Virus record (IMG/VR): IMGVR_UViG_3300037755_000799 | Source: an uncultured virus (IMG/VR IMGVR_UViG_3300037755_000799) | Taxonomy: Duplodnaviria > Heunggongvirae > Uroviricota > Caudoviricetes | Reading direction: 5' to 3' (one strand) | Length of the DNA stretch: 64,000 nt | Shown: positions 1 to 64,000 of the stretch, piece by piece | Numbering within the stretch: the stretch's first letter is position 1 | Layout of the letters: the number at the start of each line of letters is the position of its first letter | Position numbers and translations under genes: made by a program | The notes under the pieces: generated by a model | Databases searched by the model: none | Told to the model about the DNA's origin: nothing | The model's input: only the letters and a program-made list of their open reading frames with translations

Positions 1-72
1 GACGGCGTCGACCTGCTGCCGATGTTCGACGAAGCCGATGGTGCCTGTGACTCCGGGTGGTGCATGACATGA
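1..72 (+). CDS. 3' end of upstream gene (possibly PAPS-reductase-like phage protein)
   Basis: Frame 1 reads DGVDLLPMFDEADGACDSGWCMT*, with an ATGA overlap to the next gene; Cys-rich CDSGxC tail. Confidence 0.4.
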   Translation, partial: DGVDLLPMFDEADGACDSGWCMT

Positions 73-656
73 CCACCCCGACCCTGTTCACCCCGCGGGT
101 TCCGGTCGCCACCACGGCGGCCGGGCCCCGGCCCCTGGTGATCGTGGCACTCGATGTCAGCCTCACCTGCACCGGCATCGCCGGAGTCGGCTGGACCGAC
201 CGCATCCGCACCAAACTCCGCGGCGACGAACGCCTCGCCTACCTCGAAACGGAGATCGCCTCCTTCATCCGGTCCGCCGATCTCGTCGCCATGGAAGGCC
301 CCTCCTACGGGCACAGCGGCCCCCGCTTCCACGAAGACCTCGCCGGGCTCCGCGTCCTCGTCCGCCGCTACTGCCACCACCACCAGATCCCGTACGCCCT
401 CGTCCCGCCGTCGAACCTGAAGCTCTACACGACGGGCCGTGGCAACGCCGGGAAGGGCGAGGTGCGTTCGGCGGTCGCCGACCGGTACGGCATCCACACG
501 GAGGGCGTGGGCCGGTATGACATGGCGGACGCCTACGGGGCGCTCGCTGCTGCGTCCGAGTGGCTGGGCCAGTCGCTGGCTGATGTGCCGGAGCGGAACC
601 GGAAGGCGCTGGCTGGTTGCGCGTGGCCGGAGCGCGAGCAGGTGATCGCGCGGTGA
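69..656 (+). CDS. RuvC-like Holliday junction resolvase
   Basis: ALDVSLTCTG, VAMEGPSY, PSNLKLYTTGRGNAGKGEV, DMADA motifs; start taken at ATGA overlap. Confidence 0.85.
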   Translation: MTTPTLFTPRVPVATTAAGPRPLVIVALDVSLTCTGIAGVGWTDRIRTKLRGDERLAYLETEIASFIRSADLVAMEGPSYGHSGPRFHEDLAGLRVLVRRYCHHHQIPYALVPPSNLKLYTTGRGNAGKGEVRSAVADRYGIHTEGVGRYDMADAYGALAAASEWLGQSLADVPERNRKALAGCAWPEREQVIAR

Positions 657-901
657 GTACCAGTCAGGCCCTCACCGTCACCGTGGCCGCCACCCTCGGC
701 GCCCTCGCATGCGCTTGGCAGGCCATCCGCGCCTGGCGCGCCGACGACCGGTATGACGTCGGCCCGGATGCGCTGCGCCTCTTCGAAGACCTCGACGCGC
801 ACCTCGACGAACACGTCGCCGCGAACCCGGAGCTGGCGGCCGGCTTCGACCGGCTCCGCACCGCCATCCACGAACACCGAGAGGAGGACGGCACCCGATG
901 A
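653..901 (+). CDS. Small membrane-anchored hypothetical protein
   Basis: GTGA overlap; hydrophobic N-terminus. Confidence 0.7.
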   Translation: MSTSQALTVTVAATLGALACAWQAIRAWRADDRYDVGPDALRLFEDLDAHLDEHVAANPELAAGFDRLRTAIHEHREEDGTR

Positions 902-2151
902 TCCTCGACGGCTTCGCCGGCCCCGGCGGCTGGTCCGAAGGCCTCCGCCTCCTCGGCCTCCGTGACATCGGCCTGGAGATGGACACCGCGGCCTGCCAGA
1001 CCCGGGCCGCAGTCGGACACCTGACGATCCAGTGCGACATCGCCCAGTACCCGACCACACCCTTCAAGGGCCGCAGCAAGAAGCAGATCTGGTCCCCGCC
1101 CTGCCAGGCCTGGTCACGGGCCGGCAAGGGCCTCGGCCTGGTCGACCAGCCGCTCGTACACCAGGCCGTCCATGACCTCGCCCACGGCCGCGACACCCGC
1201 ACCGGGCTAGTCGCCGCGTGCAAGGACCCGCGGTCGCTGCTCGCCGCCGAGCCGATGCGCTGGCTGTATGACCTGCGCCCCGAGTGGGTGTGCATGGAAG
1301 AAGTCCCCGACGTCCTCCCGCTGTGGAAGCAGTACGCGCTGCACCTCCAGCAGTGGGGGTACAGCACTTGGGCCGGGATCCTCAACGCCGCCGACTACGG
1401 AGTCCCGCAGACCCGGCGCCGGGCAATCCTCATCGCCTCCCGGATGCGGCCCGTGACCGCGCCCGAACCCACGCACGCCGAACACGGCGAGGAAGCCGGC
1501 CTGTTCGGTCCCGGCCGGGCCCGTTGGGTGTCCATGGCCGAAGCCCTCGGCTGGGATGGCGGGCTGTTCGTGAACACACGTGGCGAGCGGAAGACGCCCG
1601 GGGGCAACGAGTTCCCGGCGGACGGCCCGGCCTGGTGCCTGACGGAAAAGACCCGATCGTGGGCACTGCGCAATGGCACGCAGAAGAACGCCGCCGTCCG
1701 TGAGCTGGACGAGCCGGCCGGGACGCTGTTCTTCGGGGCCCGCTGCAACGACGTCTCGTGGGTTCTGAGGAACGGCAATCAGCCGAATGCGGCGATACGC
1801 GAAGCAGGCCAGCCCGCGCCGACCATGGCGTTCGGCAACAACTCGGCCCGGATCGAGTGGGTTCAGCGGCGGCCGGCGACCACCGTGTGTGCCACCGACC
1901 GGATCGCGCCGCCCGGCCACCGCGACCGGTCGCCGAGGGGCGAGTCGCAGTTCGCCAGCCCGGAAACGGTCCGCATCACGCAGGCGGAGGCCGCTGTCCT
2001 CCAGTCGTTCCCCGCCGACTATCCGTGGCAGGGCAGCAAGACGAAGCAGTTCGAGCAGATCGGCAACGCGGTGCCGCCGCTGCTCGCCGCGCACATCGTG
2101 TCCGTTCCGACCGGCATCCCCGTGGGCGAGCTGCTGGGGGTGGCGTCGTGA
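898..2151 (+). CDS. DNA (cytosine-5) methyltransferase
   Basis: Motif I DGFAGPGG, IV SPPCQ, VI EEV, VIII QTRRR, IX-X LQSFP...IGNAVPP. Confidence 0.93.
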   Translation: MILDGFAGPGGWSEGLRLLGLRDIGLEMDTAACQTRAAVGHLTIQCDIAQYPTTPFKGRSKKQIWSPPCQAWSRAGKGLGLVDQPLVHQAVHDLAHGRDTRTGLVAACKDPRSLLAAEPMRWLYDLRPEWVCMEEVPDVLPLWKQYALHLQQWGYSTWAGILNAADYGVPQTRRRAILIASRMRPVTAPEPTHAEHGEEAGLFGPGRARWVSMAEALGWDGGLFVNTRGERKTPGGNEFPADGPAWCLTEKTRSWALRNGTQKNAAVRELDEPAGTLFFGARCNDVSWVLRNGNQPNAAIREAGQPAPTMAFGNNSARIEWVQRRPATTVCATDRIAPPGHRDRSPRGESQFASPETVRITQAEAAVLQSFPADYPWQGSKTKQFEQIGNAVPPLLAAHIVSVPTGIPVGELLGVAS

Positions 2152-2591
2152 GCCACTACTCCGGCGCCGTCCCCGACACCGAACCCGCAGGCCAGTGGGT
2201 GAAACAAGGCGCCTGCCGCGAAGATCCGGAAGCCATGTTCCCAGGCACCAACGATGCCGACATCGAGGCCGCCAAAGCGATCTGCCGGTCGTGCCCCGTC
2301 ATCCAACAATGCGGCCAGTGGGCGCTCGCCACCCGCGAATCGACCGGCGTCCTCGGCGGCATGTCCGAGGCGCAACGCCGCAACCTGCTCCGCCAACGCG
2401 GACGAGGCAAGGGCCGCGGACCGAAGAAGGCGGTGCCCTCGCAGCCTCGCAAGCCCGCCGAGTGCGGCACCCGCGGCGGCTACCAACGCCACCGCAAGAA
2501 CGGCCAAGAGGCGTGCGACGCCTGCAAGCAGGCGAACACGGACGCGGACAACCGGCTACGCCGCACCGGCACCACCAAGGCCCTGGTGTGA
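2148..2591 (+). CDS. WhiB-family regulator with C-terminal Zn-finger-like extension
   Basis: W...GAC...MFP...AKAICRSCPV..C...GVLGGMSEAQR; then CGT..GY..H...CDAC. Confidence 0.9.
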   Translation: MSHYSGAVPDTEPAGQWVKQGACREDPEAMFPGTNDADIEAAKAICRSCPVIQQCGQWALATRESTGVLGGMSEAQRRNLLRQRGRGKGRGPKKAVPSQPRKPAECGTRGGYQRHRKNGQEACDACKQANTDADNRLRRTGTTKALV

Positions 2592-2831
2592 GCGGCCGCC
2601 AGCGCCGCCGCGCCCCGCCCGAGCCTGTGTATGTGCCCGGGACGCTCCTCAACTGGAACGGACTCCCGCCACTGGAACTACGACGGCCCGCAACCGTGCC
2701 GGTACGAGTGCGGCGGCGTCACCCAACTCCGCGACTCCCACGGCAAAGCAGCCCACAAAACCTGTGCCGAAGCCGCCCTCGCCCAACAGCACGCAGAAGC
2801 AGCCGACGCCTACCAGAACGGAACCACCTGA
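2588..2831 (+). pseudogene. Small Cys/His protein, apparently frameshifted near 2657
   Basis: Coupled GTG start frame (..PGTLLNW) continues plausibly only in another frame (TDSRHW..CRYECGG..HKTCAE), which stops abutting the next ATG. Confidence 0.55.
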
Positions 2832-2965
2832 TGGCCGCCACCTTTACCGCCCGCTACGAGTCCGAATGCGCCGAGTGCGGCGACCCGATCGAGCCGGGCG
2901 ACGAGGCCGGATACCTCGACGACGAAGTCTGCTGCGAAGAGTGCGTCGAGACCGCCCAGCACTGA
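2831..2965 (+). CDS. Small Cys-rich (Zn-ribbon) protein
   Basis: TGATG coupling; CAECGDPI...CCEEC. Confidence 0.7.
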   Translation: MAATFTARYESECAECGDPIEPGDEAGYLDDEVCCEECVETAQH

Positions 2966-3034
2966 CCCACCGCCCGACAACAGCGCCCCGCCGACCCGAA
3001 TCCGGCGGGGCACCCACCACAAGGAGAACACCAA

Positions 3035-3721
3035 ATGATCAACCTCGCCAAGGTCGAACAGCAGGCCCCCGGCCTCGTCAACCTCGCCAAAACCGCCGCC
3101 GTGTCCCTGGAAAAGCAAGGCCTCGCCGGGCAGCGCGCAGCCGTCCAACTCGTCCTCGACCACTCCGGCAGCATGCACCCCTACTACAACAACGGCGCCG
3201 TCCAGCGCCTCGCCGAACAAGCCCTCGGCCTGTCCGTGAACCTGGACGACGACGGCGCCGTGCCCGTCATCTTCTTCGGCTCCCACGTCGAGCAGTACGA
3301 CGACGCCCGCCTCGACAACTACGCGGGGATCATCGACCGCACCCACCCCAAGGTCCACTGGGGCTCGACGGACTACGTCGCCGGAATGCAGGCCGCGATC
3401 ACCGAGTACCAGCAGTCCGGTGCCACCGATCCGGGCCTCGTCATCTTCCAGACGGACGGCGAGCCCGATGACCGTAAGGCCGTCGAGCGGCTGTTGCGGG
3501 AGGTGTCGACGCTGCCGATCTTTTGGGCGTTCGTCGGGTTCGGCGGGCGCGTCGACTTCTTGGAGAAGCTCGACGGCCTGCGCCGCCGGGCCGTCGACAA
3601 CGCGTCGTTCTTTCATGCCGCGAACCCGCACGCCGTCACCGACGCCCAGTTGTACGACGGCATCACCGCCGAGTTCGCCGGATGGCTGACTGCCGCGCGC
3701 ACGGCCGGGATCCTCCGCTGA
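3035..3721 (+). CDS. vWA-domain protein (TerF-associated vWA-like)
   Basis: MIDAS DHSGSM, TDY, FQTDG, PIFWAFVGFG, VDNASFF; AAGGAG RBS. Confidence 0.85.
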   Translation: MINLAKVEQQAPGLVNLAKTAAVSLEKQGLAGQRAAVQLVLDHSGSMHPYYNNGAVQRLAEQALGLSVNLDDDGAVPVIFFGSHVEQYDDARLDNYAGIIDRTHPKVHWGSTDYVAGMQAAITEYQQSGATDPGLVIFQTDGEPDDRKAVERLLREVSTLPIFWAFVGFGGRVDFLEKLDGLRRRAVDNASFFHAANPHAVTDAQLYDGITAEFAGWLTAARTAGILR

Positions 3722-3766
3722 CCCTCTGACCGGCGGCCGGCCCGCACCCCCACGCGCCGACCGCCA

Positions 3767-3851
3767 CCGGGAGCCCGCCACCTCCCCGGCGGGCTCCCGG
3801 ACCCCCAGCCACAGCAGCAGCACGAAGCCCCGCACCAGCACGGTGCGGGGC
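3767..3851. terminator. Two hairpins between convergent genes
   Basis: 13-bp stem at 3767-3800 and 10-bp stem at 3827-3851. Confidence 0.7.
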
Positions 3852-3876
3852 GAACGGAGAGGAGGACGAGGTGCGA

Positions 3877-4083
3877 TCAGGTATCGCTGAGTGCCACCCG
3901 CGCCCGCTCGTACCACTCGGGCGTGACGACGTACGCCCGGCGCTCGCCGCGCTCGGTGAACGCCGCGACTTGCGCGTCTTCCCTGACTCGCCGGATGAGG
4001 CGCGTGAGGTTCGCGCGGGCGTCGGTCATCGAGACCTCGGCGACGCCGTCCTCTGCGGTCTGGATGCCCTGCTCAACAGCCAT
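3877..4083 (-). CDS. Phd/YefM-like DNA-binding protein (orphan antitoxin-like)
   Basis: VSMTDARANLTRLIRRV...TERGERRAYVVTPEWYE; TACACT -10 lies 6 nt before ATG 4083 (likely leaderless). Confidence 0.8.
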   Translation of the reverse strand: MAVEQGIQTAEDGVAEVSMTDARANLTRLIRRVREDAQVAAFTERGERRAYVVTPEWYERARVALSDT

Positions 4084-4140
4084 GGCAAGAGTGTAAGTCA
4101 TAGCCAATCTCTCCATTCTTTCCAATCTTTAAAGTAGTAT
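4084..4140. promoter_or_regulatory. Divergent promoter with three tandem 9-bp repeats
   Basis: AT-rich; GCCAATCTC/TCCATTCTT/TCCAATCTT at 4103-4129. Confidence 0.65.
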
Positions 4141-4186
4141 GGCAGTACGCCGGACAGACCACCAGACCGAGCAGAAAGGCCGCTCC

Positions 4187-6034
4187 ATGGCCAGGCGCTT
4201 CTCGCAGCGGCAACACATCGCCCTCTACCTGGCGGCCGACGGCCACTGCGAGGGGTGCGGCGCCGAACTCCAACCCAGCTGGCACGGCGACCACATCACG
4301 CCCTACTCGGCCGGAGGCGCCACCGACGTCATCAACGGCCAAGCCCTCTGCCCCACCTGCAACCTGAAGAAAGGCAACCGCCACATGCAGCTCCGCGGCT
4401 GGCAGGAAGACGCCATCGGGCGCTTCCTCCGCAACAACGACGACTTCCTCACCGTCGCCACACCCGGCGCGGGTAAGACCACCTTCGCCCTCACCTCGGC
4501 CAAGATGCTCATCGACCGAGGCGACATCACCCGTGTCATCGTCGTCGTCCCCACCGCGCACCTGCGCAACCAGTGGGCCCACGCCGGAGCAAGTGCCGGG
4601 ATCCAGCTCGACAACACCTTCGCCAACGGCAACACCGTCATCGCGAAGGACTACGACGGCACGGTCATCACGTACGCAACCGTCGCGGCGCAACCCCAGT
4701 TGTGGCGCAAGCTCGCCACCCAGCAACAGAGCCTGATCGTCCTCGACGAGGTACACCACGCCGGAGAAGCCGACCACCTCAGCTGGGGCCCCGCCCTCAC
4801 AGAGGCGTTCGGCCCGGCATACCGGCGGCTGCTCCTATCCGGCACGCCGTTCCGCTCCGACGGCCGCCCCATCCCCTTCGTCACCTACGAGCAGGGCAAG
4901 TGCGTGCCCAGCATCAACTACGACTACGGAACCGCTCTCGCGGACCGAGACGTCGTGCGCCCCATCGCTTTCCCGGCGCTCGACGGGACGATGCGCTGGC
5001 GCGACGCCGGCACCATCGTTGCCGCAGACCTGGCCACCGTCGATGAGGAGCGGCTCGCACGCGCGCTCGACACTGCGTACGACCCGACCGGCGAGTGGAT
5101 CCGCTCAGTACTCCGGCGCGCCGACGCCGAGTTGACCCGGCTCAGGGAAGAAACCCCGGACGCCGGAGGCCTGATCGTTGCGTCCAACCAGTACAACGCC
5201 CGCCAGTACGCCGCAATCCTCAAGCGCATCACGGGCGACGCACCCACCGTGGCCATCTCCGACGAGCCCGACGCCTCCGACCTCATCAAGGCCTACGCGA
5301 AGGGCAGCCAGCGATGGATCGTCGCAGTGCAGATGGTGTCCGAGGGCGTCGACATCCCGCGCCTCGCCCTTGGTGTCTACGCCTCACGGATCTCCACGGA
5401 GATGTTCTTCCGGCAGGTCGTTGGCCGTTTCGTCCGGATGCGCGGAGCCGAGGACGAGACGACAGCCACTCTGTACATCCCTTCCATCGAGCCGCTCCTG
5501 TCGTACGCCCGAGACATCGAGCGGACCGTCGAGGCCGTCCTCGCCGAGGAGGAGCGCGAACTCCGTGAGCGTACGGAGAAGGGCCCGCAGCAAACAGCGT
5601 TGACCTTGGATCTGGTGGAACCTCTTGACTCCACCGAGGCGACCCATCACTCCACGATCTTCCGGGCCGAGGCCTTCAGCGACATCGAGCTGCGCCGCGC
5701 CGAGAACGCCGCGCGGCAGGCCGGGATGCCGGTCGCGGTAACGCCGGAGATGATGGCGCACGCCCTGCGCCTGGCAGGCGGAGGACGCGTCGTCGGTACG
5801 GCCACGGTCGCCGCTCCGGCGCCGGAGCAGGCACGGCCGCTCGCGGAGGAGAAGGCGTCTCTGCGGAAGCTGATCATGCGCAAGGTCGGGCAGCTTCAGC
5901 GCCGGACCGAGGTCGAGTTCTCCCACATCCACTCGCAGTTGAACCGGCGTTGCGGTGACACCGCGAAGACCGCGACGACGGAAACCTTGAACAGGCGCCT
6001 GGAGCTGCTGGACCAGTGGCTGGAGGAGGCGTGA
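4187..6034 (+). CDS. HNH endonuclease fused to SF2 DEAD/DEAH-box helicase
   Basis: CEGC..DHITPYSAGG..NGQALCPTCNLKK; ATPGAGKT, DEVHH, SGTPFRSD, EGVDIP, QVVGRFVR. Confidence 0.9.
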   Translation: MARRFSQRQHIALYLAADGHCEGCGAELQPSWHGDHITPYSAGGATDVINGQALCPTCNLKKGNRHMQLRGWQEDAIGRFLRNNDDFLTVATPGAGKTTFALTSAKMLIDRGDITRVIVVVPTAHLRNQWAHAGASAGIQLDNTFANGNTVIAKDYDGTVITYATVAAQPQLWRKLATQQQSLIVLDEVHHAGEADHLSWGPALTEAFGPAYRRLLLSGTPFRSDGRPIPFVTYEQGKCVPSINYDYGTALADRDVVRPIAFPALDGTMRWRDAGTIVAADLATVDEERLARALDTAYDPTGEWIRSVLRRADAELTRLREETPDAGGLIVASNQYNARQYAAILKRITGDAPTVAISDEPDASDLIKAYAKGSQRWIVAVQMVSEGVDIPRLALGVYASRISTEMFFRQVVGRFVRMRGAEDETTATLYIPSIEPLLSYARDIERTVEAVLAEEERELRERTEKGPQQTALTLDLVEPLDSTEATHHSTIFRAEAFSDIELRRAENAARQAGMPVAVTPEMMAHALRLAGGGRVVGTATVAAPAPEQARPLAEEKASLRKLIMRKVGQLQRRTEVEFSHIHSQLNRRCGDTAKTATTETLNRRLELLDQWLEEA

Positions 6035-6615
6035 GTACGCCGAAGGGGAACGCGGTCCTAGTGGAGGCCCTCGGCTCGGCGCTGCGCCGTGGCGGGAACG
6101 CGCTGGAGGACGTGCCGGACCTGCTGAAGCGGGTGCTGGAGGAGGAGTCGTGGCGGGAGTTCGTCACGCCCCGAGGTGAACTCGTACGGCACGGGCGGTT
6201 CGTGGACTTCGTGACCACGGCCCCCACTCAGGGGATCGGCGCGTCGGTGGACCTGGTGCGCCGGATCGTGAAGGACGACCCGGAGTCGCTCGACCTGCTC
6301 GACCGCGCATTGCAGAACGCCGATGGAGGGTCCCCCGAGCAGCGAGCCACTGTAGCTAATAGCAACAGTGGGCGTCCGTCCGGAACGACCCAAGCTGCTG
6401 CGCTGCGCCGCCTCCGCAAGGACGCGCCGTCCCTCCACTCCGAAGTCCTCGCTGGCCGTCTCTCCGCGCACGCCGCCATGGTCCAAGCCGGGTTCCGGCC
6501 CAAGACCATCAGCGTCCCCGTCAGCCGACCCGAGTCGATCGCCGCTGCCCTGCGCAAGCACCTCGGCCCGGACGACATCGCCCGCCTCATCAAGCTCCTC
6601 CTCGACGAGCCCTAA
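6031..6615 (+). CDS. Putative DNA-binding protein (helical, ParB-HTH-like C-terminus)
   Basis: GTGA-coupled to the helicase; ALRRLRKDAP.LH.EVLAGRLSAHAA. Confidence 0.65.
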   Translation: MSTPKGNAVLVEALGSALRRGGNALEDVPDLLKRVLEEESWREFVTPRGELVRHGRFVDFVTTAPTQGIGASVDLVRRIVKDDPESLDLLDRALQNADGGSPEQRATVANSNSGRPSGTTQAAALRRLRKDAPSLHSEVLAGRLSAHAAMVQAGFRPKTISVPVSRPESIAAALRKHLGPDDIARLIKLLLDEP

Positions 6616-6684
6616 AACGCCCCGGGCCGTCCACCGCGGGCGGCCCACCGCAGTCCTCAACCAGCACGATCGAAAGAAGTGCAG

Positions 6685-7653
6685 ATGCCCTGGGTCAAGC
6701 TCGACGACCGGTTCCCGTCGCACCGCAAGATCGCCTTGCTGTCCGACCGGGCGTTCCGGCTGCACATCTCCGCGATCTGCTGGTGCTCCGAAAACCTCAC
6801 GGACGGACGCATCACCGACCGCGAGTTGACTCTCGTCGCACACATCCGGGGCCTGAAGGCGACCGCGAAGCAGCTCGAAGACGCCGGCCTGTGGGACCGC
6901 ACCGACGACGGCTGGGCCATCCATGACTTCCTCGACTACAACCCGTCCCGCGACCAGGTGATCGCCGAGCGGAAGAAGAACGCCGAGCGGCAGGAGAAGT
7001 TCCGCCGCCGCAAGAACGGCAAGCCGGTCCCACCGGGCCCCGGCACCCCGTCAAGTAACGGCGTTAGTAACGGCGTTACGCGAACCGCAGAAACGCACGA
7101 CGGCGACACGAACGCAGCACGACGGCGACACGACGGCGACACGACGGCGACCGGAAACCGTCACGAATCTCAGACAGAACCGCAGGTCACAGAGATTCGT
7201 AACGGCGTTACTAACGGCGCCCCGTCCCGTCCCGTCCCGACCCCAACCCCTTCTATGGCTGATGTAGGTGGGGAAAGTGCCGGTAGTGAGGCGCCCGAGG
7301 CCGACGCTTTCGCGCCCTCCCCGATCGACATCGACGGCTTCCAACTCACCGACGCCATGCGCGCCTGGTCGCTGCGAACCTTCGGCCCCGGCCTCGACCT
7401 CGACTACGAGACCGCCCAGTTCCTCGACCACTTCCGCGCCCAAAACGTCCGCCGCCCCAACTGGCCGACCGAATGGCAGAAGTGGATCCGCCGCTCCGCG
7501 AAGTACGCGTCCGAGCGCGCCACCCGCCCCAGCACCAACGTCGTGCCCTTCACCCAGCCCCGCCCCTCCACCACCGACGCCCGCGTCCAAGCCGCCCTCG
7601 ACCTCGGCCGCCAAATGCAAGCCGAAGCCGACGCCGCCCAGGAGGCCCAGTGA
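6685..7653 (+). CDS. Phage replication initiator-like protein
   Basis: MPWVKLDDRFPSHRKI N-terminus, IHDFLDYNPS, ERQEKFRRR, C-terminal FLDHF..NW..W..WIRR; internal repeats. Confidence 0.75.
   Translation: MPWVKLDDRFPSHRKIALLSDRAFRLHISAICWCSENLTDGRITDRELTLVAHIRGLKATAKQLEDAGLWDRTDDGWAIHDFLDYNPSRDQVIAERKKNAERQEKFRRRKNGKPVPPGPGTPSSNGVSNGVTRTAETHDGDTNAARRRHDGDTTATGNRHESQTEPQVTEIRNGVTNGAPSRPVPTPTPSMADVGGESAGSEAPEADAFAPSPIDIDGFQLTDAMRAWSLRTFGPGLDLDYETAQFLDHFRAQNVRRPNWPTEWQKWIRRSAKYASERATRPSTNVVPFTQPRPSTTDARVQAALDLGRQMQAEADAAQEAQ
7056..7220. repeat. Iteron-like repeats (candidate replication origin)
   Basis: TAACGGCGTTA x3 plus a partial copy, flanking CACGACGGCGA x4. Confidence 0.75.
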
Positions 7654-8378
7654 TCACCTACGAAGACGCCTCAACACTCCTCGGCCTCGCCGCCGCCCGC
7701 GACCAACGCACCGTCGGCCGAGCCGACATCCTCGCCTGGCACGCCGACCTCTCCGCCGCAGGACTCACCCGCGCCGACGCCGAAACCGCACTCACCGCCT
7801 TCTACCAAGAAATGGCCCGCCGTCAGCCACAAGACCGCTACCGGGCAACCGCCGTCGATTTGATCGACATCGCCAAGCGGGCCCGCCGTGAACGCGTAGC
7901 CAACCTCCGCTACGACGGCGACCCCGACGAAACCCCGCAGCAGTACCTCAACCGGCTCCGCGCCCGTACCGCCGCCCTCGCTGACGGCCGTATCGGACCG
8001 GACACCGGACTTCGCGCCCTCGGCCCCGGCACCCCTGATCCGCGGCTGCTCCGTGAACTTGCCGCCGTCGGCCACGACGTACCCGACGACACCACGAGCG
8101 GTCGCCGGCCGGTACGTGTCGGCCCGCTCACCGTCGAGTGCCCCGCCTGCCTCGCACCCCTCGGCAGACACTGCCGCAGCAACGGCCACCCGCGGACCGT
8201 CCCGCATGCCGTCCGCCGCCGTGCGGCACGCGACGCCCACGACCTGCCCCGCGAAGACACCGACCAGATCGCCGCCCGCAAGGAAGCCGCAGCCGCCTAC
8301 CTCGACCAGCTTCCTCCCGAGGAACGCGCTCAGCTTCAGGAGTTCCAGGACCAGATCCGCGAGACCGAGACGTCGTGA
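7650..8378 (+). CDS. Replication-associated protein (helicase loader/inhibitor-like N-terminus plus Zn finger)
   Basis: Coupled to the initiator; LL..AAARDQRTVG..D..AW; ECPACLAP.G.HC..H. Confidence 0.6.
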   Translation: MITYEDASTLLGLAAARDQRTVGRADILAWHADLSAAGLTRADAETALTAFYQEMARRQPQDRYRATAVDLIDIAKRARRERVANLRYDGDPDETPQQYLNRLRARTAALADGRIGPDTGLRALGPGTPDPRLLRELAAVGHDVPDDTTSGRRPVRVGPLTVECPACLAPLGRHCRSNGHPRTVPHAVRRRAARDAHDLPREDTDQIAARKEAAAAYLDQLPPEERAQLQEFQDQIRETETS

Positions 8379-8542
8379 CCCAGCTCCCCGAGTGGGCGAT
8401 CCGCTGCCCCTGGTGCCAGGCCCCGCCCGGCCAGCGTTGCACCAGCCCCCGCGGCCGGAAACTCGCCATCGCCAGCCACGACGCACGCAAAACCGCACAC
8501 ACCGCCCGGCAAGCCGAGGAGACACCCGATGAGCCCTCGTAA
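8375..8542 (+). CDS. Small zinc-finger protein
   Basis: CPWCQAPPGQRC...SHDAR; GTGA overlap. Confidence 0.75.
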   Translation: MTQLPEWAIRCPWCQAPPGQRCTSPRGRKLAIASHDARKTAHTARQAEETPDEPS

Positions 8543-8918
8543 GGGCAACGCCCACGACCACGCGTACGACACCGAGACGCTCCAGGAGAAGGCCGACCGG
8601 ATCCGCGCCGAGCAGGGCCTCCCGGCCGAGGCCGAGCACTCCGGCCCGCGCCCCTGCCAGTGGTACGACGACGGGCACGGCGGACGCTTCCTCGTCCCCG
8701 GCTGCATGACCCGCGTCGTCAACCCCGACGTGGAGGCCTGCGCCTGCAAGACCGTCGAGGAGGAACTCGCCGCCGCCCGCCGCGAGATCGAGTCGCTGAA
8801 GAAGAGCCGCAACGGCCTCCAGAAGTGGCACGACCACGTGACCCGCGCCGTCTACGACCACGCCGACGGCATCCAGATCATGAAGACCGCCGCCGACCGA
8901 GCGGAGATCGGCCGATGA
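8529..8918 (+). CDS. Hypothetical protein
   Basis: GAGGAG RBS; coupled to neighbours. Confidence 0.7.
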   Translation: MSPRKGNAHDHAYDTETLQEKADRIRAEQGLPAEAEHSGPRPCQWYDDGHGGRFLVPGCMTRVVNPDVEACACKTVEEELAAARREIESLKKSRNGLQKWHDHVTRAVYDHADGIQIMKTAADRAEIGR

Positions 8919-9307
8919 CGCGCCGCTGCCGCATCACCGACTGCCCCAAACCAGCCCGCCCCGGCCGCCGCCTCTGCGACCTCCACCGCGTCCGCCTCTA
9001 CCGCCACCGCAACCCGCACTTCACCACCTGGACGGTGGCCGACGACACCGACGTCGCCGCGATCATCCGCGAACAGCGGCCCGCTGAGGGACTGACCCGC
9101 CTCGAGCGCGTCCAAGTCGCCCAAGGCCTCACCGCCCACGGGCTCCCCGCCGACGAGATAGCCCGAATCCTCGGCGTCACCCCACGCACCGTCTACCGGT
9201 GGCGCTCCAAAGCCCACACAGACCCCCAGACGACCCAAGACCACACCCAGACCCCCGCAGGCGCTCACACGGGCACACAGGGGCCACGACAGGCGTACGC
9301 AGCCTGA
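8915..9307 (+). CDS. Zn-finger plus HTH DNA-binding protein
   Basis: CRITDC..LCDLH; ADEIARILGVTPRTVYRW. Confidence 0.8.
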   Translation: MTRRCRITDCPKPARPGRRLCDLHRVRLYRHRNPHFTTWTVADDTDVAAIIREQRPAEGLTRLERVQVAQGLTAHGLPADEIARILGVTPRTVYRWRSKAHTDPQTTQDHTQTPAGAHTGTQGPRQAYAA

Positions 9308-9357
9308 CCGCCACACCCACACCCAACGGATCACTACCTCGCGCGAGGAGCCACACC

Positions 9358-9663
9358 GTGACCACAACACCCCAAACCCACGACACCCAGCAGGACGAGA
9401 CGCTCGTCGCCTTGGAGGCCGAAGGCTGCACCACGTGGCGGCTCACCGAGCGCAGCTACCCGCGCGTCAACTCCGAGCTCGACCGGCTCGGCGTGTTCAC
9501 GAAGCAGTACACCGAGTGTGACGAGATCGACGGCCACATCGTCACCGTCGGCATGCGCATCGGCGTGAAGCCCGGCCATGTCGTTGCCTGCTTCGGCGAC
9601 ACGGTCGTCCGGCATCCCGACGGCCGCTGGTCGGTCCACCCCACACCCGTCGCCGCTGTCTGA
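9358..9663 (+). CDS. Hypothetical protein
   Basis: GAGGAG RBS before GTG. Confidence 0.7.
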   Translation: MTTTPQTHDTQQDETLVALEAEGCTTWRLTERSYPRVNSELDRLGVFTKQYTECDEIDGHIVTVGMRIGVKPGHVVACFGDTVVRHPDGRWSVHPTPVAAV

Positions 9664-9700
9664 CCGTCCGACCCCGCACACCCACCGAAGGAGCAGCACT

Positions 9701-11251
9701 GTGAGCCCGCCCCCGTACTACGCCGCCGACGGAGTAACCCTCCACCTCGGCAACAGCCTCGACGTCCTACCCACCCTGCCCGACGCGTCCGCCGACGCCG
9801 TGATCACCGACCCGCCCTACGAAATCTCGATGATGAACCGCTCCTGGGACTCAACAGGCATCGCCTACAACGTCGACCTGTGGCGCGAGTGCTGGCGGAT
9901 CCTCAAGCCCGGCGGGCACCTGCTCGCGTTCGGCGGGACCCGCACCTACCACCGCATGACGGTCGCGATCGAGGATGCCGGGTTCGAGATCCGCGACTCC
10001 CTGCACTGGATCTACGGCTCGGGCTTCCCCAAGGGCCAGGACATCGCGAAGTCCATCGACAAGCGGCGCGACGACCGCGAGCAGGTGCTGCAGGTGACGG
10101 TCTGGCTCGCTGAAGCAGTTCGGTCCGCTGGCTGGACCACGCGCCGTATGAACGACCTGTTCGGCTTCGAGAGCATGGCGGCCCACTGGGTAACACAAGG
10201 TGTTGCCGCTGCAGTTCCTACGCCCGAGCAGTGGGACCAACTACGTGAGGCGCTCGGTTTCGACGACGCCGCCATTCGGCCGCTGGTCGCCCAGCTCAAC
10301 GGCCGTAAGGGCACGCTCGGGGAAGCGTGGGCGCAGCGCGAGGTCATCGGCCAGCGCACCACCGGCCTGGGCACCGGGCATGGAACTGTTCCGGTTATCC
10401 AGGGCAGCGAGAACCGCGACCTGACGGCCCCGGCGTCCGCGGAGGCGCAGCGGTGGCAGGGCTGGAACACGTCGCTGAAGCCCGCCCACGAGCCGATCGT
10501 GATGGCCCGCAAGTCGACCGGCTTCAACACGACCGCCGCGAACGTACTGGAGCACGGCACGGGCGCGCTCAACATCGCGGCAACGCGGACCGCAACGCAG
10601 GACAAGGCTTCCAGGGTTCGGCGAACCGCCCTAGGGATCATGAATGACGACGGGTGGCAGCCGTCAGTAACGTCGTACGAGACTCACGAAGCAGGCCGTT
10701 GGCCGACGAACGTGATCCTCACGCATCCGCCGCTCCTCGACGCCCACTGCCAACCCGTCGGGGACGCCTGCACCAACGGCTGCGTGCCCGGATGCCCCAT
10801 TGCCGAGATGGACCGGCAGAGCGGCGTGCGCACGAGCGGCAAGATGCAGGCCGGTGTTGAGCGCAGCAACCGTGACGGCTGGGCCGGGCCCATGCCCGCG
10901 ACCACGGGCGCCGAGACCTACGGCGACAGCGGCGGCGCGTCCCGGTTCTTCCCCGTCTTCCGCTACGAAGCGAAGGCCCCCGCGTCGGAACGCCCGCGAC
11001 TGTCGGACGGAACCGCGCACACCACGGTCAAGCCGCTCGCCCTCATGCAGTGGCTGGTCCGTCTCGTCACCCCGCCCGGAGGGACCGTCCTGGACCCCTT
11101 CGCGGGGTCTGGCACCACGTTGGAGGCCTGCGTCATCGAAGGGTTCCCCGTCATCGGTATCGAGCGCGAGGAGGCCCACGCCGAACTGTGCCGCGCCCGA
11201 CTGACGAAACCGATAGCTCCCGCGCTATTCGGCGACGACATCCCCGCCTGA
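9701..11251 (+). CDS. DNA N6-adenine/N4-cytosine methyltransferase (beta order)
   Basis: TDPPY near the N-terminus; HTTVKP and LDPFAGSGTT near the C-terminus. Confidence 0.92.
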   Translation: MSPPPYYAADGVTLHLGNSLDVLPTLPDASADAVITDPPYEISMMNRSWDSTGIAYNVDLWRECWRILKPGGHLLAFGGTRTYHRMTVAIEDAGFEIRDSLHWIYGSGFPKGQDIAKSIDKRRDDREQVLQVTVWLAEAVRSAGWTTRRMNDLFGFESMAAHWVTQGVAAAVPTPEQWDQLREALGFDDAAIRPLVAQLNGRKGTLGEAWAQREVIGQRTTGLGTGHGTVPVIQGSENRDLTAPASAEAQRWQGWNTSLKPAHEPIVMARKSTGFNTTAANVLEHGTGALNIAATRTATQDKASRVRRTALGIMNDDGWQPSVTSYETHEAGRWPTNVILTHPPLLDAHCQPVGDACTNGCVPGCPIAEMDRQSGVRTSGKMQAGVERSNRDGWAGPMPATTGAETYGDSGGASRFFPVFRYEAKAPASERPRLSDGTAHTTVKPLALMQWLVRLVTPPGGTVLDPFAGSGTTLEACVIEGFPVIGIEREEAHAELCRARLTKPIAPALFGDDIPA

Positions 11252-11291
11252 GTCCGGTTCCGTCCGGCCCGCACACACCCCTGGAGCAGCA

Positions 11292-11777
11292 ATGACCACC
11301 AACCCGAGCGTGACCACAGACCGCGTCCTCCAAGAGATCCTCGCCGAACGCATCGCCCAAGACACCAAGTGGGGCGAGCAGAACCACCCCGACGGCACAG
11401 GCGGCCCCGTCATGCGGCAGAAGGCCGACGAGGCCCGCGCGCAGTGCCAGTACCTCGCCGCGAACGGCGGCCCGGACTGGCGCGCCGTGCTCCTGGAGGA
11501 GGCCTACGAAGCACTCGCTGAGGACGACCCGGCAAAGCTGCGCGCCGAGCTCGTTCAGGTCGCAGCCGTCGCCGTCAACTGGATCGAGGCCATCGACCGC
11601 CGCGCCCCTGTCGAGGAGCAGCCCGCCGCCGACGCGTCCGAGGCGTGCGGCAAGTGCCGCCGACCGTTCGACCCGGCCGACAACGCCCGCTACCACCTGA
11701 CGCCGTACTGCCGCGGCTGCGTCAACCGCTGCACGGACAGCGAGATCGCCGACCACCGATGCGTCATCTGCGCCTGA
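11292..11777 (+). CDS. MazG-like nucleotide pyrophosphohydrolase with Cys-rich tail
   Basis: ERIAQDTKWGEQNH, LLEEAYEA, ELVQVAAVAVNWIE; CxxC pairs. Confidence 0.7.
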   Translation: MTTNPSVTTDRVLQEILAERIAQDTKWGEQNHPDGTGGPVMRQKADEARAQCQYLAANGGPDWRAVLLEEAYEALAEDDPAKLRAELVQVAAVAVNWIEAIDRRAPVEEQPAADASEACGKCRRPFDPADNARYHLTPYCRGCVNRCTDSEIADHRCVICA

Positions 11778-11789
11778 CCACGCATGAGA

Positions 11790-11824
11790 CCGGCAGCCCC
11801 GCGTTCGACCCGCGGGGCTGCCGG
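11790..11824 (+). terminator. Stem-loop
   Basis: 14-bp perfect stem CCGGCAGCCCCGCG/CGCGGGGCTGCCGG. Confidence 0.65.
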
Positions 11825-11861
11825 CCCGCCCATCCTCCCGCACCGATCAAGGAGCCACACC

Positions 11862-12506
11862 GTGACCGAGACACCCGACCAGCCCGCACTCCCTCCGCTC
11901 CTCGCCGCAGCCCGCGCGCTGGAACTCGACCGTGACGCCGCGTCCAGCGGGGAGAGCGATGACTACCGGCGCGGCATGACGCGCGCCGTGAAGCTGCTGC
12001 GTCTCCTGAACGAGGACGAGCCTGCCGCTGCCTCGTCTGCCGTGCCTGCGCCTGCCACAGACCGGGCCGCAGGCGTGGCCGAGGCAATCCGCACCTTCCC
12101 GTTCGACAACTTCGGCATGGACGACGTGTCGTTCGCCCTCGAAGACGACCCCGAGGCGCAGGAGTGGGTGCCCGCGCTCGCCGACGCGGTGCTCGCCACT
12201 CTGCCCGCGACCACCGCACGGGCCGTCGAGCTACGGGACTACTGGCACGCCGAGGCGATGAGCGCGACCACTCGCATCATCGAGTTGGAGGGCCAGTTGG
12301 AGGAGCTGCGTCGCATGGCCGACGAGACGCCACAGCAGCCCGAGGCCGAGGAGCCGACCGAGGAGCAGATCGTCCGCGAGCACGTCACCACCGTGCACCT
12401 CATCGGCGAGCAGCTCGCGGCCGTCGAGTCGTGGATGTGGGAACGGCTGGCCGAGATCCGCGCCGTCGCGCCCGCTGTTGTGGCGCAGCCCGACGAGGAG
12501 GCCTGA
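11862..12506 (+). CDS. Hypothetical (mosaic) protein
   Basis: AAGGAG RBS before GTG. Confidence 0.7.
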   Translation: MTETPDQPALPPLLAAARALELDRDAASSGESDDYRRGMTRAVKLLRLLNEDEPAAASSAVPAPATDRAAGVAEAIRTFPFDNFGMDDVSFALEDDPEAQEWVPALADAVLATLPATTARAVELRDYWHAEAMSATTRIIELEGQLEELRRMADETPQQPEAEEPTEEQIVREHVTTVHLIGEQLAAVESWMWERLAEIRAVAPAVVAQPDEEA

Positions 12507-12508
12507 CC

Positions 12509-12685
12509 GTGGCCATCGACCCGAACACCGGTGGCTCCACCGGCATCAGCCTCGCAGGCAGCTGGGAGTGCGGCGGCTGCGGCGCGACCGGCGACGGCTG
12601 GTACGACGAAGACGACGGACTCGTCCTGCACGACGAGAACGGGCAGCCCTTCGCCCCTGACGATCACGTCTGCGGGGAGGCCTGA
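12509..12685 (+). CDS. Small Cys-containing hypothetical protein
   Basis: GAGGAGG RBS; WECGGCG...HVC. Confidence 0.7.
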   Translation: MAIDPNTGGSTGISLAGSWECGGCGATGDGWYDEDDGLVLHDENGQPFAPDDHVCGEA

Positions 12686-12687
12686 CT

Positions 12688-13032
12688 ATGGCCCTCCCGT
12701 GGAAGACGCCGTGCGCGAACCGCCGCTACACCGCCCACTTCGGCATCCTCGTCGACCCGTGGCTACTCGACGAATGCGTCGAGTGCGAGTTCTGCGGCAG
12801 TTGCGTCACGCACATCTGCTACCGCGACGACGCGTCAACGCTCCTGCACCTCGACCACTTCAAAGACTTCGCCAATCCCGGCGAACCCGAGTGCGGGTCA
12901 GTCGGCGGCCCGAAGCATCTGCCCGAGTACGAGCCGCGCCCCTGCAACCTCCCGGCCGGGCACGGCGGGAAGTGGCATCGGGCACGGATGGGCTGGCACT
13001 GGCCCGCCGCCCGAGCCGAGGAGCCGTCGTGA
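12688..13032 (+). CDS. Cys-rich hypothetical protein
   Basis: GGAGG RBS; CEFCG, CNLPAGHGGKWH. Confidence 0.7.
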   Translation: MALPWKTPCANRRYTAHFGILVDPWLLDECVECEFCGSCVTHICYRDDASTLLHLDHFKDFANPGEPECGSVGGPKHLPEYEPRPCNLPAGHGGKWHRARMGWHWPAARAEEPS

Positions 13033-13286
13033 TCGTCGACGTGTACGAGGCCGTCGACCGCATGCTGTGGGCGCTCCTCGCCTGGATTGCCGTCTTCGCG
13101 GTCGTGGGCACGCTGCTGCTCCTCGGCATGGCGGCGGGCATCGCGTGGGCGTGGCGTGCCGCACGGAGACGCCCCAGGCGTCCGCTGTGGGCCCGAGGGC
13201 GGCTCCGGGCACGGATCCTTGCCCGCACCCGCGCCAGAGGCTCACAGGAGCTCTCAGAGACTCCGGACTTCGAGGAGGCCGCGTGA
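13029..13286 (+). CDS. Small membrane protein
   Basis: GTGA overlap; hydrophobic helix followed by a basic tail. Confidence 0.7.
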   Translation: MIVDVYEAVDRMLWALLAWIAVFAVVGTLLLLGMAAGIAWAWRAARRRPRRPLWARGRLRARILARTRARGSQELSETPDFEEAA

Positions 13287-13408
13287 ACCCCGGCTACGCC
13301 CTCGGTATCGGCATCGTCCTCGCCCCGTTCATCTCCGCCATCCTCCTCGCCCTCCGCTGGGCAGGCCGCACCCTCTACCGGACCGCACGCACCCGGAGCA
13401 GCCGATGA
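13283..13408 (+). CDS. Small membrane protein
   Basis: GTGA overlap; ALGIGIVLAPFISAILLAL. Confidence 0.65.
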   Translation: MNPGYALGIGIVLAPFISAILLALRWAGRTLYRTARTRSSR

Positions 13409-13575
13409 CCGTGCCGAAGCGGAACTTCGACGCCGAGGAACCGGCAGCCCGCGCCCACCGCCGCCGTGTTGAGTTCCACTGCGTCTCCGGCCGCGTCATC
13501 GACTGCTGCGAGACCGGCGAAACCGACTGCCCTTGCATCTGCCACAACGACACGGACGGCGACGAGCAGCCGTGA
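13405..13575 (+). CDS. Small Cys-rich protein
   Basis: ATGA overlap; CC...CPCICH. Confidence 0.6.
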   Translation: MTVPKRNFDAEEPAARAHRRRVEFHCVSGRVIDCCETGETDCPCICHNDTDGDEQP

Positions 13576-13730
13576 GCAACCTGTTCGCCCTCGACTGGGC
13601 CGACTGCGAACCCGACTGGGACGACGACGAAGACACGCCCCTCCTCCCGCCAGACCTCCGCGGCCAACACATCACCGCCGCACAGTTCTTCACCCTCACC
13701 GACATCCAACCCGCCGGGAGCTACCTGTGA
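13572..13730 (+). CDS. Small hypothetical protein
   Basis: GTGA overlaps at both ends. Confidence 0.6.
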   Translation: MSNLFALDWADCEPDWDDDEDTPLLPPDLRGQHITAAQFFTLTDIQPAGSYL

Positions 13731-13957
13731 CCACGCCCGCCGACGAATTGCACACCGCCGCCGCCGAGATGCGCCGCTGGCCCGGACCCGCCGCCGAACC
13801 CCTCGCCCAACTCCTCGACGCCCTCACCGACCTGGCCCGCGAATACCCGCAACTCGCCCACGACCACAACCGCCCGGCCTGCGACGACTACGCATGCGAC
13901 GTCATGGGCCGCGCCATCACCCTCGCCCGCGCCATCAACGCCGGCGGCCAGCCGTGA
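13727..13957 (+). CDS. Hypothetical protein
   Basis: GTGA overlap; TTPADELHTAAA...AITLARAIN. Confidence 0.7.
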   Translation: MTTPADELHTAAAEMRRWPGPAAEPLAQLLDALTDLAREYPQLAHDHNRPACDDYACDVMGRAITLARAINAGGQP

Positions 13958-14063
13958 CACGGCTCCTCCCCCCACGATGGCGGCCCTGGCGCTGCCACTG
14001 CGGAGCACGACACCCCGCACTCGACACCCTCTGCCCGTACACCGGCATCCCCCGGGAGACCCG

Positions 14064-14306
14064 ATGACCGACCAGCCCGAACCAACCGCCCGCCAGCGCC
14101 TCATCCGCACCGGCCTCTCCCACGCCTTCGCCGACCTCGTTCTCAACCAGCACGCCCACCAGCTCGCCGAGCAGCAGCGTTCTGCCGCGCGTGTGGCGGC
14201 GGACGCCGAACACCCGAAGCTCGACCGGCGCGCCCCTGTCGGGATCCTCGTCGCTGAAGGCATCTACCAAGGCGCCGACCTCATCGACCCCGAGGCCAAG
14301 CCGTGA
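14064..14306 (+). CDS. Hypothetical protein
   Basis: GGAG RBS; HAHQLAEQQR...ADLIDP. Confidence 0.7.
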   Translation: MTDQPEPTARQRLIRTGLSHAFADLVLNQHAHQLAEQQRSAARVAADAEHPKLDRRAPVGILVAEGIYQGADLIDPEAKP

Positions 14307-14470
14307 CCGGCCGTCTGTGCGGCCTCCCGCACTACGACTATCCCGAATCCACCTGCACCCAGCCCGCCGGCCACTACCGCCGCGAACGCGACCCGCACGC
14401 TGCGCCGCTCATCATCGACGGCCGAGAGTGCGGAGCCGTCGCCTGGGACGAACCGGAGCAACCCGCATGA
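14303..14470 (+). CDS. Small Cys/His hypothetical protein
   Basis: Coupled at both ends; LCG..H...CTQPAGH. Confidence 0.6.
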   Translation: MTGRLCGLPHYDYPESTCTQPAGHYRRERDPHAAPLIIDGRECGAVAWDEPEQPA

Positions 14471-14637
14471 GCGGCCCGTCGTCCGCGCCGAGGCCGGAGC
14501 ACACACCCCGGCCCGGCGCCCTCTGGAACACCGAACTCGTCCGCGTCGAGCAGCTCGTCGACGACGACACCCCCGACCCGCAGCCGAACCGCGCCACCCG
14601 CCGCGCACTCAAACGCGCAGCACGGAGGAACCGATGA
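14467..14637 (+). CDS. Small hypothetical protein
   Basis: Coupled; PNRATRRALKR tail. Confidence 0.65.
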   Translation: MSGPSSAPRPEHTPRPGALWNTELVRVEQLVDDDTPDPQPNRATRRALKRAARRNR

Positions 14638-15599
14638 CCGACCAGCCCAACACCCATCCCAACGAGCCGTGCCGCCAGACCGCGGGAATGGCCCCGCACC
14701 CGCCCCACAAGTTCATGCGCAGCCGGACCGTCTACCAGTGCCCCGGCGACTCGACACCCGCCATACCCGCAGCCGACGCCGCCCAGCTTCAAGCACAGCT
14801 CGCCGAAGCGCGCCAGCACGCCGCCGCCATCGCCGCCCAACGCGACCGGCTCCGCCAGCGCATGAACACCCTCGCCGACCGCTGGGACCACGCCCTCCCC
14901 GTCGACAAGCCCTACGCCCGCACCCTCCGCGCCGAGATCAGCGTCGACCCGTTCGATCCCGACGGCGCCATGACTGTGCAGGAGTACACCGAGCGCGGCC
15001 GCCGGCTGTGGGTGTTCCGCTGCTGGGGCACCGAGGCGTGCGATGGCTGGCTCGGCCTGGGCCATCACACGCAGACGTCGGCACTGTTGGAGCGGGAGCG
15101 GCATGTGGCCGAGGCGCACGCCGCGCCTGGCCCGGCAGCGACCCAAGCGACCGACTCCACGGCCGCGCGAACCGCCCGCATCCGCAGCCTCACGCTGCCC
15201 GCATCAGGCCGCCAACTCGACCCACACCTCAGCCGCCGACTGCCCGGGATCCTCCATCTCGGCCACCGCCCCACCAGCCTCGACATGGCGCTCATCGCCG
15301 AAGCGGCAGATGTGTCAGTGGACTGGCTGCTGTACGGCGACGCGGCCACGCCCGAGCCCGACCCGGCCGGGCTCCGCGAGCAGCCCGCGCCCACCGTGGA
15401 CCGGCAGACCGCCGCAGTCCTCGCCGCTCTCCACCGCAGCGCCGAAGCCGACGTCACCCGCGTCATCGACCTGTACGAACGCTGGGTCAAAGCCGGGCCA
15501 CCGCTCGGCAAGTCCATGACCGGCTACTTCCAGTGGTGGCACGAGCACCTGGCCGAACTGCACGCCGCGATCCTCAACCCGACCAAGGAGCAGCCGTGA
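14634..15599 (+). CDS. Mosaic hypothetical protein with partial XRE-like HTH
   Basis: IAEAADVSVDWLLYG segment; coupled. Confidence 0.65.
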   Translation: MTDQPNTHPNEPCRQTAGMAPHPPHKFMRSRTVYQCPGDSTPAIPAADAAQLQAQLAEARQHAAAIAAQRDRLRQRMNTLADRWDHALPVDKPYARTLRAEISVDPFDPDGAMTVQEYTERGRRLWVFRCWGTEACDGWLGLGHHTQTSALLERERHVAEAHAAPGPAATQATDSTAARTARIRSLTLPASGRQLDPHLSRRLPGILHLGHRPTSLDMALIAEAADVSVDWLLYGDAATPEPDPAGLREQPAPTVDRQTAAVLAALHRSAEADVTRVIDLYERWVKAGPPLGKSMTGYFQWWHEHLAELHAAILNPTKEQP

Positions 15600-15862
15600 A
15601 GATCGTCCGCCGTTACGGCATCAGCCCCGCCGACCGCTGCACCGGACAGAGCAGTTGCCCGGCCGTCCTCGCCCTCGACAACGGCGACTACCTCATCATC
15701 GGCAAGGCGCCCGGCGTACCGAACATCTCGGCCCGCGAACTCGCCCAGCACGGCGCGGGCATCGGCCCCGGGGAGCAGGCCATCATCCTGCCGGCCGACG
15801 TACTGCACGCCGCCGCCCGCGCAATCGCCGAGGAGCAGCAGCGCCCGTCCGTGGCATCCTGA
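15596..15862 (+). CDS. Hypothetical protein
   Basis: AAGGAG RBS; C...CPAVLALDNGDYLIIG. Confidence 0.7.
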   Translation: MKIVRRYGISPADRCTGQSSCPAVLALDNGDYLIIGKAPGVPNISARELAQHGAGIGPGEQAIILPADVLHAAARAIAEEQQRPSVAS

Positions 15863-15966
15863 AGCCGTCTGCCGGGACAAGGCCGGGACCAGGTGACTGG
15901 ACCCTCCCGCCGAGCGGCGCCCCACACCGGGGGATCACGCCGCGCGGGTGAGAGGCCCCCGGAGAC

Positions 15967-16098
15967 CGGGCGCCTGCTCCCCCAGAGCAGGCGCCCGTTG
16001 TCGTACCCGCGTCGTACGCTGGGCGTTGCCCCGGTCGACCCCGCTGGCTCGGACCGGGCATGGCGAAGGCCCCGTCGTCCAGGTCGACGGGGCCTCGC
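15967..16098. terminator. Cluster of hairpins between convergent units
   Basis: 13-bp stem at 15967-15997 plus two further stems. Confidence 0.6.
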
Positions 16099-16110
16099 TA
16101 CACGCCGGGG

Positions 16111-16761
16111 CTACTCGGACGGCGCGTTGACGCCCTTACGCTCCCAGTAGCGGTTGCGCTGCCGCTCTCGGTGGCATGTTCGGCAGTGCCGCTTGTTCTT
16201 GCTGTCTACATACGTGTTGGCCTCGTCGAACACGTGACCTTGCGGGCACCGAGTCCAATCGCGGTCCGGGTTGCCCTTGCCGCGAAGCACGTCACAGGCA
16301 CGGCAGTACCGCGCTCCCGGGCGGGATGCAATGACCCGCGTATTCGCAGCGTCATACGGGTGGCCCTGCGGGCAGTGCGTCTTGGATGCGTTGTGGTCCG
16401 TCCCGTGCGCCCGCTTGTCGAGATTGTTCTCGCTACGGGTTCCGTACGCCAGGTTGGCCAGATGTGGGTTCATGCGGTTCCCGTCGAGGTGCCTCACCTC
16501 TTGGCCGATTGGGCGTGGACCGAGGAAGGCCGCCGCAACGAGGGCGTGGACGGGGCGCTTCTTGGGCTTGCCGTCGCGCCACAACTCCACCGCCGCATAT
16601 CCGTGTGTGTTCTTTCGCCAGTTCACGAAGATCGGGCTGCCGTCGTGATTGCGCCGCTTCATGCTTCGCACGCGCCCCTCAGGCGATACGAGGTAGTGAC
16701 CCTCGAATCCGGGTATGGCCACCCATTGCTCGTCGCCACAGGTCTGGTTCTGTACGCTCAA
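16111..16761 (-). CDS. NUMOD4-HNH homing endonuclease
   Basis: EQWVAIPGFEGHYLVSPEGRVRS; VHALVAAAFLG..RHLDGNRMNPHLANLAYGT.SEN; two CPQGH repeats. Confidence 0.92.
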   Translation of the reverse strand: MSVQNQTCGDEQWVAIPGFEGHYLVSPEGRVRSMKRRNHDGSPIFVNWRKNTHGYAAVELWRDGKPKKRPVHALVAAAFLGPRPIGQEVRHLDGNRMNPHLANLAYGTRSENNLDKRAHGTDHNASKTHCPQGHPYDAANTRVIASRPGARYCRACDVLRGKGNPDRDWTRCPQGHVFDEANTYVDSKNKRHCRTCHRERQRNRYWERKGVNAPSE

Positions 16762-16833
16762 CGGAGCGCCTCTCTCTTGCTTGGGTCGGGTGCTTCTCAG
16801 CCCGAGTGGCCTCTCACGCCGCTCGGGCTTCTC

Positions 16834-17130
16834 TCATTCGGCCTGCTGTTCAGGGTCCTTCTTCGGGCGCTTCGCCCACCGCGAGTACTCCGAAGCGATG
16901 TCCTGCAACGTGCTCGGCTTCACGCCCAACTCCTTCGCGATTCCTCGGAAGGTGGCTCCCTCCGGGGCGAGGAGTTCGAGTACGGCCTGACGCCTGATCT
17001 CGCGGAGTGCCTTGCTGTGGTCGGGCCACTCCTTGAGCACCCTCGCCACAGCGAGCGCGCGTACCTTCGGGTCCTCGATGTCGGCAAGACCTGCGAGAGC
17101 GTCGAACACGCGCTGCACCTCCTCTTCCAT
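16834..17130 (-). CDS. HTH transcriptional regulator (Kor-like position)
   Basis: TFRGIAKELGVKPSTLQDI; divergent from the transfer genes. Confidence 0.8.
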   Translation of the reverse strand: MEEEVQRVFDALAGLADIEDPKVRALAVARVLKEWPDHSKALREIRRQAVLELLAPEGATFRGIAKELGVKPSTLQDIASEYSRWAKRPKKDPEQQAE

Positions 17131-17165
17131 GCCCTGTCCCTTCCGTGGGCAGGCCGCGTTGCCAG

Positions 17166-17185
17166 TGTACGGGGTATCCCGTACA
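17166..17185. promoter_or_regulatory. Palindromic operator
   Basis: TGTACGGG-gtat-CCCGTACA overlapping a minus-strand TACACT -10. Confidence 0.7.
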
Positions 17186-17292
17186 GTCGGTACTGCGCAG
17201 CCCACGCTGCTCGCCAATGAAAACGGCCCGGCGGGAAATCTCACCTTCCCGCCGGGCCAGCCATCCACCTGCCGTGTACAGGAAGGACAGCC

Positions 17293-17463
17293 GTGCAAGA
17301 GCGTAACGGCCAACCATCTGGCCAGCCCACCCCCGCGCCTCTCGCGCCACGCCCGAACCAGATCCTCGCCACCCCCGCCACCGTCGAGCAATGCCAAGCC
17401 GACTACCAGGCCGCCGAGGACGTACGCCGCGTCATGGACCAACAGGCCACCCAACGCCGCTGA
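17293..17463 (+). CDS. Small hypothetical protein (transfer module)
   Basis: GGAAGGA RBS before GTG; 56 aa open frame. Confidence 0.6.
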   Translation: MQERNGQPSGQPTPAPLAPRPNQILATPATVEQCQADYQAAEDVRRVMDQQATQRR

Positions 17464-17533
17464 CCCCCACACACCGCCGCGCCCCGGCACATCCCCCAGC
17501 CGGGGTGCGGCCACACATCCGATGGAGCACCCC

Positions 17534-17707
17534 ATGTGCCGTGACACCCGCACCACCGAACAAATCCAAAACGCCATCACCGCCGAGGCCACCCTCGCCC
17601 GCCAGATCGAAGACGACCCCATGTCCACCCCGCAGCAGCGCGACCTCGCCGACAAGCTCCACGAGCAGATGAACGCCGAACTGGAAACGCTCGACTGCCG
17701 CCGCTGA
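17534..17707 (+). CDS. Small hypothetical protein (transfer module)
   Basis: GGAG RBS; helical 57 aa. Confidence 0.65.
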   Translation: MCRDTRTTEQIQNAITAEATLARQIEDDPMSTPQQRDLADKLHEQMNAELETLDCRR

Positions 17708-17797
17708 CCGGTAGCCCTCGGCGCGCGTCCCCACCCGGTACGCGCGCCCTGGAGATCCGGCCAGACCCATCCGCCCCGACCACACCCGGAGACCGCA

Positions 17798-18037
17798 ATG
17801 CGAAGCCACCTGCTCCGCAACCTCCTCATCGGCGCCCTCCTCGTCCTCGCCGCCATGCACCCCGAAACCGCCAACACCATCGCGCAACTCGCCGCCGGGA
17901 TGGTCCTCGCCATCGTCACCGGCATCGCCGAAGCCGCCGCCCACCAGCCCGAGGCCGCGCTCCTCACCGCCGGCGCCTGCTACATCGCCCACCAGATCCG
18001 CACCCACCGCCCCCGCACCGCCCGCGCCCGCCACTAA
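17798..18037 (+). CDS. Small membrane protein (Spd-like)
   Basis: Mostly hydrophobic; upstream of FtsK/TraB gene. Confidence 0.7.
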   Translation: MRSHLLRNLLIGALLVLAAMHPETANTIAQLAAGMVLAIVTGIAEAAAHQPEAALLTAGACYIAHQIRTHRPRTARARH

Positions 18038-18052
18038 CCTCGGAGCCTCGAA

Positions 18053-18934
18053 ATGAACCGCGACGACCTCTACGCCCGCGCCACCGCAGTCATCGACGCC
18101 AAGCACGACAAGAGCACCGCCCGCAAACGCGGCGCCCTCGACACCGCCATCCTCGGCACCGTCCCCGTCCTCGCCGTCGCCGTAGCCTTCGCCTCCGGCT
18201 GGTCCCTCTACGACCTCGGCCGGCACTTCCACATGCCCGGCTGGGCCGCGTGGGCCGTGTTCGCGCTCATCGACGTCGTGTGGTTCCAGTCCGCGATCGT
18301 CGTCATCAAAAACCAGCAGTCACCACACCGGGCGATCGAAGCCCACAAGCGGATGCAAGGTATGTTCGCCGTGTCGGTCGCCGCGAACTTCGCCCACGGC
18401 CTGATCCTCTTCGGGGCCACCGTGAACGGGTTCGTTGCGGGCGCGGTGTTCGCGCTGTTCCCGATCGGGTTCAAGGCGGCGTTCTCCAACGCCTTCCCCG
18501 ACTACGTCAAGCGCGCCCGCAACGCCGGGTACGGGGGCGAACTGGAGAAGGCGTTCCACACCGAGGCGCTGATGTTCATCATGGCGGGCGTGGACCAGGT
18601 GAAGGCCGAACTCGGCCAAGCGCCGGACCGGCCGCAGGTCACCGTGGACCGCACACCGGACCGCCCCGAGTCCACGCTGGTTAAGCCTCCTGACCAGGCG
18701 GTGAACCAGATCGAGGCCATCCCTGAACCGGCCCCGGTTCAGCCGGTCCAGGCCGCGGTGAACCGGCCGGATCAGCCGGTTCAGATCGACGACCAGGTCA
18801 ACGAACTCCTTCGTCGTCTCAAGCTCGGCGAGCACATCACCAAGCCGACGGCAGCCAAGATCCTCGGCATCCCCGAGTCCACCGCGTACCGGCGTCTCAC
18901 TGCCGCCCAGGCGCTCCTGAACCAGTACCGCTGA
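18053..18934 (+). CDS. SpdB/DUF2637-like membrane protein with C-terminal HTH
   Basis: About 4 TM helices, SVAANFAH, Pro-rich linker, AAKILGIPESTAYRRL. Confidence 0.75.
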   Translation: MNRDDLYARATAVIDAKHDKSTARKRGALDTAILGTVPVLAVAVAFASGWSLYDLGRHFHMPGWAAWAVFALIDVVWFQSAIVVIKNQQSPHRAIEAHKRMQGMFAVSVAANFAHGLILFGATVNGFVAGAVFALFPIGFKAAFSNAFPDYVKRARNAGYGGELEKAFHTEALMFIMAGVDQVKAELGQAPDRPQVTVDRTPDRPESTLVKPPDQAVNQIEAIPEPAPVQPVQAAVNRPDQPVQIDDQVNELLRRLKLGEHITKPTAAKILGIPESTAYRRLTAAQALLNQYR

Positions 18935-18997
18935 CCGTCCGGCCGCCCCGGCCCCCGCTACACGCGGGGGCTCGCCTGTCTCTGCGGAGCCCCCACC

Positions 18998-20758
18998 GTG
19001 AAGATCGACCGCGTCGACATCATCACCGCCATCACCGTCCCCAGCATCGTCTCCGCAGCAGCCCTGACCGCCGACGGCGTCTACGGCACCACCGCAGCCG
19101 CCATCGAGTTCGGCACCGCCCTCGCGGCAGGGAAGCTGTCGTTCGTGTCCTTCGCGAAGAAGTGGCCAGCCTCGCTCGCCTGGGGCAGCCTCGCTCTCGC
19201 CGGCGTCTCCACGCAGGCGTGGCTCACCGGCACGGTCGGCGGGTTCGCCGCCCTGTACGGGTACGCCATCAGCGCGGCCGCCGTGTTCGGGGCGATGGTC
19301 AAGCACCGGCACGACGCCCGCCACGACCAGGTCAAGCTGGACCACGAGTCGGTGAAGCTGAACACCGCGCTTATCCGGCAGCAGATGGCCCACCATGCCC
19401 TGGTTCAGAAGACCGCGCCCGAACCAGTCCAGTCCGGACCGAACCTGACCGGCCGGACCGTGGAAGAAACGCGCCTGCGGACCGTGGTCCATGAACTGTT
19501 CACGGCCGAACTGCCGGGCTGCACCGTGGAACGGACCCGCACCGGCTGGACCGCCGTCCTGGACCTGCCGGTGAACCTGGACCGAAACAAGCTCAAGTCC
19601 GCCTGGCCCAGGGTCGCCTCGGGGATGGGCGTGGCCGGGGAGTTCATGCTGGAAGACGGGGCGCTCACGAACCAGCTCATCGCCCGGTTCATCGACGGCG
19701 ACCCCCTCGAAGCCGTGGTCCCGTACCAGCGGTTCACCGCAGGCCGGTTCACCGACCCGATCACGCTCGGCGTGGACCGGTTCCTGAACCCGGTCACCGT
19801 TGAACTGGCCTACGCCCACGCCCTCGTCGCTGGTTCATCCAAGTTCGGGAAGTCCACCCTGGTTCGGTCCATCGTCCTCCAGCTCGCGGACCGGCCCGAC
19901 ATCGTGGTCTACGGCGTCGACCTCAAACCGGGTGCGCCGGAGATGACGCCGATGCTGCCGATCCTCCAAGATCTCGCGCAGACCCCGGAGCAGGCGCACG
20001 CCTTCCTCGACTGGCTGAAGGCCGAGTTGCAGGAGCGCGGCGAGATCCTCGCCGCCGCTGGTGACCAGGAGTGGGACCCGGTCAAGCACGGTCGGCCTGC
20101 ACTGTGGGCGGTGTTCGACGAGCTGGGCGAGCTGGTCCGGCAGGCCGACGTGGGTGAGTGGAAGAGGGATCCGGCGTCGAAGAAGCTGGAATCTCTGCTC
20201 GCTTTGGCCCGGTTCGCGGGCATTCATCTGATCGCCGCCACCCAGCAGCCGTCCCGGAAAGTCTTCGGCGGGACCACCGACGCCCGCGGCAACTACAGCG
20301 TCCGCATCAGCACGCGCATGGCGGACCGCGACCACCGCCGGTTCATCTTCGGCACCACCCCCGGATGGGAACCCGGCGACCTCGACGCGCCCGGAAAGTT
20401 CCTCCTCCAGTCCCCGGACCACCAGCAGCCGGCCCCGTACAAGGGCATGTGGCTGACGAAGGACGAGTTCACGGCGGAGGTCGCCCGGATCGGCGCGGAT
20501 ACGGTGAAGGCGCCGGTGGGGAAGCGGCTGGTCCTGCCCGTCAGCGGGGGGACGAATCAGGACAAGGTGAGGGCCGCGCTGGCGAAGTACGGGAACTGCA
20601 CACGCCGCGAGCTGGAGGCCGCGACCGGGCTCACGGAGAAGCAGGTACTCGATGCGGCCCGTGCGCTCGGCCCGGAAGTGGAGCGCTGCGCCGACACCCA
20701 GACGTGGCGGATCCTGCCAGCGAAGGCGTGGGAGGCGCAGGCCATAGCGACGCAGTGA
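18998..20758 (+). CDS. traB: TraB-like FtsK/SpoIIIE DNA translocase
   Basis: N-terminal TM region; Walker A GSSKFGKST, DLKPG, Walker B AVFDELGEL, ATQQPS; C-terminal winged-helix-like TRRELEAATGLTEKQV. Confidence 0.8.
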   Translation: MKIDRVDIITAITVPSIVSAAALTADGVYGTTAAAIEFGTALAAGKLSFVSFAKKWPASLAWGSLALAGVSTQAWLTGTVGGFAALYGYAISAAAVFGAMVKHRHDARHDQVKLDHESVKLNTALIRQQMAHHALVQKTAPEPVQSGPNLTGRTVEETRLRTVVHELFTAELPGCTVERTRTGWTAVLDLPVNLDRNKLKSAWPRVASGMGVAGEFMLEDGALTNQLIARFIDGDPLEAVVPYQRFTAGRFTDPITLGVDRFLNPVTVELAYAHALVAGSSKFGKSTLVRSIVLQLADRPDIVVYGVDLKPGAPEMTPMLPILQDLAQTPEQAHAFLDWLKAELQERGEILAAAGDQEWDPVKHGRPALWAVFDELGELVRQADVGEWKRDPASKKLESLLALARFAGIHLIAATQQPSRKVFGGTTDARGNYSVRISTRMADRDHRRFIFGTTPGWEPGDLDAPGKFLLQSPDHQQPAPYKGMWLTKDEFTAEVARIGADTVKAPVGKRLVLPVSGGTNQDKVRAALAKYGNCTRRELEAATGLTEKQVLDAARALGPEVERCADTQTWRILPAKAWEAQAIATQ

Positions 20759-20960
20759 ACGTGCAGGTCAGCGGCCAGTTTCAGGGGGTCGGATAGGGGG
20801 TCGGCTCGGGGCGTGGTCACGGTCGGGTTGAGGGTCGGCCGCTCGCCCCGGGTTCCGACCCCGAACTCCCGGCCGGCCTGCCACACTGAGTCTGCGCGCC
20901 GGGTCACGCCCGGCACCCCCGAGGAGGCCTCGCTGTTCGTCCCCCCGACGGCGAGGCCTT
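20759..20960 (+). repeat. clt-like short repeats downstream of traB
   Basis: GGGGGTCGG x2, GGTCGGG, AGGGTCGG and inverted CCGACCCC. Confidence 0.5.
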
Positions 20961-21031
20961 CGCCTGTTTCCGCCCGCACTGTCGGTGCCGGCCGCTACGA
21001 TCCGGCGCATCATCACGTCCTTGGGGGGACC

Positions 21032-21373
21032 ATGCGCCGTACCGCTACCGTCGTGTTCGCTGTCGTCGCGCTCGCACTCGCGGGCTGCTCCTCGGGCGGT
21101 GAGGATGATCCCCCGAAGACCGTCACGGTCACTGCGTCGCCGTCGTTGTCTGAGGCTGAGGCGCGGCAGGCGTGCGTGGACGAGTGGCTGGTGGTGCTTC
21201 AGGAGACGCCGGATGATGCGCCGGATGTGGAGGATAAGCCTGCCGTGTGCGAGGGGTTGTCGGGGCAGGCGGCGATGTACGCGGAGGCGCTGATGGCGCG
21301 GAATCAGGCGAACCGGGATAAGCATGATGCGTGCACGAGGGACCCCGCATGCACGAGCTGGCCGGCGCCGTAG
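21032..21373 (+). CDS. Lipoprotein
   Basis: MRR + hydrophobic stretch + LAGC lipobox. Confidence 0.85.
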   Translation: MRRTATVVFAVVALALAGCSSGGEDDPPKTVTVTASPSLSEAEARQACVDEWLVVLQETPDDAPDVEDKPAVCEGLSGQAAMYAEALMARNQANRDKHDACTRDPACTSWPAP

Positions 21374-21424
21374 CCGTACACGAGTTGGCCCCGCTCCGGG
21401 AACTGTCCGGGCGCGGGGCCTTCG

Positions 21425-21829
21425 TCATGCGGCGGGTGCGTCGGTTGGTAGGCGCCAGCAGGCGTCCGTGCACGCATCACCATCATGCGGATAGCCCTGC
21501 TGATCGAGGTCGTCGAATTCCGCCGTCCGCATAGCAGCGAGACACCACTCGCCCTTGTCCGTGAGCCACGCCCCGTTCTGGCTCGATCCGTGCTCGATCA
21601 GCCCGGCTCGGTCCATGGCGCCGAGGACGATGTGGTGCGCGCCGGGGATGTTCCCGGTCAAGCTCTCGGCGGTCTTCCAGCGGGAGTCTTCGTAGAGGGG
21701 TGCGAGGCTGAGGAGGTCGCGGATGAGGTCGTAGGCGGCTTCGGGGTTGCCGCATCCGCAGAGGCCGAGTCCTTGGGTGTTGTCGTAGAAGATGACGTAG
21801 AGGTGGGAGAGGACGTCGTCGCGGCTCAC
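21425..21829 (-). CDS. Hypothetical protein
   Basis: GAGGAG RBS; LCGCGNP, LIEHGSS..GAWLTDKG. Confidence 0.75.
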   Translation of the reverse strand: MSRDDVLSHLYVIFYDNTQGLGLCGCGNPEAAYDLIRDLLSLAPLYEDSRWKTAESLTGNIPGAHHIVLGAMDRAGLIEHGSSQNGAWLTDKGEWCLAAMRTAEFDDLDQQGYPHDGDACTDACWRLPTDAPAA

Positions 21830-22098
21830 GTGGTGGTCTCCTCGCCCGGACGCACCGGGCCCGCGCCCCGTCCTTCGTATGTGCAGACGGGGCAGATGCC
21901 CTTGGAGACGCCCGGCTTCCCAGCGGGAATCGAACTCGGCTTGCCGTTGACAGACCTCCACTCGTGGCCGCCCATCTCGTGTCCGCACAGCGAGCACGGG
22001 AGCCAGAAGTACCCGCCAACGAAGGCATACGCCCGATGCACTTGGCGCGGTAGGAGAGAGATCTTGCCGCGCGCTTCGCGGAGCTGGATAAGGCTCAT
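21826..22098 (-). CDS. Cys-containing hypothetical protein
   Basis: GYFWLPCSLCG...ICPVC; GAGGAG RBS. Confidence 0.7.
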   Translation of the reverse strand: MSLIQLREARGKISLLPRQVHRAYAFVGGYFWLPCSLCGHEMGGHEWRSVNGKPSSIPAGKPGVSKGICPVCTYEGRGAGPVRPGEETTT

Positions 22099-22117
22099 GT
22101 GCTCGTCTCCTCGCTGC

Positions 22118-22549
22118 TCACCAGGCGCGCCGTGGCACGTCGCTGTCTGACGCCATCCGTCGCCGCCGCTCATCGGCCTCATCCTGCTCCCGCATCCACG
22201 CGGCTTCCTTCTGCCGCTCAGCCGCGATGAACTCCGGCACACCAGGCAACGACTGAAACCCCGGGTCGGAGAACACCGGCACCAGGCCGCCGCACTGCAC
22301 GGGGCCGTTCATGAAGTACAGCTGGTTGTGCCCGATGTCGCCGCGCGCGTAGTCGATTCCGTCAGGCACGATGATGTGCACCGCGTTCGCCCCGCACTCC
22401 CCGCCGAGCGTGAAGTCGCGGGTGGCGGTGAGCCACGTCCACCGGGACCACGGGTAGTCGTAGGCGTGCGTGGGTGGCCGGCAGGGCGTGAGCCAGGCGC
22501 GTAGCCAGGTCAGGTATTCGTCGATGGTGGCGGGGCGTAGGGCGCTCAT
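22118..22549 (-). CDS. Hypothetical protein
   Basis: ATGA overlap; GAGGAG RBS. Confidence 0.75.
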   Translation of the reverse strand: MSALRPATIDEYLTWLRAWLTPCRPPTHAYDYPWSRWTWLTATRDFTLGGECGANAVHIIVPDGIDYARGDIGHNQLYFMNGPVQCGGLVPVFSDPGFQSLPGVPEFIAAERQKEAAWMREQDEADERRRRMASDSDVPRRAW

Positions 22550-22785
22550 CCGGTCTGCTCCTCGCCGGTCGTCGGGCGCGGCCGGAACGCGGCGAGCAGG
22601 GACCTGCCCATCGCTTCCAACTGCGGGCGCAGCGCTTCACCCATACCCTCCACGCCCGCCATGACGTGCTGCTCGAACGGCGAGAGCGGACGCCCCGAAC
22701 CGTCCGGCAGTGGAGGGGTCTCGTCGTCGTGGCGCTCGATCTGGTGACGGGCGCGGGTCGGGTTGGGGTACGGGCGGTAGCTCAT
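22546..22785 (-). CDS. Hypothetical protein
   Basis: MSYRPYPN start; coupled. Confidence 0.7.
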   Translation of the reverse strand: MSYRPYPNPTRARHQIERHDDETPPLPDGSGRPLSPFEQHVMAGVEGMGEALRPQLEAMGRSLLAAFRPRPTTGEEQTG

Positions 22786-23279
22786 GTGCTCGTCTCCTCG
22801 CTGCTCACCGGACGCGCCGGCAGGGCTTTGCGTAGTTCCTCGATCAGCGCGCGCGTGACGTGCCCGCGCCGCGCCTGATCGGCCCGTGACCGCTTTGCGG
22901 CACCGAGCCGGGCATCGCGTTCAGCCGTGAGGCCGCGCCCCCAAAGCTGCCGTGCCTTGGTGTCCACGTCCACGGGATCGGCGTTCAGACGCTGTGCTGC
23001 CTTCACCGTCGCCTCGTCCGGGCCAGCCTTCACCGGGCTCTGCGTCGGGAGGCCGCTCAGCAGTTCCTCCAACTGGACGCCAAGCACGTACGGCAGCACC
23101 ACCAGTTCGTGAGCCTTGACGCTGCGTTGGCCGTTCTCTGTGACGCCCACGCTCACGCGGCTGGTGGCCACGCCGTACTGCGCGAGCCGATGGGCGACCT
23201 CTTCATGGGTGAGCCCTTGCTTCTGCCGAAGCTCGCGGATACGGCGGCCGAGGGCAGCGTCGAAGGTGCGCTTGCTCAT
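22782..23279 (-). CDS. XRE-family HTH regulator
   Basis: LGRRIRELRQKQGLTHEEVA...ENGQRSV. Confidence 0.85.
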   Translation of the reverse strand: MSKRTFDAALGRRIRELRQKQGLTHEEVAHRLAQYGVATSRVSVGVTENGQRSVKAHELVVLPYVLGVQLEELLSGLPTQSPVKAGPDEATVKAAQRLNADPVDVDTKARQLWGRGLTAERDARLGAAKRSRADQARRGHVTRALIEELRKALPARPVSSEETST

Positions 23280-24031
23280 GAGCCGTGTCCCTCGTCGCTC
23301 GCTGGCCCGTACACCTCGTCGTGCTTCAACAGCTCCATGTCCAGGGCCGTGTGCATGACTGCGAAGTCCTTGGACCCGTCCGCCGCCATCTCGGCGACCT
23401 GGTCCAGCTTCTTCAACTGCATCTCGGTAGCCATGGACCGGGCGCGCGCAGCGAACTCCGCCGCCTCCTCCTCGGTCACCGGACGGTCGACGGGATCGGC
23501 CGTCGACGGTTCGGCGAGCTCCGGAATCTTGAAGCCCTTCTGATGTCCCAGCTCCACGATCACAAGGTCAAAGTCCGGCCCACGCAGGTGCGGATACTCC
23601 TGCCGGATCTCCTCCACCCAATCCGGGTACCGGTCTCCGGCACGCTCGGCCAGCTCTCTTACGCGCTCGTAGGGCAGCGCCGCGACCCTCGGAGAGATAG
23701 TCGGCACAGGCCTCCGTACGGCTTGGGCGACCTGCTGGCGAGGCTTGGCGGCGGGACTCAGCTCCTTGGCCGCCTTCGCCCGGCTGACGACGGTGGCCTC
23801 CCGCAAGGGAGGAACTCCAGCGGCCTTGGCGATGCGGCCGACGTGCTGTCGCTCGAACGGGCTGAGCTTGGTGACCTCGGAGGGGCCAAGGGTGCGCGCC
23901 ATGAGGATGGCGGCGATCTCGTCAGCCACTTCCTTGCGGACCTCCTCCAGTTGGCTCTCCGCCTTCTCGTAGCGGCCTGTGAGCTTGGCGAGCCGCTCGC
24001 GTGCTGATTGCTTGTCTTCTTCGGTGGCCAT
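23276..24031 (-). CDS. HTH-containing regulator
   Basis: GPSEVTKLSPFERQHVGRIAKAAGV; -10-like CATCAT 6 nt before ATG (likely leaderless). Confidence 0.7.
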   Translation of the reverse strand: MATEEDKQSARERLAKLTGRYEKAESQLEEVRKEVADEIAAILMARTLGPSEVTKLSPFERQHVGRIAKAAGVPPLREATVVSRAKAAKELSPAAKPRQQVAQAVRRPVPTISPRVAALPYERVRELAERAGDRYPDWVEEIRQEYPHLRGPDFDLVIVELGHQKGFKIPELAEPSTADPVDRPVTEEEAAEFAARARSMATEMQLKKLDQVAEMAADGSKDFAVMHTALDMELLKHDEVYGPASDEGHGS

Positions 24032-24116
24032 GACTCGATGATGCCACAAGGGGAGGCACCTTGAAGAGACCTCCTTAAGTCGTATCCCTTGTAGGCAATC
24101 CCGCGATTCCTCTTGC

Positions 24117-24139
24117 AGTTGCATCCTCGTGATGCAACT
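24117..24139. promoter_or_regulatory. Palindromic operator in divergent promoter
   Basis: AGTTGCATC-ctcgt-GATGCAACT. Confidence 0.75.
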
Positions 24140-24175
24140 ATGGAGTCATCGCAAGGAACGAACGAGGGGGACCAC

Positions 24176-24559
24176 GTGAACGCCAAGACCCGCACCCGCC
24201 GCAACACCCTCCACGCCGCAGCCGCCACCGCGAAGGCCCTCGGCTACCGCACCCTCTCCGGCCACATCGCCGCAGCCGTCGAGCAGGGCCGGCTCGTCAA
24301 GACCGGGGACTTCCTCCAGCGCATCGGCGGCGGAGACCTGAAGGACGGCCAGAAGGCATGGTTCGGCCGGCACGTCGCCAAGGCCTACCGGGCGCAGCAC
24401 GGCGGCGACACCGTCCGCGTCTGGACCCAGCACCGCACCACCGGCAAATGGATCCACGTCTACGCCTACGGGGTCGTCGACGACGCCCTGTACGAGGGCC
24501 TGTTCGCCTACAAGGGCACGCAGCACCTCCTCGCCGCCAACTTCACGGAGGCTGCCTGA
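24176..24559 (+). CDS. Hypothetical protein (possibly DNA-binding)
   Basis: GAGGGG RBS; FGRHVAKAYRAQHG...VYAY. Confidence 0.7.
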   Translation: MNAKTRTRRNTLHAAAATAKALGYRTLSGHIAAAVEQGRLVKTGDFLQRIGGGDLKDGQKAWFGRHVAKAYRAQHGGDTVRVWTQHRTTGKWIHVYAYGVVDDALYEGLFAYKGTQHLLAANFTEAA

Positions 24560-24617
24560 GACCAACTCCACGGCGCAGCAGACGACCCAGGCCAGCACGG
24601 CCCGCAAGGAGACCCCG

Positions 24618-25004
24618 ATGACCACCCCCACCCAAACCCGCCAAACCCGCCACGCCCTCACCGCCCTCACCCACACCACCCCCAGCCGCCGCCGCGCCAT
24701 CCAGGCCGCCGCCGACAACTACCTCTCCCAGATCGACCGCCGCCGCCTCCCCGTCGGCTACAACCAGCCGATCCTCAACGACCGCAGCAACCGGGCCGAC
24801 GCCTACCGCATGCGCCAGGGCGACACCTTCGCCCGCATGCTCGGTATCGCCTGCCACCCCGCCGACGAGCACCTGCCCGACACCGCACGCGCCGTCCTCG
24901 CCGCGATCGATGCCCCCGTGCGCGAGCTCACCGCAGCGGCCTACGCCAGCGGACAGCCGGTCCTCGTCGCCGTCCTCTGGCTCGCCACCGCCCCCGCCGC
25001 CTGA
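24618..25004 (+). CDS. Hypothetical protein
   Basis: AAGGAG RBS. Confidence 0.75.
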   Translation: MTTPTQTRQTRHALTALTHTTPSRRRAIQAAADNYLSQIDRRRLPVGYNQPILNDRSNRADAYRMRQGDTFARMLGIACHPADEHLPDTARAVLAAIDAPVRELTAAAYASGQPVLVAVLWLATAPAA

Positions 25005-25016
25005 GGAGCCCCGCTC

Positions 25017-25220
25017 GTGCTCACCTACCCGTACACCGAGGGCCAGCCCGTCACCTACCACGGCAGCATCACCCACCAGCGCGGACGCACCTACCGGGCG
25101 TGGCTCTGCTCCTGCCGCCGCGCCCACGCCATCGACCAACCCCGCTTCAAACTCACCGACCCCGACACCGGCCGCACCGCGGCATGGCACGTCCGACCCA
25201 CGTCACTCACCCCCACCTGA
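25017..25220 (+). CDS. Small hypothetical protein
   Basis: GAGGAG RBS; VTYHGSIT, CSCRR, HVRPTSL. Confidence 0.7.
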   Translation: MLTYPYTEGQPVTYHGSITHQRGRTYRAWLCSCRRAHAIDQPRFKLTDPDTGRTAAWHVRPTSLTPT

Positions 25221-25238
25221 ACCCGAAGGAGAATCCCC

Positions 25239-25721
25239 GTGGACTTCCACACCGCCCTCAACCAGGTCATCGCCGAACTCACCCCCCAGCCCTGGGACTA
25301 CACCAGCGTCGACGGCACGACCCTCACCGTCATCCCCGCCGGCCTCGGCCACGCCGAACCCGGCGCCGCCGAGGTGTACCTGCGGGTCACCCGAAACAAG
25401 ACCCACGCCGCCGAAGCCGCCATCACCACCACCGACCTGCCCGCGCTCATCACCGCACTGAGCGCGCCAGTGACCGGACACTGGGAGCACGCGGCGCACT
25501 GGCCGGACGGCACCGAGAAGGGACGCATCGGCACGTGGCTGGGTGACCTGTACGGGCTGGCTCTCAACCCGATGCAGGACGGGTTTTCCCTGACCGCGAT
25601 GGAGGACGACGGGCACGGCGGCATCACGGCGGCGTCGATCACCGTGCCGGAGCAGCAGCGCCTGCCGCTCGCGTCCGCACTCCGCCGCGCCCTGGACGTC
25701 GCCCAAGGCTGGGAGAGCTGA
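25239..25721 (+). CDS. Hypothetical protein
   Basis: AAGGAG RBS. Confidence 0.75.
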   Translation: MDFHTALNQVIAELTPQPWDYTSVDGTTLTVIPAGLGHAEPGAAEVYLRVTRNKTHAAEAAITTTDLPALITALSAPVTGHWEHAAHWPDGTEKGRIGTWLGDLYGLALNPMQDGFSLTAMEDDGHGGITAASITVPEQQRLPLASALRRALDVAQGWES

Positions 25722-25798
25722 GCCCACACCATCGGGCGGCCCGCACCCGCCGCACCGCCCTACGCTGAACCCGCCGCCACACCACCAGGAGAACCCCC

Positions 25799-26293
25799 AT
25801 GGGCTACGACATGCACATCGTCCAGGAAGCCGACCAGGCCGAACTCGCTGCCGTTGCCGCAGCCGAAGCACACATCGCCACCCTGACCCGCCCGCTCGAC
25901 GCAGGCGAAGGCCAGCAAGAAGCCGCCGCACGCGCCTGGGATGACGCGTTTGAGGTCCTTTACAAGGCCAGGCGCTCATACTTCCGCTTCAACACTCGCG
26001 GCATGTCCTACTACCGCCGATGCATGGACGACCTCGGCATGCTCAGCCACGAACCGGAAGGTGACACCGACGCCGAGCCTCAGCCCGTCCTCGGTATCCC
26101 GCGCCACAAGTTCTCCTCGAATGACGGCTGGCTCGTCACCCCCGCCCAGATCGCCGCCGCCCTCGACATCTACCGCAGCCGCACCGCAGAAGAGGTAGCC
26201 GCAGTGATGGAACCGAAAGACCGCGACATCTGGGGTAAGTGGATCGACTTTCTCGACTACGCCAAGGACCGTGGCGGCTTCCGCGTCTGGTAG
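25799..26293 (+). CDS. Hypothetical protein
   Basis: MGYDM start; SNDGWLVTP, GGFRVW end. Confidence 0.8.
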   Translation: MGYDMHIVQEADQAELAAVAAAEAHIATLTRPLDAGEGQQEAAARAWDDAFEVLYKARRSYFRFNTRGMSYYRRCMDDLGMLSHEPEGDTDAEPQPVLGIPRHKFSSNDGWLVTPAQIAAALDIYRSRTAEEVAAVMEPKDRDIWGKWIDFLDYAKDRGGFRVW

Positions 26294-26507
26294 CCGCCGA
26301 ACCGACCCACCTGACCCCGCGCATGACGAAGGCCCGCCCCCGACGCCCATCGGGAGCGGGTCCTTTCGTTTTCACCGTCCTCGATCTGCCGCACGAGCAG
26401 CGCGTTGCAGCACTGGAGGCGGCGCAGGGGCGCTTACTGGAAGCGAGTTGACGGTGCCTCATGGGAAACTGGAGGCCCACATTCCGGTCTGGTCAAAGGA
26501 GACCCCC

Positions 26508-26819
26508 GTGATAAAGGTCTGCACCACCCTCGAATCCGGCGCCGAAGTCTGCACCACCATCGACCTCGCCCACGACGCCGCATCCCGCGCCTACACCACA
26601 CGCCTCGGCAACGGCACCGACACGTCGTTCACCCTCACCCACAACCTCGACTCCCTCGACATCCTCCCCATCGTGCGAGACGTAGCCAACGGCGACCTCA
26701 CCGGCAGCCAGCCGACGGTGACCGCCGCCGACGCCAATACCGCCCACGTGGACTTCGACGCCGCGCCCACGCAGGGCCAGTTCCAGGTGACGCTCCTCGC
26801 GGTCACCCCGTCCGTCTGA
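26508..26819 (+). CDS. Small beta-rich protein resembling virion fibre domains
   Basis: AAGGAG RBS; GNGTDTSFTLTHNL. Confidence 0.7.
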   Translation: MIKVCTTLESGAEVCTTIDLAHDAASRAYTTRLGNGTDTSFTLTHNLDSLDILPIVRDVANGDLTGSQPTVTAADANTAHVDFDAAPTQGQFQVTLLAVTPSV

Positions 26820-27003
26820 CGCGCACACCGGGGCGGCAGTCACTCTCCTCGGCTGCCGCCCTCGCCTGAGCCCGCGCATGACGAAGGCCCGCCCTGGACG
26901 CCCACCCAGGACGGGCCTTCGCTGCGAGCAACCCCGGACCATCAGTTGCACGCCGCCGTTACCATCAAACCACGATCACACGGTAACAAGGGAGGCGGGC
27001 ACC

Positions 27004-27501
27004 ATGGCCAAAGGCAACCCCAACCAAAACGCCCGCAGCGGCAAAGGCCAATACATCCGCACCCCCGAAACCGCCAAGCGCGACGCCCAAGCCGCCGAAC
27101 TCCGCGCCCAAGGCCGGACCTTCGAACAGATCGCCAACGAACTCGGCTACAGCGACAAGAGCGACGCCCGCACCGCCATCCGCCGAGCCCTCCGCGAAAT
27201 CGTCCAAGGCCCTGCCGAGAAACTCCTCGCCCTCCACATGGAACGCCTGGAAACCCTCTACGAGGCCGCCCTCGAAGTCCTTGAAGCGGACCACGTCGTT
27301 GTCTCCCACGGCAGGATCATCACTGGCGAGGACGGCCAGCCGCTGAAGGACAACGGGCCGAAGCTCGCCGCGATCCGCGAAGCGCGGCAGACCCTTGACG
27401 CCTTCTGGAACCTGACCGGGATGAAGCAGCCGGCCAAGGTGCAGGTGTCCGGGAGCGTCAAGTACGAGGTCGTCGGGGTCGACCCGTCGGACCTCGTGTG
27501 A
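27004..27501 (+). CDS. terS: Terminase small subunit
   Basis: N-terminal HTH (TFEQIANELGY); upstream of TerL. Confidence 0.75.
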   Translation: MAKGNPNQNARSGKGQYIRTPETAKRDAQAAELRAQGRTFEQIANELGYSDKSDARTAIRRALREIVQGPAEKLLALHMERLETLYEAALEVLEADHVVVSHGRIITGEDGQPLKDNGPKLAAIREARQTLDAFWNLTGMKQPAKVQVSGSVKYEVVGVDPSDLV

Positions 27502-27629
27502 ACCGCCAACACCCGCCGCACGCAAGACGGTTGAGCTGCGGAAACGGTAGAATCAGCAGCAACAGAGGACCCCGGCGAGTGCGTCAACACTCCCGGGGCA
27601 TGGAGACCACCTATGTGAGAGGTGACCTC

Positions 27630-28313
27630 GTGGTCAAACGTACCTGCGACGTGCCTGAATGCAACAGACCACACTCCAGCAAGGGGTACTGCGCGCCGCA
27701 CTATGCCCGCTGGAAGCGGACAGGACGACCGGGCACGGCCCAAGTAGCCGCACCGAGCCGGGGAGGCGCCTGCTCAGTCCAGGGATGCGACCGTCAGCGT
27801 AAAGCTCGCGGGTATTGCCAGCAGCACTACAACCGATGGGCAAGCAGTGGCGACCCCGGCCCTGTCACGATCCGCGCCAAAGGCGACTCCAGGACCCGTG
27901 ATGCGCAGGGGCGGAAGCGGTGCACCAAGTGCGAGGAGTGGCGCTCCGTACGCGACTTCCGGAGCGGGCCCCGGGCGGCGGACAAGCTGAGCTCCCACTG
28001 CTACCGCTGCCACCGCGCCGGGGTGCTGCGCCGCACCTACGGCGTCACAATCGAGTGGTACGAGAAGACTCTGGCAGAACAAGGCGGCCTCTGCGCACTG
28101 TGCTCGAAGGCGAACCGAGACGGTCGCATGCTCGCGGTCGACCACGATCACACCTGCTGCGCTGGCCGTAAATCATGCGGCAACTGCGCGAGAGCGCTCC
28201 TTTGTACCCGCTGCAACACCGGGCTCGGAGCGTTCGGCGATGATACGGCGCTCATGGCTGCGGCCATTGAGTACGTGACCACGCGGAAGGCGCGGCGTGA
28301 CGGCTCCCCCTGA
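27630..28313 (+). CDS. Endonuclease VII-domain homing endonuclease-like protein
   Basis: Two CxxxxC..GYC..HY Zn modules; YGVT, QGGLCALC, AVDHDH, LLCTRCNTGLGAFGDD. Confidence 0.88.
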   Translation: MVKRTCDVPECNRPHSSKGYCAPHYARWKRTGRPGTAQVAAPSRGGACSVQGCDRQRKARGYCQQHYNRWASSGDPGPVTIRAKGDSRTRDAQGRKRCTKCEEWRSVRDFRSGPRAADKLSSHCYRCHRAGVLRRTYGVTIEWYEKTLAEQGGLCALCSKANRDGRMLAVDHDHTCCAGRKSCGNCARALLCTRCNTGLGAFGDDTALMAAAIEYVTTRKARRDGSP

Positions 28314-29634
28314 TCTCATCCACCGGTACGAACCCCGGGGTGCGGCACTGGAGCTGATGCGGTGTCGCAACCCTGAGGTGCTCCTGAGCGGGCCAGCGGG
28401 GACGGGCAAGAGCCGGGCTTGCTTGGAGAAGCTGCATCTGATGTCGCTGGTGAACGCGGGGATGAGGGGGCTCATCGTCCGTAAGACTCGCGAGTCTCTG
28501 GGCTCGACGGCCCTGGTGACGTATCGGGAGCACGTTGCCCAAGAGGCTTTGGCCAGTGGACTGGTGTCTTTTTATGGCGGGTCGGCTCAGGAGCCGCCGC
28601 AGTACCGGTACAGCAACGGCTCAAAGATCATGATCGGGGGGATGGACAAACCTACCAAGATCATGTCATCTGAGTACGATGCCGCCTACGTCCAGGAAGC
28701 CATCGAGCTGACCACCACCGACTGGGAGAACATCACCACGCGCCTCAGGAATGGCGCCGTGAGCTTCCAGCAGCTCCTCGCAGACTGCAACCCGGACATG
28801 CCCAGTCACTGGCTGCACCAGCGCTGCGTACGCGGTACGACCCAGATGCTCGACTGCCGCCACGAAGACAATCCCGTCCTCTACAGCGCCGACGGCACCC
28901 TCACTGAGCGCGGCAAGGACTACATCAGCAAGCTCGACGCGCTCACTGGCGTCCGTTATCAGCGCCTCCGGCTGGGCCGATGGGCGGCAGCGGAAGGTCA
29001 GGTCTATGAGGCGTGGAACCCGGCCGTCCATCTGATCGACCCCATCCGCCTGCCGCAGGAGTGGACCAGATGGATCTCGATCGACTTCGGGTACACGGCG
29101 CCCTTCTGTGCCCAGTGGTGGGCCGAAGACGGGGACGGCAGGCTCTACTTGTACAGGGAGCTGTACGCCACTCGCGGTCTGGTTGAAGACCATGCCCGCC
29201 ACATGCTGGAGCTGATGAAGTACCCGTCGGGGCAGTGGCGGGAGCCGCAGCCGCGCGCGGTGATCTGTGACCACGACGCGGAGGACCGGGCGACGCTGGA
29301 GAGGCACCTCGGGTTGGGCACGGTGGCCGCGAAGAAGTCCGTCAGCGACGGCATCCAGGCGGTGCAGTCGCGCCTGAAAGTCCAACCGGATGGGAAGCCT
29401 CGGCTGTTCATCTTCCGTGATGCCCTAGTGAAGGCTGACCCGGAGCTGGAGGACGCGAAGAAGCCGACGTGCTCCGTCGACGAGATCACAGGCTACGTGT
29501 GGGCCGTAAAGCCTGGTGCGTCGGGCGATCTGAAGGAGGCGCCGGTGAAGGAAAACGATCATGGCATGGACACGATGCGCTACGCCGTCGCAGCCCGCGA
29601 CCTGGTCGGCCGGACCCGGGTGCGCTGGCTGTGA
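28297..29634 (+). CDS. terL: Terminase large subunit
   Basis: SGPAGTGKS, YVQEAIE, DCNP, SIDFGY, DHGMDTMRY. Confidence 0.95.
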   Translation: MTAPPDLIHRYEPRGAALELMRCRNPEVLLSGPAGTGKSRACLEKLHLMSLVNAGMRGLIVRKTRESLGSTALVTYREHVAQEALASGLVSFYGGSAQEPPQYRYSNGSKIMIGGMDKPTKIMSSEYDAAYVQEAIELTTTDWENITTRLRNGAVSFQQLLADCNPDMPSHWLHQRCVRGTTQMLDCRHEDNPVLYSADGTLTERGKDYISKLDALTGVRYQRLRLGRWAAAEGQVYEAWNPAVHLIDPIRLPQEWTRWISIDFGYTAPFCAQWWAEDGDGRLYLYRELYATRGLVEDHARHMLELMKYPSGQWREPQPRAVICDHDAEDRATLERHLGLGTVAAKKSVSDGIQAVQSRLKVQPDGKPRLFIFRDALVKADPELEDAKKPTCSVDEITGYVWAVKPGASGDLKEAPVKENDHGMDTMRYAVAARDLVGRTRVRWL

Positions 29635-29713
29635 TCGCCCGCCGCTAGCCGCCCCACCGCGCGACCGTGGACAATACCCGTGAGCCCGACCCCGACCAAC
29701 CGGAGGACCCGGC

Positions 29714-29938
29714 GTGAAAAAGACCATCGCCCGACTCGCCGCGGTCCGACCACGCCTCACCACGGCCGCCACCGCCGTCGCGGCAGCCCGAGCCGGCCTG
29801 TACACCACTGGCGGTCTCGCCTGCGGCACCGCATCCGCCTGGGTTACTTGGGGTGTCGGCGCCGGCCTCGCCGGAGCATCCGTGTCGCTGCTGCTGATGG
29901 GTGTCCTGTCTGACAATGAGAAGGGGGCGGTCCGGTGA
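29714..29938 (+). CDS. Small membrane protein preceding portal
   Basis: GGAGG RBS; hydrophobic; coupled to portal. Confidence 0.75.
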   Translation: MKKTIARLAAVRPRLTTAATAVAAARAGLYTTGGLACGTASAWVTWGVGAGLAGASVSLLLMGVLSDNEKGAVR

Positions 29939-32073
29939 GGTCTCTACGTGCGTTGAGGAATAAGACGCCGGTGCCGTACGTGTCGTCGCGTGGCGGGCTG
30001 TCGATTCCGTGGCGGGCACCGTCCGGGGCTGAGGCGCAGATGCGGGCGATGGGGACGGTGGGAACCCTGTTCTCCATCGTCAACCGCACCAGCAACGCGA
30101 CGGCGCTCGTCGACTGGAAGCTGCTCCGCAAAGCCCCGTCAGGCAAGCTGGAGGACCGGGTTGAGGTCACCTCCCACGCGATCCTCGACCTGTGGAACAA
30201 GCCGAACCGGTTCTTCACCCGGCAAGAGTTGGTCGAGACGGTGCAGCAGCACATCGACCTCACGGGTGAGGGCTGGCTCGTCATCGGCCGGAATCCGCGC
30301 TCGCCGATGCCGCTGGAGTTGTGGCCGGTGCGCCCGGACCGTATCCAGCCGGTGCCGCACCCGGTGGATTTCATCTCCGGCTACCTGTACACCGGCCCGG
30401 ACGGGCGTGAGATCGCGCTGCGTGTCGAGGACGTCATTCAGATCCGGATGCCCAACCCGCTGGACCCGTACCGGGGGATGGGGCCGGTGCAGTCGATCCT
30501 CACCGAACTCGACGCGAGCAGGTACTCGGCTGAGTGGAACCGCAACTTCTTCATGAACAGTGCGGAGCCCGGCGGGATCATCGAACTCCCCTCCGTCCTC
30601 TCCGACCCCGAATGGGACCAGCTCCAAGCCCGCTGGAACGAACAGCACAAGGGCGTCGCCAACGCTCACCGGGTTGCGTTCATCGAGCACGGGCAGTGGA
30701 AGGACCGCAAGTACACGCAGCGGGACATGCAGTTCGCTGAGCTCCGGTCGGTGTCCCGGGACGTGATCCGCGAATCCTTTGGCGCGCCGGCGTTCGTGCT
30801 GGGTGAGGTCGGTGACGTCAACCGGGCGACGGCTGATGCGTCGAAGGTGCTGTTCGCGGAGCAGTTGACGGTGCCGCGCTTGGAGCGTTTCAAGCAGGCG
30901 TTGAACAACGACCTGTTGCCCCTGTACGGCAAGGATGCGGCACGGCTGCTGGAGTTCGACTACTGCGACCCGGTACCCCCGGATGCTGCCGCGCGCAACG
31001 AGGAGCTGACCGCGAAGTCGGCTGCCTATGCCGAGTTCATCGGGGCCGGGGCGGATCCGCGTCTGGTCGCCGAGTATCTCGACTTGCCCGAGTTTGCTGG
31101 GGACGCGGACCGGGATCTGCTGGTGCGGATTGTGACGGGTGCGCCGTCGACGGCGCCGATGATTCTGCCGCTGCTGGGTTTCGACGTCCCGGAGCCGGCT
31201 GCTCCCGCCCCCGCGGTCGCTGCTGTGCCTGTGCAGCAGCCGGCGGCCCGTCTGGACTTGCATCACCATGTGCCGTTCGCGTTGCCCGCCGGGCGGCCGT
31301 CGTACAACCGGGTGTTGGAGCGCGGCGGGGTGCGTGCGCAGGCTGATGACGATGCGTTGGACGCGGTGCGGGTCCAGTTCGAGGAGGCGCTCGCTGGACT
31401 GTTGGAGGCGTGGGAGCCGATCGCGGAGGCGCAGTACGCGGCGGTGGAGGAGCAGATCGCCGCCGCCGTGGATGCTGGGGATACGGAGGCGTTGGCCACG
31501 CTTGTCGTGGACGCGGATGAGGGTGCGCGGGTGCTGCGGCTGGCGCTCGGGGAGATGGCGGAGACGGCGGCCGGGCAGATGGCGGAGGAGGCTGCCGAGC
31601 AGGGTGTGAAGGTGCGTCCGCCGAGGGTGGACAAGGGGCTGCGGAATGCGTTCGGGTCGGAGTTGATTGAGATTGCTGTGGCGACGGCGGCGTTGTTGGC
31701 GGCGGATGTGGCGGGGTCGGCGGGTCGTGAGGCGCTGCGGCTACTCACTCCTGGTGCGGTGGGGCGTGAGGTCGCCTCGCAGGTGGGCGGGTTCCTGCGC
31801 GGGTTGAAGAACTGGTTCCGGCGGGATCAGTTGGGTGGTGCGTTGCATCGGGCGCAGAACACGGCCCGGGTGGCGACGTTGGCCGCTGCGCCTACCGCCC
31901 GGATTTTTGCTAGCGAGCGGAACGATCGCAACACGTGCGGCCCGTGTAAGGAGATCGACGGGCACGAGTTCGACGACTTGGATGCGGTGCGGGCTGCGTA
32001 TGGTGCGGGCGGCTATCTGCGGTGCGAGGGCGGCGTGCGCTGCCGAGGAACCGTGACGGCCCGCTGGGAGTGA
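29935..32073 (+). CDS. HK97-type portal fused to head-morphogenesis (MuF-like) domain
   Basis: LWNKPN, LTGEGW, LWPVRPDR, YRGMGPV, FFMNSAEPGG; C-terminal D.NTCGPC..IDG...RCRG. Confidence 0.9.
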   Translation: MRSLRALRNKTPVPYVSSRGGLSIPWRAPSGAEAQMRAMGTVGTLFSIVNRTSNATALVDWKLLRKAPSGKLEDRVEVTSHAILDLWNKPNRFFTRQELVETVQQHIDLTGEGWLVIGRNPRSPMPLELWPVRPDRIQPVPHPVDFISGYLYTGPDGREIALRVEDVIQIRMPNPLDPYRGMGPVQSILTELDASRYSAEWNRNFFMNSAEPGGIIELPSVLSDPEWDQLQARWNEQHKGVANAHRVAFIEHGQWKDRKYTQRDMQFAELRSVSRDVIRESFGAPAFVLGEVGDVNRATADASKVLFAEQLTVPRLERFKQALNNDLLPLYGKDAARLLEFDYCDPVPPDAAARNEELTAKSAAYAEFIGAGADPRLVAEYLDLPEFAGDADRDLLVRIVTGAPSTAPMILPLLGFDVPEPAAPAPAVAAVPVQQPAARLDLHHHVPFALPAGRPSYNRVLERGGVRAQADDDALDAVRVQFEEALAGLLEAWEPIAEAQYAAVEEQIAAAVDAGDTEALATLVVDADEGARVLRLALGEMAETAAGQMAEEAAEQGVKVRPPRVDKGLRNAFGSELIEIAVATAALLAADVAGSAGREALRLLTPGAVGREVASQVGGFLRGLKNWFRRDQLGGALHRAQNTARVATLAAAPTARIFASERNDRNTCGPCKEIDGHEFDDLDAVRAAYGAGGYLRCEGGVRCRGTVTARWE

Positions 32074-32105
32074 GCGCGTCTGCGCACCGGCCTATCGGGG
32101 CGTCG

Positions 32106-32405
32106 TCACGCGGGGTGCCACCAGAAGCCATCCGGGTCGAAGCGCGTTGGTACCGGGCTCACGGTGAACCGATGCCCGCACGTGCCCAAGTCGATCTCCA
32201 GCACACCGCCCGGACCTTGGTCGTACGTGGACCACGCGACGTGTTTTGCCGGTACGCCGCATTCGGGGCAGCCCGGGTAGTGCACGGACTCGCCGCCGTC
32301 GGCGAGCTGGTCGAGTCTTTCCGCTCGGATGTATTCGCGGCGGTTCTCTGTCGCCTTGTCGAAGGCGATGGCCCGGTCGGGGTCGAGTGGAATGCGGTCG
32401 CTCAC
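32106..32405 (-). CDS. Cys-containing hypothetical protein
   Basis: GAGGTG RBS; CPECG..CGH. Confidence 0.7.
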   Translation of the reverse strand: MSDRIPLDPDRAIAFDKATENRREYIRAERLDQLADGGESVHYPGCPECGVPAKHVAWSTYDQGPGGVLEIDLGTCGHRFTVSPVPTRFDPDGFWWHPA

Positions 32406-32434
32406 GGCTGCACCTCGTCGCGGTCTGGGAGTGA

Positions 32435-32605
32435 CTACCTTCGGACGCGGGGTTCCGGGTTGCAGAGGACGTAGGTGTTCACGTACGCCATGGCCGCCCA
32501 CAAGACGGCGATGGCGGTTGATCCCATCCAGCCCCATTGCGCTCCGTGGTAGGCCATGAGGAAGACAGCGGTCCCTGCGATCAGTGCCGCGATGATGGGC
32601 TTCAC
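32435..32605 (-). CDS. Small two-TM membrane protein
   Basis: Coupled; hydrophobic. Confidence 0.65.
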   Translation of the reverse strand: MKPIIAALIAGTAVFLMAYHGAQWGWMGSTAIAVLWAAMAYVNTYVLCNPEPRVRR

Positions 32606-32940
32606 AGCGTCACCTCTGGGAGTCGCACCAGCATGTACTGGCCGTCCGGCATCTGCCCGTCGCCCACGTACGCGCCGAGGCTCTTGCAGTAGATCAGCGC
32701 CTTCCCAGCAGGTACTTCCTCGGAGGCGCACACCTCGTAGCCGAGCACCCGCCCGCCGATCAGTACGGAGGCGCCGCCGTCGGTGGGGTTGAGCCACAGT
32801 TCGTCATCGGACCGCATGGGTGGCCACTGCTTCCGCGTCCAGATGATGACGTCGTAGATGGCTTGGCCGAGTGGGCCTTCCATGACTTCGGCGGCTCGGT
32901 GCTGGCGGATCTGTTCGGGCGTCATCCACTCGCCGCTCAC
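32602..32940 (-). CDS. Hypothetical protein
   Basis: GAGGAG RBS; GTGA overlap. Confidence 0.7.
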   Translation of the reverse strand: MSGEWMTPEQIRQHRAAEVMEGPLGQAIYDVIIWTRKQWPPMRSDDELWLNPTDGGASVLIGGRVLGYEVCASEEVPAGKALIYCKSLGAYVGDGQMPDGQYMLVRLPEVTL

Positions 32941-33707
32941 GTGGTCTCCTCGGTCAAGCCCATGTCCTGCTTTGCGATGTGCTGCGCCCGCTGCTCCGAG
33001 TACACCTTCCGCACCCGCTGCGCATCCCAGCCCTCGACCGTGAGCGCGGTCCGGGGAGGGCTGCCGACATCGCCGCGCAGCCAGGCGTACTCGACACGGC
33101 CAGGCCGGCCATCGAAGTCCTTCTCGACGCACGACTCATGAGGCTCCAGTGGCGGCACCCAGAAAATCTTGTGCCACGGACGCGTCTTCACCGGCCCATC
33201 GCGAACCTCCAGCGTCAGAACATCGGCCCCGACGGAGTAGGCGTGCGCGTCTTCGGCTCGGGTGAAGGCGTAGCGGGGTTCGTGGTCTGCCTCGGCATCT
33301 TGGTCCGGCAGGGGCACGTAGACCATGCGCGGCTCAGGTTGGCCCAGCGACACCACCCTCGGTGGGATGCCGTCCATGCCCGCGAACTCGTGATGCGACC
33401 ACACCGTGACATGCCGGAACCCCTCCGCCTTCAACCGCTCCTCCAACTCCTCCGGCCGCGCATAGTTCCACGCGAACCAAATGCAGGCGCTTCCTGCGAC
33501 CTTGTGGCCGCCCTGGAGTTGCTGCCAGTCGTCGCGGTTGCAGGAGATGACGGGCATGTGGACTGCCCTGTGCGAGTTGTCCGAGTCGGGGTACAGGACG
33601 TCTCGGATGATGTCGGCGACCTTCGGCGCAATGTCCTCGGCGCTGATCCATCCGGTGGGTCCGTCGCTGTCGCCGATGATGACGAACATGTCGGTCGCGT
33701 TGCTCAC
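32937..33707 (-). CDS. Hypothetical protein (possibly two-domain)
   Basis: GTGA overlap chain. Confidence 0.7.
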   Translation of the reverse strand: MSNATDMFVIIGDSDGPTGWISAEDIAPKVADIIRDVLYPDSDNSHRAVHMPVISCNRDDWQQLQGGHKVAGSACIWFAWNYARPEELEERLKAEGFRHVTVWSHHEFAGMDGIPPRVVSLGQPEPRMVYVPLPDQDAEADHEPRYAFTRAEDAHAYSVGADVLTLEVRDGPVKTRPWHKIFWVPPLEPHESCVEKDFDGRPGRVEYAWLRGDVGSPPRTALTVEGWDAQRVRKVYSEQRAQHIAKQDMGLTEETT

Positions 33708-34147
33708 GGTGTGGGTTCTTCTTCCTCGGGCTCGGCGGGGTCGGTTTCCGACGCATTCGACTTCCCCATGTGCAAGATGCCCCGCGTCCACCGCGCTTGC
33801 TCCGGCGACACATACTCGCCAACCTCGGCGTCCGGGACGTGCGAGTACACGTACGCGCCGTCCACTGCCCGCTTCGGACTGTCGTCACGTTCGCGTTCCA
33901 GCCAGTACAGGGCCGACCGGCCACGGATCGGCTCGGGACGGTCGCGCACTCTCCACTCGGGGTAGCCCCATTCCACGCGGCACAGCCACACGGCCTCGGG
34001 AACGGGCAGGCCGTCGGCGGGTGTCCATGGCGCGGCGATGGCCCATCGCGGCGGCGGCATGATCCCGCGTTCTTCGTCGATCCAGTCGGTTGCTGGGCCG
34101 CCGCTGAGCATGAGTCGGATCTGTTCGTTGTCGGCTGGTGTGCTCAC
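33704..34147 (-). CDS. Hypothetical protein
   Basis: GTGA overlap; LSGGP motif. Confidence 0.7.
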   Translation of the reverse strand: MSTPADNEQIRLMLSGGPATDWIDEERGIMPPPRWAIAAPWTPADGLPVPEAVWLCRVEWGYPEWRVRDRPEPIRGRSALYWLERERDDSPKRAVDGAYVYSHVPDAEVGEYVSPEQARWTRGILHMGKSNASETDPAEPEEEEPTP

Positions 34148-34518
34148 GGCGTGGGCTCCCGGTGCTCGGCGGGGATGGATAGGCAACGCCCCTGCGAGCA
34201 TTCGTACGAGCAGCACATCAGGGCCATGCAGCGGCCGGGACGGCAGTGCCGATCGAGGGGAAGCGGGTTGGTCTCCTTGCCGCTCATGTCCGGCGCGTGG
34301 GTCATGCCGAGCCGGATCACAGCCTCATCAGCATGCGCGTACACAAAGCCGTCGCACTCGACTTCGACACCGTTCCTGTAGATGGCCTTGATGCGGTAGT
34401 CCCGCTCGGTGTTCTCGGGCACGCCGAGTGGGAAGCGGACTAGGTCACCGACCTGGAAGTACTCGGTGAACCCGCGTTGCTGCTGGCGGGTACGGAGCAG
34501 GGATTCAACGTCGCTCAC
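34144..34518 (-). CDS. Hypothetical protein with Cys-rich tail
   Basis: GTGA overlap. Confidence 0.65.
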   Translation of the reverse strand: MSDVESLLRTRQQQRGFTEYFQVGDLVRFPLGVPENTERDYRIKAIYRNGVEVECDGFVYAHADEAVIRLGMTHAPDMSGKETNPLPLDRHCRPGRCMALMCCSYECSQGRCLSIPAEHREPTP

Positions 34519-34832
34519 GGCTGTGGCCTTTCGTCGGCGATCGCCCACGTCGGCCAGGACTCCGGCGGCTCCACAGCGAGCGGCACCGTACGCTCTTCCG
34601 GCGCGGCGCAGTCCTGGCCGTCCACGTGATACCTGGCGCCTTCGAGGGTGCGCAGGTAGGCCCGGTACCGGATCGTCCGCCCGTCGGGGCCGTCCTCAAC
34701 GGTCAGGTCGTGGTTGGTGGACACGTCGTCGGGGTCGATGCCGTTCGCCGCAACCCACGTGCTGATCTCCTCGGCGCGGCCCTGAGCGACGTGCAGGGGC
34801 CAGAGGGTCTTGTTGCTGATCAGGCGCCTCAC
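34515..34832 (-). CDS. Hypothetical protein
   Basis: AAGGAG RBS; WVAANGIDP. Confidence 0.75.
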   Translation of the reverse strand: MRRLISNKTLWPLHVAQGRAEEISTWVAANGIDPDDVSTNHDLTVEDGPDGRTIRYRAYLRTLEGARYHVDGQDCAAPEERTVPLAVEPPESWPTWAIADERPQP

Positions 34833-35452
34833 TGCTGCTCCTTGGTGGCGGGGATGTAGCTGGGGATCTTCTTCAACTCCGGGTCCAGGATCTCCATCGC
34901 CTTCACCTCCGGGCGCCGCTCGACCTCCCGTACACCGAGGGCGAAGGCGTACAGGTTGCCGAACATGGCCTCGGCGAGCCCGTCAGGGAGCAGCGACGGC
35001 CCGGACGGTGCAGGACGCTTAGGCTCGGGCCGGTCCAGTGCGGCGCGCTGCTCGCCGGTGAGCCCGTACCCCCCAGCGAGCGCGAGCAGCGTCTCGCAGT
35101 CGTTGGTGTGCTCGACGAGCGCCCCATACTCCGAGTCGTCGCCGCAGCCGAGGCAGGCGTAGGGCTCCCAGGAGACGCCGGCGGGTGCGTGGTGTTCGAG
35201 GATCTTCCGGTCGGCGGCACAACGACGCAGCACGGCGGCCGGATCGGCATGGGCGATGATCAAGCTCATGTCGGCCTGCACCTGCACGTTGCTGCCGCTT
35301 CGTACGTAGTCCCACATTCGGGCGACGGTGCCAGCGTCAGCCATGACGGTGTCGTCGTGTGTGTCGGCGGTCCATGGTCCGGGCGTGGCGGCGCGGGCGA
35401 GCGTTTCCGTCACGTCGATCTGCTGGGTGATCCAGCCATGCAAGTCAGGCAT
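34829..35452 (-). CDS. DUF6221-like protein
   Basis: ARAATPGPW, DPAAVLRRCAADRKILEHH, C..C...CETLLALA..Y. Confidence 0.75.
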   Translation of the reverse strand: MPDLHGWITQQIDVTETLARAATPGPWTADTHDDTVMADAGTVARMWDYVRSGSNVQVQADMSLIIAHADPAAVLRRCAADRKILEHHAPAGVSWEPYACLGCGDDSEYGALVEHTNDCETLLALAGGYGLTGEQRAALDRPEPKRPAPSGPSLLPDGLAEAMFGNLYAFALGVREVERRPEVKAMEILDPELKKIPSYIPATKEQQ

Positions 35453-35895
35453 CACCAATCCTCCTCGGTCCGCGTGCTCGTCTCCCGGACAGCCCGGAAC
35501 ACCGTCCCCGGATGCTCGGCCCGCAGCCGCTCCAACTCCCGGCGTGCGTCCTCCCGGTACGGGCTGCGGTCGACGCACACGGCAAGCCGGCGGCCGAGCT
35601 TCGTCTCGATGACCCACTCGTTGTACTCACCCCGGGTGCCGGTGTTCAGGTCGAGGGCGGTCGGCCGTTGTCTACTCGCGGGCGTTTCCTGTGGCGGGAT
35701 GAAGTATTGGGTGAAGTCGTCGATGCGTGTGGCCAACCCTTTGTTGCGGTGGCGGTCGCGGGTGGTGTCTGCGGGCGCTGTCCAGTAGACGTTGTCTCCC
35801 TCCACGCTGGTGACGATGGCTGTGTCTGCTGGGTCGTCTACGGGACGCCAGATCTCACCGGCCTTGGGGTGCCGTGTGCTCTGTTCGGCAGTCAC
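35452..35895 (-). CDS. Hypothetical protein
   Basis: GAGGAG RBS; coupled. Confidence 0.7.
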   Translation of the reverse strand: MTAEQSTRHPKAGEIWRPVDDPADTAIVTSVEGDNVYWTAPADTTRDRHRNKGLATRIDDFTQYFIPPQETPASRQRPTALDLNTGTRGEYNEWVIETKLGRRLAVCVDRSPYREDARRELERLRAEHPGTVFRAVRETSTRTEEDW

Positions 35896-36083
35896 GGAAT
35901 CTCCTCGGGTTGTGGGAGTGGGCGGGCGTACAGGCGGACCAACTCCGAGTACAGGTCCTCCGGCCGCATCTCGGGCGGGTCGGGCCACGGGACGGCGGGC
36001 AGCAGTTGCAGCGGATGGCCGGGCCCGGCGTGCCAGTAGTAGTCGCGGCCGAACAGGCGCACCGGACGCAGACGGTCACCCAC
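35892..36083 (-). CDS. Small hypothetical protein
   Basis: Fills the coupled chain. Confidence 0.55.
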   Translation of the reverse strand: MGDRLRPVRLFGRDYYWHAGPGHPLQLLPAVPWPDPPEMRPEDLYSELVRLYARPLPQPEEIP

Positions 36084-36321
36084 GCCGGGTCCTGAACGCG
36101 AGGAAGTACGCCGGAACCCCAACCGGCCAGACGAACGCAGTCACAAGCCCCATCAGGATGCCGCTGACGACGTGTTCGGTTTCAATCCGAAGCGGCTCGC
36201 CAGGATCCGGGAACGAGACCATGCGCCTGCTCCAGTCGGCCTCGTCGATGGTGATGTCGATGGCGAGGATGACTGCGGAGATCGCGGCGCCGATGACGTA
36301 GACGGTCTCGAAGACGTTCAC
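36076..36321 (-). CDS. Two-TM membrane protein
   Basis: GAGGAG RBS; hydrophobic, AFVWP. Confidence 0.7.
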   Translation of the reverse strand: MNVFETVYVIGAAISAVILAIDITIDEADWSRRMVSFPDPGEPLRIETEHVVSGILMGLVTAFVWPVGVPAYFLAFRTRRG

Positions 36322-36713
36322 GGGGTCTCCTCGGGGGTGGTGTGAGGCAGTGGGTCCACCAGGCCGTTGCGCGAGCTTCCTGTGAAGTCGATTCGGCAAC
36401 CGGGCCACGGCCGCTTGAAGTGCTCCATACGCCCGGTGCGCGGGTTGGTGACGCACGCCCACTCGTTGACGTCGTGCTCCGTGCAGAGCGGCGTCACGAG
36501 GTGCGCGTTCGTGTTGCTGCCGTACAGGGCCAGCCAGCGCGTCTTGATCGCCTCGTACTCGGCCTCCGTGAGCGGCTCAGGGATAGTGAGCACTCGGGGC
36601 GTGGGGTGCTGAAACTTCGACCGCTGGAGGTGGTAGCGGCGGGGAGCCGCCCACGTGCAGAGGGCGATGACGGCCACCGCGACGACGATGACAACGATGT
36701 GGGCAACGCTCAC
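36318..36713 (-). CDS. Membrane-anchored protein with portal-like internal segment
   Basis: N-terminal TM helix; PEPLTEAEYEAIKTRW...NAH resembles this phage's portal. Confidence 0.7.
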   Translation of the reverse strand: MSVAHIVVIVVAVAVIALCTWAAPRRYHLQRSKFQHPTPRVLTIPEPLTEAEYEAIKTRWLALYGSNTNAHLVTPLCTEHDVNEWACVTNPRTGRMEHFKRPWPGCRIDFTGSSRNGLVDPLPHTTPEETP

Positions 36714-37123
36714 GGGGCGGGCTCCTTGATCGTGAAGTCGAGTTCGTTCCGCAACCGCCGTAGCCGCTCCCACGGCAGACACTGCTGCTGATGCCCCTTC
36801 TCGATCGCCGTCCGCATGTCCGGGTCCGGTGACTGGTAGGCGGCGGCGAGGATCCACAGCCAGTCCCGGTCGGTCCAGTCGGTGCTGCCGTGACAGCAGG
36901 TGATCCCGTTCGCGCGTGGGGGTGTTGAGCGTCCTCGGGTGGCGGGGCAGCCGAGTTCGATGAGGGGGTACGAGTAGCGGCCGATCATCAGGTCGCAGTC
37001 GGCGTGGTCGGTGACGCCGTCAGCGATGGCGGCTTCGGCCTGCTCGGGCCGGTTGAAGCCGGGGTCGTGGACGATGATGGCGGGGTCGTGGGAGAGGCAG
37101 AGGACGCTGTAGTTGCTGCTCAC
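36710..37123 (-). CDS. Cys/His hypothetical protein
   Basis: LCLSHDP, H..C.LMIGRYSYPL. Confidence 0.75.
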   Translation of the reverse strand: MSSNYSVLCLSHDPAIIVHDPGFNRPEQAEAAIADGVTDHADCDLMIGRYSYPLIELGCPATRGRSTPPRANGITCCHGSTDWTDRDWLWILAAAYQSPDPDMRTAIEKGHQQQCLPWERLRRLRNELDFTIKEPAP

Positions 37124-37425
37124 GACTGCTCCTTGTGCGGGGTGGCGCCGTCGGCGGTGTCGTTCCACACGGTGCGCCCGTTCGGCCCGATGACGCTGGC
37201 GTGGTAGTCGCCGTACTGGCCGTGTCCTATCCGGTGCCCGGCGCGGAGGATGCACGTGTACGAGCCGTACTCGTTGTCGAGGCGGGCTGTGCAGGGCGGC
37301 AGGTCGGCGTGGACGGTAGCGACATGCTGGTCTGTGCGGCTGGGCCACTGGAAGGTGTCGCAGTGGGGGCAGGCTTCGACGGTGAAGTCGTGGGGGCCGG
37401 GGGGTTCGGTGGGACAAGTGCTCAC
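37120..37425 (-). CDS. Cys/His-rich hypothetical protein
   Basis: CPHC, CILRAGH. Confidence 0.7.
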   Translation of the reverse strand: MSTCPTEPPGPHDFTVEACPHCDTFQWPSRTDQHVATVHADLPPCTARLDNEYGSYTCILRAGHRIGHGQYGDYHASVIGPNGRTVWNDTADGATPHKEQS

Positions 37426-37435
37426 GGGTTTCTCC

Positions 37436-37639
37436 TCAGTCGCCGTTGCGGTCGTCGATGACGTAGGCCTCGGCGTCGTTGTCCCAGGACACTGTCAGTA
37501 CGTTGTCGTCCAGGCCCAGTTCCAGCCGGACGTGTGGGGTGAGGCTGACGCCGTGGGTTTTGGTGATCTCGGAGAGTGCGTCGAGGACGGTGCCGATCGT
37601 GCGGAGCTGCTCGGCGGTCAGGTTCAACGTGGCACTCAC
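37436..37639 (-). CDS. Small hypothetical protein
   Basis: AAGGAG RBS. Confidence 0.75.
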   Translation of the reverse strand: MSATLNLTAEQLRTIGTVLDALSEITKTHGVSLTPHVRLELGLDDNVLTVSWDNDAEAYVIDDRNGD

Positions 37640-38160
37640 GGCTGCTCCTTGGGCTGCTCGATCCGGCTACGCGCGGCGGCGTAGAGACGGGCCGCATGCT
37701 GGCCGATGTGCGCGTACTTCTCCTCGGTCGTATGGCCGTCCCACTGCGCCCGGACGTCGTCAGCAGGGACGTGCTCGACGTGGGCGTACAGCTCGGCGTC
37801 TTGGGGCGCGATGTGCCATGACGCCTGCTTGCCGCCGATTCGGAGGTAGAGGACCTGCCAGCCGTCCTCGTCGACGTCGGGTGCGGGTGCGATAACCGAC
37901 GGGTGAAGCGCGGCGAGTAGCGCGAGGAGTTGGGCGCGTTCGCGGTAGGCGCCGTTGAGTTGCTCTTCGAGGTCGGGCGCCGTGGGGCTGTTGTGTGCTG
38001 TGGCGATGTAGCGGAGCACGGTGGTGATCGCGGATCGTGTCGACGTGTCCACGGTGCTGCCGATGTGGGCGCGGCCTTCGGTGGCGTCGAGGTGTCGGGC
38101 GGCGAGGATGACCATCCCGCTGGGCGGGTCGATGGTGATGCGTTTGCGGGTGTCGGTCAC
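37636..38160 (-). CDS. WDGH-motif domain protein
   Basis: AYRERAQLLALL...QASWHI...WDGHTTEEKY. Confidence 0.7.
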   Translation of the reverse strand: MTDTRKRITIDPPSGMVILAARHLDATEGRAHIGSTVDTSTRSAITTVLRYIATAHNSPTAPDLEEQLNGAYRERAQLLALLAALHPSVIAPAPDVDEDGWQVLYLRIGGKQASWHIAPQDAELYAHVEHVPADDVRAQWDGHTTEEKYAHIGQHAARLYAAARSRIEQPKEQP

Positions 38161-38438
38161 GCCGTCTCCTCTTCCGGGTCGAGCGCTCCACGGACCTTGT
38201 TCAGCAAGTCCGCATACGCCACCGCATGATCAGTCTTCGGGTCCGCGTCGCCGATTTCCCACCGGTACACGGTCGTTGTCGTCACGCCCAGGACCTGCGC
38301 GAACTCCCGCAACGTGATGCGGGCTTCACGACGGATACGGGCCCGCTCCTCTGGTGGCGGGAGCTTCGCGGCACGGATGCGCCGTGCCAACTGCTCTGCG
38401 GGTGTGGCGCCGTCATCATGCGCCGTGTATGGCTCCAT
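38157..38438 (-). CDS. XRE-family HTH regulator heading the antisense operon
   Basis: IRREARITLREFAQVLGVTTTTVYRWEIG. Confidence 0.88.
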   Translation of the reverse strand: MEPYTAHDDGATPAEQLARRIRAAKLPPPEERARIRREARITLREFAQVLGVTTTTVYRWEIGDADPKTDHAVAYADLLNKVRGALDPEEETA

Positions 38439-38645
38439 GCAGCGAGAGAGTACGCGAATACACAGAAACTCGCATTCAACGGTGCAGCCTGCAAGTAAAA
38501 ATACGCAACAGAAATGGTACGCGCGCGTTAGAGAAATGGTAAGGCGACGTTATCGCAGGTCAGAGGCCATACAAGCCGCGCCACATAGTGCACAATGACC
38601 CTGCCTGGACAATGCGAAAACCCGCACCGGGGAGGGCGAAACCCA
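38439..38645. promoter_or_regulatory. Divergent promoter region
   Basis: AT-rich; AGAAATGGTA x2 (38510, 38532); minus-strand TACTCT -10. Confidence 0.6.
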
Positions 38646-40073
38646 ATGAGCCACACGCGGCGATCGTGGAATACCGCCACCCCCGAAACCATCGCCGAAC
38701 GCGGACGAGCCATGCGACCCACACTCCCGACACCCGACGGCGAACAGACCTGGTACCGCATCCGCAACGCCCTCGACGAAGGCGGCACCCCATACGCATC
38801 CATCTCTGTCTATGGGGACATCGGTTCATGGGGAATTACGGCCGCGTCCTTCATGGAGGAGCTGAAGGCCGTCGACGCGCCAGAGATCAGATTGTCCATT
38901 TCGTCCCCTGGGGGAGACCTCTTCGACGGGCTGGCGATACACAATGCCCTTCGCTCCCACCGGGCGAAGGTCGTGGTGCAAGTCGACGCGCTCGCCGCGT
39001 CGATCGCCTCTGTGATCGCAATGGCCGGGGACCGGATCATCGCTGCTCCGCACAGTCAATTCATGATCCACAACGCGGCCGGAGTAGCCGCAGGCGAAGC
39101 CACCGAGCTCCGCGAGTACGCCGACTTCCTCGACAAGCAGTCCGAGAACATCGCCGGGGTCTATGCAGAACGCGCAGGCGGCACCGTCAAGCACTGGCTC
39201 CGCCTCATGGCGGCAGAGACCTGGTTCTTCGCCGACGAAGCGGTAGAGGCCGGGCTCGCCGATGAGGTCGGCAAGCCGATGCGGCGCGACGACGAAGAGA
39301 TGATGCCCGACGACCGGGCGATGGCCGCCGCGTGGGACCTCAGCGTCTACAACTACGCGCACACCAGCCGCGAGACCGCACCCGCGCCCGAGACCGCACC
39401 CGCGACCGTCGAACCCCCCGCCGCACCCGCGCCCACTGCGGCTCCCGTCTTCGACCCGTCCGTGTTCCGGGCCGCCACCACCGCAGCGCTCGACCCGATG
39501 CCCGGCTACCAGCCCGAGCACCTCCGCTCGCTGATGGCCGGAGTCGCCGGTGACGCCCCCGCCGCACCCGCACCCGTACGCCAAGCCGCCCCGTACGTGC
39601 CCCCGCCCACGGACGTCGTGCCCGAACCCGACGAGCAGACCGTGGCCGCCGGCTACTTCCGCTCCCTCATGGCGGGTGTGGCGGGTGACGCACCGGCCGT
39701 ACCCGCCCCGCGGCAGGATCCGGTCCCGTATGTGCCGCCGCCTGTAGACGTCGTGCCTGAGGCGGATCCGCAGACGGTGGCGGTCGGCTACTTCCGGTCC
39801 CTGTTCGCTGGGGTCGCCAACGATGCTCCGGCAGCCCCGCAGCCGGAGCGCCCGGCACCGGCCGTGCACGCCCCGGCTGCGGCCGTCGTGCCCGAACCGC
39901 CGCCGCCTGCCGGGCAGGTGGTGGCCGACTACCTGCGCGCCGTCATGACTGGTGTCGCCAACGACGCCCCCGCACCACCCCAGGCCGCCGTGCCCGAGCC
40001 GACCACGCCGGAGCCGGTCCAAGCGATCGACCAATCAGCAGTACGACGTGCCCTTTGGGAGGCAGAGCTATGA
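38646..40073 (+). CDS. ClpP-like head maturation protease with repetitive C-terminal extension
   Basis: SSPGGDLFDG, LAASIASVIAMAGD, FMIHN, ETWFFADEAVEAGLAD. Confidence 0.92.
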   Translation: MSHTRRSWNTATPETIAERGRAMRPTLPTPDGEQTWYRIRNALDEGGTPYASISVYGDIGSWGITAASFMEELKAVDAPEIRLSISSPGGDLFDGLAIHNALRSHRAKVVVQVDALAASIASVIAMAGDRIIAAPHSQFMIHNAAGVAAGEATELREYADFLDKQSENIAGVYAERAGGTVKHWLRLMAAETWFFADEAVEAGLADEVGKPMRRDDEEMMPDDRAMAAAWDLSVYNYAHTSRETAPAPETAPATVEPPAAPAPTAAPVFDPSVFRAATTAALDPMPGYQPEHLRSLMAGVAGDAPAAPAPVRQAAPYVPPPTDVVPEPDEQTVAAGYFRSLMAGVAGDAPAVPAPRQDPVPYVPPPVDVVPEADPQTVAVGYFRSLFAGVANDAPAAPQPERPAPAVHAPAAAVVPEPPPPAGQVVADYLRAVMTGVANDAPAPPQAAVPEPTTPEPVQAIDQSAVRRALWEAEL

Positions 40074-41569
40074 CCGCAACCGCTACCCGGGGGCGCGCCG
40101 ACATCATCTCCGGCATGCGCCACCGCATGATCCTCCGCGCCGGATTCGACCCGCGCCAGATCGGCAAGGCGTACAACCGCGTCGCCGAACCGCCGGCGCC
40201 GGCCGGAGGGGTGGACCCCGACCGTCTCACCATCCCCACCAACCAGGCCGCGCTGGAGGAGATGCTGACCGACTCGGCGAAGATGCAGCGCGTCTTCGCG
40301 CAGCCGGAAGCCTTCGGCGAGTTCATCACCAACTACGCCCGCAACACCCACGCCCGCGACCTCAGCATTGCGACGCAGGTCAAGGAGCAGACGGAGCAGA
40401 TCCTCGCGAACTGGCTGCGCGACAACCAGCCCGACGGTGTGGAGCGGATCGACCTGACTCCGCAGGCCGTCGTCAAGACTGGCAATGCCCGCAACCATCT
40501 GCACAACCCGCGGGCGATGGGTGCGGTCCTGGACCGCGAGTTCAAGAACAGCGCGGAGTATTTCCAGACGATCTGGCACAACGCGAACCGCACGGCGGAC
40601 ATGCAGGCGAAGCTGACCCGCGTCCGCAACGCGTTCTCCAGCACGGTGCCGTCGGAGGGCGGGTTCCTCATTCCTGAGGTCCTGCGTTCGGAGCTCCTCG
40701 CGGTGGCGCTGGAGCAGTCCGTTGTCCGGCAGCGGGCCCGCATCATCCCCATGGAGACGTTGCGGGTTCCGTTCCCTGCGATCGACGCCACCTCCAACGT
40801 GTCCAGCGTGTACGGCGGTGTGGTCGGCTACTGGACCGAAGAGGGGGCGGCGCTCACCGCGTCGCAGGCCGCGTTCTCCCGGATCGTCCTCGATGCGAAG
40901 AAGCTCACCGCGTACACCGAGGTCCCCAACGAACTCATCTCCGACAGCGCCATCTCGTTCCAGGCGTTCCTCGACCAGATCTTCCCCGAGGCCCTCAACT
41001 TCTACGAGGACATCGCCTTCTTGAAGGGGAGCGGCGTCGGCGAGCCGCTGGGCGCGCTCGCCGCGGGCAACGCCGCGATCGTCTCCGTCGCCAAGGAGTC
41101 CAGCCAGGCTGCGGACACGATCGTGTGGGAAAACATCGTCAAGATGTACAGCAGGATGTTGCCCGGCAGCCTGGACCGGGCGGTGTGGATCGTCTCCCCG
41201 GATGTGTTCCCGGAGCTGGCCACCATGGCTCTCAGCGTGGGCACCGGGGGTTCGGCGATCTGGCTGAACAACGGTGTCGGCGGCCCGCCGATGACGATCC
41301 TGGGACGGCCGGTCATCGTGTCGGAGAAGGCACCGGGAACGCTCGGCGACCTCGGCGACATCAGCTTCGTCGACTTCGGGTTCTACCTGATCGGCGACCG
41401 GCAGGTCATGTCCGCCATGTCGTCGCCGCACTTCAAGTTCCAGAACGACCAGACGGCGTACAGGATCATCCAGCGCGTCGACGGCCGCCCGTGGCTCCAG
41501 TCCGCGATCACGCCACAGAACAACAGCGACTCGCTTTCACCTTTCGTCCAGTTGGCAGCGCGCGCCTGA
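40070..41569 (+). CDS. HK97-fold major capsid protein
   Basis: EGGFLIPE, WTEEG, KKLTAY, TILGRPV, GDISFVDF..Y.IGDR, RVDG. Confidence 0.95.
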   Translation: MTATATRGRADIISGMRHRMILRAGFDPRQIGKAYNRVAEPPAPAGGVDPDRLTIPTNQAALEEMLTDSAKMQRVFAQPEAFGEFITNYARNTHARDLSIATQVKEQTEQILANWLRDNQPDGVERIDLTPQAVVKTGNARNHLHNPRAMGAVLDREFKNSAEYFQTIWHNANRTADMQAKLTRVRNAFSSTVPSEGGFLIPEVLRSELLAVALEQSVVRQRARIIPMETLRVPFPAIDATSNVSSVYGGVVGYWTEEGAALTASQAAFSRIVLDAKKLTAYTEVPNELISDSAISFQAFLDQIFPEALNFYEDIAFLKGSGVGEPLGALAAGNAAIVSVAKESSQAADTIVWENIVKMYSRMLPGSLDRAVWIVSPDVFPELATMALSVGTGGSAIWLNNGVGGPPMTILGRPVIVSEKAPGTLGDLGDISFVDFGFYLIGDRQVMSAMSSPHFKFQNDQTAYRIIQRVDGRPWLQSAITPQNNSDSLSPFVQLAARA

Positions 41570-41652
41570 CCCCGCCAGCCCCGGCCAGCAGTAACGCCCT
41601 GACCGGGGCCACATCCCCCAAGGCATTCACACCCCTTTAGGAGGGCAGCACC

Positions 41653-42102
41653 ATGGCAGGAATGATGGGACTCGGAAGGGTCTTCAACGTCGTCCCCACG
41701 GCAGACACCATCACCATCCCCTTGACCCGCGCGTCTGCGGTCAGCTTCGTCTGCGTGGATGCCGGGTCCGGCGACCAGGTCGCGACGATCACTCAGGTCG
41801 ACTCCACCTCGGTACTCAGCGAGATCGCCCTCAACTGCGATATTCACCCGCACGTCGGCCCCGACGTCGGCGGGACGTGGACCGCGGCAGTCGAGCAGGA
41901 CGACACGTTCGACATGAACGACGACTCCGGGCCTGGCAGCGCCACCAACGACACGCTCGTGTTCACCATCGGCGGTGACCAGCTTGCCGACGGATACGAC
42001 GGTGTGCAGGTGAGCGTGGATGCCGGTACGTGCGTGGCGATCACCCATGACCTGACGGTGCAGCGCGCACCCGCGAATCTCGCATCCAGCATCGTCGCCT
42101 AA
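41653..42102 (+). CDS. Putative head decoration protein
   Basis: Directly after MCP; acidic and beta-rich. Confidence 0.65.
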   Translation: MAGMMGLGRVFNVVPTADTITIPLTRASAVSFVCVDAGSGDQVATITQVDSTSVLSEIALNCDIHPHVGPDVGGTWTAAVEQDDTFDMNDDSGPGSATNDTLVFTIGGDQLADGYDGVQVSVDAGTCVAITHDLTVQRAPANLASSIVA

Positions 42103-42133
42103 GCCGATCTGACTATCCGAGAGGAGAGCTGGC

Positions 42134-42331
42134 GTGTGCGTCGCAGGAAAAATCAAGTGCCTTACGGGGTCTGCCTCGAACTTCACGAACGGGCAGGAGT
42201 ACCCCGTGGCCGCGGTCCAGGCCAACCGTGGAGTCGTCACGATCAACGACAACGGTGAATCCGAAGTGGTCGTCGACGACGGCACCAACTTCGATCTGCT
42301 GGAGCTCTACGTCCCCACGAGGGTGGTGTGA
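42134..42331 (+). CDS. Small hypothetical protein
   Basis: GAGGAG RBS. Confidence 0.65.
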   Translation: MCVAGKIKCLTGSASNFTNGQEYPVAAVQANRGVVTINDNGESEVVVDDGTNFDLLELYVPTRVV

Positions 42332-42334
42332 CTG

Positions 42335-42814
42335 ATGAGCGTCATTCTGAAGCCGGACCAGTTCAACCCGGTCTCCCGCGAGCTGACCACCGGTATCCGC
42401 GTGGACCGGGCCACGGACACGCTGCCGCAGACCGCCGACGAAGCAATCTTCACGATCACCACGGGCCGGATTCTGCTCGTGGGCCTGGTCGGGGAGGTCA
42501 CCACCGTCATCGGCTCTGGCACCACCCCGAACCTGAAGGTCAAGTTCAACCCCACCGCGACGGGCGCCGACCAGGACCTGTGCGCCAACCTCGACATCGG
42601 CGACGCCGCCGTGGGGACGCTGCTCACCATCACTGGCACCGTCGCCAACGCCCTGGTCCAGGATCTCCTCATCGGTAACGCGATGCTCGCCAATCCGCTG
42701 GTGCTGTCCGAGGGCGACATCGAGATCGAGACGGATGAGTCCGTCACCGGCTCTATCTCGTGGTCGCTGCTGTATGTGCCGTGGGACGCCAGCGCGGAAG
42801 TTGCGGCGGCCTGA
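42335..42814 (+). CDS. Putative virion structural protein
   Basis: Beta-rich; structural operon. Confidence 0.7.
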   Translation: MSVILKPDQFNPVSRELTTGIRVDRATDTLPQTADEAIFTITTGRILLVGLVGEVTTVIGSGTTPNLKVKFNPTATGADQDLCANLDIGDAAVGTLLTITGTVANALVQDLLIGNAMLANPLVLSEGDIEIETDESVTGSISWSLLYVPWDASAEVAAA

Positions 42815-43599
42815 TGACCGTCTACCGGCGTGGGACTGAGGGCCGTCTGAACGACATCATGACGGTCCTCGGTACCACCAAGTCGTCTCTGTGGCCGTTC
42901 TGGGAATCCACCGGGGTCCTGGTCAACGGTATCGGCATCGGGGATCTGATCCCGTCGGAGACGGCCGCCGCTGCGGAGGCACTGGAGGACGATTTTTCGC
43001 CTGTGCAACTGCCGTCCGGCCTGCACTCGTACCACTTCCACCCGACCGGTGATCACCATCTGGCCGGGACCGACCTGAACCGGTACTCCTTCGGTGACGG
43101 CTCGGTGGACTCGGCGTTCTCGGTGGGGGCGTGGATCCGGCCGAACGCCATCGCCACCAACGTGATCATGGGGAAACACGACTCCGCGGGAAACCTGGAG
43201 GAGTGGCGGTTCTTCATCGATGCGAGCGGCAAGCTGTCGCTGGAACTGCACGACGCGAGTGCGAGCGCGACAGAGATCGCCGCGTCGACGGCGGCACTCG
43301 TCACGAGCGAGTTCGTGTTCGTGGCCGCGACCTACGACGGCACACAGACCGCGCCGGTCGTGAACCTGTACGTCAACGGCACGCTCGCCAACGACGGCAC
43401 CACGACGGAGTCCGGCTCGTACGTGGCGATGGAGAACACTTCAGCGCCTTTGACGGTCGGCTGCTCCGGTGTCACCGCTACACCGGTCGCGGAGTTCCAC
43501 GGCCGCATCGCGCTCCCCTTCATCACCGGCAAAGAACTGTCGGCCGCCGAGGTCACCACCCTGTACGGGTACACGGCTCCGCTGGTGGGGGTGGCCTGA
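42814..43599 (+). CDS. LamG/concanavalin-like virion protein
   Basis: FSVGAWIRP, FVAATYDG, LYVNGTL, FHGRI. Confidence 0.85.
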   Translation: MTVYRRGTEGRLNDIMTVLGTTKSSLWPFWESTGVLVNGIGIGDLIPSETAAAAEALEDDFSPVQLPSGLHSYHFHPTGDHHLAGTDLNRYSFGDGSVDSAFSVGAWIRPNAIATNVIMGKHDSAGNLEEWRFFIDASGKLSLELHDASASATEIAASTAALVTSEFVFVAATYDGTQTAPVVNLYVNGTLANDGTTTESGSYVAMENTSAPLTVGCSGVTATPVAEFHGRIALPFITGKELSAAEVTTLYGYTAPLVGVA

Positions 43600-44258
43600 T
43601 GCCCAAAACGACACGCGCCCGCGGCGGCACCATCAACGGCGTACCCCAGAACCAGACCCCCGATCTGCTGCTCCTGGGCGAGCGGCTCATCATCCGCGAC
43701 GGCCGCATCGAGTTCCTCAACTCATCGGGCGTTGTGGACGCGGTCCTGTCCCGCGATGCGGCGGGCGTGCTGCGTCTGACGGGGGCGTGGACGCTGGAGG
43801 GTGCCACCTCGGGTACGGACGTCCTCACCTCCCGGGTGACGGGCGACACGGTCGCCCAGTTCGTCGTCAACGCGAACGGGCAACTGGAGTGGGGGCCTGG
43901 TTCGGGTGCGGTGGATGTGAACCTCGCCCGCGACGGCAGCAGTCGCCTGCACACGGTGAACACGTTCGTGACCGAAGGCGATCTGCACTGCGATGTCGCC
44001 GGCGGCGGTCTGAACCTGAAGGAGGGCGACAACGCCCGCTCGGGTGTGGCGACGCTGTCGTCTGGTGCGGCGACCGTGAGCACGACGGAGGTCACGGCGT
44101 CCAGTCGGATTCAGTTGACGGTGCAGTCGTTGGGGACGGTGTCGGATCCGCAGGCGGTCGGGGTGACGGCTCGTACGGGTGGGACGTCGTTCACGATCAC
44201 GTCTGCCGATGGCACGGACACGAGTGTCGTGGCCTGGATGATCGTGGAGCCTTCCTGA
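43599..44258 (+). CDS. Putative fibre/decoration protein
   Basis: G.LEWGPGSGAVDVNLAR; GVATLSSG...SFTITS...DTSVVAW. Confidence 0.7.
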   Translation: MPKTTRARGGTINGVPQNQTPDLLLLGERLIIRDGRIEFLNSSGVVDAVLSRDAAGVLRLTGAWTLEGATSGTDVLTSRVTGDTVAQFVVNANGQLEWGPGSGAVDVNLARDGSSRLHTVNTFVTEGDLHCDVAGGGLNLKEGDNARSGVATLSSGAATVSTTEVTASSRIQLTVQSLGTVSDPQAVGVTARTGGTSFTITSADGTDTSVVAWMIVEPS

Positions 44259-44467
44259 TGGCCGCCCGGGCGATCGGCGTCGAGGTCGAGTGCCCCAGTA
44301 GTGGCGCTGCGGGTGCGCCCGTCTGTTCTGCGGCTGGGCAGCGCAAGACAGTGCAGTTGCGGGAGGCCGCGCCGGGGGTTGTCGAGTTCCCGAACTTGCT
44401 GCTGTGTGCGTCGTGTGGCTACGCCATGCCTGTGGTCGCGGGCTGGCCGATCGGAGTGGGTACCTGA
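44258..44467 (+). CDS. Small Zn-ribbon protein
   Basis: TGATG coupling; LCASCG. Confidence 0.6.
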   Translation: MAARAIGVEVECPSSGAAGAPVCSAAGQRKTVQLREAAPGVVEFPNLLLCASCGYAMPVVAGWPIGVGT

Positions 44468-45000
44468 TGGCGCTTTGGGTGTGCGGCGGCGACGGCGGTT
44501 GCGGAACGAAGTATGCGGTCGGGCTCTTCCGTTGTCCGCGCTGTCACAACACGGATTTTTTTGAGGACGGAGACCCCATGGCGAAGATCACCCGGCATGC
44601 GGGGGCGTCAGACAAGACGCTGCCCACGACAGACGCCGCTGCCGCCGAGACCGATCCCGCGCCCGCGGCGGCAGCGGACCAGACCCAGATCGCGTCGCCT
44701 GCGGACGTTATGTCCGAGACGGGTGCCAAGACCACCGAAGGGCTGACGGACGGCCTGGACGTCACGCCGTGGCTCAAGACGGATGAAGAGGGAGGTGAGG
44801 AGTCATCGCCTGGGAGCAGCTCATCAGCATCTACCGGAGTGCAGCCGACGACCTCCGAGCCGAGCAGCAAGCCGACCCCCAAGCGTGCCCGCGGGACGGG
44901 GAGCCGCTCAAGTCGAAGCCGCACGGCGGAGGGCTCTTCTGCCCCTTCGACGGCTACCGATGGCCCGAAGACGGACGGTACTGACGAAGCGCCCGAGTAA
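44467..45000 (+). CDS. Zn-ribbon plus low-complexity protein
   Basis: CGTKYAVGLFRCPRC; MAKITRH internal start at 44578 possible. Confidence 0.65.
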   Translation: MALWVCGGDGGCGTKYAVGLFRCPRCHNTDFFEDGDPMAKITRHAGASDKTLPTTDAAAAETDPAPAAAADQTQIASPADVMSETGAKTTEGLTDGLDVTPWLKTDEEGGEESSPGSSSSASTGVQPTTSEPSSKPTPKRARGTGSRSSRSRTAEGSSAPSTATDGPKTDGTDEAPE

Positions 45001-45041
45001 TTCGACCAGCCCAACGACACCGTGAGAGGAGGTGACAACCG

Positions 45042-46097
45042 ATGACCGTCACGCCGTACTACGCCACCCGCGAGGAGATCAAAGCCGAGCTCGACGTGAA
45101 GGAGACGGCCCGCTCCAACAGCAGGGTCGACCGCGCACTCGCCGACGCAACCGACACCATCCACGGCCTATGCCACCGCACGTTCTACCCCGAGCAGGAC
45201 ACCCGGTCCTTCGACTGGCCCAACATGCAGTACGCCCGCTCATGGCGACTGTGGCTCGACGCGAACGAGGTCATCTCCGTCACCACCCTCACGAGCGGCG
45301 GCACCACCATCGTCGCGGCGGACTACTTCCTCGAACCCAACCAGTACGGGCCGCCCTACAACCGCATCGAAATCGACCTCGACTCCAACGCGGCGTTCGG
45401 CGGCGGCGACACCCACCAACGCGACATCACCATCACCGGCCTGTTCGGCTACCGCAACGACGAAACCACCCTCGGCTCTACGGATGAGGCTCTCGACGAC
45501 AGCGAGACCGGCGTCGACGTCGACGCCGCCACCTCGGCCGCGGTCGGTATCGGCTCCCTGCTGCGCATCGACTCCGAGCGGGTCATCGTCACTGGCCGAT
45601 CCCAGCTCGACACCGGGCAGAACCTCGGCGGCAACCTCACCGCCGCCAACAACGACGTCAGCGTGTCCGTGTCGGACGGCACCGGCTACGCCGTCGACGA
45701 GGTCGTCCTCATCGGCTCCGAGAAGATGCGCGTCGACGAAATCAGCGGAAACACCCTGACCGTGACCCGCGCCTGGGATGGCACCACGCTCGCCGCCCAC
45801 ACCTCCGGCGCCGACATCTACGCCCCCCGCACCCTCACCGTCACCCGCGGCGCGCTCGGCACCACAGCAGCCACCCACACCACCTCGGCGACCGTCCAGC
45901 GATGGGACCCGCCCGGCCCCGTCCGTCAACTCTGTGTGGCCGAAGCGCTCGTCGACCTGTTGCAGGGCCGGTCCGGGTATGCGCGGACCGCCGGCTCCGG
46001 TGAGGGCGAGCGTGAGGTGTCCGGGCGTGGGCTGAAGGACTTGCGGGACCGCGTGTACGTCTCACACGGTCGCAAGGGCCGGACGAGGAGCGTGTAG
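45042..46097 (+). CDS. Head-tail connector/adaptor with inserted beta domains
   Basis: YATREEIKAEL...IHGLCHRTFYP; ITITGLFGY; PGPVRQLC. Confidence 0.75.
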   Translation: MTVTPYYATREEIKAELDVKETARSNSRVDRALADATDTIHGLCHRTFYPEQDTRSFDWPNMQYARSWRLWLDANEVISVTTLTSGGTTIVAADYFLEPNQYGPPYNRIEIDLDSNAAFGGGDTHQRDITITGLFGYRNDETTLGSTDEALDDSETGVDVDAATSAAVGIGSLLRIDSERVIVTGRSQLDTGQNLGGNLTAANNDVSVSVSDGTGYAVDEVVLIGSEKMRVDEISGNTLTVTRAWDGTTLAAHTSGADIYAPRTLTVTRGALGTTAATHTTSATVQRWDPPGPVRQLCVAEALVDLLQGRSGYARTAGSGEGEREVSGRGLKDLRDRVYVSHGRKGRTRSV

Positions 46098-46099
46098 AC

Positions 46100-46495
46100 A
46101 TGCCTGGTTTCGATATCCGTGTGAACGCCAACTCCCGCGGCCCGATGTTCGACGGGCGTGCGCAGCGCGCTTTGCGGGACTACACAGACCAGATCGACTA
46201 CCGGGTCGCGACCGAGGCGGAGAACCTGGTGCTCGCTCATCTGGGCCGGTCGATCAAGGTCCGCACCCCGTACTACGAGACCCGGGTGGGCGTGGAGCGC
46301 TCCTCGCGGGGCGGCTACGAGGTCACCGACCACGGCGTCATCTACGGACGCTGGCTCGAAGGCACCTCAAGTCGGAACTATCCGGTCACCCGCTTCCGCG
46401 GCTACCGGGCGTTCTCCCGTGCCCGCGCCCTCATCCAGCAGCGGGCCCCGGGGATCGCACGCCGTCTCCTCTCCCGCTACACGCGCAGGATGTGA
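46100..46495 (+). CDS. Neck protein (HK97 gp10-like)
   Basis: Basic; YGRWLEGTSSRN..TRFRGY. Confidence 0.7.
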   Translation: MPGFDIRVNANSRGPMFDGRAQRALRDYTDQIDYRVATEAENLVLAHLGRSIKVRTPYYETRVGVERSSRGGYEVTDHGVIYGRWLEGTSSRNYPVTRFRGYRAFSRARALIQQRAPGIARRLLSRYTRRM

Positions 46496-46502
46496 GGCGG
46501 CC

Positions 46503-46961
46503 ATGCCACTCGACATCAGCACCCCCCGCGATGTGCTCACCTCCCACGGGCAGGCCCTCGGCATCTTCGGACAGGTCCTCAAGCACGAGCCGCTGTCCTC
46601 ACCCGGCAGCGGACTCACCTACGCGGTATGGGGCGGCGACATCGATCCGCTACCGGCCGCGTCCGGGCTCGCGTCGACGAGCGTCCGCGTCATCTTCAAC
46701 GGCCGCATCTACCTGCCCGCAGACACCGAACCCATGGACGGAGTCGACGTCCAACTGACGAACGCGGCCACCGACCTGATGAGCACGTACACGGGCGACT
46801 TCACGCTCGGCGGCAGCGTCCGCAACATCGACCTCCTCGGCGAATTCGGAGACCGCATGCGCGCCCGCCTCGGCTACCTCGACATCGGGTCCACGACCTA
46901 CCGGATCGCGACCCTCACGATTCCGACAGTCTTCTCCAACGCGTGGGGACAGGTGGCGTGA
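46503..46961 (+). CDS. Tail terminator-like protein
   Basis: HEPLSSPG, GDFTLGG.VRNIDLLG; position. Confidence 0.65.
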   Translation: MPLDISTPRDVLTSHGQALGIFGQVLKHEPLSSPGSGLTYAVWGGDIDPLPAASGLASTSVRVIFNGRIYLPADTEPMDGVDVQLTNAATDLMSTYTGDFTLGGSVRNIDLLGEFGDRMRARLGYLDIGSTTYRIATLTIPTVFSNAWGQVA

Positions 46962-48350
46962 ATGACGATCAGCAACGGGCTCGGGCAGGCCTTCTACTAC
47001 GGCGGCTACGACCTGTCCGGTGACACCGGCTCCGCCGACGACATCGGCGGCGGCCTGGTGGGCACCCAGGACATCACAACCATCGACCTGTCCGCGTACA
47101 AGCGGATCGGCCTGCTGCGGGACGGCCGGATCTCCTGGGGCGCATTCTTCAACGACGCCACGGACCGCGCCCACGACCAGCTCGGCGCACTGCCCACCGC
47201 GGACCGGCACCTGATGTGGGCAACCGGCAGCGCGATCGGTGACCCAGCGGCCTGCCTGGTCGCCAAGCAGATCAACTACGACTTCACCCGGCCACAGGAC
47301 GGCTCCCTCACGATCGCCGTCAACGCGCAGGGCAACGCCTTCGGCCTGGAATGGGGCGACCTCCTCACCGCACAGCAGCGCACCGACACCGGCGCCACCA
47401 ACGGCACCGCCGCCGTGTTCGGCTACGACGGGGAGGACTTCCTTTTCCTGTCCGGGACGTCCGGCGACTACGCCTCCACCCCCGACGCGGCCAGCCTGGA
47501 CATCACGGGAGACCTGGACCTGCGGGTGCGGGTCGCGATGGATGACTGGACGCCGGCGGCGGAGTCGACGCTGATCGCGAAGTATACGGCGACCAGCAAC
47601 CAGCGGTCGTATGCGCTGGCGGTGACGACGGGCGGCAATCTGATTTTCCGGTGGTCGGAGGACGGGACGGTCGAGCTGACGGAAACATCGTCGGCTGCGA
47701 CCGGGTTCACGGATGGGACGACGCACTGGGTGCGGGCGACGATCGACGTCGACAACGGGTCGTCGGATGCGGACGTCGTGTTCTACACGTCGGAGGACGG
47801 GGTGACGTGGACGCAGTTGGGGGCGACGCAGAGCAACGGGTCCACCACGTCGATCTTCGCCTCGACGGCGGTGCTGGAGGTCGGTGCGCAGACGGCGGGC
47901 ACCGTGAACCGGCTGGCGGGCAAGTTCTTCCAGGGTGAGGTGCTGTCCGGGATTGCTGGGTCGTCGGTGGCTGCGCCGGTCGCTTCTGTCGCGGATGACG
48001 ATGTGTCGGATGCGACGCCATTGACGTGGACGGTGCAGGGCGACGCGTTCATCTCCTCCCACACCGTGCACGGGGCGCAGGCCTACTTGCAGGCGTTCAG
48101 CTTCGCGGGCACCGACGCCACGGTGAAACTCCAGCACTCCCACGACAACGGTGGCGAGGACGCGTTCGCGGACATCACGGGTGGCGGGTTCACGGCGATC
48201 GGGTCGGCTCCGACGGTGGAGCGGATTGCGGTGGCGGCGGGGACGGAGATCCGCCGGCATGTGCGGGCGGTGACGACAACCTCGGCTGGATTCACAAGCC
48301 TGGTGTTCGCGGTGGCTGTGAACGTCAACATCACGGCGACAACGTTCTGA
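46962..48350 (+). CDS. Tail-tube-like protein with inserted LamG-like domain
   Basis: NGLG..DLSGD..DITTIDLSAYKRIGLLRDG; YASTPDAASLDITGDLD insert. Confidence 0.65.
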   Translation: MTISNGLGQAFYYGGYDLSGDTGSADDIGGGLVGTQDITTIDLSAYKRIGLLRDGRISWGAFFNDATDRAHDQLGALPTADRHLMWATGSAIGDPAACLVAKQINYDFTRPQDGSLTIAVNAQGNAFGLEWGDLLTAQQRTDTGATNGTAAVFGYDGEDFLFLSGTSGDYASTPDAASLDITGDLDLRVRVAMDDWTPAAESTLIAKYTATSNQRSYALAVTTGGNLIFRWSEDGTVELTETSSAATGFTDGTTHWVRATIDVDNGSSDADVVFYTSEDGVTWTQLGATQSNGSTTSIFASTAVLEVGAQTAGTVNRLAGKFFQGEVLSGIAGSSVAAPVASVADDDVSDATPLTWTVQGDAFISSHTVHGAQAYLQAFSFAGTDATVKLQHSHDNGGEDAFADITGGGFTAIGSAPTVERIAVAAGTEIRRHVRAVTTTSAGFTSLVFAVAVNVNITATTF

Positions 48351-48360
48351 GGAGGCTGTG

Positions 48361-48792
48361 ATGGGTGAGCCGTTTCGGCCGAATGATCCGCGGATGCCGG
48401 TGGAGTCGTACCGGACGTGGAGTGTGCAGTCCCGTCCGGACAAGCGGGTGAAGTCGGTGTGCGAGCGGGTGGGCTGCCCGCAGTGGCGCAGCGGCTGGGA
48501 GTCCGTCATCGACGAGTCGACCCCGCTGGGGAAAGGGCAGGCGGCGTTCATTCGCGGCTCGCGCCGCACGTTCCGGGAGCAGCGCACTGCGGTGGGGTTG
48601 ACGGTGTTCCGGTTCGAGTCCGGCCAGCGGTGCTTCGCCGATCACCAGACGATGCCGGAGCGGTACGTGGTGCGGGGTGGGGACTACCGGGCGAAGGTCG
48701 GCGAGGTGCGGGTGCATAAGCGGGCGTCGGACTGGGTGGAGCACGTGCAGCAGCACATGGGGCAGCTCCTCGATGAGCGGGACAAGGGATAA
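48361..48792 (+). CDS. Conserved phage hypothetical protein
   Basis: GGAGG RBS; CERVGC..W..GW, GQRCF..H. Confidence 0.75.
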   Translation: MGEPFRPNDPRMPVESYRTWSVQSRPDKRVKSVCERVGCPQWRSGWESVIDESTPLGKGQAAFIRGSRRTFREQRTAVGLTVFRFESGQRCFADHQTMPERYVVRGGDYRAKVGEVRVHKRASDWVEHVQQHMGQLLDERDKG

Positions 48793-48828
48793 CCGGATAG
48801 TCCGGTTTGACATAGGAGGGTAGTAATT

Positions 48829-49236
48829 GTGGCGATTGAGAACGGCTTGGGCTGGACGACGCTCGAAATTGACGATTCGGACACAACGGCGCGGGATATC
48901 CGCAGTTCCACGTTCAACCTGGACTGGACGATGCCGCGCGGCGTGTGGGACATCACCGCAATTTCACAGTCCGCGATGGCCCGGAACCTGCTGCTGGCCG
49001 ACTTCTCCGGCACGGCGGCGGGCGGCTTCGATGACGGGTCGAACTTGGCGCACGCCGTGTTCCGCACTGTCTCGTCCACGTCGGTGGAGCGGACGATGAC
49101 GATCGTCATCTCGGGTCAGACGCTGGCGAACGAGGTGCTCCTCACGGACTACGCGCTGACGCGTGCGCAGTCCGGCGAGTTCACGTGGTCGGTGCCGTTC
49201 CAGCTCGCGGACGGATCGGTACCAACTTGGGCGTAA
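48829..49236 (+). CDS. Major tail tube protein
   Basis: Directly upstream of chaperone; DITAISQSAMARNLLLAD; LADGSVPTW. Confidence 0.75.
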   Translation: MAIENGLGWTTLEIDDSDTTARDIRSSTFNLDWTMPRGVWDITAISQSAMARNLLLADFSGTAAGGFDDGSNLAHAVFRTVSSTSVERTMTIVISGQTLANEVLLTDYALTRAQSGEFTWSVPFQLADGSVPTWA

Positions 49237-49272
49237 CGGACATTCGTCTACCTACTGATTGGAGGTGCGGCC

Positions 49273-49671
49273 GTGGGATTCCGCGAGCAGCCCAACACCA
49301 TCACCCTCGCCTTCGCCGAGGACGACGAACTCCACGGCCTCGAAGCCACCTTGCAAGGCATGAGCATCGGCGAGTTCATGTCCTCCATGGGCTGGGATGG
49401 CGGCGACGGCGACGACACAGGCAAGACCATGGAGCGGTTCCACAAGGCGCTCATCTCCTGGAACCTCGAAGACGCCGACGGCCAGCCCATCCCCGTGAGC
49501 GCATCCCGCGAACGCCCCCACCGGCTGATCCTCCGCCTCAACAACGCGTACGTCGAAGCGTTGACGGGGGTCCACAAGTCCGACCCTTTGCCCGACAGCT
49601 CCACCTCTGGCGAGAACTCCCCGGCGCCCGCAATTCCGATGGCTCCCTTGTCGGAGAGCCAGGCCAGCTAG
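49273..49671 (+). CDS. Tail assembly chaperone (G-like)
   Basis: LISWNLED.DG.PIP; DPL over slippery C CCT TTG. Confidence 0.8.
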   Translation: MGFREQPNTITLAFAEDDELHGLEATLQGMSIGEFMSSMGWDGGDGDDTGKTMERFHKALISWNLEDADGQPIPVSASRERPHRLILRLNNAYVEALTGVHKSDPLPDSSTSGENSPAPAIPMAPLSESQAS

Positions 49672-49841
49672 CCCACGCCCGCTGGGTCCTCGGCCTGCTG
49701 CGCCAGTTCCCGAACTACACCTACACGACGCTCATGCAGGAAGACACCCGCTTCCTGCGCCTGCTCGCTGTTGAAGCCCTCGGCACACCCGACGAACCCG
49801 ACACCCTGGAAGGAGGCGACACATGGCCGGAGACGATGTAG
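49584..49841 (+). CDS. -1 frameshift extension of chaperone (GT-like)
   Basis: Open -1 frame PFARQ...VLGLLRQFPNYT...EDTRFLRLL to 49841. Confidence 0.7.
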   Translation, partial: PFARQLHLWRELPGARNSDGSLVGEPGQLAHARWVLGLLRQFPNYTYTTLMQEDTRFLRLLAVEALGTPDEPDTLEGGDTWPETM

Positions 49842-52800
49842 ACATTCGGGTCCGGGCTACCAGCGCGCAGGCGCAGCGGGCGTTCCGTGACCTGAAAGAC
49901 CAGGTCGCCGGGCTGAAGGGCGCGCTGATCCCGCTCGCGTCGGCGGCGGTCCCGGTCGCCGCATCCATGACGGCGGTGACGGCGAAGGCGGGCGGCGCAA
50001 CCCTGGCGGTGGCTGCGTTCGGTGCCGCGGTGGCCGGGCAGGTGTCGCATCTGTCGGCGGCAGCCGACGCGCAGACCAAGTACTCGGATGCGGTCGTCAA
50101 GTCGGGGCGCGGGTCGAAGGAAGCAGCCGAGGCGCAGCGGGCGATACAGGCCACGCTCGCGGCGATGCCCGTCTCGACGGCACGGGCCGCGGTCGGCCTG
50201 CAAACGTTGAAGAGCGGCTTCCAGGACTGGTCGGACTCCATAGCCGATTTCACGATGACGCCGGTGGAGAAGTCGTTCACGCTCCTCAACGAGCTGGTGC
50301 CGAAGCTGACGCCGATGGCGCGGGGCGCGTCCGAGCAACTGGACCGACTGGTGACAGTCGCCGGTGGCGCGGTGGGATCGCCAGGCTTCGACGCGTTCTC
50401 CGACCGGGTGTCCACCTTCGCGAACTCTGCGCTGAAGGACGCGGTCGACGGGATCATCGGCTTCTCGCGGGCCTTGTCCGAGGGGCGCGCGGACGGCCCG
50501 GTCAAGGCGTTCATGGACTACGCCGCACAGAACGGGCCCGCCGTGCGGGAGACGATGTCCACGCTCGGGGACGCGGTGGCCACGCTCGCGGAGGCGGCCG
50601 CGGACGCCGGCCCGGGGATGCTCACCCTCGTGAACGCGGCGGCCGGCCTGGTGGCTGCTCTGCCGCCCGGTCTGGTCACGGTGCTGATGCAGACCGCGGT
50701 GGCTTTGAAGGCCGTGTCGCTGGCGGGTGCGGGTGCGGCGGCGATTGCTAGTGGTGTGGCGGCGCTGGGGGCGCGGATCACAGCGTTGGGCGCGGCGTCG
50801 GCTGCTGCGGGCGGTGGCCTGGCGGGGTTCAATGCGGCGTTGAACACGCTGGGTACGGGCGGTAAGGCGATGCTCGCGGCCGGTGCTGTGGGGGCGCTGG
50901 TGCTGGTCATGCATCAGTTGTCGGACAACAAGGCGCCGGTGGCGGTGGATGAGTTGTCGACGTCGCTGAACACTTTGGCGACCACGGGCCAGGTGACGGG
51001 CGCGTTGAAGGGCAACTTCGACGAGATGTCCGCGAGCATCGCGATGGTGTCGAAGGGCGCCTCCGACAACAAGTTCTTGCAGCTCACCTCCGACATGGGT
51101 ACGTGGCTCGGGATTGCGACGGGCCCCAGCATTTCCGATGCGGTCAAGAACGTTGACGCGTGGGATAAGACGATGGCGAACAACGTCCGCTCGGGCAACG
51201 TTACGGAGGCGGCTGCTCAGTACGAGATCCTGCGTAAGGCGTGGCTTGCGGGCGACGGTGATCTGAAGGAGTTGGACGAGGCCACCAACGACTACAAGAA
51301 CGCGCTCGCGGACCAGGCGTTCGAGCAGGAGCACGCGGTTCAGAGCATGGGTGTCTTCGGGCAGGCGGCGTTGGATACGTCGGCGAAGTTGGAGGCGCAG
51401 AAGGAGTCCGCGGACGGGCTGCGCGCGAGCATCCTCGCCCTGAACGACGTCAACCGCAGTGCGCATGACGCGCAGACCCAGTTCGGGGAAGCACTGGACG
51501 GGCTCACCGCCTCCTTCAAGGAGCACGGTGCGACGCTGAGTGCCGACACTGAGGCAGGCCGGGCGAACCGTGATGCGATGTCCGCGGCGTCTGCGGCGCA
51601 GGATGAGCTGCTCGCCTCCGGGATCGCGGCGGGCGATTCGCTGGGGTCGATGACGAAGAAGTCCGAGGAACTCCGCGCCGAGATGATGCGCCTCGCTGTG
51701 GACGCCTTCGACGGGAACAAGAAGAAAGCCCGCGAGTACGTCGATGAACTGCTCGGCACTCCGAGCGACATCAAGACCCTGGTGAAGCTGGAGCGCGAGG
51801 AAGCCATCACCGGGCTGAAGGACGTCCAGGCCGAGATCGAGAAGACGCCGGGCGCGAAGAAGGTCACGGTGGACACCCTCAACGGTGCTGCGATCGCGGC
51901 GCTGGAGAAGGTCGGGCTGAAGACGAAGCAACTCCCCGACGGCAAGACGCAGGTGTTCACCGCGAACGGCCAGGCCCTCGGCCCCATCGGCTCGGTCCGG
52001 CAAGCCCTGGACAGCCTCAACGGCAAGACCGCCAACACGTACGTCAAGACCACCTACACCCGCCAGTACAACTACGCGGGCGTCGGCGCGGGCACCGCAC
52101 GCTCCGGCCTCGCCGCAGGCGGCCGCGTCAAGGGCTACGCAGACGGCGGTGAACTCCAGCACTTCCCCAACGGCGGCTACATCCAAGGGCCGGGCGGCCC
52201 GCGCTCGGACAGCATCCTCGCCACGATGGGGTCCGGGGCGATGGCCCAGGTGTCGGACACCGAGTACGTAGTGCAGTCAGCGGCGGTGAAGAAATACGGG
52301 GTCCAGTTCCTCGACGCCCTCAACCAGGGCCGACTGAAGGTGGCAGCACTTGCCCGCGGCGGCGTCACCAAGAAGGAACGCGAGGCGCGCAAGCAAGCCC
52401 GCGGTGAGCTGACCATCTCCCACTTCGGGAAGATGGCCGGCTTCCAGGACCCCGAGTTCCGCAACCAACTGTCCAGCGACGCGAACGACACCGTGATGGA
52501 CATGGTGAAACACCTCAACAAATGGCGCTCCGTCATCAAGAAGACGACGCACGGATTCGAGGAATCCCGGCTCACACGCTGGCTTGACCTGACCGGCAGA
52601 GCGCTGATCCGCCAGCAGGGCATTCTCGTGAAGACCAACAAGTCTTTGGAGAAGGCCAAGGACAAGCTCGACGGACTGAAGGACGCCGCCGGACAGCTCA
52701 AGAGCGGCGTGAAGTCGGGGATCATCAGCGGCGCCAACCTGACCCGCGCGGCGACGGCTGAGGACTCGCAGGTCACCATCAACACTCTCCTCAGTCAGGC

Positions 52801-53467
52801 CCGCGGGGACGCAGCGCAGGCCGGCGAGTTCGAAAGAGCGTTGGCGACGCTGAAGAAGCGTGGCGCGTCCGGCCGGGTCATTGAGCAGATTGCGGGCGCG
52901 GGCGTCACCGGCGGCGGCCTGGAGACGGCGCGCGCACTGCTGGGCGCAGACAAGGGGCAGATCAAGGAGCTCAACGTTCTCAACCAGTCCATCCGTCAGT
53001 CGGCGGACGACGCGGGTGACGTGGCCGCGGACGCCATGTACGGGGCTGGGATCAAGGCCGCGCAGGGTTTGGTGAAGGGCCTGGACAGCTACCGCAAGGT
53101 GATCGAAGCGGGCATGGAACGCATCGCCAAGAGCATGGAGCGGGGCATCAAAAAGTCGTTGAAGATCAAGTCTCCGTCGCAGGTGATGGAGACGATCGGC
53201 GAGCAGACCGCGGAAGGCTTCGCGCAAGGTATCCAACGCAACCGCAATGTGCAGCCGGCGTGGGCGTCGATGCTCAACATGCCCCGCGCCGGGTCGCGTG
53301 CTTCCGCACCAGCCGGCGGCACGGCCTCGTCGGGTTGGGGTGACCGCCCCGTGGCCGTCACGTTGCAGATCGGCAATACCGAGCTCGGTGAGGTCATCAT
53401 CGACCCGGTGCGGAAGGCGATTTCTACGCGGGGCGGACTCAAGCGCGTGTTCCCGAGGGACTTCTGA
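49823..53467 (+). CDS. Tape measure protein
   Basis: 1214 aa Ala-rich helical; GPGGPRSDSI, EYVV, KIKSPS. Confidence 0.92.
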   Translation: MAGDDVDIRVRATSAQAQRAFRDLKDQVAGLKGALIPLASAAVPVAASMTAVTAKAGGATLAVAAFGAAVAGQVSHLSAAADAQTKYSDAVVKSGRGSKEAAEAQRAIQATLAAMPVSTARAAVGLQTLKSGFQDWSDSIADFTMTPVEKSFTLLNELVPKLTPMARGASEQLDRLVTVAGGAVGSPGFDAFSDRVSTFANSALKDAVDGIIGFSRALSEGRADGPVKAFMDYAAQNGPAVRETMSTLGDAVATLAEAAADAGPGMLTLVNAAAGLVAALPPGLVTVLMQTAVALKAVSLAGAGAAAIASGVAALGARITALGAASAAAGGGLAGFNAALNTLGTGGKAMLAAGAVGALVLVMHQLSDNKAPVAVDELSTSLNTLATTGQVTGALKGNFDEMSASIAMVSKGASDNKFLQLTSDMGTWLGIATGPSISDAVKNVDAWDKTMANNVRSGNVTEAAAQYEILRKAWLAGDGDLKELDEATNDYKNALADQAFEQEHAVQSMGVFGQAALDTSAKLEAQKESADGLRASILALNDVNRSAHDAQTQFGEALDGLTASFKEHGATLSADTEAGRANRDAMSAASAAQDELLASGIAAGDSLGSMTKKSEELRAEMMRLAVDAFDGNKKKAREYVDELLGTPSDIKTLVKLEREEAITGLKDVQAEIEKTPGAKKVTVDTLNGAAIAALEKVGLKTKQLPDGKTQVFTANGQALGPIGSVRQALDSLNGKTANTYVKTTYTRQYNYAGVGAGTARSGLAAGGRVKGYADGGELQHFPNGGYIQGPGGPRSDSILATMGSGAMAQVSDTEYVVQSAAVKKYGVQFLDALNQGRLKVAALARGGVTKKEREARKQARGELTISHFGKMAGFQDPEFRNQLSSDANDTVMDMVKHLNKWRSVIKKTTHGFEESRLTRWLDLTGRALIRQQGILVKTNKSLEKAKDKLDGLKDAAGQLKSGVKSGIISGANLTRAATAEDSQVTINTLLSQARGDAAQAGEFERALATLKKRGASGRVIEQIAGAGVTGGGLETARALLGADKGQIKELNVLNQSIRQSADDAGDVAADAMYGAGIKAAQGLVKGLDSYRKVIEAGMERIAKSMERGIKKSLKIKSPSQVMETIGEQTAEGFAQGIQRNRNVQPAWASMLNMPRAGSRASAPAGGTASSGWGDRPVAVTLQIGNTELGEVIIDPVRKAISTRGGLKRVFPRDF

Positions 53468-56400
53468 TGGCGTTCCCTGAGACGATCCTGCCCATCCAGG
53501 TCGACATCAGCCTCGACGGCTCGACGTGGACAGACATCACGTCCGACGTGCGCCGCGCCCAGCAGATCCGCATCACCCGCGGCCGCTCGGACTGGGGCCA
53601 GCAGGTCGACTTCGGCCGCTGCTCGTTCGCCCTGTCCAACACCGACGGCACCTACTCCCCGCGCAACCCGGAGGGCATCTACTACGGGCAGATCGGCCGC
53701 AACACCCCGGTCAGGGTGTCGGTGAACACGGGCAGCGTGGCGCTCGATCTGCCCGGATCCGCCGACGACTACATCTCGACCCCGGACGCCGCAGCCCTCG
53801 ACATCGTCGGCGACATCGACATCCGTATCGACGCGACCCTTGCGAACTGGGTACTGCACGAATACCCGTCCGCCGGAGAGACCGCCTTCCCCACAACCGA
53901 ACTGATCGCGAAACGGGCTTCGGGGCAGGTGTCGTGGGGGCTGTACATCAGGCAGGGGCGACCCTATTTCGAGTGGACCACTGACGGATCCACGATCAAC
54001 ACGGCTCACTCCTCCTTCGATCTTCCACTGACCGCCTCGGGGCGTATCGCGCTGCGGTTCACCATGGACGTCGACAACGGCGCCAGCGGATTCGACATCG
54101 CGTTCTACACGTCGGACACGATCGACGGGACGTGGACGGAACTTGATTCCGGCACGACCGCGGGGACGACGTCGATCCACAGCGGAACAGCAGATCTGAA
54201 GATCGGCGACTGCGACGAGTCGGCTCTGCGGAAGCCGGCGCTGGGGCTGGTGCATGCTGCGCAGGTGTATTCCGGGATCGACGGGACGCTCGTCGCCAAC
54301 CCGGATTTCACCGCACAGTCGGACGGGGCCACGTCGTTCAACGACTCGACAGGGATCACCTGGACAGTCGCCGGAAACACGGAGATCACCAACAGGAAAA
54401 CGCGGTTCGTCGGCGAGATCGCCTCCTGGACTCCACGCTGGGAAACCGGCGGCCTCGATGTCGTGACCGAAGTAGAGGCCGCGGGTGTCATGCGACGTCT
54501 CGGCGTAGGCGTTGTCCCCACCAAGAGTGTGATGTACCGCGAGATGACGGCACCCGGTCGCATCGACGCGGGGATCGTCGCCTGCTGGCCGATGGAAGAC
54601 GGTGGGAGCGCCACCGAGTTCGCGTCCGCGTTTGACGGGCATCCGGCGATACAGATCACCGGCACGGTGACGCCGGCGGCGTACGACGACTGGGTGGCAT
54701 CCAGTGCGGTTGCGACGGTTGGTACGGGCTCGCTCAGGGTGTCGGTTCCGTCGTACACGGTCGACGCGTCAGGCCGCGGCCGCGTTGGCGTCTTTGTGAA
54801 AGTCCCTGCGGCAGGTGTGGTGTCGACGCAGCGGCTGCTCTCGATCTCGCAGAGCGGCACGGCACGGACATGGTCGGTGTTCGTCAACACTTCGGGGAAT
54901 CTCGATGTGCGGGCGTACGACGGTGACGGGACGCAGATCCATGCCTCCGGTTTCGGGGCGGACAGCGTCAACGGGCTGGAGAAATTCGTCCTGCTCATCC
55001 TGATCCAGGATGGCTCGGACGTCGACTACGAGCTTCTCGTCGTGGACATTGCCGACTCGCTGCTGACCGCTGTCCCGGACAATGCGTTCACCTCCTTCAG
55101 CATCACGGGAACAGTGGCCTCGTACACCACTGGTCGGTTCACGCAGATCCGGTTCGGTGAAGACGGTGCGATGAACAGCACCGCGATCGGACACCTGTCA
55201 GTGGGGAACGCGGCAACCTCACACACTGGCACCGCCGGCGCGCTGGTCGGCTGGACTGCCGAGGAGGCGCCGTCCCGGGTTGCCCGCATCGGCTCCGAGG
55301 AGGACATCCACGCCTATGCGACCGGGGCCGGCGATGAGCAGTGCGGGGCGCAGCCGGGGGGTACGGCGCTGGAGCTGATGCGGGCTGCGGACGACGTCGA
55401 CAAGGGCATCCTGGCCGAGCTGCGCAGTGTGCTGGGCGTCCGGCACGTCACCCGTGCATCGCTGTACGACCAGGCATCCGCGCTGACGCTGGATTACACG
55501 GGTGATGACGGGCTCGTGGCGCCGCTGGACCCGGTGGATGACGACCAGAACGTCACCAACGATGTCACCGAGGCCCGTGATGGCGGCTCGTCGGCGCGTG
55601 TCACTCTCGACACGGGGGCGTTGTCGACACTGGCCCCGCCGGACGGCATCGGCCTGTATGACACGTCGCATACGACGAACCTTTTGGACGACACGCAGCC
55701 GCTGCATCACGCCGGGTGGCGCCTCCATGTCGGTACGTGGGATGAGACCCGTCTGCCGCAGGTGACGGTGAACCTGGCGACCGCGCCGTCCAGTATCGAA
55801 TCTGCCACGGCTGTCGACGTCGGCTCCCGGATCCAGATCACGAATCCGCCGGTGTGGCTGCCGCCGGACACGCTGGATCTGATGGTGCAGGGCTACAGCG
55901 AGGTCATGGCCAATTTCGAGTGGACGGTCACCTATAACTGCACGCCGTACGGGCCGTGGCTGGTGGCGTGGGTCGGTGATGACGACACGGTGGAGCAGGA
56001 GCTGGAGTTCGCGTGGGCCGACACGGAGGGGGCGGAGCTGGCGGAGGCGCTGTCGACGACGGAGACGGACGTCGATCTGCTCACCACGTCGGGGCCGACG
56101 TGGACCGACGATGTGGGCGATACCCCGTTCGACTGGCGGGTGGGCGGCGAAGTCATGACCGTCACCGCACCGGGCGGCCTGCTGAACGAGAATCCGTTCT
56201 TCGACGCGGACACGACCGACTGGAGCGGGAACAACACGACGATCGCACGCTCCACCGCGCAGGTGCTTCCGCATCCACGCGCTGTCGCGTCGTTGCTCAT
56301 CACGCCGAACGGGTCATCCGCCACTGGTGATGCCCGCTGTACACAGACAGCGGTCGGCAGCATCCAGCCCGGGGCTTCCTACACGGCGTCTTTGTGGGCG

Positions 56401-57363
56401 TACAGTCCCGGCGGGTGGGATGAGCTGCAACCGGCCGTGAACTGGCATGAGTCCGATGGGACGTACATATCGACCAGCTCAACAGGTGGGGGGTTCGCGG
56501 TCGCGGCTGGTGTCTGGACGTATCTGGAGGCGACGTTCACGGCTCCGGCAACCTCGTCCAGGGCTGTGATGCTGGCGCTCCACAGTGACACGCCGGACGC
56601 GGCGGACACCTGGCATGTGTGGGGGGCCCGGATCACCCACGCCACGTCCTCGGCGGTGCATGACTCGTTCACCCGCAGCGAGACGAACAGTTGGGGCACG
56701 GCTGATTCCGGACAGACGTGGACGAACACCGGTGCGGCGGCGGGGAACTTCGATGTCGATGGCGCTGAGGGAACCCACACCCTGACGGCGGTCAACTCGG
56801 CGCACCGGTCATCCGTCACGGCGCCCAGTGCTGACTTCGACATCTACGTGGATATCGCAACCGACGCTCTGGCTGCGGGTGGTGCGCTGTATGCGGGGCC
56901 GATGGCCCGCTATACGGATGTCAACAACCTGTATGTGGCGAGGGTGGCGTTCTCCACCACGCAGACGATAACGCTGGTCATTTTCAAGCGGGTTGCTGCC
57001 GCTCAGACGAATCTCGTGTCGTTTACGACGCGGTTGACGCATGTCGCGGGGACGTTTGTCCGGGTGCGGTTCCAGGGGTTCGGCACTGCGTTGAAGGCGA
57101 AGGTGTGGGAGGCCAGTGAGCTGGAGCCGGGGCCGTGGCAGGCGGAGGTCACTGATTCTTCCCTGACTGGTGCGGCGAGTCTGGGTTGCTGGTCGCTCGC
57201 TGATGCTGCGAACACCAACACCAACCCGGTCATCAGCTTCGACAACTTCGATCTTGCCAATCCGCAGACGTACACGGTGAGCCGCTCTCAGAACGGTGTC
57301 GTCAAAACCCACAGTGCGGACACGGATGTTGTTCTCGCCTATCCCGCTTATGTGGGTCTCTAG
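53467..57363 (+). CDS. Tail tip/hub protein with LamG and carbohydrate-binding-like inserts
   Basis: WTDITSDV, ITRGRSD, YSPRNP, WPMEDG; NPFFD..W CBM-like segment; DSFTRS..WG. Confidence 0.85.
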   Translation: MAFPETILPIQVDISLDGSTWTDITSDVRRAQQIRITRGRSDWGQQVDFGRCSFALSNTDGTYSPRNPEGIYYGQIGRNTPVRVSVNTGSVALDLPGSADDYISTPDAAALDIVGDIDIRIDATLANWVLHEYPSAGETAFPTTELIAKRASGQVSWGLYIRQGRPYFEWTTDGSTINTAHSSFDLPLTASGRIALRFTMDVDNGASGFDIAFYTSDTIDGTWTELDSGTTAGTTSIHSGTADLKIGDCDESALRKPALGLVHAAQVYSGIDGTLVANPDFTAQSDGATSFNDSTGITWTVAGNTEITNRKTRFVGEIASWTPRWETGGLDVVTEVEAAGVMRRLGVGVVPTKSVMYREMTAPGRIDAGIVACWPMEDGGSATEFASAFDGHPAIQITGTVTPAAYDDWVASSAVATVGTGSLRVSVPSYTVDASGRGRVGVFVKVPAAGVVSTQRLLSISQSGTARTWSVFVNTSGNLDVRAYDGDGTQIHASGFGADSVNGLEKFVLLILIQDGSDVDYELLVVDIADSLLTAVPDNAFTSFSITGTVASYTTGRFTQIRFGEDGAMNSTAIGHLSVGNAATSHTGTAGALVGWTAEEAPSRVARIGSEEDIHAYATGAGDEQCGAQPGGTALELMRAADDVDKGILAELRSVLGVRHVTRASLYDQASALTLDYTGDDGLVAPLDPVDDDQNVTNDVTEARDGGSSARVTLDTGALSTLAPPDGIGLYDTSHTTNLLDDTQPLHHAGWRLHVGTWDETRLPQVTVNLATAPSSIESATAVDVGSRIQITNPPVWLPPDTLDLMVQGYSEVMANFEWTVTYNCTPYGPWLVAWVGDDDTVEQELEFAWADTEGAELAEALSTTETDVDLLTTSGPTWTDDVGDTPFDWRVGGEVMTVTAPGGLLNENPFFDADTTDWSGNNTTIARSTAQVLPHPRAVASLLITPNGSSATGDARCTQTAVGSIQPGASYTASLWAYSPGGWDELQPAVNWHESDGTYISTSSTGGGFAVAAGVWTYLEATFTAPATSSRAVMLALHSDTPDAADTWHVWGARITHATSSAVHDSFTRSETNSWGTADSGQTWTNTGAAAGNFDVDGAEGTHTLTAVNSAHRSSVTAPSADFDIYVDIATDALAAGGALYAGPMARYTDVNNLYVARVAFSTTQTITLVIFKRVAAAQTNLVSFTTRLTHVAGTFVRVRFQGFGTALKAKVWEASELEPGPWQAEVTDSSLTGAASLGCWSLADAANTNTNPVISFDNFDLANPQTYTVSRSQNGVVKTHSADTDVVLAYPAYVGL

Positions 57364-57372
57364 GAGGTTGTC

Positions 57373-57870
57373 GTGGCTGTAACAGCATGGCGGGCAGGTG
57401 CCCGTATTACCGCGACCAGGCTTGGGGAGATGCTGCCCGTCTGGGCGGCGTGGACGCCCACCTGGACGGCCACCAACGGTACGGCTCCTGCTTATGGGAA
57501 TGCGACCGTGGACTGCAAGTACGCGCAGAGTGGTGACGTCGTGTTCTTCGAGATGGAGATCACGTTCGGGAGCACCACGACGTTCGGTACTGCTGCCAAC
57601 GACTCCAACTGGAGGTTCACGCTGCCGGTGACGGCCGGGGAAACCCAGTTGATCGCAGGGTATGGCGAGGTCCAGGACGGCGCCGATTCGGCAGAGCGCT
57701 GGCCGATTCGCGCCCGCGTTGTCGCCACCACCGATCTCTCTCTCGAAACGTCCGGGCGGAATTACAACGACACTGCCAACACCAACAACGGTCTCATTGA
57801 CCCGGTGACTCCGCTCACCTGGGCCGACGGAGACCGGTTCCTGCTGCACGGCCACTACCAAGCAGCGTAA
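57373..57870 (+). CDS. Minor tail/fibre protein
   Basis: WRAGARITATRL; WTPTWTA; ITFGSTTTFG; FTLPV. Confidence 0.75.
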   Translation: MAVTAWRAGARITATRLGEMLPVWAAWTPTWTATNGTAPAYGNATVDCKYAQSGDVVFFEMEITFGSTTTFGTAANDSNWRFTLPVTAGETQLIAGYGEVQDGADSAERWPIRARVVATTDLSLETSGRNYNDTANTNNGLIDPVTPLTWADGDRFLLHGHYQAA

Positions 57871-57888
57871 ATAGTAAAGGAGTACCAA

Positions 57889-58116
57889 ATGGCAATACAG
57901 ACGCGCCACGTCGGAGTCACCTACACGATGACCGTTGTGGACACGACGAACTACGAGACTGTAAGGCAGGCATGGTTCAGCTCCGGCGTGACAGAGGCTG
58001 AGGTCTGGGCCGCAGGTGATGATATGGCGGCCAACCTGGAGAGCCAGGTTCCGTCGCTCGACTTCGAGGTCCGTGTCTATGAAGTGCAGGACGACGTCCA
58101 ACTGACGCACCCCTAA
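57889..58116 (+). CDS. Small hypothetical protein
   Basis: AAGGAG RBS. Confidence 0.7.
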   Translation: MAIQTRHVGVTYTMTVVDTTNYETVRQAWFSSGVTEAEVWAAGDDMAANLESQVPSLDFEVRVYEVQDDVQLTHP

Positions 58117-58134
58117 ACAGGAAGGTGCGCTTTC

Positions 58135-58587
58135 ATGGCCACCCAGTGCAAGCTCTACACCAACCAGCCGCAGACCATCGAGCCGGGCACCTGGACTGCC
58201 GTCCGCTTCGACCAAGTCCTGCGCAATGACGGCGGCATGTATCAGGGCACCGGAGACGTCACCGACCCGGAGTCCGCGCTGATCATGCCGCCGGATGACG
58301 GGGACTTCCTGTGGCTGCGCTTCGTGCACTGGGCCGCCATCACCATCCCGGACGGCGATTGCCGGGAGCGGCAGTTCCTCGCCCAGTTCGCCCGCGACCC
58401 GTACACGGTGCCGGACACGACGGGCACGACCGACGCCGACCACACCGCGGGCAAGCAGTTCCACCTCGCCTCATGGGCGTTCTACGGCCGCGACGGCCAG
58501 CCGGTGGCGGTGCGGGTGTGGCACGACCATCACGAGCCGGTGGACATCGTGCACGCCCAGTTCGTCGCAATGACGTGGGACTACTGA
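58135..58587 (+). CDS. Hypothetical beta-rich protein
   Basis: PQTIEPGTWTAVRF; precedes endolysin. Confidence 0.75.
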   Translation: MATQCKLYTNQPQTIEPGTWTAVRFDQVLRNDGGMYQGTGDVTDPESALIMPPDDGDFLWLRFVHWAAITIPDGDCRERQFLAQFARDPYTVPDTTGTTDADHTAGKQFHLASWAFYGRDGQPVAVRVWHDHHEPVDIVHAQFVAMTWDY

Positions 58588-58597
58588 GGGGGTTGCT

Positions 58598-59533
58598 GTG
58601 GCCACACCACCAGGCGCGGCGAGGTTCGCGCAGTTGTTCCGCGATGAGGGTCTGACCGTTGTCGAGGTCGGCGACTGGCGCCACCACAACCGTAACCATG
58701 TCGGTGCGTGGGGTCCGGTGCACGGCGTGATGATCCACCACACCGTCACCTCCGGCTCGGCTCGCACCGTGCAGATCTGCCGCGATGGATACGTGAAGCT
58801 CCCCGGACCTTTGTGCCACGGCGTGATCACCAAGGACGGCCGCGTGCATCTGGTCGGCTACGGGCGCACCAACCACGCCGGCTCCGGTGACCCTGACGTC
58901 CTGGCCGCGGTCATCGCCGAGCGCGCACTGCCCGCGGACAACGAGGCGAACACCGACGGCAACGCCCGCTTCTACGGCTTCGAGTGCGAGAACCTCGGCG
59001 ACGGCCGCGACCCGTGGCCGGAAGCCCAGTTGGAGGCCATCGAGAAGGTGTCCGCGGCGATCTGCCGGCATCACGACTGGGGCGCGGGCTCGGTGATCGG
59101 GCACTTGGAGTGGCAGCCGGGGAAGGTCGATCCGCGCGGTTTCTCCATGCAGACGATGCGCGGCCGTATCGCGGCACGTCTCGACGGCAACCAGCAGCAA
59201 GAGGAGGACGACATGCAGCTCGACGACGAGGTGAAGCTGAACCAGTGGATACTGGACCGCTGGCCGGATGATCTGGGGATTCAGGACGGCAGCATCCTGG
59301 TGCGCACCGCGCTCGGCTCCGGGTACGCGCACGCCCGTACAGCATCGACGCTCGCCCGGGTGGCCGCCTCCAACAGCGAGAAGATCCTCACCCAGTTGGC
59401 CGCGCAGGGTTCGGTTGCGCTGACGGACGCACAGCTGGCCGTACTCGCCGACAAGGTGGCCGCGCACCCGGTGCTGGCGGAGCAGATCGCGGAGCGGGTG
59501 GCTGCGAAGCTCGCGGAGAGGCTCGCCGAGTGA
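58598..59533 (+). CDS. Endolysin, N-acetylmuramoyl-L-alanine amidase
   Basis: GVMIHHT, PGPLCH, NHAG, YGFECEN, IGHLEW..GKVDP. Confidence 0.93.
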   Translation: MATPPGAARFAQLFRDEGLTVVEVGDWRHHNRNHVGAWGPVHGVMIHHTVTSGSARTVQICRDGYVKLPGPLCHGVITKDGRVHLVGYGRTNHAGSGDPDVLAAVIAERALPADNEANTDGNARFYGFECENLGDGRDPWPEAQLEAIEKVSAAICRHHDWGAGSVIGHLEWQPGKVDPRGFSMQTMRGRIAARLDGNQQQEEDDMQLDDEVKLNQWILDRWPDDLGIQDGSILVRTALGSGYAHARTASTLARVAASNSEKILTQLAAQGSVALTDAQLAVLADKVAAHPVLAEQIAERVAAKLAERLAE

Positions 59534-60099
59534 CCGCGATTGATTACGACTGCGAGTTCTCCACTACCGCCCCCGTGATCGACCTCGTGTCGATTGCTCT
59601 CGCGGCGGATGACGGCCGTGAGTACTACGCGATCGTCAAGGACTGCAACTTCGATGCGCTGCTCGACAGCGACTGGCTGATGGCCAACGTGGTACCCACG
59701 CTTCCCCTCGGGCTTGGCCATGACGGTGTGGGCCGCATCCTCGCCTGGGACCCCGATCTGCCGGACTTCGACAAGGTGAAGCCCCGCGAGCAGATCGCCC
59801 GGGAAGTGCAGAGCTTCGTTCTCGGCACCGACGCCGAGCAGATCCCGTACGTCGAACTCTGGGCCAACTACGGCGCATACGACCATGTCGCCCTGTGTCA
59901 GCTCTTCGGCTCGATGATCGATCTGCCGGAGGGGTTCCCGATGTGGACCAACGACATTCAGCAGGAACGGGCCCGGCTCGGTCTCGCCTGGGACGAACTC
60001 CCGAAGCAGGAGAGCGGCGAGCACAACGCGCTGGCGGACGCCCGCCACAACCGAACCGTCCGGCGCTGGCTCGCCGAACAGGAAGCGAGAACGTCATGA
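59530..60099 (+). CDS. DEDDh 3'-5' exo(ribo)nuclease, RNase AS/Rv2179c-like
   Basis: YDCEF, LWANYGAYDHVALCQLFG.M..LP, HNALADA. Confidence 0.88.
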   Translation: MTAIDYDCEFSTTAPVIDLVSIALAADDGREYYAIVKDCNFDALLDSDWLMANVVPTLPLGLGHDGVGRILAWDPDLPDFDKVKPREQIAREVQSFVLGTDAEQIPYVELWANYGAYDHVALCQLFGSMIDLPEGFPMWTNDIQQERARLGLAWDELPKQESGEHNALADARHNRTVRRWLAEQEARTS

Positions 60100-60437
60100 A
60101 GATCTTCGGCCGTGAGCCCGCGCTCATCATCGCCGCCATATCGGCCGGCCTGTCGCTGCTGGTCACCTTCAACTTCGGTCTGTCCGCTGAGCAGGCGGGC
60201 ACGATCGTCGCCGTCATCTCCGGCGTGTTCGCCGCAGCCACAGCGACGATCACCCGACCGATCGCACCGTCCGCGTTCACCGGGCTCGTCGCCGCGGTCG
60301 TCGCACTCTTCGCCGCCTACGGCTTCAGCGTCTCAGCGGAGACCGTCGGCGCCCTCAACGCCATCGTGCTCGCGGTCCTCGGACTGCTCACCCGCGGCCA
60401 GGTATCCCCGGCGGCCACGCCCGTCAAAGGCGCCTGA
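60096..60437 (+). CDS. Holin
   Basis: MKIFGREPA, about 4 TM helices, TRGQVSP; in lysis cassette. Confidence 0.8.
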   Translation: MKIFGREPALIIAAISAGLSLLVTFNFGLSAEQAGTIVAVISGVFAAATATITRPIAPSAFTGLVAAVVALFAAYGFSVSAETVGALNAIVLAVLGLLTRGQVSPAATPVKGA

Positions 60438-60474
60438 CCCTGCCCGATGAGCGCGGCGGGGAGGCGGTGGTGGC

Positions 60475-60741
60475 GTGGACGCGGCCATGGTCACCGCCCT
60501 AGCCGCTCTGGTGGCGGGGCCGGTGGCTGCGGCGGCAGCTATGTACGGCCAGCGCGGCGCGAACAGGGCGGCCCGGGAGGCTAGCGCAGTGACGGGATAC
60601 GACAGCCTGACGCAGCGGCTGGTCGCGGAGCGGGACAAGGCGGAGTCCGATCAGGCGAAGGCGGAGGCGCGCGTCGAGGTCCTCGAACTGGAGGTCGCGC
60701 GTCTGCGACTGCTGGTGACGCAGCTCGGGGGGCAGCCGTGA
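60475..60741 (+). CDS. TM plus coiled-coil lysis-cassette protein
   Basis: N-terminal hydrophobic helix, heptad C-terminus. Confidence 0.75.
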
Positions 60742-61406
60742 CGCGGGCGGAGCGTGCCTTGTATCGCAGTCGGCACATGCTGTGGATCACGGCTGCGCTG
60801 CTGTTCCTCGGCGGGCTGGTGCTGCTGTCGCTGCTGTTGATCGGCCGGGAGGTGGATGCGCGTCAGCAGCTCGCGCATGAGGCCGGCTTGCGGGGGGAGG
60901 CGGTGTCGGTGTTGGCGGGTGATGTGCGGGCACTGCGGCAGCAGTTGGAAGCGGAGGGTGAGACGCCGGTGGCGCCGGACCCTAGCCGGGCGGTGGAGGG
61001 TTTACCGGATCGGGTGGAGGTTCCGGTGCCGATCCCGGGACCGCGGGGTGTACGGGGTCCGAGGGGGGAGCCTGGGAAGCCCGCGCCTACGATCACGCCG
61101 AGCCCGGGACCGTCCGGTCCGGCGGGGAAGGACGGCGCGGACTCCGCCGTCCCCGGCCCTGCCGGGCCTGCAGGTCCTCCTGGTGTGGACTCCACCGTCC
61201 CGGGTCCTCAGGGGGAGCGTGGGGAGAAGGGCGATACCGGGGAGCGTGGAGCGGCCGGGCCTTCGTGTCCGGAGGGGTATTCGCTGCAGGCGCCGTCGTA
61301 CGACCCGGATGCGTTGGTGTGCCGTCGTGATGGTGCGCCGGATCCGGGTGAGCCGGGGGGTTCGCAGGCTGCGGCGTTGGATCCGCAGCGGCGTCAGTAC
61401 GTGTAG
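60738..61406 (+). CDS. Membrane-anchored collagen-like protein
   Basis: TM helix, coiled coil, GXY repeats, CPEGY...LVC. Confidence 0.85.
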
Positions 61407-61553
61407 GGGAGGAGGTGAGTCTTGTGTTGGATCTTCTTGTGCAGATCTGTGTGTCCCTGTCGCTGTGCCTCTGACCGGCGCCACACGCGTGCCCTCGTCG
61501 TCGCTCTCGGAGCAGGCGGCGGGGGCCGTTCTTGTTGCGCCTGAACCCGGAGC

Positions 61554-61612
61554 GTGTAGCGCGCTTGACATTCCGCCATCGATGCGGGAGTCTATGTGTA
61601 GCGCGCTACACA
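61554..61612 (+). promoter_or_regulatory. Promoter with two operator copies
   Basis: GTGTAGCGCGCTTGACA (contains TTGACA) and perfect palindrome TGTGTAGCGCGCTACACA. Confidence 0.8.
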
Positions 61613-61638
61613 AGGTGGCGTCAGGGAGGAGACCCACC

Positions 61639-62163
61639 ATGCAGGCCACCATCGCCGACATCCGCCGGGGCGACCGCTTCACCCGACTGACCGGACGCGG
61701 CGGCACCTACATCGCCCTTCGCGCAGCCAAGGGCGCGCATGGGGCCCGTGGCCCGAAGAGCCGCGTCATCGTCGTTGACGACCAGAATGATCAGCGTGGC
61801 CCCGACGGAGTGATCGACCTTGGCAACCAGGCCGACCGCAAGGCCCACATCATCGACCCCCCGTCGGACACGCCGGTCGAGATCCACGAGCGAGGCCTGA
61901 ACCTCCACCACGAGTCCGACGACCCGCTGCCCTTCACCGACACCCCCAACCCGCACCTCGCCAACAAGACCGACAGGGAGTCGGAGGCGGACAGGCTGCG
62001 GGAGCACATCCCCAACGTCGTTGGGCAGATCGCAAATCTGGGCAGTGAGCGCGACGTCCTCATCAAGCAGGCTCTCGCCGCAGGCGTCTCCGTCATCGAG
62101 CTTGCGGGGCTGACCGACCTGAGCCGAGCCCGTATCTACCAGATCCGCGACGGCCGCCGCTGA
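61639..62163 (+). CDS. Protein with C-terminal HTH
   Basis: GGAGGAG RBS; RDVLIKQALAAGVSVIELAGLTDLSRARIYQIRDG. Confidence 0.8.
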   Translation: MQATIADIRRGDRFTRLTGRGGTYIALRAAKGAHGARGPKSRVIVVDDQNDQRGPDGVIDLGNQADRKAHIIDPPSDTPVEIHERGLNLHHESDDPLPFTDTPNPHLANKTDRESEADRLREHIPNVVGQIANLGSERDVLIKQALAAGVSVIELAGLTDLSRARIYQIRDGRR

Positions 62164-62504
62164 ACCGCTAACAGCGGCAACGCGCGGACGCTACGCTCCT
62201 CCGAGTCGGGTCGCGTTGTCCGCGCGAGCGGATGTGAACCATGGGCTGCCCCGTGGGGCTCGACGAGTTGAGGTAGCTCTCCGCGCGAGCGGAGGTAGAC
62301 GGGCCCCTGGAGACGGGGGCCTTCGTCGTCTGCTTCGGCAGGTGGCGGGGGCGTAGTCTCCTGGTAGGGGCGTCCCGTGCGTGACTGCGCAGCACGCGCC
62401 CTCAAGAGCAGGGGACTGGGGTCCTGGCGGTGGCCAGGCTTGAACGATCAGAGCTGTACTGCGCCCACCCCTTGTGGCTGTCCGACGGCGGGACCCGGAC
62501 GGCG

Positions 62505-62684
62505 CTACGCCGCCTCCACCACCTCGGCCCGTACCGCGGCCGCCCACTCCGCGATCAGCCGCTCATACACCGCCCGCTGACCGTCGTCGAGCCGTACCGA
62601 CGGGTGCGGCCACAGCGCACGGATCTCCTCGTTCACGACGGCAGCAGACCGCACGGAACCAGGGCGCTCGAACGTCGGGGGCAT
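62505..62684 (-). CDS. Small hypothetical protein divergent from XRE gene (not in ORF track)
   Basis: MPPTFERPGSVRSAAVVNEEIRALW...YERLIAEWAAAVRAEVVEAA*; TAGACT -10 lies 6 nt before ATG. Confidence 0.7.
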   Translation of the reverse strand: MPPTFERPGSVRSAAVVNEEIRALWPHPSVRLDDGQRAVYERLIAEWAAAVRAEVVEAA

Positions 62685-62858
62685 GGTCTGAGTCTAACGA
62701 TCGAGACAGCCCGTCACTCATCGGCCTCCTGCCGGAAACGCACCCCGCCCCACACGAGAAAGACCCCCACGGACCGCAATCCGTAAGGGCCTTACCCAAG
62801 TACCGCCGTCGGCCGAGGCGTACCGTTCCAAGTGTCGAAGCAAGGAACGGAGACCAGT

Positions 62859-64000
62859 ATGCCCCACCCCACCGACACAACAGGAGACCTCCCCGGCGGT
62901 CGCATCAAGGACTACCGGCTCGCACGAGGCCTCACCCAAGAACAACTCGCCGACCGCGCCGGCCTCAGCCTCGGCGTCGTGAAGAAACTGGAACGCGGCG
63001 GCAAGGGCCATCTGGACACCTACCACGCGCTCGCCCGCGCCCTCCACGTCCGCACCTCCGCCCTGTTCGAGCCCGGCGCACCCCACGCCACCACCCGAGG
63101 CGACGCCGACAAAGTCGACCTCATGCCGCTCCGGCAGGCCATCACCCCACCCATGACCGCGACCGGCCGCATCCTTCCAGTGGACACCATCGAACCCGAA
63201 CCCGACCTCCGCAACCTCCGCACCACAGCCGACGCCCTCGCCGCCTCCTACTACAGCGACGACTACGGCCGCACCGCGCAATTCCTCCCCGCCCTCATCA
63301 ACAGCGCCCGCCACGCCGTCACCTACTACGACCAAGGCCCCCAGCATGTTGAGGCCGTCACCCTGCGATCCGACGTCCTCCAACTCGTCGGCCGCTACCT
63401 CACCCAGGTCCGCGCCTACGACCTCGCGCACACCGCCCTCCGAGACGCGCTCACAGACGCGACGACGGCCAGAGACGAAGCACGGGCGGCTGCCGCCGTG
63501 TACCTCCAAGGCTGGCTGCTGACCAGGCAGGGGCGCCTCGACGAAGCAGAGCGGCTCACCTTGACCACGGCGGACGAGGTGGAGCCCCGGATCTCTCGCG
63601 CCACCAAGACAGAACTGGGGGTGTGGGGGCGCCTGCTGATGCGGTCGTCGGCCGCCGCAGCCCGCAACAACCGTCCGCAGGAGGCACGCGAGATGCTCCG
63701 GCTCGCCAGCACGGCCGGCTCCGCTCTTGGCGGCGCGGTCGCTTCTTACTCGTACGGCTGGGGGAAGTTCGGCGGGTCTGCTGTCGCGCTGCAGGCAGTG
63801 GAGAACCTTCTTGTGGCTGAGCAGCCTCGCCGTGCGTTGGGGCTCTCGGTGCGGCTGCCGGTGACGGGTTCGGCCGCGACGGCGAACACGTGGAACCGGC
63901 ACCTGTTGGACGTGGCGCAGGCGCATGTGATGCTGCGGCAGGCCGATGAGTCGACGGCTGTACTGGCCGGGCTGCATCGCCAGGCGCCGGAGTGGCTACG
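62859..64000 (+). CDS. XRE-family HTH regulator with helical/TPR-like C-terminus (runs off window)
   Basis: GGRIKDYRLARGLTQEQLADRAGLSLGVVKKLERG; frame open to the window end. Confidence 0.88.
   Translation, partial: MPHPTDTTGDLPGGRIKDYRLARGLTQEQLADRAGLSLGVVKKLERGGKGHLDTYHALARALHVRTSALFEPGAPHATTRGDADKVDLMPLRQAITPPMTATGRILPVDTIEPEPDLRNLRTTADALAASYYSDDYGRTAQFLPALINSARHAVTYYDQGPQHVEAVTLRSDVLQLVGRYLTQVRAYDLAHTALRDALTDATTARDEARAAAAVYLQGWLLTRQGRLDEAERLTLTTADEVEPRISRATKTELGVWGRLLMRSSAAAARNNRPQEAREMLRLASTAGSALGGAVASYSYGWGKFGGSAVALQAVENLLVAEQPRRALGLSVRLPVTGSAATANTWNRHLLDVAQAHVMLRQADESTAVLAGLHRQAPEWL

Follow-up and report, generated by a model that had tools for sequence, protein, structure and literature searches.

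The window analysed here (64,000 nt of an uncultured Caudoviricetes virus, IMG/VR record IMGVR_UViG_3300037755_000799) possesses, upstream of its terminase, a gene module spanning positions 16834–20960. It comprises a divergent regulator gene, three small ORFs, a gene for a four-helix membrane protein and one for an FtsK/SpoIIIE-type ATPase, accompanied by a candidate operator and a cluster of short repeats (Table 1). A sequence-only reading of this DNA had described a divergent HTH gene, a palindromic operator, three small ORFs, a 4-TM protein with an HTH, an FtsK/SpoIIIE ATPase with intact Walker motifs and a winged-helix-like end, and short repeats behind it; every one of these parts was recovered. 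It had also likened the whole to the conjugal transfer modules of Streptomyces plasmids and AICEs, a comparison that fared less uniformly.

Table 1. Features of the module, in window coordinates.
Feature	Position	Strand	Basis
Divergent HTH regulator, 98 aa, kor-like position	16834..17130	-	Pfam HTH_23, E 1.3e-6
Sigma-70-like promoter match TTGCCA-17-TACAGT, rightward operon	17159..17187	+	motif scan
Palindromic operator candidate TGTACGGGGTATCCCGTACA	17166..17185	.	8-bp arms, between the two promoter hexamers
Leader inverted repeat, perfect, 13-bp	17225..17258	.	minus-strand reading gives a terminator-like hairpin, then a T run
Small ORF 1, 56 aa, first gene of the operon	17293..17463	+	GGAAGGA ribosome-binding site ahead of GTG start
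Small ORF 2, 61 aa, soluble	17522..17707	+	gene call
Hydrophobic membrane protein, 79 aa, in Spd79 position	17798..18037	+	gene call, hydrophobicity
4-TM protein with C-terminal HTH, 293 aa, Pro/Gln-rich linker, DUF2637-like/SpdB-like	18053..18934	+	four hydrophobic segments
Predicted TraB-like FtsK/SpoIIIE dsDNA translocase, 586 aa	18998..20758	+	PF01580, E 3.3e-14
CAGGTC, type-independent conserved word	20764..20769	+	just past the stop codon
clt-like array: four forward GGGTCGG-type words (spacing 12, 22, 12) and one inverted copy	about 20784..20863	.	
GC-rich hairpin AGGCCTCGC...GCGAGGCCT, then TTCGCCTGTTTCC	20925..20972	+	inverted repeat

The module was compared with 27 related loci, synteny being counted in the 16 loci with enough upstream flank. 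A divergent minus-strand gene occupies the regulator position in all 16, encoding a protein of HTH_23 type in eight, of HTH_17/MerR type in five and without a family match in three. The promoter match enclosing the palindrome is the only one within 16700–21400 (one found versus 0.2 expected from shuffles); both hexamers recur in L004 and L007, TTGCCA in L027 and TACAGT in L005. Loci with a diverged HTH carry another palindrome at the equivalent site (GTATGGCATGCCATAC in L005, CTGTAGGGGACCCCTACAG in L007), and the leader stem is retained with differing sequences in L004, L011, L012, L027 and L005/L007. At the other end, the GC-rich hairpin, which a simple terminator scan did not flag, probably marks the end of the operon.

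The start region of small ORF 1, a gene not called by the GC3 gene caller, is matched at the equivalent place in L004, L005, L007, L011, L012 and L027 (compared by eye, without alignment). Small ORF 2 has homologues (cluster c16) in L013 and L021 only, and no match in Pfam, PHROG or NCBIfam. The 79-aa membrane protein (cluster c2) is found in 13 of the 16 flanked loci, the other three having a different small protein (c12). The 4-TM protein is present in all 16; in its AF2 model a disordered linker joins the membrane helices to an HTH of three helices (residues 242–292, pLDDT about 96).

Four transmembrane helices are also a property of Spd proteins such as SpdB2 of pSVH1 and SpdB of pIJ101. 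The 4-TM gene, co-operonic with the pump gene and located beside that for a 79-aa membrane protein, resembles the spdB3-spd79-spdB2 arrangement described in PMC4447253, where SpdB2 homologues are also noted on phages phiC31 and VWB. Similarly, on the 7-kb Streptomyces plasmid p7 an FtsK-like gene is accompanied by a small ORF and by a gene for a DUF2637 protein whose C-terminal HTH is weak. Unlike Spd proteins, however, the phage protein has a well-defined and nearly invariant C-terminal HTH. Its match to Pfam DUF2637 is below the cut-off (E 5e-4; five of 31 homologues match this family), and hhalign aligns it with pIJ101 SpdB over 102 columns (probability 57%, E 1e-4); BLAST detected no similarity to pIJ101 SpdB and hhalign no match to the p7 DUF2637 protein. 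These comparisons point weakly to homology with Spd proteins.

The ATPase consists of N-terminal hydrophobic, presumably membrane-embedded helices, a motor domain and a C-terminal winged helix, modelled by AF2 (pLDDT 88.6) as helices 520–531, 536–543 and 547–556 plus a beta hairpin. Across 37 aligned homologues, no residue varies in Walker A (G279-x4-G284-K285-S286) or Walker B (D374-E375). A single membrane-associated FtsK-like ATPase ending in a winged helix is likewise encoded by plasmids pSVH1, pIJ101, pJV1 and pWTY27 (TraB/Tra/TraA), and the phage protein can be aligned with pIJ101 Tra in collinear order across both the motor domain and the C-terminal HTH (E 4e-12; 28% identity in a stretch of 357 residues). 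Its top NCBIfam match is plasmid_TraB (E 7e-9), followed by FtsK (2.7e-5). However, identity to plasmid Tra proteins is about 27–28% only, and the curated TraB model returns 34.7 bits, far under its cut-off of 800. Among proteins of solved structure, TcpA of pCW3, a conjugation coupling protein, and FtsK motors come nearest in both sequence and fold, and weaker fold matches include HerA/FtsK-fold ATPases from defence complexes.

In a 23-row tree with very long branches and no pSVH1, pJV1, pSG5, SLP1 or pSAM2 reference, one split (88/89) unites the ATPase family with four plasmid Tra proteins, phages Mischief19 and Gilgamesh and a 130-kb plasmid, opposite chromosomal FtsK and mycobacteriophage Wanda. 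This split lends moderate support to siding the ATPase with plasmid Tra proteins (pIJ101 and others) and not with chromosomal FtsK, so that in the kind of phylogeny proposed by the sequence-only reading the ATPase came out on the Tra side, although its score falls short of the curated TraB model. Streptomyces FtsK differs in size as well, its stop-to-stop frames measuring 927–958 aa versus 586 aa. FtsK/SpoIIIE-domain proteins do occur in other tailed actinophages (Gilgamesh, Mischief19 and cluster-J-type mycobacteriophages, e.g., Wanda), the best phage match being Gilgamesh gp10 (32.5% identity, 63% of the query); the Wanda protein, unlike the family described here, groups with chromosomal FtsK. 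The consulted accounts of such phages assign these genes neither a function nor a cis-site.

The locus order (divergent regulator, small ORFs, small membrane protein, 4-TM protein, ATPase) is kept in 16/16 flanked loci, and the ATPase gene is intact in 28/28. In every one of the 21 loci where a small terminase gene was found, it lies 1.0–6.2 kb downstream of the module, and the terminase, portal, protease and capsid genes remain syntenic with the module across relatives. Two complete relatives, of 59 and 78 kb, carry the module, each with a single tyrosine integrase match (in G005 about 30 kb away from it). Neither an integrase nor a tRNA gene was found in the window, and no ParA/ParB or Rep family was detected among the 67 window proteins scanned. 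The earlier statement that the module has no integrase or Rep of its own thus holds for the window, whereas the complete relatives do encode one tyrosine integrase elsewhere in the genome. The window, a soil or sediment metagenome sequence, presumably derives from a prophage, because its relatives sit in Streptomyces chromosomal contigs. None of the RNA runs contains this DNA. A gene for an HNH homing endonuclease (16111–16761) adjoins the module in the window and is shared with L021 only.

One might regard the module as a degraded AICE or plasmid remnant inserted by chance into a single prophage, given that no integrase or Rep lies beside it in the window and that a homing endonuclease gene adjoins it. 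We find this scarcely credible: the operon stands at the equivalent place in all flanked loci, its ATPase gene is nowhere broken, two complete genomes carry it alongside their one integrase match, synteny with the virion genes is preserved, and the HNH gene is confined to two loci. The separately inserted, degraded element that the sequence-only reading had offered as one objection to itself is contradicted by these data. The AICE-like label cannot be kept either, as the make-up of the element is not that of an AICE. Judged by gene content and synteny, the module belongs to a temperate Streptomyces tailed-phage family as a conserved accessory operon that forms an integral part of its genomes. 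The closest isolated phage by capsid is Dagobah (55% identity), in which no FtsK gene is annotated and tblastn with the ATPase gave no match; because Dagobah does without an FtsK gene, the module is evidently dispensable for virions.

Across the loci, phased direct and inverted 8-bp words begin 26–29 nt past the ATPase stop codon. In the window, GGTCGG occurs at +29, +41, +63 and +75 and CCGACC at +97, together spanning 20787–20860. Hexamers of a locus's own type number 3–5 per 160 nt versus 0.09–0.29 expected. Four GGGTCGG copies are packed into 76 bp at the array, and window-wide the word is not enriched (31 found versus 32.8 expected; 13 on the plus strand, 18 on the minus strand). A further word, C[AT]GGTC, is located within 35 nt of the ATPase stop in 28/28 loci. 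Plasmid TraB/clt systems likewise have a cis-site of short repeats, direct and inverted, situated at the 3′ end of the pump gene or immediately beyond it. The clt loci are described as adjoining tra, as consisting of 8-bp direct repeats, inverted repeats or both, and as being recognized through helix alpha-3 of the winged helix (PMC3583192, PMC4447253). The phage words differ from those given for pWTY27, pJV1 and pIJ101 in PMC3583192.

The third helix of the phage winged helix (residues 547–557) occurs in three variants, concordant with the repeat word in 28/28 loci: EKQVLDAARAL pairs with GGGGTCGG (16 loci), ERQVLKAIEGL with GGGTCCC/GGGGACC (nine) and DKQVRDAAGAL with GGGGGTGG (three). These loci form one family and are not independent samples, an objection limited by the motor-only ATPase tree, which requires eight changes of repeat type, with well-supported branches forcing at least three for type A and at least three for type B. 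Other parts of the locus do not follow the repeat type. Small terminase identity is 49.2% within types versus 47.4% between them, the HTH helix of the 4-TM protein (ESTAYRRL) is near-invariant over all three, and neither the three kinds of divergent regulator nor the genes downstream of the array are tied to it. Because helix 3 and word type covary, we infer that the winged helix binds and reads the array repeats. The covariation speaks to this recognition and not to its purpose.

A motor fold with a C-terminal winged helix is shared with the FtsK-KOPS and SpoIIIE-SRS systems, in which the winged helix reads G-rich 8-mers; KOPS around dif face each other. The pump could, by analogy, load on opposed words, travel to where they converge and there activate a tyrosine recombinase, resolving genome dimers or concatemers before packaging. 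The forward and inverted words of the array indeed face one another, the complete relatives encode a tyrosine recombinase, and the module precedes the small terminase gene closely. We nevertheless consider such a role improbable. KOPS are distributed genome-wide with a skew, whereas the phage words form one local cluster and show neither enrichment nor skew over the genome; the integrase of G005 is distant, the ATPase groups apart from chromosomal FtsK, membrane partners and a kil-kor-like regulator would be unexpected in a resolution system, and Dagobah packages its DNA with no FtsK-like gene.

A role in host takeover or exclusion appears to have just as slight a chance. The pump would then disturb host segregation or septation, or expel or block incoming plasmid or phage DNA, with the repeats serving only autoregulation. 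PHROGs places phage FtsK-like proteins in the class 'moron, auxiliary metabolic gene and host takeover', the phage literature consulted merely mentions such genes beside replication or host development, and the defence-complex ATPases among the weaker fold matches agree with this idea. However, autoregulation does not readily explain an array of 4–5 phased sites beyond the 3′ end of the gene that match the reading helix in specificity and have changed in concert with it at least three times, given that the distance back to the promoter and operator is 3.6 kb.

On balance, we lean towards the operon being a TraB/clt/Spd-like apparatus that moves phage dsDNA without virions. The divergent HTH protein would repress the operon through the palindrome overlapping the promoter, following kil-kor logic. 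Once expressed, the ATPase would anchor in the membrane by its N-terminal helices and build an FtsK-like ring, with helix 3 of its winged helix recognizing the phased 8-bp words 3′ of its own gene as a clt-like site. It may then drive phage genomes, excised or still replicating, through hyphal cross-walls in the form of dsDNA, and possibly into neighbouring hyphae, with the 4-TM HTH protein and the small 79-aa membrane protein assisting as Spd-like partners. Whereas the parts, their conservation, their likeness to Tra/clt and the covariation are observed, the binding, ring formation and pumping, as well as the direction, timing and pay-off of this transport, are inferred. If this is true, the phage genome would spread through or between mycelia virion-free, beside ordinary particle production.

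The same pump could instead serve vertical or internal distribution only, holding replicating phage DNA and carrying it into neighbouring compartments or prespores of the infected or lysogenic mycelium as SffA/FtsK act at sporulation septa, with no transfer between individuals. The phage would in that case be present in each compartment or spore. A pump reading a cis-site on the phage's own DNA fits this equally well; moreover, the relatives integrate by tyrosine integrase, and transfer between individuals is therefore unnecessary for persistence. The sequence would look alike whether the DNA moves inside one mycelium or from one mycelium to another. On the other hand, an integrated prophage already passes on with the chromosome, and the characterised proteins that the pump most resembles in architecture are transfer proteins. 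We regard a purely internal role as unlikely, albeit worth keeping in mind.

The resemblance to Streptomyces Tra/clt/Spd systems, which underlies the transfer function we favour, thus extends to gene order, protein architecture, a cis-site by the pump gene and a divergent regulator with its operator, the Spd homology of the 4-TM protein being its weak part. Small membrane-protein genes share one operon with the pump gene in both, and in pIJ101 korA is divergent from tra-spdA-spdB. Differences exist too: the phage regulator is of HTH_23 type, unlike the GntR-type TraR/KorA, and the phage membrane genes precede the pump gene instead of following it. The carrier is, in addition, a tailed-phage genome of 59–78 kb equipped with genes for terminase, portal, capsid, tail and lysis, and no Streptomyces plasmid in PLSDB shares the family's capsid protein. 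For the idea of an element combining plasmid and phage modes, the plasmid-phages pZL12 and pFP4 are precedents. These are described as extrachromosomal plasmids, pZL12 having ParA/ParB (PMC4487206), whereas the present family resides in chromosomal contigs and encodes a tyrosine integrase.

The genome in which the operon lies has the gene content of a tailed phage. Pfam matches between 28.3 and 59.5 kb of the window comprise large terminase, portal, ClpP-type protease, HK97-type capsid, carbohydrate-binding tail protein and amidase, because of which we regard it as a tailed-phage genome; DNA methylases and an HNH/ResIII helicase are encoded to the left of these virion genes. GC3-based gene calling gave about 80 genes, at a G+C content of 66–72%. 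Neither integrase nor Par or Rep families were found among the 67 window proteins scanned, which agrees with the sequence-only reading that no integrase or Rep lies near the module, and the window holds no tRNA gene. When ORFs from the integrase region of three relatives were searched against the window by tblastn, no integrase was returned either. The sole match was a small neighbouring gene (59 aa), whose homologue in two related records stands beside a tyrosine integrase; here it is followed by an XRE-TPR regulator gene, not an integrase. Either the phage border lies near this gene, or the integrase is missing from the window.

Relatives of the ATPase sit within Streptomyces chromosomal contigs of about 400–634 kb. 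Others come from IMG/VR, where two records (59,443 and 78,540 bp, with direct terminal repeats) are rated complete and two are rated proviruses; three of five related records searched gave one tyrosine integrase match each. The phage family is temperate; for the window copy, we infer the integrated state from these relatives. The ATPase family is common, with at least 293 proteins at E ≤ 0.001 among the candidates scored, and 120 relatives among the matches listed are 584–596 aa long and 73–96% identical. The stretch was found in soil and sediment metagenome runs, and parts of it in runs of 22 studies; no RNA run was found to contain 16800–21400.

The anatomy described from the sequence alone was recovered in full: a divergent HTH gene, a palindrome lying within a promoter-like match, three small ORFs after a leader hairpin (the third a 79-aa membrane protein), a 4-TM protein with a C-terminal HTH (AF2 model, hydropathy), an FtsK/SpoIIIE ATPase with intact Walker motifs and a winged-helix end, and short repeats behind it. 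The survey of synteny in related prophages that was proposed earlier gave an identical gene order in each of the 16 loci whose upstream flank was long enough, namely divergent (−) gene, small (+) ORFs, membrane protein of 79–84 aa, 4-TM protein and ATPase. The ATPase gene is located 1.0–6.2 kb upstream of the small terminase (21 loci where the latter was found), and large terminase, portal, protease and capsid genes follow in the related loci. It is absent from phage Dagobah, the closest isolated phage by capsid (55% identity), which makes the module accessory to the production of particles. That it could be a remnant of a separately inserted, degraded element, the possibility raised earlier against a transfer role, is extremely improbable and contradicted by ATPase genes that are intact in 27 loci (12 from genomes, 15 viral) and by the same position and order in relatives. 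A lipoprotein gene is located downstream of the operon; its start region is resembled in two relatives (L002 and L011), and the gene lies outside the conserved core.

Features of the operon and other window loci discussed in the text
Feature	Position	Strand	Description
HNH homing-endonuclease gene	16111–16761	−	NUMOD4 + HNH_3; phrog_1492, E 1e-69
Divergent regulator gene	16834–17130	−	98-aa HTH_23 protein (Pfam)
Promoter-like match	17159–17187		TTGCCA-17-TACAGT, sole such match of the region
Palindrome	17166–17185		TGTACGGGGTATCCCGTACA, between the hexamers of the promoter-like match
Leader hairpin	17225–17258		13-bp perfect stem, downstream of the palindrome
4-TM protein gene	18053–18934	+	293 aa
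TGAACC/GGTTCA words, 3′ part of the 4-TM protein gene	18690–18930		five copies in the linker region, partly as CTGAACCGG/CCGGTTCAG inverted pairs
ATPase gene	18998–20758	+	586 aa
Conserved site past the array	20877–20890		CTGCCACACTG or TTGACAG..CTGCGACACTGA in nearly all loci
Lipoprotein gene	21032–21373		signal peptide, LAGC lipobox
Block of about 12 small genes	32602–38160	−	one DUF6221; between portal (ends 32073) and protease (starts 38853)
59-aa gene	62505–62747		homologue beside integrase in relatives

The ATPase matches PF01580 (E 3.3e-14) and phrog_1358, 'FtsK/SpoIIIE-like'. Its Walker A (G279...G284-K285-S286) and Walker B (D374-E375) residues are invariant in 37 aligned homologues, down to 24% identity. 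The AF2 model (pLDDT 88.6) comprises four N-terminal helices, an alpha/beta domain, a RecA-like motor and a winged helix (residues 520–572); two of the four N-terminal helices (5–26 and 83–101) exceed the hydropathy threshold, and the N-terminus is predicted to be membrane-associated. Foldseek ranked TcpA of pCW3, a conjugation coupling protein, first (2.4e-19) and FtsK motors next (8.7e-19), and a sequence search of solved structures returned the same ranking. Similarity to pIJ101 Tra (28% identity, E 4e-12) extends from the motor through the C-terminal HTH. The best NCBIfam match is plasmid_TraB (NF041214 equivalog), at 34.7 bits against a cut-off of 800. pIJ101 Tra gives no match to this model at E ≤ 0.01, so the model covers part of the Tra proteins only.

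A 23-protein tree (LG+C20, 589 columns) contains a moderately supported split (88/89) between an FtsK side and a Tra side. On the former lie three chromosomal FtsK proteins, gp196 of mycobacteriophage Wanda and six further FtsK-like frames from genomes; on the latter lie the window ATPase family, four Tra proteins of plasmids, Mischief19 gp79, and Gilgamesh gp10 together with a protein of a 130-kb plasmid. Because branches are long and named Tra references few, we describe the family as lying on the Tra side, short of a proven clade. The best plasmid match of the ATPase (32.5–38% identity) is an FtsK-like protein of five Streptomyces 'plasmids' of 129.6–132.6 kb, L064 (NZ_CP070374.1) among them. 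This protein is sister to gp10 of Gilgamesh, whose genome measures 129,136 bp, and the five plasmid records may represent phage-plasmids or phage genomes of the Gilgamesh kind.

Directly past the ATPase stop codon, C[AT]GGTC is present in 28/28 loci (the window and 27 relatives), followed by phased short words. The window array consists of GGTCGG at +29, +41, +63 and +75 and CCGACC at +97 after the stop, and these offsets recur in other loci. Three word types (A, B and C) were distinguished, each paired with one variant of ATPase residues 547–557, which the AF2 model places in helix 3 of the winged helix: EKQVLDAARAL with GGGGTCGG (16 loci), ERQVLKAIEGL with GGGTCCC / GGGGACC (nine loci) and DKQVRDAAGAL with GGGGGTGG (three loci). 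Helix variant and word are concordant in every one of the 28 loci, with no discordant locus. Loci 56–58% identical to the window have the window's type, and those 72–75% identical include both this type and type B. On a motor tree computed from the ATPase minus its last 85 residues, eight type changes are needed, and well-supported branches force at least three each for types A and B. From this complete concordance and the repeated type changes it follows that reading helix and words were swapped jointly several times. Such covariation makes it highly probable that the winged helix reads the repeats.

Other candidate readers and roles were rejected. The small terminase does not follow the repeat type (mean identity is 49.2% for pairs of one type and 47.4% for pairs of different types, and the nearest neighbour is often of another type), which rules out a terminase (pac) site. 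The HTH of the 4-TM protein is ruled out as the reader because ESTAYRRL, its recognition helix, hardly varies among the three types. Nor do the divergent regulator, the small membrane protein or the genes downstream follow the repeat type. A KOPS-like genome-wide role is excluded since the word is neither enriched (31 copies window-wide vs 32.8 expected) nor skewed in the window. FtsK/Xer-like resolution ahead of packaging, for which the facing forward and inverted words and the gene position upstream of the terminase could be cited, seems to us improbable in view of this local array and the Tra-side placement.

Window array and helix-3 pairing match published descriptions of clt, the docking locus beside tra in Streptomyces plasmids. 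According to two sources (PMC3583192, PMC4447253), clt loci consist of direct 7–9 bp repeats and inverted repeats, partly overlapping the tra 3′ end, and it is helix alpha-3 in the winged helix of TraB that reads them. The original proposal of a conjugal transfer module is supported in part, by architecture, clt-like repeats and helix/word pairing; the curated TraB model does not extend to the ATPase. Past the array lies a conserved promoter-like or other site, present at the same place in nearly all of the related loci (L001–L027) whatever their repeat type. In two relatives, L007 and L025, the array is directly followed by a 248-aa ORF (ending at L007:12605), in which a second, paralogous winged helix (EKQVLSGLAAL...WRL) forms the C-terminus, fused to an unrelated N-terminal part.

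The 4-TM protein is encoded next to the ATPase gene in 16/16 loci. Its four TM segments are followed by a Pro/Gln linker modelled as disordered and by a C-terminal HTH modelled with confidence. It scores 20.4 bits against DUF2637, below the cut-off of 22.8, and 5 of 31 homologues match this family at E ≤ 0.01. With hhalign it matches pIJ101 SpdB (probability 57%, E 1e-4) and gives no match to the DUF2637 protein of the 7-kb Streptomyces plasmid p7; BLASTP found nothing significant for either protein. These results are no more than suggestive of a place among the Spd (plasmid spreading) proteins. A complex prediction for ATPase 1–145 with 4-TM protein 1–195 scored 0.00 and carries no weight either way. 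The operon layout resembles that of p7 (FtsK, small ORF, DUF2637 protein with a weak C-terminal HTH), of pIJ101 (korA divergent from tra-spdA-spdB) and of pSVH1 (spdB3-spd79-spdB2). The 4-TM gene also contains eight copies of TGAACC/GGTTCA (0.6 expected), written in codons rare in window DNA (GTT, CCT, GAA). Other 7-mers are over-represented in the same gene half of relatives, e.g., GTCCGGA 8x in L011 and CTGAGCC 8x in L012. The TGAACC/GGTTCA words may form another array of cis-sites or may simply arise from repeats in the encoded peptide.

The palindrome, read earlier as an operator, varies with the divergence of the regulator. Relatives with a regulator HTH at 68–100% identity keep GTACGGG...CCCGTAC, and those at 33–44% carry a different palindrome at the same place, as would be expected for a repressor and its operator. 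The divergent gene itself is of three unrelated kinds among the 16 loci: HTH_23 in eight, HTH_17/MerR in five and no family match in three. The stem of the leader hairpin is kept, with differing sequences, in L004, L005/L007, L011, L012 and L027; the hairpin has an A run ahead of it and is terminator-like when read on the − strand. Within this set of 16 loci, the HNH homing-endonuclease gene directly left of the regulator is confined to the window and L021.

That pump and repeats would serve virion-independent spread is what we infer from the closest characterised systems. We give slightly better than even chances to a TraB/clt-like system moving the phage genome as dsDNA across cross-walls, perhaps between hyphae. 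Distribution inside one mycelium or into spores only, a narrower role, would suit the reading of the repeats equally well, but the closest characterised relatives by architecture are transfer proteins; we regard it as unlikely. We give little credence to a function in takeover or exclusion, for which the specificity-matched array past the ATPase gene is hard to account. In a broader combination, integrating temperate Streptomyces phages would routinely carry a working TraB/clt through which an induced or newly entered genome travels as naked dsDNA between compartments and between hyphae, a second, particle-free infection route in a multicellular host, and the three interchangeable helix/word pairs would be specificity groups that stop co-resident phages from mobilising each other; this is a tentative proposal that we hold possible rather than probable.

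The label 'AICE-like' had to be dropped. AICEs are compact elements of Int, Rep and Tra modules, as used by Ghinet et al. (2011), whereas no Rep or Int family lies near this module and the element is a 59–78 kb tailed-phage genome. Plasmid-phages of the pZL12/pFP4 type, compared by description, unite extrachromosomal maintenance (Par/Rep) with virion genes and tra, and a passage of Thoma et al. (2014), citing the pFP4 paper, states that they conjugate as episomes and also form particles. The present family shares virion genes and a tra-like gene with them, but the window proteins scanned gave no ParA/ParB or Rep match, and relatives reside in chromosomal contigs and carry a tyrosine integrase. 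The full-text literature searched, with most subscription journals outside its scope, contained no account of an integrating tailed phage that carries a Tra/clt module, nor of helix/repeat specificity types; Streptomyces phage papers, in the portions available, merely list FtsK-like genes.

Should the pump function in the way its anatomy suggests, these widespread Streptomyces prophages would spread in two ways, by particles and by plasmid-style DNA pumping through the mycelium. Models of phage spread, lysogenisation and gene flow in filamentous bacteria would change, and the 'FtsK-like translocase' genes left unexplained in actinophage genome papers would gain a function. With the three natural helix/word pairs, a system is at hand in which DNA reading by FtsK-type winged helices can be studied.

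Among the virion genes, the window differs from its relatives by the block of small reverse-strand genes, without which portal and protease genes adjoin there. For two of these small genes, L004 carries homologues close to its pump operon.

Follow-up and report, generated by a model that had tools for sequence, protein, structure and literature searches.

The DNA analyzed here, referred to as the window, is a stretch of 64 kb from an uncultured virus, and it harbors a dense array of one short word, TGRACC/GGTYCA, inside two coding sequences. Does this array have a function at the DNA level and, if so, which protein would read it? Between positions 18590 and 19872 we counted 23 copies, while the rest of the window contains about 1.3 per kb (106 copies in the whole window). 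These comprise 13 copies of TGAACC/GGTTCA (6 and 7, respectively) and 10 of TGGACC/GGTCCA (7 and 3, respectively), exactly the numbers of about 13 and about 10 that an earlier note on this DNA had estimated; the two example strings quoted there were also both found in the window. When sites were counted in 1-kb bins, 11 fell in 18001-19000 and 14 in 19001-20000, and the remaining 62 bins held 0 to 4 each. An unbiased search for k-mers overrepresented in 18560-19900 relative to the remaining window returned TGAACC/GGTTCA as the top 6-mer (13 versus 0.76 expected) and TGAACCGG as the top 8-mer (6 versus 0.10 expected). The extended consensus of the array word is SSTGRACC(R)G(S).

Both orientations are represented among the sites, as are different reading frames (Table 1). 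The earlier note had described them as one array across both genes. The array does cross the gene boundary, but it is not continuous, since two sub-arrays are separated by a nearly empty gap of 420 bp with a single site at 18918. This gap is made up of the part of gene A encoding the helix-turn-helix (HTH), a 63-bp spacer and the part of traB encoding the transmembrane (TM) region.

Table 1. Coordinates of the array and of the genes around it in the window.
Feature	Position	Strand	Remarks
Gene A (membrane protein with predicted C-terminal HTH, 293 aa)	18053-18934	+	high-GC3 ORF
Sub-array 1 (8 TGRACC/GGTYCA sites)	18591-18784	both orientations	in linker-coding DNA of gene A
Linker-coding region of A (residues 189-241)	18617-18775	+	pLDDT <50 over residues 193-239
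Perfect dyad CTGAACCGG-CC-CCGGTTCAG of sub-array 1	18723-18742
Predicted tri-helical HTH-coding region of A	18776-18931	+	recognition region ...AAKILGIPESTAYRRL...; AF2 pLDDT ~97
traB-like gene (FtsK/SpoIIIE-type dsDNA translocase, 586 aa)	18998-20758	+	Pfam FtsK_SpoIIIE, E 3.3e-14
Sub-array 2 (14 TGRACC/GGTYCA sites)	19338-19871		traB codons ~113-290, between TM region and Walker A GSSKFGKST
Isolated GGTTCA site	20340-20345	-	motor region of traB; kept in 19/21 M1 relatives
clt-like cluster after the traB stop	20785-20862		GGGGTCGGA (20785-20793) and degenerate copies, facing TCCGACCCC (20854-20862)

Words lying inside genes could lack any function at the DNA level and simply follow, as a by-product, from peptide repeats (VDQ, VNQ, PVQ; LDR, FLNP and others) combined with codon bias. 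The earlier note had staked its claim beforehand on the enrichment surviving codon-preserving shuffles. We generated, for each test, 2000 synonymous shuffles that preserved both protein sequence and codon usage, and the excess persisted. Gene A contains 11 copies compared to 4.0 ± 1.4 in the shuffled sequences, and traB contains 15 copies compared to 7.1 ± 1.9 when codons were shuffled within the gene and 5.7 ± 1.9 when the codon usage of the window was applied; the observed number was reached by 0/2000 shuffles in all three cases. The amino acid sequence nevertheless supplies part of the excess, as the shuffled genes still hold on average 4 to 7 copies, which is above the genomic background. 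Rare codons were not significantly more frequent within the sites either (5/50 versus 46/797; P = 0.22), which is compatible with a by-product, and we dropped an argument based on rare codons noticed by eye (GTT, GGT, and TCA) because of this count. Against a by-product stand, in addition to the shuffles, the occurrence of the sites in both orientations and several reading frames and the crossing of the gene boundary.

We then turned to related loci. The density of sites in the zone was 10.8 to 19.2 per kb in 24 of 27 of them, compared to 0.6 to 2.8 outside the zone. Furthermore, 10 of the 15 traB sites kept their alignment column in at least 17 of the 21 other loci of this word class (M1), and the identity at synonymous third positions was 0.87 within sites and 0.72 outside. 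This higher conservation of synonymous positions inside the words is again at odds with a by-product of the peptides. The array is real, far above chance, conserved, and under constraint at the DNA level.

In the three exceptions to the M1 zone, and in additional relatives, the corresponding position is occupied by other words. The word of class M2 is GTCCGGAC and that of class M3 is CTGAGCC/GCTCAGC. Within gene A, both words likewise exceeded synonymous shuffles (0/2000 in 6 of 6 tests). The linker peptides encoded at one position are entirely unlike between the classes; a switch of word goes with a wholly new peptide, and the array stays in place. From this comparison of sequences, the linker peptide of A (VDR, PDR, VNQ, PVQ, and others) is shaped by the DNA word, which speaks against a by-product. 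In addition, M2 sites are spaced by multiples of ~10.5 bp and M3 sites by multiples of 21 bp, the spacing of M1 sites being irregular. The M2 and M3 sites therefore lie on one face of the helix, and a match to the helical repeat of DNA is not what repeated peptides would be expected to leave behind. Taken together, we disfavor the by-product explanation and consider it hardly credible.

Which protein, then, reads the array? The earlier note had suggested that homologous modules might carry different motifs covarying with the HTH. This proved to be the case: in 30 of 30 membrane-HTH genes, the class of the word was that of the C-terminal domain of A. The 22 H1 loci (STAYRRL) harbor 4 to 8 copies of M1, the 4 H2 loci (DSIRRxAxR) harbor 4 to 7 copies of M2, and the 4 H3 loci (ATAKRYL) harbor 5 to 9 copies of M3, with only 0 to 2 noncognate words. 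One locus, L010, has both M2 and M1 sites. We rejected it as a counterexample, since mapping of its ORFs revealed an H2-type gene A (2295-3218) distinct from an extra H1-like HTH gene. The match is less tidy inside traB, where H3 loci have 0 or 1 cognate M3 sites but keep 0 to 3 M2 sites, and where the M2 excess of L027 is modest (5 versus 1.8; reached by 31/2000 shuffles).

Protein A is a predicted membrane protein with a putative C-terminal HTH. A hydropathy scan identified hydrophobic segments at residues 28 to 46, 67 to 85, 104 to 122, and 117 to 144, and the AF2 model consists of helices (residues 3 to 188), a disordered stretch (189 to 241), and three helices with a pLDDT of ~97 (242 to 292). 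Its 145 homologues are nearly all named hypothetical. A match to DUF2637 (Pfam PF10935) reached 20.4 bits, under the gathering threshold of 22.8, and the homologue of locus L007 reached 16.7 bits. At the C terminus, Pfam HTH_23, Xre-like-HTH, and Sigma70_r4_2 all matched below their cutoffs. Similarly, a Foldseek search with the full H1 model of A returned local matches of 44 to 48 columns to HTH domains, with none at an E value of ≤0.001. The C-terminal domain of the H2 class had neither a Pfam match nor a Foldseek match at an E value of ≤0.001.

Comparison of L027 with L035 showed how word and domain travel together. Over the membrane domain of A, the two loci are 67 to 95% identical per 60-nt window (at least 80% in 12 of 14 windows), and from -40 onward they are 97% identical, but over -340 to -60 identity drops to only 52 to 58%. 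Because the two loci diverge just there, linker array and HTH have been swapped as a single cassette of ~300 bp between loci that otherwise share 80 to 97% identity, its breakpoints coinciding exactly with the linker start and with the position immediately past the stop codon of A. This swap is co-inheritance and does not by itself establish recognition. Indeed, linkage alone could explain the association of array and HTH, as they lie <100 bp apart and only three classes exist.

This leaves room for a reader encoded elsewhere, for example a host factor or one of the phage's own partition, replication, or nucleoid proteins, in which case the match with A would reflect nothing but linkage. Such a reader is in keeping with the small number of independent classes, with the physical adjacency of array and HTH, and with the lack of a Pfam or fold match for the H2 domain; moreover, the relatives were compared over just ~4 kb on either side of traB. 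On the other hand, the breakpoints of the cassette flank precisely the linker start and the stop codon of A, and the flanking ORFs yielded no other recognized DNA-binding candidate. Neither the 79-aa ORF at 17798-18037 nor the ORF at 20813-21373 matched PHROG or Pfam; below the NCBIfam cutoff, the former had a single match, which was not relevant, and the latter had just two, neither to a DNA-binding family. The predicted replication initiator is encoded 11 kb away, at 6679-7653, and in an identical virus record of 59 kb that has direct terminal repeats, the array lies ~22 kb from the ends, so that it is not a packaging site. A packaging site and a replication origin were set aside on position only. 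We regard a reader other than A as unlikely.

The second candidate is TraB. It matched Pfam FtsK_SpoIIIE with 53.3 bits (cutoff, 24), and PDB profiles of a coupling protein (6o1w; E value, 2.6e-14) and of FtsK (2ius; E value, 2.6e-10). A hydropathy scan found N-terminal hydrophobic segments at residues 6 to 24 and 83 to 101 (mean, ≥1.7), in line with a membrane domain. Against the curated plasmid TraB family (NCBIfam NF041214), it scored only 34.7 bits, far from the cutoff of 800, its best plasmid relatives being 36 to 38% identical over 61%. The last 100 residues gave no Pfam match.

Plasmid pumps of this kind read a locus called clt, and the clt word of pSVH1 is GACCCGGA. The array could be such a clt, with TraB as its reader in the way known from pSVH1, pJV1, and pWTY27: it adjoins traB and lies inside it, and its CCGG-containing core resembles the pSVH1 word. 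Plasmid clt loci likewise consist of 7- to 9-bp repeats near or overlapping tra genes, according to extracts of two papers (PMC3583192, PMC4447253). However, TraB has four C-terminal helix types that are spread over all array classes, and the two main ones, KQVLDA(A/T)RAL and RQVLKA(I/L)(E/D)GL, each occur with M1, M2, and M3 arrays. What the helix type does follow, in 31 of 31 loci, is a separate cluster of 7- to 8-mers within 130 bp past the traB stop codon. The words are TCCGACC in 14 of 14 loci, GGGACC in 14 of 14, TCCACCC in 2 of 2, and GCGAGACCC in 1 of 1, with cross-hits in just 3 of 28, and helix and cluster are themselves exchanged as a cassette. As judged by this covariation, the C-terminal domain of TraB probably recognizes the repeated clt words near traB, and the cluster at 20785-20862 is a canonical-looking clt, the proposed recognition site of TraB. 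This cluster falls outside the array of the earlier note. We therefore rejected TraB as the reader of the array, whose word does not covary with the recognition helix, and consider it very unlikely that the array is a clt.

The earlier note had named both the membrane-HTH protein and TraB as possible binders. The array word changes with the C-terminal domain of A, as far as the aligned loci tell, and is independent of the predicted recognition helix of TraB. Because the covariation follows the domain of A and not the TraB helix, the part concerning the membrane-HTH protein, with which the array shares a class in 30 of 30 genes and a cassette, is supported, and a loading site for TraB is not. 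We thus propose that the array is a centromere-like docking field of A, which would keep phage DNA at the membrane next to the pump, and give this reading about an even chance. In this mechanism, ~23 sites with the consensus TGRACC(R)G would be bound by the predicted C-terminal HTH of A, the sites being written within coding DNA, namely, that of A's own floppy linker and the first half of traB. With many membrane-anchored A molecules on a 1.3-kb stretch, this region of the phage genome would be kept at the membrane, at the place of TraB assembly. TraB would then recognize a separate label, the TCCGACCC repeats of clt (20785-20862), and would drive double-stranded phage DNA into adjacent hyphae or hyphal compartments, in the manner of Streptomyces plasmids, which use TraB and Spd proteins for this. 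Three steps of this are inferred: binding of the sites by A, tethering of the DNA to the membrane through that binding, and movement of phage DNA by the module.

The case for A as the reader holds equally if its HTH bound the array not as a tether for transfer but as an operator or roadblock field, silencing or metering transcription of gene A and traB. Sites are found within traB and a short distance upstream of it, and in most plasmids traB and traR form a kil-kor pair in which unregulated traB is toxic, as stated in the excerpted text of PMC4447253. Nevertheless, the Kor/TraR repressors described in passages of PMC4170104 and PMC4447253 work at promoters and not at 20 or more intragenic sites. 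A membrane anchor would be unnecessary for a repressor, and H3 loci lack cognate sites in traB. A scan of 17400-21600 found 0 sigma-70-like promoter sites, so that no overlap of operator and promoter could be demonstrated, and 1 terminator-like site (1.7 expected). The hairpin of the 63-bp spacer between A and traB was no better than in shuffles (z = -0.93). An operator field appears fairly unlikely.

The docking field of A can be compared with several known systems. In RacA/ram, which acts with SpoIIIE in sporulating Bacillus subtilis, in ParB/parS, and in the omega-heptad centromeres, an anchor protein binds a cluster of many short sites, which positions the DNA at a membrane or pole, either for segregation or to serve an FtsK-like pump. 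However, the proteins are not known to be related to A, most of their sites lie between genes or are scattered across tens of kilobases, and none of these systems is known as a phage module. Plasmid clt resembles the array in consisting of short 7- to 9-bp repeats that adjoin or overlap the FtsK-like transfer gene of a module for double-stranded DNA, and the repeats are read by a DNA-binding domain of lineage-specific specificity (portions of PMC3583192 and PMC4447253). Yet clt has 4 to 9 repeats in 50 to 175 bp of mostly noncoding DNA, whereas the ~23 sites of the array extend across 1.3 kb within two coding sequences, and the array, unlike the phage clt at 20785-20862, does not covary with the TraB helix.

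A parallel for sites within a gene is SpdA2 of pIJ101, which, as described in part of PMC4170104, binds palindromes (sps) inside its own gene that are visible as a repeated peptide (SRDD/E). On that description, it shares with A the arrangement of a DNA-binding protein of a spread or transfer region with sites in its own coding sequence. However, sps is one conserved 12-bp palindrome present in 1 to 3 copies and common to many plasmids, whereas the phage has 8 + 14 sites and a word that switches by lineage. Furthermore, SpdA proteins are small (117 to 163 aa) and soluble with a conserved N-terminal DNA-binding region, whereas protein A has 293 aa, a membrane anchor, and a putative C-terminal HTH. 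A search of the window for the sps palindrome CGTCACGTGACG gave no hit at up to 1 mismatch and 3 hits at 2 mismatches, compared to 11.3 expected. SpdB2 of pSVH1 is, like A, a membrane protein of a transfer module; it is an integral membrane protein that binds double-stranded DNA and interacts with TraB (sections of PMC4170104 and PMC4447253). Its DNA binding is reported to be nonspecific, however, and no sequence similarity to protein A was detected (no match of A among 72,556 plasmid records). Finally, FtsK/SpoIIIE pumps recognize 8-bp words, KOPS/SRS, through a C-terminal winged helix (gamma domain), according to passages of PMC4170104 and PMC4447253. KOPS are strand polar and genome wide, whereas the phage array is local, occurs in both orientations, and has its word at background level outside. 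No published description of such an array was found in the literature searched.

Streptomyces plasmids move as double-stranded DNA via one FtsK-like pump; the delivery of the DNA to this pump and its onward spread through hyphae are poorly understood. The tailed phage lineage studied here is present as prophages in several Streptomyces genomes, and a close relative of its TraB (E value, ≤1e-80) was found in just 2 of 401 sampled Streptomyces genomes. At the DNA level, the region had no match among 50,697 phage records. Matching sequencing runs (24 rows) came from soil and sediment metagenomes; the RNA rows hold a fraction of 0.05 of the words and give no basis for a claim on expression or habitat.

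The phage carries a pump with a clear label pair and a second, much larger field of sites tied to an uncharacterized family of membrane-HTH proteins. We tentatively suggest, as a possible though doubtful extension, that temperate Streptomyces phages of this lineage carry a two-key module for capsid-independent spread of DNA, in which one key would be the HTH tether with its intragenic centromere-like array and the other the TraB pump with clt. Exchangeable cassettes, each pairing a DNA-binding domain with its field of sites, could let relatives privatize the machinery, and the phage could spread through the mycelium as naked double-stranded DNA besides its virions. If the docking reading holds, the loci would offer a natural, sequence-defined set of three interchangeable protein-site classes for studying membrane tethering before translocation, evidence of conjugation-type spread by phages, and a clear case of a regulatory or structural DNA code laid over a protein code and dictating the amino acid sequence of a linker. 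The table of TraB helices and their words represents a ready-made candidate specificity code. Three classes of tether and four classes of pump were seen, and their privatization may be likened to plasmid incompatibility and partition specificity.

Recounting showed that the 13 copies of TGAACC/GGTTCA and 10 of TGGACC/GGTCCA that the earlier note had counted by eye between 18590 and 19872 are exact, but the single continuous array it described is in fact two sub-arrays. The combined word TGRACC/GGTYCA (M1) occurs 106 times across the window; counts per 1-kb bin are 0 to 4 in 62 bins and rise to 11 and 14 in the other two. These words rank first in an unbiased k-mer contrast and have the extended consensus SSTGRACC(R)G. 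Both strands carry them, and they are not confined to a single codon phase. That they are a by-product of coding is a reading we do not favor, since the copies exceed those in all 2,000 shuffles that kept protein sequence and codon usage. Gene A, which encodes a membrane protein with a putative C-terminal HTH (protein A), carries 11 copies compared to 4.0 ± 1.4 in the shuffles, and the adjoining traB-like gene carries 15, compared to means of 7.1 ± 1.9 or 5.7 ± 1.9; for both genes, 0/2,000 shuffles reached the observed count. The enrichment thus persisted under codon-preserving shuffles, where its disappearance had been named beforehand as the refuting outcome. The shuffle means nevertheless exceed the genomic rate, indicating that the amino acid sequences themselves also favor the word. 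Rare codons were not significantly recruited inside sites (5/50 versus 46/797, p = 0.22).

Positions of array sites, genes, and repeats in the window
Feature	Position	Strand	Details
Replication initiator	6679–7653		PHROGs
Gene A	18053–18934	+	293 aa
Sub-array 1	18591–18784		8 sites
Single further site	18918
traB-like gene	18998–20758	+	586 aa; FtsK_SpoIIIE domain, E 3.3e-14; adjoins gene A
Sub-array 2	19338–19871		14 sites
Conserved outlier site	20340
clt-like cluster	20785–20862		directly after traB stop; canonical in look
Box CTGCCACACTG	20878–20888		~15 bp past clt
40-nt direct repeat	22093–22132, 22544–22583, 22780–22819		70–95% identical
Large terminase	28297–29634		Pfam
Portal	29935–32073		Pfam
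Major capsid	40055–41569		Pfam
Amidase lysin	58598–59533		Pfam
Two DNA methyltransferases, one HNH-helicase	within window		Pfam

Related loci were gathered with the TraB protein (15 viral and 12 genomic), and others via an alignment and the TraB of locus L027. L012 is the virus record G001, L014/L023 and L008/L026 gave identical values, and L031, L032, and L041 to L043 are earlier loci fetched again. The homologous zone held 10.8 to 19.2 M1 sites per kb in 24 of 27 loci, compared to 0.6 to 2.8 outside it; the exceptions were L010 (3.8), L028 (0.8), and L027 (0.0). In a codon alignment of the 22 M1 loci, 10 of the 15 traB sites of the window have a counterpart at the matching column in 17 or more of the 21 other loci. 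Synonymous third-position conservation was 0.87 inside sites versus 0.72 gene-wide, and 0.86 versus 0.76 within +300 to +900, the loci being related rather than independent samples. A 4,552-bp contig labelled as a Gemmatimonadales MAG (L018) has the Streptomyces-phage module, with a TraB 75% identical and a full M1 array; this short contig has probably been mis-binned.

De novo k-mer contrasts in the relatives found other words at the same place. M2 (GTCCGGAC) occupies the gene A linker of L010, L027, L033, and L037 and is also found within traB of these four loci, L028, and L035, and M3 (CTGAGCC/GCTCAGC) occupies the linker of L028, L030, L034, and L035; in L029 the contrast detected no array. 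Against synonymous shuffles, these arrays gave 0/2,000 in 6/6 gene A tests, while the traB-internal M2 excess of L027 was weaker (5 versus 1.8; 31/2,000 shuffles). Intervals between sites are 21, 42, 63, and 84 bp for M3 and about 10, 21, 31, and 42 bp for M2, which places both on one helix face; M1 spacing is irregular. The linker peptide differs wholly with the word (VDR/VNQ/PVQ, SPD/RPD, and AEP/AQ/GLS, respectively, for M1, M2, and M3), indicating that the DNA word dictates the peptide and not the reverse. In some relatives, a fourth word class, the palindrome ACCGCGGT, shows local enrichment where the start of traB codes for the TM region (L007, traB +93 to +553; L010, −180 to +192; L028), with 7 ACCGCGG/CCGCGGT word matches (4 sites) versus 0.08 expected in L007.

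The word class matched the class of the protein A C-terminal domain in 30/30 membrane-HTH genes, cognate words being counted in the 330 nt upstream. H1 domains (...ILG(I/V)(P/S)xSTAYRRL..., 22 loci) went with 4 to 8 copies of M1 and 0 to 1 noncognate words, H2 (...RLRPDLxxDS(I/V)RRxAxR..., 4 loci) with 4 to 7 copies of M2 and 0 to 1 noncognate, and H3 (...ATAKRYLRE..., 4 loci) with 5 to 9 copies of M3 and 0 to 2 noncognate. The check proposed earlier was whether homologous modules carry different words that covary with the HTH recognition helix; here the words covary with the class of the C-terminal domain. Since the array adjoins the HTH and there are only three classes, linkage alone could produce this association. 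Within traB, H1 loci hold 9 to 16 M1 sites (22/22) and H2 loci 3 to 5 M2 sites; H3 loci hold 0 to 1 M3 sites yet retain 0 to 3 M2 sites, which we infer to be relics of a recent cassette replacement. Protein A is a candidate reader of the array, supported by the covariation of word and class.

L010, an apparent exception with an H1-like HTH beside M2 sites, was ruled out as such by its ORF map: a complete H2-type gene A (2295–3218) with six TCCGGA in its linker is followed by a separate T5orf172-HTH gene (about 3400–3945). Its traB contains both M2 and M1 sites. In three H3 loci (L028, 2559–3941; L030; L034), an inserted GIY-YIG-like T5orf172/MUG113 domain separates the membrane domain of gene A from its linker and HTH (Pfam scores of 32.7 and 38.4 bits, cutoff 22.3).

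Comparing L027 (H2/M2) with L035 (H3/M3), the A membrane domain is 67 to 95% identical per 60-nt window (at least 80% in 12/14 windows), identity falls to 52 to 58% over −340 to −60, and it reaches 97% from −40 on. This dip at linker and HTH shows that array and C-terminal domain travel as a single cassette. AF2, run on a 58-sequence alignment, models A with helices through residue 188, a disordered linker (189–241) that coincides exactly with sub-array 1, and three C-terminal helices (pLDDT about 97). Pfam HTH families matched this C terminus only below thresholds, and Foldseek gave no significant hit for the model, its local matches of 44 to 48 columns being HTH domains. The H2 domain, predicted as four helices (pLDDT about 85), had no family match in Pfam and no fold match in Foldseek.

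The earlier note had named the membrane-HTH protein or TraB as reader, and only the former follows the word. The last ~65 residues of TraB fall into four helix types, each with its own word within 130 bp past the stop: KQVLDA(A/T)RAL (including KQVLDAARAL) with TCCGACC (1 to 4 copies, 14/14 loci), RQVLKA(I/L)(E/D)GL (including RQVLKAIEGL) with GGGACC (14/14), KQVRDAAGAL with TCCACCC (2/2), and KQVLRACQEM with two copies of GCGAGACCC (1/1). Helix and word types agree without exception in 31 loci, a set that omits L005, L011, L017, and L036 (truncated upstream), the duplicates L012, L023, and L026, L001 (which is the G001 stretch and matches the window exactly), and the refetched L031, L032, and L041 to L043. 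Cross-hits occurred in 3/28 loci, against a background expectation of 0.04 to 0.12 copies per 130 bp. These pairs form a small specificity table for TraB. Both main helix types occur with M1, M2, and M3 arrays alike, so the TraB recognition domain does not track the array, and we disfavor TraB as its reader. Helix and clt, the putative TraB recognition site, are likewise exchanged as a cassette between L027 and L035 (+1640 to +1940). Pfam gave no match to this domain, a putative winged helix. The window's cluster comprises GGGGTCGGA at 20785–20793 with degenerate copies, opposite TCCGACCCC at 20854–20862. The box CTGCCACACTG also follows clt in many relatives; its one copy in the window is not above chance there. 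Possible roles are a promoter element or an additional site.

We propose that many membrane-anchored A copies would bind the 1.3-kb field via their HTH, holding this region of the phage genome at the site of membrane insertion of TraB, the product of the neighboring gene; TraB would then load at clt about 0.9 kb further and pump dsDNA. The plasmid TraB-Spd machinery, whose membrane protein SpdB2 binds DNA and TraB, offers one parallel; SpdA2/sps offers another, a spread-region protein that binds palindromes within its own gene (PMC4170104). Alternatively, A could read the same sites as an operator or roadblock for a toxic traB, or a different, unseen reader could bind them. Its position makes the array an unlikely packaging site or origin: either end of G001, with its terminal repeats, is ~22 kb away, and the initiator gene is at a distance of 11 kb. 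In Streptomyces plasmids, clt loci of the repeat type and SpdA/sps are already known; among the papers listed on TraB/clt and phage FtsK, largely abstracts, we found no description of such arrays in phages or of the membrane-HTH family. The present case separates two putative reader-site pairs by covariation.

The window (GC content 0.64 to 0.73; 37 ORFs scanned with Pfam) derives from a tailed phage or prophage, and G001 (IMG/VR, 59,443 bp, direct terminal repeats) is 100% identical to it over 18000–20800. The lineage is temperate, since relatives lie within large Streptomyces contigs. The traB-like gene is so named for its architecture; its product has FtsK-like PDB relatives and a hydrophobic N terminus, and scored 34.7 bits against the curated plasmid TraB model, below the cutoff of 800. 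Its nearest plasmid relatives are 36 to 38% identical over 61% of the length, and the nearest named phage homologue, Gilgamesh, 32.5% over 63%. The closest "plasmid" relatives (PLSDB H41 to H45) are on Streptomyces replicons of ~130 kb, close in size to the 129-kb Gilgamesh; these plasmids may be phage-plasmids. Protein A has 145 homologues, nearly all without a name, and matched none of the plasmid records searched. In the 63-bp gene A/traB spacer, an 8-bp GC hairpin is seen by eye within 18930–19000 (GCCCCCGC...GCGGGGGC), with a folding energy no better than shuffles (z = −0.93). Successive small genes on the minus strand each begin with the 40-nt direct repeat, which may represent a recurring region for translation initiation or regulation.

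What the first reader, a model, noticed from the sequence alone, without database searches (positions are those of the whole stretch)
36318..36713. Membrane-anchored mini-protein carrying a portal-like segment (possible portal mimic)
Seen: TPRVLTIPEPLTEAEYEAIKTRWLALYGSNTNAHLVTPL aligns without gaps to this phage's portal segment PGGIIELPSVLSDPEWDQLQARWNEQHKGVANAHRVAFI (~30568-30684). Shared residues are P, L, E, RW, NAH and V, with a matching hydrophobic pattern. Known: this region of HK97-type portals is approximately the clip domain, which contacts terminase and adaptor. Inference: a captured fragment behind a TM helix might act as a decoy for a competitor's packaging machinery, for host portal-sensing defences, or in superinfection exclusion.
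Basis: partly seen in the sequence, partly recalled or inferred. Interest (0 to 1): 0.7.

Follow-up and report, generated by a model that had tools for sequence, protein, structure and literature searches.

The report
Membrane mini-protein carrying a portal clip copy
A small membrane-anchored accessory protein of a Streptomyces phage carries a 36-residue stretch that truly resembles the docking ("clip") part of phage portal proteins, so it may act as a natural mimic of the site where the DNA-packaging motor and the tail attach, though nothing it binds has been shown.

Summary
Window 36318-36713 (-) is a real gene for a 131-aa protein: an N-terminal membrane helix, a 36-aa portal-like module (residues 41-76) and a Cys/His mini-domain.

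P0001 alone matches the portal weakly (24.6 bits). Relatives hit the same portal register better, up to 30.8 bits and 12 of 27 identical. Profile against profile gives E 1.4e-5. The module profile finds the portal segment as the best six-frame hit in 5 of 5 Streptomyces genomes, and finds 17 of 17 portals and no other protein among 419 called proteins. A 29-aa module piece matched 4 of 50,697 phage records, all 4 under "portal protein".

The portal segment lies between the two predicted stem helices, so it is the clip by inference.

The gene sits in a variable reverse-strand island between the portal and protease genes. The module recurs there in four architectures, two without a membrane anchor.

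Function is untested. My best guess (about 0.4) is a clip mimic that competes for a clip partner, large terminase or adaptor tail. A synthetic T4 clip peptide does this.

Earlier notes of this scan record free-standing clip mini-proteins in giant phages.

The parts
36318..36713 (-). Gene for the 131-aa mini-protein (P0001)
   Evidence: GTG start with a Shine-Dalgarno site and GTGA overlap with the upstream gene. Codon-position GC 0.63/0.50/0.89. Seven homologues at 56-88% identity.
36722..36727 (-). Shine-Dalgarno AAGGAG, 8 bases before the GTG start
   Evidence: Read from the sequence.
36642..36707 (-). N-terminal membrane helix (about residues 3-24). Predicted N-out, C-in.
   Evidence: Hydrophobic run followed by R25, R26, R31 and K33. 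Helix 3-31 in the model, pLDDT about 81 over residues 1-20. Topology follows from the positive-inside rule and is an inference.
36486..36593 (-). Portal-like module (residues 41-76): short strand, helix 50-64, loop, short strand
   Evidence: hhalign E 1.4e-5 against portals, with permutation control. BLASTP of relatives. Genome and phage searches.
36384..36485 (-). C-terminal Cys/His mini-domain (about residues 77-110; C77, H80, C87 and H98 conserved)
   Evidence: Also found alone in P0010 and P0011 and inside the 408-aa P0012. Predicted hairpin 85-100. Metal binding is an inference.
29935..32073 (+). Portal gene (HK97 type) with a C-terminal extension of about 320 aa
   Evidence: Pfam PF04860 at 3.2e-51, residues 45-356. 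Closest solved structure is the RcGTA portal 6TBA, E 5e-24.
30577..30684 (+). Portal segment that the module resembles (residues 215-250): predicted strand, helix, loop, strand between the two stem helices, i.e. the clip
   Evidence: Alignments. Secondary structure of the portal model. Canonical stem-clip-stem topology (PMC4493910 passages). The clip assignment is an inference.
32106..38312 (-). Variable reverse-strand accessory island between the portal and prohead protease genes, holding the mini-gene
   Evidence: Gene calls. No Pfam, PHROG, PADLOC or NCBIfam function apart from an HTH and DUF6221. The island is present or absent among relatives.
38157..38312 (-). HTH_3 regulator gene at the head of the island
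   Evidence: Pfam PF01381 at 3.3e-7. PHROG transcriptional regulator and repressor families.
36076..36321 (-). Downstream overlapping gene for an 81-aa protein with two hydrophobic segments. Present only in the window and L001.
28297..29634 (+). Large terminase, candidate partner of a clip mimic
   Evidence: Pfam Terminase_3 at 1.8e-9. Partner role is an inference.
45042..46097 (+). Candidate head-tail adaptor, another possible partner
   Evidence: phrog_442 head-tail adaptor at 3.7e-9, residues 5-139. Partner role is an inference.

Best explanation
Shown:
- The gene encodes a 131-aa protein with one N-terminal membrane helix.
- The part after the helix is a mosaic of two shuffled modules.
- The first module is about 36 residues long and resembles the most conserved motif of HK97-type portal proteins.
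- The second module is a small Cys/His domain that also occurs alone or inside other proteins.
- The gene lies in a hypervariable, regulator-led, reverse-strand accessory island inserted between the portal and protease genes of a Streptomyces phage.
- In related islands the portal-like module recurs in at least four architectures.

Inferred:
- The portal segment is the clip, the exposed docking site for large terminase and later for the adaptor tail.
- The soluble part of the mini-protein faces the cytoplasm.
- The module was captured from a portal of this clade.
- It works as a clip mimic. It binds something that normally docks on the clip, most likely the large terminase, otherwise the adaptor tail or a neighbouring portal subunit. 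In this version it holds that partner at the membrane.
- By doing so it interferes with or tunes DNA packaging or head-tail joining, probably in competition between related phages.
For: Specific similarity:
-.
- The module profile A3 has its best six-frame hit inside the portal gene, at residue offset 176, in 5 of 5 whole Streptomyces genomes (E 7e-5 to 4.9e-4; next best hit E 0.158, sequences checked).
- Among 419 called proteins it hits 17 of 17 portals at 16.7-25.6 bits. The best other protein scores 4.1 bits.
- tblastn of a 29-aa module piece against 50,697 phage records matched 4 records, all 4 under 'portal protein' CDSs, in two unrelated phage groups.

Clip position:
- The portal model gives strand 180-183, helix 189-202 and strand 213-216, between helices 159-170 and 227-247.
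- PMC4493910 (passages) describes the clip as three strands and one helix connecting the two stem helices.

Precedent for the mechanism:
- The same passages state that a 24-residue T4 clip peptide binds terminase gp17 and inhibits packaging.
- The clip binds large terminase and then adaptors (PMC10359639 passages).
- Adaptor C-terminal tails bind clip helix alpha8 in RcGTA (PMC7296036) and clip clefts in the Oshimavirus phage of PMC12407722.
- Small prophage proteins that block packaging are known, such as TerI (abstract and passages).

The module behaves as a unit:
- TM-module-Cys/His domain, TM-module only, short soluble protein with the module, and an N-terminal domain with the module.

Accessory context:
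- The island is absent from 7 of 11 genome loci examined. The mini-gene is found only in the window and L001-L004.
Against: - No binding or phenotype has been shown.
- Only about 36 residues align, and P0001 alone is at chance level in an all-against-all of the window.
- No member reaches Pfam's portal cut-off.
- phmmer of P0001 over 1.84 billion representative proteins found no portal at E <= 0.001.
- The first half of the motif is a common helix-start pattern. Two aldo-keto-reductase-like ORFs matched it in metagenome loci L029 and L030. It also resembles a second, Ala/Glu-rich stretch in the portal's C-terminal extension.
- The module lacks the rest of the clip, and its fold is not predicted with confidence (pLDDT 54.6).
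- dN/dS in the module is about 0.5-0.9 between the more diverged copies, on small counts. This fits weak constraint as well as an arms race.
- The clip assignment rests on a poor portal model (mean pLDDT 64; the segment region about 45-69).
- A mimic of its own phage's clip would also harm that phage unless it is timed or selective.
Confidence: 0.4

Rival explanations
1. Portal-derived remnant with an unrelated job. The module is a captured piece of portal that now serves only as a linker or scaffold. The function lies in the membrane anchor, the Cys/His domain or both, for example a membrane-level superinfection-exclusion or signalling protein that has nothing to do with clip partners.
For: The Cys/His domain is well conserved and occurs on its own. 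dN/dS in the module is high. The island is mosaic with frequent domain shuffling: P0010 joins the Cys/His domain to the tail of another island protein. Prophage membrane proteins that exclude phages are common (recalled: HK97 gp15, T4 Imm).
Against: The module persists in versions that lack the Cys/His domain (L004/P0009, P0008, L005) and in versions that lack the anchor (L005, L028). It is therefore the constant element. The residues invariant in the family fall on positions where the portals carry the same or a like residue: an aromatic pair seven residues apart and an Arg-Trp pair.
Confidence: 0.25
2. Assembly helper for its own phage. It would be a membrane-tethered factor that uses the clip-like module to pair with portal subunits and nucleate or hold the portal ring at the membrane, as T4 does with gp40 and YidC.
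For: T4 portal assembly starts on the inner membrane with the chaperone gp40 (PMC4493910 figure legend). Clip strands form the only main-chain contacts between portal subunits (same paper), so a clip piece could pair with a portal. In L005 the module ORF lies just after the portal stop on the same strand.
Against: The gene is accessory. It is absent from most relatives with the same portal type, lies on the opposite strand to the head genes, and occurs without an anchor in L005 and L028.
Confidence: 0.1
3. Decoy for host immunity. The module would bait or blind a host sensor that recognises portal proteins (Avs4-like).
For: Defence systems that sense portal and terminase proteins exist (statements in 10.1101/2023.04.06.535777 and 10.1101/2025.06.06.658234). 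The module copies the most conserved portal motif, seen from Yersinia to Streptomyces phages.
Against: No sensor gene is linked to it. No island protein matches PADLOC, apart from weak matches of the regulator's HTH. Whether 36 residues are enough for such a sensor is unknown, and a membrane tether is not expected for a decoy of a soluble sensor.
Confidence: 0.1
4. No real relationship. The resemblance is a short structural motif (a helix start with an amphipathic helix) that arose independently.
For: The match is short. P0001 alone is at chance level in the window-wide comparison. The N-terminal half of the motif also matches unrelated proteins.
Against: The same ungapped register holds for every family member and includes the loop after the helix. 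Portals are the only hits in whole genomes, in 419 called proteins and in 50,697 phage records. The more diverged members are more portal-like: P0007 has 12 of 27 identical.
Confidence: 0.1

Closest known systems
Clip region of HK97-type portal proteins (Pfam PF04860; closest solved: RcGTA portal, PDB 6TBA)
   Same: About 36 residues align without gaps to the conserved strand-helix-loop-strand motif. The aligned stretch includes an aromatic pair seven residues apart, an Arg-Trp pair and an Asn-Ala-His loop.
   Different: There is no wing, stem or crown, and the protein has 131 residues instead of about 400-700. It does not reach the family threshold. It carries a membrane helix and a Cys/His domain that portals lack.
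Synthetic T4 gp20 clip peptide (residues 288-311) that binds terminase gp17 and inhibits DNA packaging (stated in PMC4493910, passages read)
   Same: It is a short piece of the portal clip acting away from the portal ring, and it shows that such a piece can bind large terminase and block packaging.
   Different: It is a laboratory peptide from a T4-type portal (a different Pfam family), not a natural gene. No binding has been tested for the protein here.
TerI of Listeria prophage phi10403S, and satellite proteins Ppi and Gpi, which block packaging by binding terminase (bioRxiv 10.1101/2025.02.27.640495; abstract and passages)
   Same: They are small accessory proteins of a prophage or satellite. 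TerI is encoded on the strand opposite to the lytic genes. They act on the packaging machinery of competing phages.
   Different: TerI binds the small terminase and is not described there as resembling a portal. I made no sequence comparison. Function here is only inferred.
Morons and variable accessory slots of temperate phages. Earlier notes of this scan, e1-2918532 and e1-3459961, describe the same portal-protease island in sister phages.
   Same: A reverse-strand, regulator-led, mosaic block of small genes at a fixed point of the head-gene module.
   Different: Those notes do not, in the lines shown to me, mention the portal-like module.
Free-standing portal clip mini-proteins noted earlier by this scan in giant and T4-like phages (e1-5648996, e1-6045828, e1-5865388, e1-6035110; AI notes, not checked here)
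   Same: Small separate genes that copy the clip of the phage's own type of portal.
   Different: Those are soluble copies in large lytic phages, mostly of T4-type portals. This one is of HK97 type, lies in a variable island of a phage whose relatives are prophages, is fused to a membrane helix and a Cys/His domain, and is shuffled among architectures.

Membership tests
Phage_portal (Pfam PF04860) | Whole-protein score above the gathering cut-off (39.1 bits) | tested here: not met
   P0001 gives no hit at E <= 1. One of 8 family members (P0004) scores 13.7 bits, E 0.037.
Phage_portal (Pfam PF04860) | Wing, stem and crown regions that form a dodecameric ring subunit | tested here: not met
   Only residues 41-76 align. 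The protein has 131 residues. The rest is a membrane helix and a Cys/His domain.
Phage_portal (Pfam PF04860) | Conserved clip motif at profile positions about 163-205 | tested here: met
   Same register in hhalign, Pfam, BLASTP, whole genomes and phage records, including Yersinia phage YeP2 and Streptomyces phage Dagobah.
Packaging-interference accessory proteins (TerI, Ppi, Gpi type) | Small accessory protein of a phage, prophage or satellite, dispensable for the virion | tested here: met
   131 aa in a variable island that is absent from 7 of 11 genome loci with related portals. The mini-gene occurs only in the window and L001-L004.
Packaging-interference accessory proteins (TerI, Ppi, Gpi type) | Binds a terminase subunit and lowers DNA packaging | not testable with these tools
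   Needs binding and packaging assays.
Packaging-interference accessory proteins (TerI, Ppi, Gpi type) | Sequence similarity to TerI, Ppi or Gpi | not tested
   I held no sequences of these proteins. PHROGs and Pfam gave no family for P0001.
Membrane superinfection-exclusion proteins of prophages | Membrane anchor | tested here: met
   Hydrophobic residues about 5-23 and a model helix 3-31. This is a prediction only.
Membrane superinfection-exclusion proteins of prophages | Expressed from the prophage and blocks entry of incoming phage DNA | not testable with these tools
   Needs expression data and phage challenge.
Known anti-phage defence systems (PADLOC-DB 2.0) | Match to a defence-system protein model | tested here: not met
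   None of 16 island proteins matched a defence model at E <= 0.01, except weak matches of the regulator's HTH.

The most novel reading that the evidence does not exclude
Phages of very different kinds keep genes for 'clip microproteins'. These are short captured copies of the portal's docking surface that titrate the packaging motor or the adaptor tail. Here the copy has become a shuffled cassette in a variable accessory island of a Streptomyces phage whose relatives are prophages. It is tethered to the membrane in some versions and soluble in others. It would serve as a weapon or valve in competition between related phages, acting at the packaging or head-tail joining step.
Probability: 0.3. 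Interest if true: 0.8.

Novelty: new variant of a known kind. Interest (0 to 1): 0.6.

Why it matters
If the module does bind a clip partner, it would be a natural counterpart of the T4 clip peptide that inhibits packaging. It would point to a simple, evolvable way for phages to interfere with each other's assembly: copy a few dozen residues of a conserved docking surface.

It would also give a handle on which residues of HK97-type clips matter for docking. The module keeps the family's most conserved positions.

My literature searches found no natural portal-fragment mimic described. These searches cover open-access papers and preprints only.

Tried and rejected
- Complex prediction of the portal (residues 1-400 of the 677-aa form, alignment A2) with the mini-protein (35-131, alignment A1) gave no verdict: score 0.01 against a mark of 0.32. 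It says nothing either way.
- The structure model of the mini-protein is too uncertain for a fold search (mean pLDDT 54.6). The ESM Atlas gave no usable lead.
- The portal model is poor in the core. Its VIA-align look at PDB was dominated by the helical C-terminal extension, with the HK97 portal only at Z 4.8. The clip could therefore not be mapped by superposition.
- The domain limits of the RcGTA portal are only in a figure. The supplement held as text did not give them, and a second supplement file had no readable text.
- megablast of 34000-38000 and tblastn of P0001 against the 50,697 phage records found nothing.
- PDB sequence search with the family profile gave 0 hits at E <= 10.
- The genome-contig scan with the family gave no relative; 67 pattern matches were all rejected by tblastn.
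- The last homologue search, with the L005 ORF, found only the ORF itself.
- A table scoring each module against its own and other portals, meant as a test of co-variation, was not run.
- I rejected a lipoprotein reading (no proper lipobox before C19) and a cleaved signal peptide (no basic N-region), both from the sequence alone. I rejected a lysis-cassette role because the amidase gene is 22 kb away.

Full report
THE GENE

Window 36318-36713 on the minus strand encodes a 131-aa protein, P0001. The start is a GTG at 36713 with AAGGAG eight bases upstream, and it overlaps the stop of the upstream gene as GTGA. GC at codon positions 1/2/3 is 0.63/0.50/0.89. The longer ORF that reaches 36857 loses this pattern in its extra part, 0.90/0.65/0.44.

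Seven homologues of 81-149 aa were found among 5.8 billion clustered proteins, all unnamed and all from metagenomes. phmmer over 1.84 billion representative proteins added only three more. Each of these matches the C-terminal 45-55 residues alone.

ANATOMY

Residues about 3-24 are hydrophobic. Four residues without charge come before them, and R25, R26, R31 and K33 follow. By the positive-inside rule the rest of the protein should face the cytoplasm. This is an inference.

The AlphaFold model is poor (mean pLDDT 54.6). It gives helix 3-31, helix 50-64 and a hairpin at 85-100.

The C-terminal part keeps C77, H80, C87 and H98 across the family and in P0010-P0012, while C106 varies. A small metal-binding domain is my guess. 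It occurs alone in P0010 (88 aa) and P0011 (58 aa), and inside the 408-aa P0012 next to C2H2-like fingers.

IS THE PORTAL RESEMBLANCE REAL?

The portal is 29935-32073 (+), with Pfam PF04860 at 3.2e-51.
- 9 of 39 residues are identical.
- The best local segment scores 55, against 29.9 +/- 3.9 for shuffles.
- 0 of 2000 shuffles reach that score.

By composition-adjusted BLASTP the pair is weak: 24.6 bits, E 0.002 for one comparison. In an all-against-all of my 87 called proteins it has E 0.041 and sits among unrelated pairs of 23-25 bits. Taken alone it would not stand.

A second match is at least as good: 26.6 bits to an Ala/Glu-rich helix in the portal's C-terminal extension. It shows that the first half of the motif is easy to match.

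Four independent lines lift the clip match above chance.

1. Other family members hit the same register better:
- P0007: 30.8 bits, E 3e-6, 12 of 27 identical.
- P0006: 29.3 bits.
- P0009: 25.4 bits.
- The L028 protein: 25-27 bits to all 17 portals, ranked ahead of every other protein.

2. Profile comparisons agree:
- hhalign of the 8-member family against 35 portals gives probability 80% and E 1.4e-5 over columns 41-76.
- In my own run the observed score was 43.2, against 15.1 +/- 2.9 (maximum 24.8) for column-permuted versions; 0 of 200 reached it.
- Pfam's own portal model, built from diverse portals, is hit by 1 of 8 members, P0004, at E 0.037. The hit covers profile positions 163-205, the register of the window's own portal.

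3. Unbiased searches with the 39-position module profile A3 find portals and nothing else:
- In 5 of 5 whole Streptomyces genomes of 9.3-9.7 Mb, the best six-frame hit is inside the portal gene at residue offset 176 (E 7e-5 to 4.9e-4). The next best hit has E 0.158.
- These genomes were chosen because they hold a related portal, and their portal segments are alike. The result therefore counts as one observation that repeats well.
- Among 419 proteins called in the window and 16 loci, the profile finds the 6 module proteins and then 17 of 17 portals (16.7-25.6 bits). The best other protein scores 4.1 bits.

4. tblastn of the 29-aa module of P0007 against 50,697 phage records gave 4 records at E <= 10. 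Each has E 3, so none is significant alone. All 4 lie under CDSs annotated 'portal protein'. They are three near-identical Yersinia phages (12 of 24 identical) and Streptomyces phage Dagobah.

The module therefore copies the family-wide conserved motif of HK97-type portals, not a quirk of this phage's portal.

WHERE THE SEGMENT SITS IN THE PORTAL

The closest solved portal is that of the Rhodobacter gene transfer agent (6TBA, E 5e-24), and the segment aligns within it.

In the numbering of the 677-aa form, my portal model has strand 180-183, helix 189-202 and strand 213-216. These lie between helices 159-170 and 227-247. A loop and a long helix, 265-296, follow. The model is poor in this region.

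The T4 portal paper (PMC4493910, passages) describes two stem helices connected by a clip of three strands and one helix. A roseophage paper gives a clip of 53 residues between two stem helices (PMC10276861, passages). The order and the size fit. This is an inference. Superposition failed, and the RcGTA domain limits are only in a figure.

WHAT THE CLIP DOES (FROM PAPERS, PASSAGES READ)

- It is exposed outside the capsid. It binds large terminase during packaging and later the neck or adaptor (PMC4493910; PMC10359639).
- Adaptor C-terminal tails bind clip helix alpha8 in RcGTA (PMC7296036) and the clefts between clip domains in the Oshimavirus phage of PMC12407722.
- Clip strands pair between neighbouring subunits.
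- A 24-residue T4 clip peptide binds terminase gp17 and inhibits packaging.

CONTEXT

The window is from a Streptomyces-type phage whose relatives are prophages.
- In order it holds large terminase (28297-29634), the portal, about 15 small genes on the opposite strand (32106-38312), a ClpP-like prohead protease (38712-40070) and the major capsid protein.
- The reverse-strand block starts with an HTH regulator at 38157-38312.
- In many relatives the portal and protease are one fused gene or are adjacent.
- Of the 11 genome loci examined, 7 have no island (L007, L011-L014, L016, L017). Four have one or the start of one (L006, L008, L009, L010). None of those four holds the mini-gene.
- All five viral loci have an island, and four of them (L001-L004) hold the mini-gene.
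- No island protein has a known function apart from the HTH and a DUF6221 domain, and none matches PADLOC.
- Two earlier notes of this scan describe the same island in sister phages.

THE MODULE MOVES

| Architecture | Where found |
|---|---|
| Membrane helix, module, Cys/His domain | window, L001-L003, P0005, P0006 |
| Membrane helix and module only | L004/P0009, P0008 |
| 68-aa soluble protein ending in the module | L005; gene starts just after the portal stop on the same strand; called as a gene by its source; a singleton with a weak coding score |
| 85-aa soluble N-terminal domain followed by the module | L028, in the same kind of island; cut off by the contig end |

Within the gene, the window and L001 differ at 13 bases in the first 37 codons, at 2 bases in the module codons 38-76, and at none in codons 77-125. 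That points to recombination inside the gene.

The module, not the anchor, is the constant element.

SELECTION

dN/dS in the module is about 0.5-0.9 between the more diverged copies. In the anchor and linker it is mostly 0.15-0.25 between those same copies, though two pairs are higher. Counts are small. The invariant core stays fixed: an aromatic residue, Glu-Ala, then Arg-Trp. This fits either weak constraint or rapid adaptive change, and I cannot tell which.

READING

I put about 0.85-0.9 on the module being specifically related to the portal clip. The most likely origin is capture from a portal of this clade, because the diverged members resemble Streptomyces-phage portals closely.

The function is open. 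The most economical mechanism is mimicry of the clip's docking surface. The module would bind large terminase, an adaptor tail or a neighbouring portal subunit. In this version it would hold that partner at the membrane, which would disturb or tune packaging or head-tail joining. The accessory, variable, regulator-led setting suggests competition between related phages. I give this about 0.4. The rivals are set out separately.

The complex prediction with the portal gave no verdict and is not used.

NOVELTY

My searches of the open literature found no natural portal-fragment mimic. Earlier AI notes of this scan report free-standing clip mini-proteins in giant and T4-like phages. I did not check those. 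If they hold, this is a further, HK97-type and membrane-tethered variant of the same idea, found in a phage whose relatives are prophages.

Noticed in passing
window 29935-32073, portal residues about 479-541: The Ala/Glu-rich helix in the portal's C-terminal extension also resembles the first half of the module (26.6 bits; profile positions 4-19 in 5 of the 17 portals). It may be compositional, or a repeat of the same helix-start motif.
   Followed up: partly
window 31000-32073 and relatives P0035, P0038 and others: The portal has a C-terminal extension of about 320 aa, confidently helical in the model, with a PHROG match at residues 639-709 to a family labelled head maturation protease. In many relatives the portal is fused to a ClpP-like protease, giving proteins of 1100-1700 aa.
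   Followed up: partly
window 34144-34518 (-) and P0010: The last 39 residues of P0010, which carries the Cys/His domain, are 65% identical to the C-terminus of another island protein. Domain shuffling among island genes appears to be common.
   Followed up: no
window 37120-37425 (-) and P0012: This island protein has a Cys-x2-Cys...His...His finger-like motif. P0012 combines fingers of that kind (zf-Di19 at 1.3e-4) with the Cys/His domain of the mini-protein. This hints that neighbouring island genes work together.
   Followed up: no
window 18053-20758 (+): A DUF2637 protein and an FtsK/SpoIIIE-family ATPase lie side by side. I recall this pairing from actinomycete conjugative elements. It is unusual in a phage.
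   Followed up: no
window 898-2148, 2148-2588, 3035-3718, 4139-6031, 9701-11248 (+): This stretch holds a C5 cytosine methylase, a WhiB-like regulator, a vWA-TerF-like protein, an HNH-helicase fusion and an N6/N4 methylase.
   Followed up: no
window 46962-48350 and 53467-57363 (+): Two tail-region proteins share a 223-residue stretch at 38.6% identity, E 5e-25.
   Followed up: no
window 42814-44255 (+): A Laminin_G_3 protein and a protein with a K1-lyase C-terminal domain sit among the head and neck genes.
   Followed up: no
L003 473-922 (P0004): This copy of the mini-gene has a partial internal duplication at the start of the Cys/His domain, giving 149 aa.
   Followed up: no
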